Below, piece after piece: positions 1 to 20,003 of a stretch of DNA of 20,003 nt. This stretch comes from Rozella allomycis CSF55. Taxonomy: Eukaryota. Numbering within the stretch: position 1 is the first letter of the stretch; the number at the start of each line of letters is the position of its first letter. The DNA lies in contig KE561158.1 of NCBI GenBank assembly GCA_000442015.1, forward strand, positions 62,001 through 82,003, written 5' to 3'. Under the pieces are notes generated by a model. The model saw nothing but the letters and a program-made list of their open reading frames with translations, made no database searches and was not told the origin of the DNA. A program made the translations under genes and the position numbers.

Positions 1-485
1 TCTCTGTTGGACGATCTTCAGTGATATTAATTTCTTGTACTCGATTTCATAAATAATTATGACCTTACAATATTTCCCACGCCATGTCCTTTCGACAACT
101 ACCACACTGATGATTGACTATTTCAGATTACGTTACTTTGAATTTGAGATCAATGATTTGAGATTATTTAATGATCCAGACAATTTTTTCGATTTATGTG
201 ATGNGCACTGATGATTGACTATTTCAGATTAGGTTACTTTGAATTTGAGATGAATTTTTTGAGATTATTTAATGATCCAGACAATTTTTTCGATTTATGT
301 GATGATATAATCTTCATGATTTCCTCTGGGCAGTCGTAAACCAACAAATTCAGCGATGATCCTTGTGACGCCTATAATCACTTATAAGGATATAAAACCT
401 TAGACAGCAGTTCAAAAGATTCCATAGCTGATAACATTCTATTCTTGTAGCCTAAAAGAGGCAAGGCAACGTCAAAAATACTCAT
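1..485 (-). CDS. Hypothetical spliced protein with a degenerate IQ-like motif; 3' end runs off the window
   Basis: ATG at 485 preceded by AATTTCCC. GT-AG introns at 372-398 (27 nt, contains an in-frame stop), 107-136 (30 nt) and possibly 34-63 give MSIFDVALPLLG...ELLSK|ASQGSSLNLLVYDCPEEI...|VVVVERTWRGKYCK|KLISLKI. Interrupted by the duplicated segment at the n at 204. No family recognised. Confidence 0.45.
105..304. repeat. ~99-bp near-identical direct duplicate flanking gap n204 (probable allelic assembly overlap)
   Basis: 105-203 and 206-304 differ by a few substitutions and abut the n. Confidence 0.8.
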
Positions 486-522
486 GGGAAATTCCAAAAA
501 CATTTTTTATGAAAAATGAAAT

Positions 523-1272
523 TTATTTCTTTTGTTCAGTCTTCTTTGGAGCAGCTTTCTTTGGCTCTTCACCATACTGAGCTAAAAGAGCATCTTTCTT
601 GGCTTGAACACGAGCAGCACGACGTTCACGGACGTTCTTGTTTCTTGCACGTTGAGCTTCAGCTTGATCACTTGATTCAAATTTATGAATAAAATTTACG
701 CTAACAATTTGGCACGTTGTTTTTCATTCTTGGCCTTGATGATATATTCCATCAAAACACGCTTGTTCTTGAAAACATTACCCTTTGACTTGAGGTAAAG
801 TTCACGGTACAAATGCTTGTCAATTTTGCCAGCTTCCCTGTATTTTCTTAGGAGGCGTCTCAAGACACGTTGACGGCGCATCCAGATGACCATGCTTGGC
901 ATACGAGCTTCAGCAGTACCTTGGCGTTTACCATATCCAGTATGACGACCTTTACGCTTGGCAGCCAATCTTTCACGAACACGGAATCTGGAGTGCATAG
1001 CTTGTGGTTGACGGATGATCAAACCATCTTTTACTAACTTGCGAATATCTTTGCCTAAAATTAAAATATGTTCAACAAAAAAATATTAAAGCAAATTGAA
1101 TGATCGTGTAATTTGAAACAGTTGCTTACGAGAATTTGCATTTCCGATGTTTTCAGTTTCCTTTGGATCCAACCAAACTTTGCGTTTTCCACATCCGAGA
1201 ACGGAAGCTGCTAAACGTTTCTGAGAGCGTAAATTTGGCCTAAACGTAACATATATAAGCTTAAAATTACAT
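523..1272 (-). CDS. RPL19: 60S ribosomal protein L19 (eL19), 4 exons
   Basis: Exons 1271-1272 (AT), 1130-1239, 700-1054, 523-670; introns 31, 75 and 29 nt. Spliced protein [26 protein letters not shown]...[18 protein letters not shown]...[15 protein letters not shown] is canonical eL19. Confidence 0.97.
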
Positions 1273-1451
1273 TAGAGGGAAATTTACAGGGGTCGTATTC
1301 GAAAAAAAAATTCACAAATTTTGGAATTGGAATTATCAGAAATTCTAAAAACTCTGTTTTTCACCATAAAATAACGAGTTTATAACTTTTATGAAAAATT
1401 TATCCCCATTTGTATATCTATTTGATAACACTCATTTTTCAATTTTTGTAA

Positions 1452-1709
1452 ATGTCGAAAATATTTGATAGCACTAAAGAGCCCAATATTATCGGAGTAA
1501 CTAAAGTATGGTAAATCAGTTATGTTATTTATTAAAGGATAGGAATATACTTTCTTACAGTTGCGGGATATTTAGGTGCCAAAGCCTATTTATCTCGAGA
1601 AAGAAGAAATGAAGCAAAATTGAAGTTTGAGAGAAATCAAGAGAGAATAAGAAATAAGAACTTTATGTATAATGAACCAATGCAGAAGAAGAAATATGAA
1701 TATTACTAA
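1452..1709 (+). CDS. Small 76-aa single-pass membrane protein (possibly DUF4748-like), 2 exons
   Basis: Exons 1452-1510 and 1538-1709 with a 27-nt GTAAAT...AAAG intron that removes an in-frame stop. MSKIFDSTKEPNIIGVTKVWIGIYFLTVAGYLGAKAYLSRERRNEAKLKFERNQER...YEYY*. Divergent from RPL19. Confidence 0.65.
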
Positions 1710-1766
1710 TAAATGAACTTTCAACCCAGATGAATGTCAATTGATTAATACAACATGTTTATTGAT

Positions 1767-4081
1767 CTATGTTGCTTCTTCTATTTCTTCGTCTGGAACA
1801 GATACGTATCCTTCATTTGATACACTTTTATATTTATAGTTTTTGCAAATGCGCATATATAGGAGAATTGCCAGCACTAAAATACCCGAATACATGACGG
1901 ATGTNGGAACAGATACGTATCCTTCATTTGATGCACTTTTATATTTATAGTTTTTGCAAATGCGGATATATAGGAGAATTGCCAGCACTAAAATACCCGA
2001 ATACATGACGGATGTCCACATTTCATGATGTGGAATATTACCAATTGGATCAAAAAGGTTAAATAGGATTACTAATAGGTTACCGAGAGCTATCGCTAAA
2101 AGCCATCCTGACTGGCAAATCGATTTCATCGATGAAGGTGCTTGTGAGTATGCTATATAAAGTCATTAATATTGTCTACCAAATTCCAAACCAGTTATAC
2201 TAACCAATACTTCCCCGCATGTAAGAACGATGTATTGAGGTATTTGCCACAAAATTGATATACAGTTATCATTGCATTGAGAGGCATCACTAAGTCTAGG
2301 GCCAGTCATGGTATTATCAATTTCAAATTGGAGATATGCTGACATTAAAAATGCTACAAGCGCAATTATCAAACCCGCGCCAATTTTCCTTAGTGCGGTT
2401 AATTTGATGCCAAATTTCCTGACAGCAGGGAAAATAAGTTTTTGAAATAAAGGAATCATAATTAAAATGAAAACAGTGTTCCAAACCTGCATTGATTCTG
2501 GAGGAATTGAAATTGTGCTGCCGAATATTGACGCTTTATGGTTCATTTGCCAAACCTGTGCCGTCCATCTAGATCCTTGTTGATCATAGATCATCCAAAA
2601 AACTGACAGTGGAGCGAAAATAATCAAGACAGAAAACACAGACTTGATTTCATCTATAGTTTTGCGGTCAAATAACGGGTATGCGTAATATAACCAATGG
2701 TTAGGTAATTCGGCCTCAGATTCTTCCCTTTTCCTTTTTCTTCTCTCTTTTATTGCAGTTTTTACAACATTAAACATCAAAATAGAAACATTCCCACTTA
2801 GAGGTCTGTGTTTGTAGGATTTAGAGCCAATAACAAACAAGCAAGTCGCTACAATTAACAAGATCGCGGGCAAGCCAAAAGCCAATGGAAAACATTGATC
2901 AGATCCAAAACTTTTGAATTTTAATAAAAAAATTACCATTGAACATTTTCCCTAATCCATGGAGTTATTATCATGGAAAAGAAACTTCCCGCATTTATCG
3001 AAAAATAGAACAGCGAGAAAAATAACGCTGATTGCTTAACCTGTGAAGCATCGAATTGATCACCACCAAAAGAAACAACACAGGGCTTTTTTGTTTGATT
3101 GTAATATTTACCTTGATACCTCCTGTACCTATAGCTAACAATAGAAGCCCAATTAAAGCCCCATAGGGCTGTGGTGGATTGCCGGCAACAGATGGAAATG
3201 CAGTCACTGCCATTACTATGTTCCCAATAATATATACAATAGAAAGAGTTAAAATTGTTCTATATTTTCCCCAATAGCTATCTGCTAAAATAGCCCCTAT
3301 TCAAATATAACATTGGCGTCATACCGAATAATGGAAAAAAATATGCCAACATGACAAATGAATGATAAATCGAAGTAGCCATTCCATCAGGGAATCTCAA
3401 AAACTGTGCTAGGTATGTCCACAGAATTGCCCGCATTCCATAGTAAGAAAACCTCTCGCAGAACTCATTACCGATTATAAAAANGCTTCCCGCATTTATC
3501 GAAAAATAGAATAGCGAGAAAAACAATGCGGACTGTTTAACCTGTGAAGCATCGAATTGATCACCACCAAAAGAAACAACACAGGGCTTTTTTGTTTGAT
3601 TGTAATATTTACCTTGATACCTCCTGTACCTATAGCTAACAATAGAAGCCCAATTAAGGCCCCATAAGGCTGTGGTGGATTGCCAGCAACAGATGGAAAT
3701 GCAGTCACTGCCATTACTATGTTCCCAATAATATATACAATAGAAAGAGTTAAAATTGTTCTATATTTTCCCCAATAGCTATCTGCTAAAATAGCCCCTA
3801 TTCAAATATAACATTGGCGTCATACCGAATAATGGAAAAAAATATGCCAACATGACAAATGAATGATAAATCGAAGTAGCCATTCCATCAGGGAATCTCA
3901 AAAACTGTGCCAGATATGTCCACAGAATTGCCCTCATTCCATAGTAAGAAAACCTCTCGCAGAACTCATTACCGATTATAAAAAATACAGATTTTGGAAG
4001 TGAATCACTAGAATGATTATCGGACCCCATTATTTCAGTAGGGCCTCCGGCTTCCAATAATTTATCTGAATCTTCCGACAT
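1767..4081 (-). CDS. PTR2: Proton-dependent oligopeptide transporter (POT/PTR2, SLC15 PepT-like); one gene with assembly-duplicated segments
   Basis: ExxERFxYYG motif (NEFCERFSYYGMR), PTR2 signature after splicing (GAILADSYWGKYRTI), FYFSINAGS, and WQIPQY...GLEFAYSQAP. Four short GT-AG introns. Duplicates at n1905 and n3484. Confidence 0.93.
1795..2015. repeat. ~110-bp duplicate flanking gap n1905 (probable allelic overlap)
   Basis: 1795-1904 and 1906-2015 are identical except for about 2 SNPs. Confidence 0.8.
2984..3984. repeat. ~500-bp duplicate flanking gap n3484 (probable allelic overlap)
   Basis: 2984-3483 and 3485-3984 are near-identical, including introns, with scattered and mostly synonymous SNPs. 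Confidence 0.8.
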
Positions 4082-4158
4082 TAAATTAATTTGGAAAAAT
4101 CTAAAATTGATTTATAGAAACTGCTAAGAATTCAAGTAGGCTTTAAAAAATTTATTCG

Positions 4159-4605
4159 TTAACGAATTGCAATACATTTTCGCTTCTCCGCCGCCTCGCT
4201 TTTGGCGACTCTGAGTTTCAAAACGCCATTATCCAAAGTAGCCTCTGTCTTTTCTGGATCCACTTGTGCCGGTAATCTCACACTTCGCTTCATTTTTCCG
4301 TAGAACCTCTCCGTCAAATGAATTGTTCCATTATTTTCGTCTCTTTGATCTCTCCTCTCTGTTTCCACTGTCAGCACATTATCTTCCAAGTTTACGGAAA
4401 TGTCCTCTTTCGCTATGCCCGGCAGATCGGCTTGTATCACATACGCGTTATCGAGTTCCGATATATCAAGAGCTAACTGTGGTTTAATATGAGTTGATTT
4501 AAATGGCTTTGAAACCTGCTTGTTGCTAGCAGGCTCATCAAAAAAGTCGTGTAAACGTTGTTCAATGTAGCGATCAAAGTTATCAACTGGTGTTATTCCA
4601 AACAT
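4159..4605 (-). CDS. Small heat shock protein (HSP20/alpha-crystallin family), intronless, 148 aa
   Basis: DISE...ADLPGIAKEDISV...ERFYGKMKRSVRLP...ATLDNGVLKLRV and a C-terminal IxI motif (CIAIR). Confidence 0.95.
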   Translation of the reverse strand: MFGITPVDNFDRYIEQRLHDFFDEPASNKQVSKPFKSTHIKPQLALDISELDNAYVIQADLPGIAKEDISVNLEDNVLTVETERRDQRDENNGTIHLTERFYGKMKRSVRLPAQVDPEKTEATLDNGVLKLRVAKSEAAEKRKCIAIR

Positions 4606-4630
4606 ATAGTTATTGGTATTAATTATGGAA

Positions 4631-4827
4631 AGTCATAAGTGCGCGCCTATTTATATTGTGACCCATCGATTTCTGGAAATTTCGAGATGTCTGATCAGAT
4701 TCGGAGAATTTCTACAAAATCTTATCNAGAGAGTCATTAGTGCGCGCCTATTTATATTGTGGCCCATCGATTTCTGGAAATTTCGAGATGTCGGATCAGA
4801 TTCGGAGAATTTCTACCGAATCTTATC
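4631..4827. repeat. ~96-bp duplicate of the sHSP promoter flanking gap n4727 (probable allelic overlap)
   Basis: 4631-4726 and 4732-4827 differ by about 5 substitutions. Confidence 0.75.
4648..4684 (-). promoter_or_regulatory. TATA box plus heat shock element of the sHSP gene
   Basis: TATAAATA on the minus strand at 4648-4655, about 43 nt upstream of the ATG. Perfect three-unit HSE tTTCtgGAAatTTCg at 4670-4684. Confidence 0.85.
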
Positions 4828-5132
4828 GAACGACATGAAGTTGATAATTGAACATGTAGTATAAATTTATTTATTCATATTCAATTGACTCTTCTGAGAT
4901 GATAATGGCTCAGCCATTAATAATAGGACTACTCAAACGTGACGAAATTTGGAAGGGAACAGCAAAATAAATTTGCAACATGATTGGCACAGACATTGGC
5001 ACTAACAAATTTAGAAAACGGAACAACAAAGTTACGATTACAGAGGGGGTCAGGATAAAAATATCCTCTTTGGTTTGCATGAAAATAATAATTATACCTA
5101 AAATCATGAAAATGATCTATTCAAGTCCACTC

Positions 5133-5143
5133 TATATAAATAG
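5133..5143 (+). promoter_or_regulatory. TATA box of the thaumatin-like gene
   Basis: TATATAAATAG about 30 nt upstream of ATG 5174. Confidence 0.6.
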
Positions 5144-5173
5144 CACTCATACCCCCGTTTCAAACTTTCAAAC

Positions 5174-5948
5174 ATGTACCATTTGCAAGCATCAATTCTG
5201 CTATCAGCTCTCACCACCTTTTCGCTAGCCTCCATCACCATAAATTTCACCAACCAATGCCATTCAGACATCTGGGTGGGCGGCATGGGNCGGCCTGCAC
5301 CTCCCAAAAGGCACCACACAATCCCTCAACCTGCGCACTCCGCTCACCGCCGGCCGGTTCTGGGGCCGCACGGGCTGCACCAAAACCCCCACCGGCCTCG
5401 TTTGTGAAAGCGGCGACTGCGGCGGCCAAGAGAAATGCCACAGCACCAGCGGCCAGCCCGCCACGCTGTTTGAATTGACTGTTGATTCGCAAATAACGTA
5501 TGATATCAGCAACGTCGACGGGTTTAATCTGCCGATGCGAGTGAGTGTTGGCAATGAGGATGGTAATAGGTGCAAGAGTATAGAGTGTACGTCGATGAAG
5601 CTTGGAATGTGTCCAAGGGATTTGCAGATTTTGAATGCACGGGAGGAGGTGGTTGCGTGTATGAGTATGTGCAAGGAGATTGATGATGCTCCGCATAGAG
5701 AAAAGTCGGCTAGTCTGTCAAGTATGTTTAAACAGGATAGTGCTGTTAGAGATCTTGTTTGTTGTATGGGAGAGTATGGGACACCGGACAAGTGCAATGT
5801 TAAAGCATGGCCCAGTCTAGATGGAGTTAATATGCAGTCGATGATCAAACAACTGTGTCCCGATGCATATAGTTACGCATACGATGATTTGACCTCTACA
5901 TTTATATGTGATTTGAATACTAAAGAGTTTACAGTCACATTTTGTTAA
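5174..5948 (+). CDS. Secreted thaumatin-like protein (PR-5/GH152), frame broken only at gap n5290
   Basis: Signal peptide MYHLQASILLSALTTFSLA, then INFTNQCHSDIWVG. After the gap: GRFWGRTGC...CESGDCGG...PATLFELT...YDISNVDGFNLPM...KQLCPDAYSYAYDDLTSTFIC...FTVTFC. Confidence 0.95.
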
Positions 5949-6028
5949 TAAACCTTTTAAAATTGTAAAATTCAAATAATAAAATTTATTGCTTTAGATC
6001 ACATAAACATTTTTCAATAGCTTGATAA

Positions 6029-9000
6029 TTAGAATGGCTTCACTCTAGTCTTACTCTTCAACATAGCATACGTAACAGTCTACCCAATTCAATCCCATAT
6101 CTTACCTGACCAGGCACCTTAACCTCACTCATCACCACGTCCCCAAAAACATCTCTATTCTTCTCCACAATATTCCACCACGCCTTTTCAAGCACCACAG
6201 CCGACCGACTGACCGGCGCATCCTACGCTCCCAAACACCAACACAGCATACCTCTCCATTAAACCTAATACAATTATCAATAACCAATTTAAAGTCGCTC
6301 AAAACTTGGCCAACATTCTCGTAAAAATCCTGCTGCAGTTTGGTATGGATCGTTGAGAGGTCCATTGGCTGCTTGATTATTTTCGGATAGTTGAAGAGCT
6401 TCAGTTGCTTGTAATCAACTGGCTCGTTGAATGGAAACGCGAACACTTCCTGTCTGATACCCTGGATCAGCTGAACAAGTCTGTGTTTTAAATCTCTAGG
6501 GATCGGGTTCTGCGGTTTCTTCAATGGCAGACATGAAACTAGTCTTGGCCATTCCTTTTCATAAAACAAATCCAATTTCTTTGCCATTACAAACACCTAA
6601 AATTGTTTCTGATTGAATCTATTTACTTCTGAATCATCGAGATTAAAAGTGTAAGCGTTTTTGATCATCAACTTGAAATCAAAGATGAAATCATCAATTG
6701 TTGCATACTTTTCAATACGCCCTGCGAGTGTTTTCAGATCCATGGGCATTCTGATAATGTCATAGTATTTGGGAATGGAATACAAGATGGCGTCAACGGG
6801 ATCCAAGAATGGAAATGCGAATGGCTGTTTTTTACATTTTTCAATCAAATTGTGGCAAACAATGATTTCTTCAGGATCCATTCTAGTGTGAGGCCAGGGT
6901 GTTAACCAACCAGCCACTTGAGTTTCAAACACATTTAATAATTCTAGAGCTTCGGTGTAGATGGAGGAATCTTGGTTGTTGTAAATGAAGCAGTTGACGA
7001 ATACTTGTTGCACATCGAGAATGAAATCAAAGGTGGAAGAGTAGTTTGAGAGATTTGATTCTATTGTAGAGAAATCCATTGGACGTTTAATTAAATGAAA
7101 GTAATTTGGGATATTTAAAGCTACTGGATCAACCGGTTCAAGAAAATGGTAACCTAATGGATGATCTTTTAAGAGAGATAGTAATGATTTGGCTTGATTT
7201 AAATTGAATGATTTAGGGAATCTACCAGACCAGCCATTGGAATAAGCTTCCAACGGTGCAGCTGATGTTAAAGAGATTGAAGGAGATTCAATTACTCTAT
7301 CAGAGTGGACTATTGTAGGGGACTGATTAATAATTGGAGACTCTATCAACGTAGATAATTCATCAATTTTGTAAGATTCATTGATTGTTTGTTCTTGTTG
7401 TTTTGAAGGTTTTAATTTTAATTTTATTGTAGAAGATTTTCTCCTTTCATTATTCAATTTCAATGAAACTTGCAATGATTTTCTACGCCCATCTCTTTCT
7501 CTCTCTCTTTCTCTTTCTACTTTTTCCCTCTCTAATCTCTCCCTCTCTAATCTCTCCAACCTCTCTAAATTTTCTAATTCATAATTCATTCTCTTTTGAT
7601 TCCACTCACTAATTTCTTCATTCTCAATTTGAATTCTAAAATTTCTATCATGCTCACTCTCATTATAATCACCAATAACTAAATCCTGCTGAAACAATGA
7701 CTTGACTCTAATTAAACACTTTTCATAAATCTTTTCAAGTTGAATTGAATTTTGATAAACAAGAGAACCTAAAAATAGAACAATGAAATTTCACAAATAC
7801 CTTTTTGATTAAAAAGTTGGCAATTTTTAAAGATTAATGAAACATCAGAATCAAAATGTTTAAAATTTTTGTAAATGTTTAATTTAGATTCAATTTTTGA
7901 TATATCCATTGGTCTTTTTATTTTGTTGAAATAGATTGGAATGTTTAATGCTATTGGATCTACAGGGTATAGAAAATCTATAGAAATTTTTTGAGATTTA
8001 ATTTTATCTAGAATTTCTAAAAATAGATCTAATAATTTCTTTTTTGGTTTTGGAATTAATTGTTTGGAAATTTGAAAAAATAATTTTTCAGTTTCCAGCC
8101 ATTCTTGTTTCTCTAATTTATTAAATGAAAATTTATTGTTTTTTATTAAAGATTCAAAAGATTCAACAAAAGATTCAATTGATTTAAATTGGTTCAAGTT
8201 GTTTCTCAACAATAAATAATCTGGATTAGTTAAGACCATTTGTCTTTCTCTTCCTGGATCATATTCCAATCTATTAACCAAACAAGCAATAACGCGATCA
8301 ATAGGAGGTACAGAGGGGGGTTGAAATGGTTGGGAATTAGTCACTGGTGAAGTAGTTGTAGTAAGAGGTGTAGTAGTAGCAGTAGAAGTAGTAGTAATTG
8401 ATTCAACCTTATCTTTCTCTTCTCCCTTCTCATCACCTTCACCTTCCACCCCTCCCCCTTCTACCTCTAACCACGTGGTAATGTTCTCATTAAAAAGATT
8501 CAACAAACTCTCCCCCTTCTTATAAAACAACGAATCAGGGGTATTAAAAGTAAAACAATTCTTGAAAATCAATTCAAAATCAAACATCAACTGATGCAAA
8601 TTCAAATACTTGCCACACAATGCCTTGCATTCAATAGTAAACAGATCCATCGGCTGCTTAATAACCTTGTAGTAATTATACACTCGCTTGTCAACTGGAT
8701 ACTTGAATATTTCAGACTCTGGAATCAAGCTTAATTGATCTAGAATTGATAATGCTTTTTCTGATATTTTGGTTGTGGAATTTGGAATTGCTATTATTGT
8801 TTTTATTGACTCTTCTGGAAGTGGATATTCTGGAATGTGATAACACAAGTCTAGATATTTAAATATTGATTTTAATCTCTGAGGATCGTTTATTAGTTTA
8901 TTAAATACATATTTTCTTATTCTGCTGCAAGTAGCATTAGCCAATGCCATAAATTCAGAAGTTTGTATAGACATTGAAGTAGATATTGAAGTAGACATTG

Positions 9001-10906
9001 AAGTAGATGGACCATAAGTAGTAGAAGTAGTATCAACTGTAGCAGTAGCCTCACCTTCCTTACTCTCTCCACTTCCCTCTCCTTCCTTTCTCTCTCTACT
9101 CTCTCCACTCTCTCTACTCTCTCCACTATCTTCACCCTTATCACACCACTGCCGTATGAAATCAATTAATTGTTGGACTTGCTTTCCATCTTCTTCAACT
9201 CTCGCAGGAATTTCCACATTACTCAACGATCTTCTACACTCCTTGCTAAAATACCTCTGCAATTTCAATCCCTTCTCATAAACAATAGACCCAGGGTCAT
9301 TGAATACAAAACAATTATCAAACATTAAAACAATATCGCTAATAAAATCACCGACAGTCTTGTAATGATTCAACTTGTATTCAATAGTGGACAAGTCTAT
9401 TGGATTAGTAATAATGTTGTAGTAGAATGGAGTTTTAATGTCAACTGGGTATCTGAATGGAATAGCCTCTGGATGTTCAGCCAGTCTGTTTAATAGCTTT
9501 TTGCAGGTTGGAATAAATAGTGAAATGTCATCGTTGTTGAAGGGTGAAGAATTGATGGACTTTCTTTTAATGTCTAGTTGGAATTGATTGAATTCATCTT
9601 CAACGTCTGATAATTGTTCTGGTTGTTCATTAATTGATATTTTAATTCTCATTGGTTGCATGAATTGTTTCTCATAATAGATTTCATATATTTGCATTAG
9701 ATAGCCATCCAACATGGGATTCACATTAAACAATTCTAATATTCTATTCTTTATCCATTCTTGCTGTTTCATCCATTCTTTGAATTTACATTGTTTTGTT
9801 TTTATCAATTTTAAGATATTAATCAAGCAGCAAACTTTAATTTCCAAGCAATCCCACTTGACCAAATCCAACACATAAGCCATCACATCCATTAGGGGAT
9901 TTAAAGGTAGTGAGTTTGACGTAGTAATAGATGTACTATTAGCAGTAACACCTGAACCTGTAGTAGTAATACTTGCACCTGTACTATTAACACTTACACT
10001 CGCTGTCACACTTGCACTACTACTCTTCCCCCCATTAACCCCACTAACTCCCCTNACTAGCAGTTGCACTACTACTACTTTTCCCCCCATTAACCCCACT
10101 AACTCCCCTTTCATCACCTCTTCCCTCTTGAAGAAAAGATAAAATTAATAAACTCTTGATGGCTTCTTTCCTAACAGAAATAAAATGCCCCTGTTTAGAA
10201 TAAGCTTTAAACAATTCCAAATCAATTTCCATTAACCTAGTCATTTGAAATTTACAAAGAGATTCCAAACACGAAACAGTCCACGTATTATGAAACGATG
10301 GAAACAACAAATCTTTCAATCGGTACCTCTCAATCTCTGACAGAATATCTTCAAACATGGGGTTTCTATAGTTCACTTTATTTCCTTTATTGATTATTAG
10401 AATAGATCTCGTTAATGATTTTATCACTGATGATACATAATAACTATCAGAATACTTTTTAAATCATTTCAATTGTTTACTTGATCATTTCCATTGTCAT
10501 TGTAACATAAAATATTCAACAGAAATTTAACTACAATCATTGGAGATTGGCCATTCTCATATCTAGAAAATGAAATTGCTTCTATTATTGCCTATTCTTA
10601 AGAGTTTAATGGTTTACTTTTTGCATAAAATAGTTTGTAAAGTTTTCAAATGAATTTGGCTTTGGCACTGTATAACTCTCTTGCTGTTCAGAATAACAAT
10701 ATCTTTCTTTCAATGGAAATAATAGTTTACCTATAATAATCAATTACTCTACTTGATTACCTCGTCTTGAAAAATGTTAATAAATATTTCAATCCCTTCC
10801 AATCCAAACTCTGATTCCCAACATGCTTCGCCAACGAATACGCAGCCTATTTGATTAGTCTTCAATCTTTACTTGCATTCTAACTCTATAAAATGCTTTT
10901 GAATCA
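6029..10906 (-). CDS. TAF2: TFIID subunit TAF2 C-terminal part fused to six bromodomains; 5' portion lost in gap n10907
   Basis: Spliced 5' part reads FYRVRMQ|AAYSLAK...NSFENFTNYFMQK|AI...LLNILCYNDN..|YSDSYY...EIERYRLKDLLFPSFHNTWTVSCL...YSKQGHFISVRKEA, matching TAF2. Six PVD...PMDL...N..(F/Y)N bromodomains follow in the same spliced frame. The stop at 6029 assumes a last 26-nt intron. Confidence 0.9.
10703..10760 (-). other. Double abutting mini-intron (30 + 28 nt) in TAF2
   Basis: ACGAG|gtaatcaagtagagtaattgattattatag|gtaaactattatttccattgaaagaaag|ATATTGT restores ...KTRYCY. Confidence 0.7.
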
Positions 10907-10907
10907 N

Positions 10908-11414
10908 CTTCATCAATAAATCCATTTGATTCACAGGAAACAAAGCCATATAAAAACGATAAAGAAATAGTTGCGATGAAGAGTCTTTTGGATGCTTACG
11001 AAACAAGAGACATCATAGCCTTTGAAAAGATTATTAAAGGTACTAAATAATAATAAACTAGAAAGAAAATGAGCTTTCAATAATGGGAGATTCCTTTATT
11101 AAGGATTTCATTGAGCCGATGATTCACCAGTTACGAACTTTGTTCATCCTAGACGCTACAATACCTTACTCTTCTGTTGATGTCTCATTTTTGGCTTCTT
11201 CTGCAAATATTAATAAAGAAAGAATTGAAGAATTAATAATTGAATTGTTGTTGGACAAGAAGCTACATGGAAGATACGATCAGATGAAGGGTGTTTTATA
11301 CTTGAAAGAAAAGTATTCGGTTAGTTTCTATCAAATAGGAATAATGTGAATGAAGAATTTTGGCAATCTATGAATGAGTGGTCAACATCATTGAACCGGT
11401 TAGTTGATGGAATG
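10908..11414 (+). CDS. CSN2: COP9 signalosome subunit 2, C-terminal PCI fragment bounded by gaps
   Basis: [23 protein letters not shown]...[23 protein letters not shown]...[14 protein letters not shown]...EWSTSLNRL; two ~26-nt introns. Confidence 0.92.
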
Positions 11415-11434
11415 NAAACGTAAAGGAACAAATA

Positions 11435-11815
11435 ATGATCAAACTTGATCGCAAAGAATACATTTCTTTGCCTTATGAACCAAAAAATGAACGCAAAGTT
11501 CGTAGTGCGGCTTGGGAGTCCTTTCATTTGGTATGTGATACCAACCAGGACTCTGTTGGGTATGCACTTTGCCAGCATTGCAAGGAACGAGATGGTTTAA
11601 TAAGCGTTAAACACAAAAGCACTTCCGGGCTTCTCAAACATATTAACATTTGTAAGAAGAGAAAACTTTCCGAGGCCAGTTTTCCGGAGCCAGGTCAAAT
11701 GCCAATAACTTCATTTTTAAAAGTACAAATTTTTATTTTTTATTTTAAAAAGGTAAAAAATGCTCTAATTGAATTAGGTATTGTCTTCCAGCAACTCTAT
11801 AATAATCCTTGTGAT
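11435..11815 (+). mobile_element. BED zinc-finger, truncated hAT-type transposase N-terminus or domesticated remnant
   Basis: RSAAWESF...ALCQHC...STSGLLKHINIC is a BED finger, followed by KKRK and QMPITSFL. No DDE domain or TIRs are visible; it begins 20 nt after gap n11415. Confidence 0.65.
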
Positions 11816-12268
11816 CCTTTTTCATTTGAATATCAGTATCTCCGGGATAAACGTAACCCCACATCTCTAAAAACAATTGCTGCTCTATTGTCAATGAAAA
11901 CACATGAATGCAATCTAATTGCTTCCCATTCGTGTTCTTTTTTCTTCCCCCGTTCGCTTTCATTCATTTTTTGTAGTGTCTTAAAAACTTCGTCGATGCT
12001 ACCTTTAGACCAAAATTTTACACAGCGCTCTGTTGCGACAGATGCCACTTTGAATGATTCAGAACATTCTCTAAACTCGTATTTTTTTGCCCGTTCTTGG
12101 TAATAGATAGATTTGTAGACCTTCAAGAGACTTTGTGTCAAATCTTTATTGCGGGGATTTCGTTGGATAGATTCGTATTCGGCATATTTGAAATCATCCA
12201 GTATCCACTGGAGAGAGGGTATACATGGAGATGACACCAAGGAACACTATAAGCAGTAATATTTTCAT
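11745..12268 (-). pseudogene. Possible frameshifted gene for a secreted protein
   Basis: Signal-peptide-like MKILLLIVFLGVISMYTLS at 12268 stops at 12194, while overlapping ORFs 11833-12240 and 11745-11963 continue in other frames. No normal-sized intron was found to join them. Confidence 0.3.
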
Positions 12269-12591
12269 AATTCAATGTGGCTTGTTCCAAAATTAAAAAT
12301 AGAAGTGGAAATGAGTTATTTTCGAATTTAGAAAATCATGGACTTTATTGCTAAATATTTATGATCCGTATCTTAAATCTTAAATCCTTCAAAGTGGTAA
12401 CTCGTAAGTCACCGGTTTTATCGTTACATTACGCAGTCAAAACCGATTACATTCCGTGTTCAGTGGTTTCTAATTCGTCACCTATAACTCAACAACTACC
12501 ATACAAAGTCTTCAAACTAAATACATTAAAACGATAACATCTTCTCTAATTAATTAAATTTGAATCCTATTTCCATTCTTACCCAAGCCAC

Positions 12592-13114
12592 ATGATGACC
12601 ACCAGATCATTCGATACAACTTCACGCCTCCCATACAAGCCTCAGTCCTCATCCGAGCGCTACTCTCTCCCTGAAGACTACCTTGAAATAGAAGTTGTAA
12701 ATCCCATTACAGTCAACGCCGGCACCAAGAACCAGTATACCGACTATGAGATCATTTGCCGAGTAAGCGATCCATATATGCCAAAAATAGACGAATATAC
12801 CTGTCTTCAAGAAGCAATCCAGCACCGTCCGTCGCCGATACTCTGATTTCGAATGGTTTCGTGATTTGCTAGAAAAGGAAAACCCGCGTGTTTCTATTCC
12901 GGCGCTACCTGGAAAAATATTTTTCAAGAATAGATTTGCACCGGAGATTATAGAGACGAGGAGAAGAGCGCTGGAACGCTTTCTGCAGGTGTAAGGATCT
13001 AGGGTTGATTTTAGTAGGGTATCCGGACATCCGTTGTTGCAAACTGGAAGTGCTGCAAAGACATTGGTTGCATTTATACAAGATCAGTCGTTTTCTCGAG
13101 AAGCCTTTTCGTAG
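12592..13114 (+). CDS. SNX3: Sorting nexin 3 (PX domain), 3 exons
   Basis: Introns 12763-12790 and 12991-13017. [17 protein letters not shown]...[16 protein letters not shown]...[12 protein letters not shown]...IPALPGK...[10 protein letters not shown]. Confidence 0.95.
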
Positions 13115-13297
13115 ACGCAATAAATTAATACATTATTTTCAAATTAAGTTCAGTTTGTTTTAAAATCCAAGTAAAAATAGCATCAAATAATCAAAATGTG
13201 TAAACTATTAAACAAAAAGCATGATCGATGTGCCATTTTATTGAAACAATTTCATTTGACACATTTCCAAATCCATTCTGTAAAATTCTCCGAAACA

Positions 13298-14349
13298 ATG
13301 GTGTTGATCAAAGAATAGTAAGACTCATTCTCCACGTATATAGTCGCATAGTGTTACCGATAACAGTAGACGAAGTAACTATGAATTAACCTGAAGATAG
13401 TACCAAGTGGGACAATTGTACACTGTTGCCGACATGTCCAAGAGCGAATCTGACGGCGATTCCGGCGTAGAAATTCTCGAAAACAAGCCGTACGACGACC
13501 CGGAGCTTGGCAAGGGACAGTATACGCACAAGATCTACCATCTCGGCAGGTAATAATGGTGGTTGTGTTTGGAGTAGCAAAGTGCCGAGGTTTCTGGCGA
13601 TGATTGCGCCGGCGTCTGCGCTGAGGCTGGATGAGCAGGCGTGGAATGGGTACCCGCATTGCAAGACAGGTAGGATGTGTGTGATGCTTTTAGAGTAGTT
13701 TTGACGGTACGTGGGTGGATGGATGGAGATTTAGAGTCATTTTCTGGGGGAGAGGTTTTCGCTGATTATAGAGTCGAATCATTTAGCTGATCGCGGGACG
13801 ACTGAGAATGTAAGGGGGATGGTATAGTGTAGTAGGCGCTTAATTTGAGTGCGGAGCAGTTGAAGCAGCGGGAGGTTGTGTATATGGATATAGCGAATGA
13901 TCCAGTTGACCATTATGATGAGAAGAATGATCCAGCCAAGGTTAGGAGTGAGAAGACTGGGAGGGGACCTTTGACTGGGAATTGGAAGGTTTGGTGATGT
14001 GAGTGTGTGTGAATTTAGGATACATGTGAGCCTGTGATGTGTTGTTATAAAACGGTTATTATAAAGTTCAAGGTGTTTGGATTGGAGACAAAGACTGAGC
14101 ATTTTATAGCCAAAGTATGGAATTGCATTGAATATGAGTAGTATCAATTTGGATTGTTTCAAAAGTTTCATAGAATGTTATTTTGTTTGCTTGACAAGTG
14201 GTTTGGAATGACTATTGAAGATATTAGAAGGATAGAAGAGGAAGCTAAAAAGGAGTTGAATTTGGTAATAGATATGATTGATTGAGATTTAATAGAGAAT
14301 GTCAAAGAACAATTTAACTGATGGAGTTGCAGCACCAGCGCCTGCCTAG
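13298..14349 (+). CDS. PITPN: Class I phosphatidylinositol transfer protein (PITPalpha/beta-like, START-like fold), 10 exons, 266 aa; absent from the ORF track
   Basis: Exons 13298-13317, 13344-13374, 13401-13549, 13578-13669, 13699-13706, 13735-13809, 13836-13988, 14019-14114, 14142-14264, 14296-14349. [24 protein letters not shown]...[15 protein letters not shown]...[15 protein letters not shown]...KTGRGPL...MCCYK...[12 protein letters not shown]. Confidence 0.96.
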
Positions 14350-14471
14350 ACAGAGATTGAATGAGGAATGTACAATGAATAAATCATTATTTAAACTAAC
14401 TGTAATTTTAATAGTATTTTAAATCATTATTATTACATTTTAGAATAATTTTAATCTCAAATATATTAACT

Positions 14472-17400
14472 TTATTTGATTGAATTGAAAAACTCATCAG
14501 CTGTTGTCACCGAATAATCTTGCTCTTGATCCTGCTCATTCTCCAATTCTTCCAACAACTGATTCAACGACAATTTCTTATTCTTATTCACAACCTTTTT
14601 ATTATTCTCCTTTTTAAACAAATCAATCAACTCTGAAGTGTTCATTGAACTAGTTGAAGAATTTTGTTCATTAACAACTGAATTAGCCACAGCCAATTTG
14701 AATTTTTGCAAACTAGAAACACAATTTATGAAATTTACTTTAAAATTTTCTCTTCCAGGGTGTCTTTGCAAATTAATCTGTACACGTTGACAACCTTCTT
14801 TTGGCCTATTCTGTGCGCTCTGTCCATGGCTTGCAAATCTTTCCTAAGTTTAAAACGCTGAATTTAGTTACATGGGGTTCCAATCGTGTTCCATGAAGAT
14901 TACAGTGTCAGCCCCTGTCAGATTGAGACCCAAGCCACCAACTTGAGTAGTTAAAATTAAACAATCAATTGAAGGATCAGAATTAAATTTTGAAACGATA
15001 TCAATTCTTTTTGTTGAATCTACAGATCCATCTAATCTTAGATAAGAAATGAATGGGAAATGAGGTTTGAATAGAATATTTTCAATTAAATCCAGGGTTG
15101 ATTTTAGTTGAACAAAGATTAATATTCTGTGGGGACTTAAATTATTATCTGGTGATATTCCACAGTCTATCAGCAATTGTTTCAAAGCAACAAACTTTCC
15201 ACTAACCTCCAACTGTGACATTAAAGAAGAGTTTGAAGGTACAGAAGTTGGCAAGGAGTTTGTTTCCATTTTAACCTCTTTAACATCTTTAACACCTTTA
15301 ACACCTTTAACAACTTTAGCATTTTTAACATCTTTAGTGGCTTTACTCTTTCCCTTACCCTTCACTTTAACTTCTTCACCCTTCACTACCTCACCCTTAC
15401 CACTCACCTCACCTTTCTCACCCTCAATTCTTTCATCTTTGAGTAATAATGGATGAGTGATTAATCTTCTTAATTCTTGCAAACTCTGAAACACATGAAT
15501 TTCATCCAATTCAATTTGCTCATAAATCTTTGATTGAATTTTAGAAAGTGAACAATAATAATCTTGCATAATCTTGGGTGGCAAATCATTTAAAACTTGA
15601 TCTTTAATTCTTCTCAACATGAATGGCAGCATTTGTCTGTGTAAACCATCCAATGCAATAACCCCTGCTTCATTCATTTTAACTTCACCCTTTATTTTAA
15701 CGTCACTCTATATTTTAACGTCACTTTTAACTCTTACTTCACCCTTAACTCTTACTTCACTCTTAACTCTATCACCCATCTTATTCTCATTTATTTTCAT
15801 CTTGATGGGCTTGACATATTTCTCATTGAATTCTTGCTCACTGCCTAGAAATCCAGGCATTAGAAAATCAAAAATAGACCAAAGTTCTAGAATGTTATTT
15901 TGGATTGGAGTGCCAGTTAAAACTAATCTATGCTTAGCCACAATAGATTTAACAGCCAAAGAAATTTTAGTTTTTGGATTTTTGATTACATGGCCTTCAT
16001 CTAGAATGAAATAATTGTAATTGAATTTCTTAAAGTAGTGGAGATTGTTTCTTAAAAAGTCAAAGCTGCAAATGAAGACATTGTAGTTTGATGTTGATTG
16101 ATTAAGTGGCCAATCTTTTTTGTTTTTTGAATGGAATTGCAGGGGTTTTAAAAAGGAAGAGAAAGATTTGATTTCATTTTCCCAGTGGCCTATTAAAGAG
16201 GGTGGGCAAACAACCAAGCTAGGAATTTTATTATTCTTAAACTGAACAGCCGAAACAGCGCAAATTGTTTGCAATGTTTTACCTATATCAATTAAAGTAA
16301 TATCTTTTACCTATGTCAATGCAACTATCACCACTTTACCTATGTCATTTCAACTAACATCGTTTACCTATGTCAATTAAACTATCACTACTTTACCTAT
16401 GTCATTTCAAACCCATTTGATTACCTAATCCCATGTCATCACATAGTGCTCCATGTAGTCCATACTCTTGTAGAAATAATAACCAATTAACACCTTTCAA
16501 TAATAAACACTCTAATTACCTTCTTGTTGATATTTTCGCAGAGTAGCGTTAATTTCAGTTGGAATTTCATAATTTTTAATCTTCTTGTTATCTAGTAGAC
16601 AATCAATGAAATCATTATTGATGTTTCTATTCTTGTTTAGTAGAATGATTTGAATTAATTCACCAAAACAAAAACAAGATTTATTTCTAATTTCTTTGTT
16701 TGAATCACTCATCAATGATAGAATTGGAATTATTATTTCATTTGAAATTGAATCAATCAAAATATTTTCTTTTAAAATTAATTCAATCAAATCTAAAATT
16801 CCAAATTTAAATTCATAAATTTCTTTAATCAAATCTTTCAAATCTCTAAAATATTTTTCATCTCTTTTCAATAAATTTATAAATATTTTAATTGCATTTT
16901 CATTTCTATTTTTTATCAAATTTATTATTTTCTCTATTGGAATTTTATTTAAATAAACATTGTCCAACTCTCCACTAACAACCTCCAGCACTTCCAGCAA
17001 AGAAAAAGGTGAAGTAGTTAAGGTTGGAGTAGGTTGAGTTGGAGAGTTAGTAGTGGTTGGAGTGCTAGTCTCAATAGTAGTAGTAGTATTGACAGTAGAA
17101 GTAGTCTCAATAGAAGTAGAAGTAGTAGTCTCAATAGAAGTAGTAGGTTCACCTTCTTTCTTTTCTTCTGCCTTTTCAACTCCCTTTTCCACTTCTAATC
17201 CTTCAAGGGAAATGATTTGATTGAAAATGGATATTTCGTGTAGATTGTTGCCAAACTCTCTCACAATTAATTTTAAAACATTTCTGGAAGCTTCATTCTT
17301 CATTTCAATTAAATTTTTAATAATTTTTTCCTTTTTAAACTTTTTGAATACTTTAACAATTGAATTTGAAACAATTTCTAAAATTTCTTTATTTTCTTCT

Positions 17401-19777
17401 CTTCTCAAACAAAACATTAATGGTCTCACAACTTGATTCAATGCTAAATTCACATCATTCTTGACCTTTACAGCAACCTCCACAGCAACTTCTCTATAGA
17501 GTTGTGGGAGTTGAGGTTGAGGGAGTTGAGGTTGAAGGGGTTGGAGTTGATCACTAACATTCCCATTCACTTCCCCATTCACTTCCCCTTCCCCTTTCCC
17601 CTCACCATGCACTTCCCCTTCACCAGTGACTTCCCCTTTCTCCTCACCATTCTCACCATTCTCACCATCTGCTTCCCCTTTAACTTCCATAAAATAGTTT
17701 AATAAATAAAAATTCAAATTCTTCTTTTCAATTAAACTCAAAAACTTTATAATTTTATTATAATTTGATTCATTAATTAAAACAGAAATCATTTTAAATG
17801 AATAAATTCTATTTCTAATCAAAACATCTTCTCCAAACACTCTAATATCCATTTCAACTTCATTCTCAACTTGAATCAAAACTCTTTCAATAAATTTCTC
17901 AATCTTTTCAATTTCAATCTCAAATTTTTTAATCTTTTTCATTAAATCTAAACTTTTATCTAAAATCATCTTTTTTAATTCTTTTTAATCTATTTTACTT
18001 TATTTTCTTCTTTCAAACTATTTTCTATCAATTTTTCAATCAATTCATTCATCAATTCTCTCTCCACTTCTTTAATTGTTAAAGTATTCATCATCCCTTC
18101 AATTGATTCTAAAACTGACATTCTAACTCCAATTATTGAATGTCTAAAAAACTGAAACATATTTGGCAAAAATTTATTCAAATAAAGAGAAGGGTTAGAA
18201 GGGTTAGAAGGGGGAGTAGTAGAGGTAATTGGGGGTTGACATGGAGAAGTAGTAGCAGTAGCAGTAGTAGTAGTAACAATCTCACCACCCATCTCACTTA
18301 GGGTTACAAGCTTGGATAATAGTCTCATTATAGATTCAGTTGAACACGTCAAATCATCCAACTCTTTCATATTATCACTCAGAATATTCATCACTTGCTC
18401 CTTTTCATCCTTCAAATACTCAACTATCGCATACATTGATTCAGCTCCAGCCTTTTTAATATCATCTTCTTCACTCTTCAACGCTTCTATTATCACCCCA
18501 TACACAATTGGCTTCAACTCACTAAACAAATCTCTTCTCACCCCCAATATATACTTGATTCCCAACAGTCCACTCAATCTAACCTCCCAATGCTCATTCT
18601 CACTCAACTCTACCAACAACCCCATTATTCTCTTCACATTCTCATCACTCACACATCTCATCAACAACCCCAAACACTGTCCACCAGTCTCTCTAACTGG
18701 AACTGATATACTATCATCTATATAATCAGCAAATCTATCCAACGCCAACAAACTCACTAGTCTCAATCCAACATCAACACTCCATCTCTCATGCTTTTCT
18801 TCATTCTTTTCTTTACTCAATCCCTTCCTCTTCCCTCCATCCCTTCCATGCTCTCTTATAATCTCACTCAACCCCAACACTGCTCCATGTCTCACATTCC
18901 AATTCGTATCAAATATCTCAACACAAAACTCTTCACACAGTCTCTGAAACTTCCACTCGCCATCCTCTCCCTTCATCTCTCCTTCACCCTCCTCTGTCTT
19001 AGCCTTCTTGCCAACCTTCATCAACTCTTCGGCATTCACCCGCTTCTTATTCCTACTCAACCCCAAAATTAACTCTCACTTTTTCATTCGCTTCAATCTA
19101 TTCCTCTCTCGAGCACTCAGCCCCTCCATCTCCACCCTTTCTTCATCCTCTTCCACTTTCACAAAATCACTCTCCTCTACCAAACTCTCCATAAATTGTG
19201 CACCCAGCCCCAATCGTTGCATCATCATCTTTCTCTGCTCCTTCAAATCAGCCGTCAACTCACTCACATCTTGGTCATATTCCTACTCTTGCAAATAACC
19301 AACTCTTTACATCCCCAGATGACGCTACCAACAATTTCCCATCATTCAACACTCGTTCCAAATCATACGCCTCAAAAGTCAATCTTCCTTCATTCTATCC
19401 CCACATTTAATTCTTGTTACCTCATCCTGCACTTTCTCATCTTTATTCTCCTCATCTTCCACATCATAATCTTCACCACAAACATTCCTCACAATCTCCC
19501 TAACAGCAACCGCAGCCGCCCATCGCGTCTCCCCACTCTTGCTCCTCAAAAACCGTTTCACCTATAACCCCCAAACAATTACCCTTACCCTCCTTATCAA
19601 ATACCCAAACTCTTCTGGATACTCGCGCTGGATATCCCCAAGATTTCGCGCAGCAGACTCTCGTATCCCCTGCGTCGACCCACTGTCCAATAACAACACC
19701 AATCGGTCAAGTCTATACGTTCACACTCTATTCATTACCTACATGCTGTTTTTAAATGGTTTTTACCTGCTAGTCAT
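14472..19777 (-). CDS. MOT1: TBP-associated SNF2-family ATPase Mot1/BTAF1, multi-exon
   Basis: [47 protein letters not shown]...[72 protein letters not shown]. Confidence 0.97.
16283..16424 (-). repeat. Array of five abutting 28-29 nt GT...AG mini-intron units within MOT1 motif I
   Basis: Units 16397-16424, 16368-16396, 16340-16367, 16311-16339 and 16283-16310 each start GTAA and end TGA(C/T)ATAG. Confidence 0.9.
19713..19766 (-). other. Double abutting mini-intron (28 + 26 nt), first intron of MOT1
   Basis: ATGACTAGCAG|gtaaaaaccatttaaaaacagcatgtag|gtaatgaatagagtgtgaacgtatag|ACTTGACCGA gives MTSRLDR. Confidence 0.75.
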
Positions 19778-19801
19778 CTTTTTTCGTCGCTCATTAGGAC
19801 C

Positions 19802-19810
19802 CTATTTATA
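19802..19810 (-). promoter_or_regulatory. TATA box upstream of MOT1
   Basis: TATAAATAG about 25 nt upstream of ATG 19777; the same 9-mer precedes the sHSP and thaumatin genes. Confidence 0.55.
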
Positions 19811-20003
19811 GACGTACCCCGGTAATCTTTTTCCGAATGGCGGATTCCCGAAATTTCGTAAATAATTCAGGCGGAGAAATAAGAGGAAAAACTTTAACTT
19901 TTTAAAATACTTGTTAATGAATTAAAATATTGAATTATGAATGTTTAAAATTATAAGTTATAGTTTTATCGGACGGGGAGTTTACGACCCGGACTTCAGA
20001 AAC

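Follow-up and report, generated by a model that had tools for sequence, protein, structure and literature searches.

Abutting mini-introns in a TAF2-like gene of Rozella allomycis: a candidate for stepwise splicing through a zero-length exon

How new spliceosomal introns originate and what limits intron length are long-standing questions. In Rozella allomycis CSF55 a TAF2-like gene on the minus strand is interrupted by 58 nt (10703..10760), and we asked whether these constitute one ordinary intron or two very short introns that abut with no exon sequence between them. The window, i.e. the whole stretch of DNA that was analysed (GCA_000442015.1 KE561158.1:62001-82003), has 20,003 nt with a GC content of 31-44% and eight single Ns. 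Genes for RPL19, HSP20, a POT-family transporter and a thaumatin-like protein were identified in it, together with Mot1/BTAF1, a gene for a phosphatidylinositol-transfer protein (PITP), the C-terminal half of CSN2 and a gene that joins a TAF2 C-domain to six bromodomains. The standard genetic code applies: an ORF of 791 codons is free of in-frame stops, and TAA and TAG are seen only in intron read-through. A ciliate code was also considered and was dropped because the same ORF has neither TAA nor TAG in frame.

The TAF2-like identity of the gene follows from a match to Pfam PF25577 (TPR_TAF2_C, E 4.6e-14) and from similarity to residues 788-895 of human TAF2 (E 2.6e-12). A word-indexed protein search for long TAF2 relatives returned no match; homologues were gathered by exhaustive HMMER search, and the resulting alignment covers residues 30 to 244 of the gene model, with P0003 as the best homologue. 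The C-terminal TPR domain and the six bromodomains lie in one reading frame (6032-10907, minus strand). Full-length TAF2 homologues P0009, P0010, P0014, P0020, P0003, P0265 and P0266 have C-terminal bromodomains as well; thus the combination belongs to a shared architecture and did not arise by local fusion.

The intervening sequence lies between an upstream exon of 86 nt (10761..10846), which ends in GACGAG and aligns contiguously with homologues, and a downstream exon of 85 nt (10618..10702), which starts with ATATTG and was also placed by homologue alignment. Between them we distinguish, all on the minus strand, unit 1, a 30-nt mini-intron GTAATC...TATAG (10731..10760), and unit 2, a 28-nt mini-intron GTAAAC...GAAAG (10703..10730). 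The 3' splice site TATAG of unit 1 directly abuts the 5' splice site GTAAAC of unit 2 (10730..10731), which is the sequence layout of a zero-length exon. An earlier note, made from the DNA alone, had given these coordinates, the 30 + 28 nt division and the central AG|GTAAAC, and all of them are present as read; its statement that excision of both units restores the frame and yields the ten-residue peptide TFFKTRYCYS was also borne out. At the join an Arg codon is split, with AG contributed by the upstream exon and the first base, A, by the downstream exon.

Taken as a whole, the 58 nt behave as a spliceosomal GT-AG intron, having GT...AG borders and requiring removal for the conserved frame. 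We compared the spliced model with P0003, P0009, P0010, P0014 and P0002; all five displayed alignments are ungapped at the join, and the nearest gaps are located 5-7 residues past it. Since the homologue alignment crosses the join without a gap, the borders of the 58 nt are fixed independently of any internal structure. Judging by these alignments, all 58 nt must be missing from the mRNA. Translation of the splice alternatives showed that every partly spliced product has a premature stop: unit 1 kept alone leaves the frame intact but places a stop directly after the Arg codon, unit 2 kept alone shifts the frame into stops, and use of an earlier AG within unit 2 (at 10707, 24 nt) causes a frameshift into stops too.

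Two other structural readings were rejected. In the unspliced sequence both donors (GTAATC and GTAAAC) and both acceptors are intact, and the units are adjacent, not nested; the pair is therefore not a stwintron, as no splice signal is interrupted and the units stand side by side. A micro-exon lost between the two units is unlikely because the join is free of additional residues in the homologues. Among the relatives found, the nearest, P0140 and P0141 (~58% identical), read continuously across the intron position, which means either that they have no intron at this site or that their sequences come from spliced RNA; at the position of the window's next intron, P0140 appears to enter an intron that starts with GTA. 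As far as these two sequences indicate, the TAF2 pair may be young or lineage-specific.

Both halves of the TAF2 intron share the length range and the ends of the single introns of the window. We counted 26 single introns, with lengths of 26-32 nt (median 27; exactly 26 nt in 12 of the 26). Nineteen of them start with GTAA, and as a 3' end TAG occurs 19 times and AAG seven times. This census is confined to one 20-kb window and its support varies: nine introns of Mot1 come from exact threading of protein P0144; three of the TAF2 domain from homologue alignment; six of PITP from Pfam profile arithmetic (the two that flank a micro-exon) or from the translated model (the other four); one each of RPL19 and CSN2 from frame and homology-looking ORFs; two of the bromodomain part and four of the POT gene from reading frame only. 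The count omits two duplicate introns in a 501-bp repeat of the POT gene, candidates in 12079-13148 (genes without homology support) and near 6050-6260, and a probable second CSN2 intron near 11313-11338. A yTrA sequence at a suitable distance was present in 12 of 26 single introns, in eight of nine units of the composites described below and in 34% of shuffles, the branch motif being too degenerate to define; a branch point of its own in each half of the TAF2 pair is therefore only putative. In addition to the census introns, one of 31 nt (1240-1270, minus strand) splits the start codon of RPL19 after AT.

Four intervening sequences of the window exceed this size class, with lengths of 54, 58, 75 and 142 nt. 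Three of the four tile exactly into GT..AG units of 26-30 nt, in agreement with the count of the earlier note. The exception is the 75-nt intron of RPL19 (1055..1129, minus strand), which is undivided and has no internal AGGT; its flanking exons map to residues 3-37 and 40-98 of eL19 chains, with the exon ends placed at 37 and 39-40, and what falls between these matches is a split codon plus one residue. A supposed 'intron' of 63 nt between HSP20 and the POT gene was an error of a chaining model that allowed introns of up to 70 nt, and was replaced with the help of Pfam.

The other two composites belong to Mot1. Here a 279-aa ORF is 100% identical to P0144 (Rozella allomycis CSF55), and the entire 1620-aa protein threads exactly on the window. 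By this threading, the 54-nt sequence (19713..19766, minus strand), located just after the codons for M-T-S, consists of units of 28 and 26 nt with GTAG|GTAATG at the centre. The 142-nt sequence (16283..16424, minus strand) consists of five abutting units of 28, 29, 28, 29 and 28 nt, each of the form GTAA...ATAG, and interrupts the Walker A motif within its Gly codon. Both P0144 and P0145, two separate annotations of the organism, read straight across the array. A 121-nt solution for the array, obtained by chaining with introns of up to 70 nt allowed, was wrong and was superseded by the exact threading. The exon that follows the array (16242-16282, minus strand) itself starts with GTAAAA, which encodes Gly-Lys-Thr of Walker A; as it has no AG for 40 nt, it should not be mistakable for a sixth mini-intron of normal length.

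In total, all nine units of the three composites are 26-30 nt long and start with GTAA (as opposed to 19 of 26 single introns), and all end in TAG or AAG, as single introns do. The layout is found at three loci in 20 kb, about three of the 31 intervening sequences examined, and so is not a quirk of one locus, as had been proposed; the genome-wide mechanism that the earlier note inferred is, on the strength of one window, a conjecture. The further observation that upstream exons of composites end in AG holds for all three composites against seven of 26 single introns (~27%), a difference that is statistically weak (Fisher p ~0.03). Such exon ends fit either regeneration of the donor or an origin by microhomology.

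The Mot1 array bears on how composites come about. Tandem Repeats Finder (TRF) reported a period of 28 (4.7 copies) and a period of 57 (2.3 copies, 88% matches). Pairwise similarity scores of the five units are 10-23, values reached by 0-2% of 325 pairs of single introns (mean score 1.5, maximum 12). When the five units are aligned, no variation is seen in columns 1-4, 15, 16, 19, 21-23 and 25-28, a set that includes seven of the last eight; no column among positions 5-14 is invariant. These zones of conservation were partly picked after the alignment had been viewed, and for a zone fixed a priori (first six and last three nt) p is ~0.05. As far as its sequence tells, the array is clearly a tandem duplication whose splice-signal ends were kept and whose interiors diverged. 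Because the downstream exon starts with GTAAAA, both borders of the array carry TAG|GTAA, a 7-nt direct repeat; this TAGGTAA probably helped the duplication by favouring slippage of one unit.

No such similarity is seen within the two pairs. The TAF2 halves have a score of 3, matched or beaten by 41% of the 325 single-intron pairs, and are no more alike than unrelated introns; the halves of the 54-nt Mot1 composite have a score of -1, which 76% of background pairs reach. The TAF2 pair could have arisen by an old duplication whose copies later diverged internally, or by gain of a second intron at an AG|GTAA border. The model of Rogers, with duplication of an exonic AGGT segment, was rejected: for all nine units, identities were no better than those of shuffled flanks (P 0.11-0.98). 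Metagenome contigs scanned with the middle ORF of Mot1 and with P0141 yielded no relative. We tentatively propose that introns multiply in place, as slippage or unequal exchange between AG|GTAA borders adds complete and self-sufficient units of 26-30 nt, and that a spliceosome adapted to this length removes the arrays unit by unit through zero-length exons; we consider this general model less likely than not.

With regard to the TAF2 locus itself, we consider it fairly probable that the 58 nt are two autonomous spliceosomal mini-introns removed stepwise (recursively) through the zero-length exon. Under the rules of intron definition a strong donor pairs with whichever competent branch and AG come first. 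For unit 1 these would lie 30 nt downstream of its 5' site, and the pairing would lead to removal of this unit. The AG-ending upstream exon would then be joined directly to GTAAAC, which would regenerate a normal 5' splice site (on paper, GAG + GTAAAC gives AG|GTAAAC), and a second ordinary reaction would take out unit 2. The opposite order of removal is equally possible on paper. Both the use of the central site and the order of removal we infer from the DNA.

The PITP gene offers a neighbouring case. Here a micro-exon of 8 nt (13699-13706) separates an intron of 29 nt from one of 28 nt (13670..13734 in all, plus strand); without it the frame would be lost, as would three residues that belong between the Pfam IP_trans profile matches 67-96 and 101-124. 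Two spliceosomes would hardly fit on these near-abutting mini-introns at once, so they presumably need sequential removal, and the micro-exon supports the feasibility of consecutive removal by the same spliceosome. One metatranscriptome run carrying the species label gave 12 spurious partial matches (25-40 nt, <95% likeness) and no joints on the introns.

The alternative that survives best is that the 58 nt are a single ordinary intron, removed in one step via the outer sites, the central TATAG|GTAAAC being a silent relic of growth by duplication or insertion. The mature mRNA is identical for one-step and two-step removal, and so the end product agrees with both readings; the five-unit array of Mot1 proves that duplication makes internal sites as a by-product; and the undivided RPL19 intron, only 10 kb away, indicates that the spliceosome can remove more than 58 nt in one step, so that length alone does not force splitting and a strict rule that long introns must split is contradicted. 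Yet the TAF2 halves are at background similarity and the 6-nt junction between them is a perfect consensus for both types of site; a perfect central AG|GTAA between unrelated halves points to maintenance and argues against the relic of a recent duplication. Moreover, a strong GTAA donor normally takes the first competent AG, present here at the modal distance of 30 nt, and a length of 26-30 nt has been kept by all nine units. For these reasons we regard one-step removal as unlikely, though a serious competitor, and continue to favour stepwise removal of two mini-introns.

Another possibility is that the TAF2 fragment is dead or misassembled, in which case its 'introns' would be uninformative on splicing. 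The minus-strand TAF2 homology does stop abruptly at ~10907, at an N, and plus-strand CSN2 homology starts from ~10916. The N-terminal part of TAF2 is missing from the window: no aminopeptidase-like domains were found in it, and tblastn with eight homologues gave nothing upstream of ~10743. Against a dead or misassembled fragment, no stop interrupts the reading frame from the TAF2 C-domain to the last of the six bromodomains after excision of the mini-introns, homologues align with E values down to 6.8e-53 (P0003), and the same composite layout occurs in Mot1, for which the full-length protein of the annotation can be threaded exactly onto the window. An artefact of gene model or assembly is accordingly very improbable. 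TAF2 and CSN2 lie head to head in 10890-10940, each without its N-terminal half; the junction may be an inversion breakpoint or an assembly chimera, and the assembly just upstream of the TAF2 pair is to that extent doubtful.

To estimate how often such a layout arises by chance, interiors of introns were redrawn 20,000 times each, either from the composition of single introns or by shuffling the intron's own interior. In the redrawn TAF2 intron, an AG|GTAA placed centrally enough for each half to measure 24-33 nt turned up with a probability of 0.0054-0.0063; for the 54-nt composite of Mot1 the value was 0.0043-0.0070. By the same shuffling, AGGTA would be expected at such a position in roughly 1.5% of introns of 50-64 nt. 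When both strands were searched, independently of gene models, for the pattern GTAA-N19-26-[AT]AG occurring twice end to end, six starts were detected at three loci, which are the three composites, all in genes and on the coding strand; Markov-simulated windows contained 0.05 on average, with any match in five of 100. That a double-length intron merely happens to hold AGGT near its middle can be set aside as extremely improbable, since AGGT alone at a workable position of a 58-nt intron of this composition has P of 0.035-0.044, which is not negligible for a single locus, but the full AG|GTAA has P of ~0.005 and the layout recurs at two further loci, giving three in the scan against 0.05 expected. 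The reading of the TAF2 58 nt as a composite of two mini-introns of full format, and not a chance AGGT, is on these sequence statistics well supported.

Several known systems resemble this arrangement in part. Recursive splicing with zero-nucleotide exons at ratchet points is established for the long introns of Drosophila (10.1101/006163). As at ratchet points, in Rozella the 3' splice site adjoins a 5' site (AG|GTAAGT-like), the donor would be regenerated and no trace of the junction would be left in the mRNA. The scale is different: in Drosophila the segments are of kilobase size and serve very long introns, whereas in Rozella, where the case is made from sequence, segments are 26-30 nt, totals are 54-142 nt and up to five units are stacked.

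Fungal examples are described in two reports (10.1101/226894, 10.1101/224170), where recursive splicing through a zero-length exon is given for the 336-nt intron of S. pombe SPNCRNA.445 and for the 375-nt intron of C. neoformans BOT1 (210 + 165 nt). The likeness is that, in fungi again, one annotated intron is really two around a zero-length exon. Those cases (two in S. pombe, one in C. neoformans) are isolated, were found by spliceosome profiling and have halves longer than the normal introns of the species; in Rozella, by contrast, there are three cases per 20 kb, with units of modal size and one five-fold tandem array. Stwintrons, or complex intervening sequences, of filamentous fungi and Lipomyces are removed by consecutive standard splicing and have a proposed origin in duplication of a donor element (PMC7138796). 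The internal intron of a stwintron, as portrayed there, is nested in a splice signal of the external one, unlike the side-by-side units of Rozella, in which each signal is intact before splicing.

Head-to-tail copies that each have both splice sites, as in the Mot1 array, are what intron gain by tandem duplication would produce. In the classical model the duplicated segment is exonic and contains AGGT; in Rozella it is apparently an existing intron that was duplicated. For humans, Zhuo et al. in 2007 reportedly found introns that derive from tandem arrays. Tandem duplication is listed among mechanisms of intron gain in PMC12862383.

The narrow length mode near the spliceosomal minimum is shared with other genomes that have tiny introns. 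Excerpts of the literature give introns of ~25 nt in Paramecium and Nyctotherus (PMC5014332), introns of ~30 nt in Rozella (PMC6349667) and a lowest fungal median of 29 bp, for a species unnamed in the passage (PMC8042348); the excerpts of these three papers make no mention of abutting or tandem mini-introns. Our literature search returned nothing linking Rozella or tiny introns with recursive splicing, and a search for tandem, abutting or juxtaposed introns returned no natural spliceosomal case. What would be new, the sequence data suggest, is the scale: recursive splicing through zero-length exons in introns as small as any known, tied to duplication of introns in place.

In Mot1 an intron has been caught as a five-fold tandem array, and the 54-nt Mot1 and TAF2 pairs have the same layout with diverged units. 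If the units are spliced separately, recursive splicing extends from the giant introns of animals to the smallest introns known, duplication of an intron is harmless because each copy removes itself, and a quantised distribution of intron lengths is predicted, with peaks at multiples of ~28 nt. Were composites as dense in the whole genome as in the window, at roughly every tenth intron position, stacks would account for hundreds of its 'long' introns. Multiplication in place, if true, would make ongoing intron gain directly observable, and would represent the shortest and most iterated recursive splicing known. There are consequences for annotation as well: gene finders whose upper limit on intron length is low will break up genes that contain composite introns, and RNA-seq aligners may label splicing intermediates as retained introns.

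Duplications outside the composites were also observed. The POT transporter gene has an internal tandem duplication at 2978-3778 (spacing 501 nt; 300 nt at 96% identity), which doubles two mini-introns together with the part of the protein that matches Pfam PTR2 positions 50-100, and may be a genuine duplication of part of the gene or an artefact of assembly. Two-copy tandem repeats are present at or near gene ends at 105-304, 1794-2015 and 4631-4827, with periods of 101, 111 and 101 nt, respectively, and matches of 94-97%.

Follow-up and report, generated by a model that had tools for sequence, protein, structure and literature searches.

A putative tandemly duplicated, copy-number-polymorphic array of five mini-introns in the Walker A codon of Rozella allomycis MOT1

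The gene for MOT1/BTAF1, a TBP-associated Snf2 ATPase, is interrupted in Rozella allomycis CSF55 by 142 nt that lie within the glycine codon of the Walker A motif and consist of five abutting units of 28 or 29 nt, each with the ends of an intron. Judged from its sequence, the interruption is a tandemly duplicated mini-intron array whose copy number is polymorphic, and we consider it reasonably probable that the units are five complete spliceosomal mini-introns that were made by in-register duplication and are most likely excised in several steps. The anatomy of the array, its polymorphism, the conservation of its signals and the need for its removal were established directly, and from them we infer the stepwise route and a slippage mechanism. 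How new introns come about is a long-standing open question, and we know of few recent gains that have been proven. The present array seems to be the product of copying a ready-made intron where it stood, up to five times, in an essential gene whose host organism has introns close to the physical minimum, and because the protein does not register the duplicate of an element that removes itself, the cost of such a gain would be close to nil.

The analysis covered a window of 20,003 nt (positions 62,001 to 82,003 of contig KE561158.1, assembly GCA_000442015.1), to which all coordinates refer. The gene and the interruption comprise the following features.

14475..19777, minus strand: MOT1/BTAF1 coding region, 1620 codons, 11 intron sites
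16425..16493, minus strand: exon upstream of the array, including the first base of the Gly codon; its 3' end, TTAG, mimics a 3' splice site
16283..16424, minus strand: 142-nt interruption, five abutting mini-intron units, phase 1 of the Walker A Gly codon (DDMGLG|KT)
16397..16424, minus strand: U1, 28 nt, GTAAT...TGACATAG
16368..16396, minus strand: U2, 29 nt, GTAAA...TGACATAG
16340..16367, minus strand: U3, 28 nt, GTAAA...TGACATAG
16311..16339, minus strand: U4, 29 nt, GTAAA...TGACATAG
16283..16310, minus strand: U5, 28 nt, GTAAA...TGATATAG
15738..16282, minus strand: exon downstream of the array; it starts GTAAAAC (the last two Gly bases, then Lys-Thr) and mimics a 5' splice site

In a protein search the annotated protein P0001 (1620 aa; NCBI name 'SNF2-related domain-containing protein [Rozella allomycis CSF55]') was 98% identical to the read-through query, and its threading on the window gave an exact match from the ATG at 19777 to 14475, with TAA next, and intron sites of 54, 27, 26, 28, 27, 29, 26, 142, 30, 28 and 26 nt. 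The precomputed Pfam domains of P0001 are PF00176, PF00271, PF02985 and PF13513; SNF2_N and Helicase_C, HEAT repeats and a conserved N-terminus place the protein in the MOT1/BTAF1 family, and its best named relatives in the protein search are TBP-associated factor 172/Mot1. The N-terminus reads MTSRLDRL, and [ST]RL[DE]RL is found within the first 60 residues of 73 of 120 MOT1 homologues, in all 120 of which D[DE]MG[LM]GK[TS] is unbroken. A metagenome scan yielded 80 MOT1 loci, distant relatives with identities of at most 53%, and the Walker A codon is unbroken in every one of them (73 by motif, 7 by eye).

The initial annotation had divided the interruption into units of 28, 29, 28, 29 and 28 nt, and this parse, with coordinates verified for each unit, holds without remainder, every unit running from GTAA to TAG. 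Its further statement that every junction reads AG|GTAAA is correct for five of the six, namely the four inner TAG|GTAAA junctions (16396/7, 16367/8, 16339/40 and 16310/1) and the 3' border, and fails at the 5' border, which is TAG|GTAAT. TAG|GTAA is common to all six, so that the motif ascribed to the flanking exons is indeed present, as TAGGTAA, at both array borders. The window has nine occurrences of this word, where 2.34 would be expected; none of 100 shuffles reached nine, and the array site holds six of them. Tandem Repeats Finder reports 16278-16410 both with a period of 28 (4.7 copies, 77% matches) and with a period of 57 (2.3 copies, 88% matches). The duplication of a 57-nt dimer that had been proposed for the array is borne out by U2 and U4, which are alike at 26 of 29 aligned positions, and not by U1 and U3, which agree at only 22 of 29 and are no closer to each other than are U2/U3 or U3/U4 (each identical at 23 of 29); a dimer history is possible as one among several.

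Because the motif is unbroken in the homologues, and because each of the 31 subsets of retained units introduces a stop codon within the first unit retained, all 142 nt must be removed, and on the basis of homology and annotation (the threading of P0001, the 120 homologues and the stop-codon test) this removal is predicted to leave no trace in the mature mRNA. An RNA structure pairing the ends of the array was rejected (minimum free energy -21.2 kcal/mol, z = -0.19), and no known RNA family matches 16100-16600 at E <= 1. The sequencing runs that match the gene number eight, in five studies, none of them RNA, and the RNA run X10 has two short low-complexity matches to the window and nothing else.

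That the ends of the units are kept and their interiors diverged, as was first noted from the sequence, stands up to counting. In an alignment of six units, which includes the X5 allele described below, 2 of 13 signal columns (GTAAA plus TGAYATAG) are variable, compared with 14 of the 16 in the interior (Fisher p = 1.5e-4), the signal columns having been chosen post hoc, after the alignment was viewed, in a sample of six short related units. With a narrower signal set, GTAAA plus TAG, the corresponding figures are 1 of 8 and 15 of 21 (p = 0.01). The TGAY within the units would be a branch-like signal; the 3' octamer TGAYATAG that contains it is not a consensus among the window's other introns. 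The inner splice sites show the conservation expected of ratchet sequences and are, in our reading, under selection, with concerted evolution of the repeat ends as a possible alternative.

The size of the units is the ordinary intron size, as had been claimed: 31 of the 34 readable intron sites in the window measure 26-32 nt, and two of the three that exceed 32 nt are exact concatemers. Three other loci bear on the handling of adjacent or long introns.

19713..19766, minus strand: second abutting pair in MOT1, the 54 nt after ATGACTAGCAG, 28 nt (19766-19739) plus 26 nt (19738-19713)
13670..13734, plus strand: PITP gene, 29-nt intron (13670-13698), 8-nt micro-exon (13699-13706) and 28-nt intron (13707-13734)
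1055..1129, minus strand: RPL19 intron, 75 nt, no inner AG; a single long intron and not a concatemer, used as control

The two parts of the MOT1 pair are joined at TAG|GTAA and have unrelated interiors, and the conserved N-terminus MTSRLDRL requires removal of both; a random 54-nt intron would contain a TAG|GTAA that splits it into two parts of 24-32 nt with a probability of 0.2%, or of 5% if any AG|GT is accepted. In the PITP gene, the exon before carries positions 67-96 of the Pfam profile IP_trans and the exon after carries positions 101-124, on its residues 2-25; exactly three positions are left over for the micro-exon, which completes Val-Leu-Thr. As predicted gene structures, these two cases show that nearly back-to-back mini-introns are removed in R. 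allomycis. A third abutting pair, considered at TAG|GTAAAC (10727-10733) in a TAF2-like gene, was rejected, as GKLLFPLKERYC, which starts from that GGT, is coding according to the homologues P0121 and P0122; the site would be an intron/exon border like the 3' border of the array. No GT...AG intron joins the frames of this gene, the break between them is probably a 1-nt draft error, an annotated R. allomycis protein for it was absent from the protein-search matches, and the site was excluded from all counts.

The alternative that survives best is that the array, although duplicated, is now one long intron, spliced out in one step between the initial GTAAT and the final TAG, with the inner sites as unused relics. 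The RPL19 intron shows that the reach of the spliceosome is not limited to a single unit length; the ends of this intron are set by the Pfam profile Ribosomal_L19e, which has positions 1-35 before the intron, positions 37-53 beyond it and position 36 as the split codon. Hence a longer intron can be removed in a single step in this organism, single-step removal of 84-142 nt is possible, and the earlier description of a spliceosome tuned to ~28 nt was overstated. However, conserved inner signals beside diverged interiors would be unexpected if the inner sites were unused, and sites of more than 32 nt are not only rare in the window but mostly exact concatemers. Moreover, splicing usually takes the first AG past the branch, and by this rule a branch in any unit would pick that unit's own TAG. 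A single long intron is thus rather unlikely, though it is the competitor to be taken most seriously.

Misassembly, which the initial annotation had named as a danger to its proposal, was checked in assemblies built separately from the scaffold. The five units are present in independent contigs of X4 (2518 nt) and of X7 (376 nt, from another study), both of which cross the array with 0 gaps. A contig of X5 carries a three-unit form in which 73 nt are replaced by 15, giving 84 nt (28+28+28), and the new middle unit starts with GTAAA, ends with TGACATAG and departs from U3 at 4 positions out of 28. Three- and five-copy alleles therefore appear to co-exist, the three-unit allele being represented by one contig of one run, with a depth of 97 against about 250 in the flanks. 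The window is part of a draft scaffold with eight single Ns, and the three Ns examined (at 204, 1905 and 4727) all lie at the junction of two-copy repeats of about 100 nt (Tandem Repeats Finder rows 105-304, 1794-2015 and 4631-4827), which raises the question whether draft assembly also made the present repeat or its copy number. This is very improbable, since the units differ among themselves by 10-35% while the artefactual duplicates are 94-97% identical, the whole array is crossed in two studies, and the X5 allele differs yet keeps the unit architecture.

It is just as hard to credit that the interruption is not spliced at all, the gene being a pseudogene or the 142 nt being removed from the DNA or bypassed in translation, given that 1620 codons are open over 11 interruptions with conserved sequence restored at each, that every unit has canonical GT...AG ends, and that in the diverged X7 copy all three indels of a length not divisible by three fall in predicted introns and both of a length divisible by three fall in exons, a pattern characteristic of selection on the gene. 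A ciliate reading of the window, with TAA/TAG as Gln and internal eliminated sequences, was also rejected, as frames of 361 and 490 codons are open under the standard code and the protein match (P0001) is fungal.

If the array consists of five mini-introns made by duplication, its ancestor would have been one intron of ~28 nt within the codon for the P-loop glycine of MOT1. The TAG|GTAA at both borders of this intron probably eased duplication and its reverse, and slippage or unequal exchange between the border copies would lead to the gain or loss of exactly one self-contained intron, with the mRNA unchanged. Every unit would have its own 5' splice site (GTAA), branch-like TGAY and 3' TAG, and since these stand at normal spacing, stepwise excision via the inner sites would be the most likely route. 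Each excision would join ...AG to the next GTAAA..., so that a splice site is formed anew over an exon of zero length, and the final mRNA would be the same whatever the order of steps. The earlier proposal that introns multiply by tandem duplication at TAG|GTAA thus finds support at the DNA level in the units, the copy-number variation and the conserved ends. That the unit goes back to duplicated exon sequence was rejected, as its likeness to the flanking exons is not significant: the longest word in common is the 7-mer ATGACAT, shared with the upstream exon, and 27% of shuffles (1371 of 5000) share a word of that length.

The array suggests that tiny introns can increase in number through simple duplication and may be excised serially. 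It is a more tentative proposition, and one that we hold to be possible and no more, that in this early-diverging fungal lineage whole introns are gained and lost by TAG|GTAA slippage, that 'long' introns there are typically concatemers of ~28-nt mini-introns, and that their serial re-splicing across zero-length exons is obligatory; if true, introns could be gained and lengthened at no cost and without a transposon, reverse splicing or new splice signals. Annotators of such genomes should bear in mind that what looks like a 'long' intron may consist of several short ones. If its units are removed separately, no natural substrate of recursive splicing would be more compact than the array, which has four zero-length exons in 142 nt and would allow tests of the minimum distance between introns, of mutual exclusion between neighbouring spliceosomes, and of the pairing of 5' splice site and branch site among several equivalent partners.

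Recursive splicing with zero-nucleotide exons is known from the ratchet points of long Drosophila introns (bioRxiv 10.1101/006163) and from two cases in Schizosaccharomyces pombe, with a 336-nt intron described in one of them (bioRxiv 10.1101/226894). The array resembles these in that a 3' splice site abuts a 5' splice site inside the interruption, at four TAG|GTAAA, and in that removal of the upstream part would regenerate a 5' splice site and the mRNA would keep no trace. It differs in that long introns are cut into unrelated pieces in fly and S. pombe, where stepwise use is proven by RNA, whereas the MOT1 array, for which we infer such use, has five homologous minimal introns; unlike the known ratchet-point introns, its pieces are of 28-29 nt, lie inside a coding codon and are polymorphic in number. 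When introns are gained by the tandem duplication of genomic DNA across AGGT (PMC3265369; PMC4974935), a second AG|GT likewise arises, with the DNA between spliced out and silent in the mRNA, and the array is a direct tandem repeat (periods 28 and 57) with TAG|GTAA at each junction. In that model, however, exon sequence is copied to give a new intron, while in the array the copied piece appears to have been an intron already, so that each duplication event would add a ready-made one.

The stwintrons of filamentous fungi are complex intervening sequences removed by consecutive splicing reactions (PMC8469720), and the array is likewise a complex fungal intervening sequence for which consecutive splicing is likely. 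In a stwintron, however, the inner intron splits one of the outer intron's splice signals, which forces the order, whereas the units of the array abut without overlap, with GTAA and TAG ends whole, and could be removed in any order. Uniformly ultra-short introns of about 25 bp are reported for Paramecium and Nyctotherus (PMC5014332), and introns of about 30 nt for R. allomycis S23 (PMC6349667); the window shares with such genomes a very narrow length distribution and stops arising from retained introns. Our literature search turned up no account of spliceosomal introns that abut or are tandemly repeated, and no report of them for genomes of the Paramecium/Nyctotherus type. The MOT1 array would thus join two known kinds of event, recursive splicing across zero-length exons and the gain of introns by tandem duplication.

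Rozella allomycis is an early-diverging fungus (Rozellomycota) whose window is read with the standard genetic code, under which frames of 361 and 490 codons stay open; a ciliate origin of the window is rejected. When the helicase part of the interrupted gene served as a protein query, the search returned P0001, the annotated MOT1/BTAF1 protein of 1620 aa, which carries the NCBI name 'SNF2-related domain-containing protein [Rozella allomycis CSF55]', and the next relatives, at 37-46% identity, were fungal and animal TBP-associated factor 172/Mot1 proteins. P0001 threads exactly onto the window, from the ATG at 19777 to the end of the final codon at 14475, which is followed by TAA, and this places MOT1 intron sites of 54, 27, 26, 28, 27, 29, 26, 142, 30, 28, and 26 nt; the 142 nt of the array are already intervening sequence in the published annotation. 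An independent check on this gene model comes from X7, one of the public sequencing runs (X4, X5, and X7) whose contigs were compared with the window, in which the 5' portion of MOT1 is present as a diverged copy. All three indels of this copy with a length not divisible by three (19290, 19403, and 19573) fall in predicted introns and both multiple-of-three indels (19132 and 19437) fall in exons. The copy, which is a second haplotype or strain, has 43 substitutions and 18 gapped letters in about 1.9 kb (17730-19798). Its depth is 27.8, vs about 5 in the identical contigs that lie more 3', and its intron lengths differ by +/-1 nt from those in the window. At 15528, 15531, 15567, and 17286 the X4, X5, and X7 contigs agree with each other and the window differs, probably through assembly errors or a private variant.

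The array breaks the Walker A motif of MOT1 after base 1 of a Gly codon, between an upstream exon that ends in ...GATGACATGGGATTAG and a downstream exon that starts with GTAAAACA, and joining these flanks restores DDMGLG/KT.

16424..16283, minus strand: MOT1 array, 142 nt = 28+29+28+29+28, zero remainder, every unit GTAA...TAG

The claim of the initial annotation that five intron-sized units fill this interruption is borne out by the exact parse. Tandem Repeats Finder (TRF) reports the array with a period of 28 (4.7 copies) and of 57 (2.3 copies, 88% matches), and the word TAGGTAA occurs nine times in the window (2.34 expected; nine were reached in 0 of 100 shuffles), with six of these at the array borders and inner junctions.

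A misassembly of the array had been considered in the initial annotation. The draft window contains eight single Ns, and the three that were checked sit at junctions of two-copy repeats of ~100 nt with 94-97% identity (TRF rows):

105-304: two-copy repeat, N at 204
1794-2015: two-copy repeat, N at 1905
4631-4827: two-copy repeat, N at 4727

Ns are also found at two-copy duplications at 3278-3800 (N 3484) and 10000-10144 (N 10055). The N-bearing repeats duplicate coding sequence and look like unmerged contig ends of the draft assembly rather than biology. A further N at 10907, which cuts off both the TAF2-like gene (minus strand) and the PCI-domain gene (plus strand), is probably a scaffold join of uncertain size or orientation. 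The array units, by comparison, differ from one another by 10-35%, and the array is crossed with zero gaps by independently built contigs of X4 (2518 nt; this run may be the source sample) and X7 (376 nt, a separate study). An assembly artefact is rejected on both counts and the array is real DNA. In X5, from a third study, the flanking contigs end at the array edges (flank depth 246-268), and one contig of depth 97 joins 16318 to 16392 via 15 other letters. The rebuilt allele is 84 nt long and consists of three 28-nt units, namely the first array unit (U1), a new middle unit, and the last (U5). The middle unit again begins with GTAAA and ends in TGACATAG, and 4 of its 28 positions differ from the third array unit (U3). 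The locus thus varies in steps of whole units, as seen in this single contig of a single run, and the three-unit allele belongs either to another haplotype or to another strain.

Intron sites were read in seven window genes from frame continuity and family motifs, with boundaries taken from profile coordinates for RPL19 and PITP (phosphatidylinositol transfer protein) and from exact threading for MOT1.

Table. Intron sizes (nt) in seven genes of the window.
MOT1: short, 9 sites (26-32); long, 54 and 142
RPL19: short, 31, 29; long, 75
SNX3-like PX gene: short, 28, 27; long, none
TAF2-like/bromodomain gene: short, 26, 26, 32, 30, 29, 26; long, none
PCI-domain gene: short, 26; long, none
PITP: short, 26, 28, 29, 28, 26, 30, 27; long, none
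Peptide transporter (duplicated copies counted once): short, 28, 26, 26, 27; long, none

The size is 26-32 nt at 31 of the 34 sites, a count that leaves out one TAF2-like junction with unjoinable frames and the small heat-shock, thaumatin-like, and BED-like genes. Every array unit is therefore indistinguishable from a normal window intron in length and ends. The window agrees with the introns of about 30 nt described in the R. allomycis S23 gene (PMC6349667) and with the 2.5 introns per kb given for this species (PMC8476143). The proposal of a spliceosome tuned to ~28 nt is overstated, its strict form being opposed by the 75-nt RPL19 intron, which is without an inner AG and has exact bounds at profile positions 35 and 37.

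Several features of these genes were recorded in passing. The RPL19 start codon is split AT/G by the 31-nt intron (1240-1270, minus strand). MOT1 intron interiors are very C-poor (C 9 of 184 letters; T 66, A 64, G 45), and the 30-nt MOT1 intron at 15708-15737 (minus strand), a multiple of three with an in-frame TAG at its end, sits within a coding repeat of 18-nt period and may have originated from repeat sequence, since the repeat unit includes the intron's GTAAG start. TAF2-like TPR repeats (PF25577) and a bromodomain series occur in one long gene (about 6050-10868, minus strand), an architecture shared by the homologues P0121 (2113 aa) and P0122 (Furculomyces, 1863 aa). At 10727-10757 of this gene (minus strand) a 30-nt intron, GTAATC...TATAG, precedes an exon whose first letters are GTAAAC; no GT...AG intron joins the flanking frames, yet both sides are coding according to homologues, and the frame break is probably a 1-nt draft error.

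The motif D[DE]MG[LM]GK[TS] is uninterrupted in 120 of 120 homologues, and all 31 sets of retained array units give a stop codon inside the first retained unit. Judged from sequence, the whole 142-nt array must be excised. The site of the array is lineage-specific, because none of 80 metagenome MOT1 loci (<=53% identical) has an intron within this codon.

Across six aligned units (U1-U5 and the X5 middle unit), GTAA, a central TT, and a TGA and ATAG close to the 3' end are invariant, with the remaining columns mostly variable. If the signal is defined as GTAAA and TGAYATAG, variation affects 2 of its 13 columns vs 14 of 16 in the interior (Fisher p = 1.5e-4), and with GTAAA and TAG alone the values are 1 of 8 vs 15 of 21 (p = 0.01), the sample being small and the wider signal set having been picked after viewing the alignment. 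For example, U1 and U3 match throughout the first 4 and the last 14 letters and differ at 8 of the 10 intervening ones. Neutral decay after duplication should strike ends as often as middle, and the observed pattern therefore speaks for use of the inner splice signals. The octamer TGAYATAG, a putative branch region, is not a consensus among the other window introns.

Mini-introns that abut or nearly abut recur at two further sites.

19766-19713, minus strand: MOT1 first intron site, 54 nt = 28+26 abutting units, joined at TAG/GTAA
13699-13706, plus strand: micro-exon of the PITP gene next to MOT1, 8 nt, between 29- and 28-nt introns; completes Val-Leu-Thr

The interiors of the 28- and 26-nt units are unrelated, and the conserved MTSRLDRL start of MOT1 requires removal of both. 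Among random 54-nt introns of the same composition, 0.2% of trials gave such a TAG/GTAA split and 5% gave an AG/GT split of any kind. Pfam IP_trans positions 97-99 come solely from the micro-exon. Since the PITP introns are only 8 nt apart, R. allomycis does excise mini-introns lying almost back to back, and zero spacing is the limit of this series.

The most likely account of the array combines birth by duplication with removal in multiple steps. Exon flanks that mimic splice sites place TAGGTAA on both intron borders; slippage or unequal exchange between these copies would gain or lose exactly one intron, and repeated rounds would generate arrays and unit-number alleles. Stepwise clearance of the array in several reactions is most likely because every unit has the full signal set at the preferred spacing. 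Each excision would remake a splice site across a zero-length exon, and the reactions could occur in any order, between any donor and any later acceptor. All routes would reach the same mRNA because only whole units are ever left. No sign of an exon origin was found on comparing the units with the flanking exons, no stable RNA fold joins the outer ends of the array (z = -0.19), and the region has no Rfam match.

A full-text literature search for spliceosomal introns that abut or repeat in tandem returned no report of them, an earlier mention being possible in the species' genome paper or its supplements. Intron gain via tandem duplication across AGGT is a known route (PMC3265369, PMC4974935), and the array would follow the same route but differs from classical exon-duplication gain in that an existing intron, rather than exon sequence, would have been duplicated. 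The term intronic minisatellite falls short of the array, whose repeat unit is a full intron with apparently conserved signals, and with every splice signal uninterrupted the array does not qualify as a stwintron. Recursive splicing is known in long fly introns (10.1101/006163) and in two S. pombe introns (10.1101/226894), and removal of the array, as proposed, would be formally the same process. At the sequence level, the array shares with zero-length-exon recursive splicing the juxtaposed sites, the predicted traceless mRNA, and the conserved junctions.

What the first reader, a model, noticed from the sequence alone, without database searches (positions are those of the whole stretch)
19713..19766. 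MOT1 first intron is two non-homologous abutting mini-introns (28 + 26 nt)
Seen: a 54-nt phase-2 intron in the Arg codon of SRLDRL has a central TAG|GTAATG, and each half is a complete GT...AG unit of normal size. The halves show little similarity, unlike the five-unit array, so the arrangement looks old and maintained. Removing only one half does not yield MTSRLDR. Inference: a second independent zero-exon case.
Basis: partly seen in the sequence, partly recalled or inferred. Interest (0 to 1): 0.75.

Follow-up and report, generated by a model that had tools for sequence, protein, structure and literature searches.

The report
Two back-to-back mini-introns in MOT1
The first intron of the MOT1 gene of the fungal parasite Rozella is 54 bases long and is built like two of this genome's normal 27-base introns placed end to end, so it may be cut out in two steps, but no RNA data were available to show that.

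Summary
On the minus strand, ATG 19777 opens an 11-nt exon. It is followed by 54 nt (19766..19713), made of a 28-nt and a 26-nt GTAA...TAG unit meeting at TAG|GTAATG. Removing all 54 nt gives MTSRLDRL, the canonical MOT1 N-terminus. Removing either half alone gives a stop at codon 5.

The window is Rozella allomycis CSF55, and the public protein record already reads with all 54 nt removed.

In the window, 18 simple introns are 26-32 nt long, so each half has the normal size. A central AG|GTAA arises by chance in about 0.4-0.7% of simulated 54-nt introns. The halves are no more alike than unrelated introns.

New here: 36 of 80 environmental fungal MOT1 loci carry an intron at exactly this codon and phase. 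It is a single intron of 51-124 nt, and none has an internal AGGT.

Against two-step removal being necessary:
- A 75-nt RPL19 intron in the same window contains no internal AG.
- An equally well-scoring 28-nt GTAA...TAG unit sits unspliced inside a MOT1 exon.
- No RNA run covered the locus.

Verdict: the anatomy is real and unlikely to be chance. Two-step removal through a zero-length exon is the best reading (about 0.6) but is unproven. "Old and maintained" is untestable here.

The parts
19803..19810 (-). TATAAATA-like element 26-33 nt upstream of the ATG (putative core promoter)
   Evidence: Read. Its promoter function is inferred, not tested.
19767..19777 (-). MOT1 exon 1: ATG plus 8 nt, encoding M-T-S and the first two bases (AG) of the Arg codon
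   Evidence: 76 of 88 full-length homologs begin M-x-[ST]RLDR.
19739..19766 (-). Unit A, 28 nt, GTAAAA...GTAG: the 5' half of intron 1
   Evidence: Its 5' site scores 6.7 bits and its 3' site 4.1 bits, within the leave-one-out range of 18 simple introns.
19713..19738 (-). Unit B, 26 nt, GTAATG...ATAG: the 3' half of intron 1
   Evidence: Its 5' site scores 5.8 bits and its 3' site 5.5 bits.
19733..19741 (-). Central junction TAG|GTAATG: juxtaposed 3' and 5' splice-site consensus, the putative zero-length exon
   Evidence: The chance rate is 0.16-0.7% for (T)AGGTAA in register.
19589..19712 (-). MOT1 exon 2: last base of the Arg codon, then [15 protein letters not shown]...
14472..19777 (-). 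Whole MOT1/BTAF1 coding region. Its 11 intervening sequences are 54, 27, 26, 28, 27, 29, 26, 142, 30, 28 and 26 nt long.
   Evidence: Exact spliced alignment of P0001. Pfam finds HEAT, SNF2-rel_dom and Helicase_C.

Best explanation
Intron 1 of the Rozella allomycis MOT1 gene sits at an intron position shared with many other fungi, a phase-2 split of the Arg codon in M-T-S-R|L-D-R-L. In Rozella the 54 nt there are organised as two complete mini-introns of the genome's standard size, 28 and 26 nt, that abut at TAG|GTAATG.

I propose that both internal sites are functional and that the spliceosome removes each unit as an ordinary intron of about 27 nt. Either order works. Removing unit A first joins exon 1 (ending AG) to GTAATG, which keeps a 5' site. 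Removing unit B first joins the end of unit A (GTAG) to exon 2, which keeps a 3' site. The junction therefore acts as a zero-length exon. One-step removal of all 54 nt may also occur and gives the same mRNA. Any half-spliced RNA stops at codon 5.

Shown: the anatomy, the gene model, the size match, the improbability of the junction and the conserved position.

Inferred: that the internal sites are actually used, and that selection keeps them.
For: - **Gene model.** Removing all 54 nt gives MTSRLDRL, which matches the public protein exactly. 76 of 88 homologs of at least 1500 aa have this N-terminus.
- **Size.** 18 simple introns in the window are 26-32 nt long. The 9 simple MOT1 introns are 26-30 nt. 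The two halves are 28 and 26 nt.
- **Junction.** In-register AGGTAA occurs in 0.36-0.7% of simulated or shuffled 54-nt introns, and TAGGTAA in about 0.16%. None of 27 distinct orthologous-position introns in other fungi has any internal AGGT.
- **Site strength.** The internal 5' site scores 5.8 bits and the internal 3' site 4.1 bits. Both lie inside the leave-one-out ranges of real introns, -0.2..6.9 and 0.7..5.7.
- **Divergence.** The halves show no residual similarity while the 7-nt junction is perfect. This is what selection on the junction would leave after an old duplication or an intron split.
- **Precedent in the same gene.** A 142-nt intervening sequence (16424..16283) is five abutting 28-29-nt GTAA...ATAG units, so chains of mini-introns are tolerated.
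- **Window-wide scan.** GTAA...TAG|GTAA...TAG pairs occur 5 times, all in MOT1: this intron and 4 neighbour pairs of the array. With the looser GTAA...AG ends used in the simulations there are 7 minus-strand pairs; 300 Markov simulations of the window gave a mean of 0.17 and a maximum of 2.
Against: - There is no RNA evidence of any kind.
- Two-step removal is not needed. The RPL19 gene in the same window has a 75-nt intron (1129..1055) with no AG between the GTAAG at its 5' end and its 3' AG, so it must be removed in one step.
- Motif plus length does not predict use. A 28-nt GTAA...TTAG unit inside a MOT1 exon scores 5.8 and 4.9 bits, yet it must stay in the productive mRNA.
- A 30-nt GTAT...CAG unit abuts a real PITP intron but encodes conserved residues.
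- Strict decoys are not significantly depleted in 10.35 kb of coding sequence: 1 observed against 2.9 expected, and 118 of 500 shuffles had no more than the observed count.
- 54 nt lies within the 51-79-nt range of most orthologous single introns, so it could simply be an unshrunk old intron.
- No conserved branch-site motif could be defined.
The window holds three intervening sequences over 40 nt.
Confidence: 0.6

Rival explanations
1. [quoted passage not shown]
For: - The same position holds single introns of 51-124 nt (median 61) in 36 of 80 environmental fungal MOT1 loci.
- Rozella splices a 75-nt RPL19 intron that has no internal AG.
- Unused decoys with equal site scores exist in exons.
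- The public annotation reads as if all 54 nt were removed.
Against: - The in-register junction is improbable by chance: 0.16-0.7% for (T)AGGTAA and 3% even for bare AGGT. It was seen in 0 of 27 orthologous introns.
- Both parts fall exactly in the 26-32-nt window that all 18 simple introns occupy.
- It is unclear how the spliceosome would skip a consensus 3' site at the normal distance of 28 nt.
Confidence: 0.33
2. There is a different split: a 21-nt intron (19766..19746), a 3-nt micro-exon (CAT) and a 30-nt intron (19742..19713), giving MTSSILDRL.
For: The least-intron open-frame search returned this path as an equal-cost solution.
Against: - It destroys the conserved S-R-L-D-R motif present in 76 of 88 full-length homologs.
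- It disagrees with the public protein.
- 21 nt is below the shortest of the 18 simple introns, which is 26 nt.
- The 30-nt part would start GTAG rather than GTAA.
Confidence: 0.03
3. The gene model is wrong. Translation starts elsewhere, so only the 26-nt half (or neither half) is an intron.
For: None was found.
Against: - The ATGs inside the 54 nt run into stops within 1-5 codons (read).
- Exon 2 has no in-frame ATG before LDRL.
- The 11-nt exon supplies exactly the conserved M-T-S-R.
- A TATAAATA element lies 26-33 nt upstream of ATG 19777.
Confidence: 0.02

Closest known systems
Zero-nucleotide-exon recursive splicing at ratchet points in Drosophila (Duff et al., bioRxiv 10.1101/006163; abstract and opening text read)
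   Same: Both have a juxtaposed 3' and 5' splice site (AG|GT) inside an intervening sequence. It acts as an exon of length zero, so the whole is removed in more than one splicing reaction.
   Different: The Drosophila cases lie in very large introns (the Ubx example is 73 kb), proceed 5' to 3' by regenerating a 5' site, and are backed by junction reads and lariats. Here the whole element is 54 nt, each part is a self-sufficient standard-size intron, either order is possible, and no RNA evidence exists.
Complex intervening sequences and stwintrons of fungi, e.g. the Lipomyces reticulon-like gene (PMC7138796, abstract read; other stwintron papers seen only as search listings)
   Same: Both are fungal intervening sequences built from more than one U2-type intron unit. 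They can be removed by one reaction or by two consecutive ones. The authors propose that they arise when new functional splice sites appear within an existing intron, which is also a candidate origin here.
   Different: In a stwintron, an internal intron interrupts the donor, acceptor or branch element of an external intron, so the order is forced. Here the units are not nested. They abut, and each keeps its own intact sites.
The five-unit mini-intron array in the same gene (16424..16283, 142 nt)
   Same: Both have the same architecture: GTAA...TAG units of 28-29 nt meeting at TAG|GTAA, all of which must be removed to restore a conserved motif ([12 protein letters not shown]).
   Different: The array units are clear tandem duplicates: 77% matches at period 28 and 88% at period 57, with alignment scores of 10-23. 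The two halves of intron 1 score -1, no better than unrelated introns. The array's position is almost never an intron elsewhere (1 of 80 loci), whereas the intron 1 position is shared with 36 of 80.
Ultra-short intron genomes (Paramecium about 25 nt, PMC8997360 and PMC5014332, search listings only; microsporidia, dicyemids and myxozoans, PMC13644364, passages read; Rozella S23 introns of about 30 nt noted in PMC6349667, passage read)
   Same: Both have a narrow intron size class below about 32 nt with minimal splice-site motifs (GTA...AG).
   Different: None of the listings or passages seen describes abutting mini-introns or zero-length exons.

Membership tests
U2-type GT-AG spliceosomal intron (each half, and the whole) | GT at the 5' end and AG at the 3' end | tested here: met
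   unit A is GTAA...TAG, unit B is GTAA...TAG, and the whole is GTAA...TAG.
U2-type GT-AG spliceosomal intron (each half, and the whole) | Removal restores a conserved open reading frame | tested here: met
   This holds for the whole 54 nt only. Removing one half alone gives a stop at codon 5.
U2-type GT-AG spliceosomal intron (each half, and the whole) | A recognisable branch site upstream of the 3' AG | tested here: inconclusive
   No shared branch motif is visible in the 16 MOT1 units aligned by eye. Each half contains A-rich candidates, but nothing is testable.
U2-type GT-AG spliceosomal intron (each half, and the whole) | Spliced RNA observed | not testable with these tools
   Only one run was listed, with 0.00 of the sampled words. 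It laid 12 contigs, all only partly on the stretch; the 8 pieces shown are 25-40 nt.
Zero-nucleotide-exon recursive splice site | Juxtaposed AG|GT with 3' and 5' consensus inside an intervening sequence | tested here: met
   TAG|GTAATG at 19741..19733. The site scores fall within the range of real introns.
Zero-nucleotide-exon recursive splice site | Junction reads and lariats to and from the internal site | not testable with these tools
   no RNA cover.
Zero-nucleotide-exon recursive splice site | Located in a very long intron, with stepwise removal solving a length problem | tested here: not met
   The whole element is 54 nt. A 75-nt intron in the same window is necessarily removed in one step.
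Zero-nucleotide-exon recursive splice site | Internal site conserved in related species | not testable with these tools
   No close relative was found. The best environmental MOT1 loci are 38-45% identical.
Stwintron (spliceosomal twin intron) | An internal intron interrupts the donor, acceptor or branch element of an external intron | tested here: not met
   The units abut without overlap. Each has its own intact GTAA and TAG both before and after the other is removed.
Tandem-duplication intron array (as at 16424..16283) | Sequence similarity between neighbouring units | tested here: not met
   The halves score -1, against 10-23 within the array and a mean of 1.9 for unrelated pairs.
MOT1/BTAF1 (the host gene) | N-terminal HEAT repeats, a C-terminal SNF2 ATPase, and the M-x-SRLDRL N-terminus | tested here: met
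   Pfam finds HEAT, SNF2-rel_dom and Helicase_C. The best named hits are TATA-binding protein-associated factor, MOT1 or BTAF1.

The most novel reading that the evidence does not exclude
Rozella's splicing machinery works with a length ruler of about 26-32 nt. Intervening sequences longer than that are, where possible, processed as chains of ruler-sized mini-introns joined by zero-length exons. MOT1 would show both routes to such chains in one gene: recent tandem duplication (five units) and, at intron 1, conversion of an ancient fungal intron of about 55-60 nt into two independent mini-introns ('intron fission') that selection now maintains.
Probability: 0.3. Interest if true: 0.7.

Novelty: new variant of a known kind. 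Interest (0 to 1): 0.45.

Why it matters
If the central sites are used, this would be recursive, zero-length-exon splicing at the opposite extreme of scale from the Drosophila cases: 54 nt instead of tens of kilobases. It would also be in a fungus-related parasite with ultra-short introns.

It would be a natural, minimal substrate for asking how a spliceosome with almost no sequence signals uses intron length to pair sites. It would also show one way that introns multiply or split without changing the protein.

If the sites are not used, the locus is still a clean example of a strong cryptic site pair that the machinery ignores, which bears on the same question.

The public gene model is unaffected either way.

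Tried and rejected
- **RNA evidence.** No RNA holder was listed. The only run offered (X1, found by species label) holds 0.00 of the sampled words. Laid on window 4-20003 at 85% likeness, it gave 12 contigs, all only partly on the stretch (the 8 pieces shown are 25-40 nt), and no joints in the joints table. This says nothing either way.
- **Whole genome.** None is held, so a genome-wide intron length histogram could not be made.
- **Close relatives.** A metagenome scan with the HEAT exon found none. A scan with an 8-protein MOT1 alignment gave 80 loci of only 38-45% identity. These served for intron position, not for conservation of the junction.
- **Annotated proteins of other window genes.** Two searches did not return the Rozella TAF2-bromodomain protein. 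Its introns therefore remain ab initio.
- **Possible third abutting pair (10760..10703, TATAG|GTAAAC).** One search flagged it. Homology to a Furculomyces TAF2 shows that the 3' end of its second unit overlaps coding sequence (K-E-R-Y-C-Y-S). I found no consistent frame, so it is unresolved and not counted.
- **Alternative 21 + 3 + 30 split.** Rejected.
- **Small RNA in the intron.** Rfam gave only one sub-threshold hit outside the intron (E = 0.28).
- **RNA structure bringing the ends together.** The 81-nt region folds worse than shuffles: -4.9 against -9.4 kcal/mol, z = +1.96.
- **Depletion of exonic decoys, as a test that motif plus length is sufficient.** It is weak at best.
- **Earlier scan notes.** Nothing on this genome or this topic.
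- **Literature.** Five searches listed no paper on abutting mini-introns in Rozella or in other short-intron organisms. The Rozella genome paper (James et al. 2013) is not held. Supplements were not opened, so intron statistics there may bear on this.

Full report
**What is there.**
The gene lies on the minus strand. ATG 19777 opens an 11-nt exon (ATG ACT AGC AG). It is followed by 54 nt, 19766..19713, and then by exon 2 starting A CTT GAC CGA TTG.

The 54 nt consist of a 28-nt unit (19766..19739) and a 26-nt unit (19738..19713). Each begins GTAA and ends TAG, and they meet at TAG|GTAATG. Removing all 54 nt reads M-T-S-R-L-D-R-L, with the intron in phase 2 of the Arg codon. Removing either unit alone leaves AGG TAA, a stop at codon 5.

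**Gene and organism.**
Pfam finds HEAT repeats, the SNF2-related domain and Helicase_C on the large minus-strand exons.

A search with the helicase exon returned a 1620-aa protein that is 100% identical and that NCBI names for Rozella allomycis CSF55 (P0001). It was followed by MOT1/BTAF1 proteins of fungi and animals at about 40-47% identity.

P0001 begins [15 protein letters not shown]. An exact spliced alignment of P0001 onto the window gives 11 intervening sequences of 54, 27, 26, 28, 27, 29, 26, 142, 30, 28 and 26 nt. The public gene model therefore already removes all 54 nt. What is at issue is how they are removed.

**Is the 11-nt first exon real?**
One search listed 120 proteins, of which 88 are at least 1500 aa long. 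76 of these 88, P0001 included, carry [ST]RL[DE]R within the first residues, most as M-x(1-3)-SRLDRL and many exactly MTSRLDRL.

The 12 misses fall into two groups:
- Near-variants: KSLDRL, CRLDRL, RRLDRL and one MTSRLLLL.
- Models with different or truncated N-termini.

This excludes an alternative start. It also excludes the alternative split 21 nt + CAT + 30 nt (MTSSILDRL) that my open-frame search offered at equal cost.

**Normal intron size in this genome.**
No genome is held, so the census covers the window only. It has 18 simple introns, all 26-32 nt long:
- Nine simple MOT1 introns of 26-30 nt.
- RPL19 introns of 31 and 29 nt.
- Two PITP introns of 26 and 28 nt. The Pfam IP_trans match is continuous across the 28-nt one.
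- Five further introns in the PTR2 and TAF2-bromodomain genes, called from open-frame continuity only.

Fifteen of the 16 MOT1 units start GTAA and 12 of the 16 end TAG. A published passage also notes introns of about 30 nt in Rozella S23 (PMC6349667). Both halves of intron 1 therefore have the standard size and the standard ends.

**Is the junction chance?**
I simulated 54-nt introns with fixed ends and the interior composition of the window's introns. I then asked how often an internal junction splits them into two parts of 24-30 nt each:

| Junction | Simulated introns | Shuffles of this intron's own interior |
|---|---|---|
| AGGT | 3.0% | 3.4% |
| AGGTA | 1.0% | 1.6% |
| AGGTAA | 0.36% | 0.7% |
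| TAGGTAA | 0.16% | 0.17% |

A scan of the whole window for two abutting GTAA...TAG units of 24-32 nt found five pairs, all on the minus strand in MOT1: this intron and the four neighbour pairs of the five-unit array. With the looser GTAA...AG ends used in the simulations there are 7 minus-strand pairs. Three hundred first-order Markov simulations gave a mean of 0.17 and never more than 2.

**The halves are unrelated.**
Their global alignment scores -1. The mean for 120 pairs of unrelated window introns is 1.9 (sd 3.4), and 105 of the 120 pairs score at least as high. Units of the five-unit array score 10-23 against each other.

If the pair arose by duplication, the interiors have been randomised while the 7-nt junction stayed perfect.

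**Comparative evidence (new).**
No close relative of Rozella could be found. A scan with an alignment of eight MOT1 proteins returned 80 environmental loci at 38-45% identity.

In 36 of the 80, the N-terminus is M-x(1-4)-[STG]-R|LDRL with a GT...AG intron in phase 2 of the same Arg codon. These give 27 distinct intron sequences of 51-124 nt (median 61), and none of the 27 contains AGGT anywhere.

About 13 loci encode the N-terminus without an intron (two of its 15 "contiguous" calls were re-read as intron-bearing). The remaining loci were not resolved or lack the N-terminus. The intron-bearing loci share an LDRLVT N-terminus, most with a second intron right after it, so they may be one fungal group. 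From recall, I take them for ascomycetes; this was not tested.

The position of Rozella intron 1 is therefore ancient or at least recurrent. Elsewhere it holds one intron of about the same total length, and only Rozella has the mid-intron site pair.

**Evidence that two-step removal is not forced.**
- RPL19 in the same window has a 75-nt intron (1129..1055). Its removal restores ...NANSR|KDIRKL..., with the L19e domains continuous. It contains no AG apart from the one in the GTAAG at its 5' end, so the Rozella spliceosome can remove introns well above 32 nt in one step.
- A 28-nt GTAA...TTAG unit inside a MOT1 exon scores 5.8 bits (5' site) and 4.9 bits (3' site). The internal sites of intron 1 score 5.8 and 4.1. 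Yet the exonic unit must be kept, because the 490-codon frame runs through it.
- A 30-nt GTAT...CAG unit directly abuts a real PITP intron but encodes conserved IP_trans residues.
- Exonic decoys are at most mildly depleted in 10.35 kb of coding sequence:

| Decoy definition | Observed | Expected from codon shuffles | Shuffles with no more than observed |
|---|---|---|---|
| GTAA...TAG, 26-30 nt | 1 | 2.9 | 118 of 500 |
| GTA...[T/A/C]AG, 24-32 nt | 41 | 54.3 | 16 of 500 |

Site motifs plus length, as far as I can model them, do not decide use.

**Other checks.**
No Rfam family lies in or near the intron. The region is less structured than shuffles. No RNA run covers the locus.

**Reading.**
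The anatomy is real. The junction is unlikely to be chance. Complete divergence of the interiors combined with a perfect junction is what selection on the internal sites would produce, whether the pair began as a duplication (as the array in the same gene shows can happen) or as new sites arising inside an older intron of about 55 nt. The latter route has been proposed for fungal complex introns (PMC7138796, abstract).

I therefore favour two independent mini-intron excisions through a zero-length exon, in either order, at about 0.6. A single-step 54-nt intron with an unused cryptic pair stands at about 0.33. Both give the same mRNA, and only RNA intermediates, lariats, mutagenesis or closer relatives can separate them.

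**Comparison and novelty.**
The nearest described mechanism is zero-nucleotide-exon recursive splicing in Drosophila (10.1101/006163). This element fails that family's context feature of very long introns, and its evidential features could not be tested.

It is not a stwintron, because the units abut rather than nest.

Five literature searches listed nothing on abutting mini-introns in Rozella or in other short-intron organisms. The Rozella genome paper and all supplements were not available to me.

I class the finding as a possible new variant of a known kind, of moderate interest. It is the weaker companion of the five-unit array in the same gene.

Noticed in passing
window 16283..16424 (minus strand): A 142-nt intervening sequence in the Gly codon of [12 protein letters not shown] (SNF2 motif I) is five abutting 28-29-nt GTAA...ATAG units. 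They match at 77% for period 28 and 88% for period 57, so a two-unit block was itself duplicated. The downstream exon starts GTAAAACA, which is itself donor-like. In 78 of 80 environmental MOT1 loci this motif is uninterrupted; only L054 has a GT right after the first G of the Gly codon.
   Followed up: partly
window 1240..1270, 1055..1129 and 671..699 (minus strand): The ribosomal protein L19e gene has a 31-nt intron that splits its start codon (AT|G). Its 75-nt second intron, the longest unpartitionable intron in the window, contains no internal AG. A third intron is 29 nt.
   Followed up: partly
loci L001-L080, N-termini of MOT1: A phase-2 intron in the Arg codon of M-x-S-R|LDRL is present in 36 of 80 environmental fungal MOT1 loci. 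It is 51-124 nt long (median 61). Most of these loci also have a second intron right after LDRLVT.
   Followed up: yes
window 6132..10868 (minus strand): The gene combines a TAF2 C-terminal TPR region (Pfam TPR_TAF2_C) with at least five bromodomains. This architecture is also seen in a Furculomyces protein named TFIID subunit 2 (P0122). No TAF2 N-terminal (aminopeptidase-like) part was found upstream in the window, and the 5' end of the model is unresolved.
   Followed up: partly
window 10703..10760 (minus strand): Another abutting pair, GTAA...TATAG|GTAAAC...AAAG (30 + 24 or 28 nt). Homology (K-E-R-Y-C-Y-S) shows that the 3' end of the second unit overlaps coding sequence, and no consistent frame was found. 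It may be an intron followed by an exon that starts with a donor-like GTAAA, as at the five-unit array.
   Followed up: partly
window 17471..17444 (minus strand) and 13520..13549 (plus strand): These are exonic decoys. One is a 28-nt GTAA...TTAG unit inside the 490-codon MOT1 exon, with site scores equal to those of real introns. The other is a 30-nt GTAT...CAG unit directly abutting the real 28-nt PITP intron (13550..13577) but encoding conserved IP_trans residues.
   Followed up: yes
window 3278..3351 and 3779..3851 (minus strand): The PTR2/POT transporter gene contains two copies, 501 nt apart, of a segment that includes the same 28-nt intron. This is either an internal tandem duplication or an assembly artefact. 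The window also contains several N bases.
   Followed up: no
window 105..304, 1794..2015 and 4631..4827: Three two-copy tandem repeats with periods of 101, 111 and 101 nt at 94-97% identity. Their nature is unknown.
   Followed up: no
window 14871..17984 (minus strand): Rozella MOT1 carries long low-complexity inserts (G-E-V/K-V-K repeats and T/S-rich runs). They are absent from a second, partial Rozella protein model (P0002, 81% identity), which treats some of them as introns.
   Followed up: no
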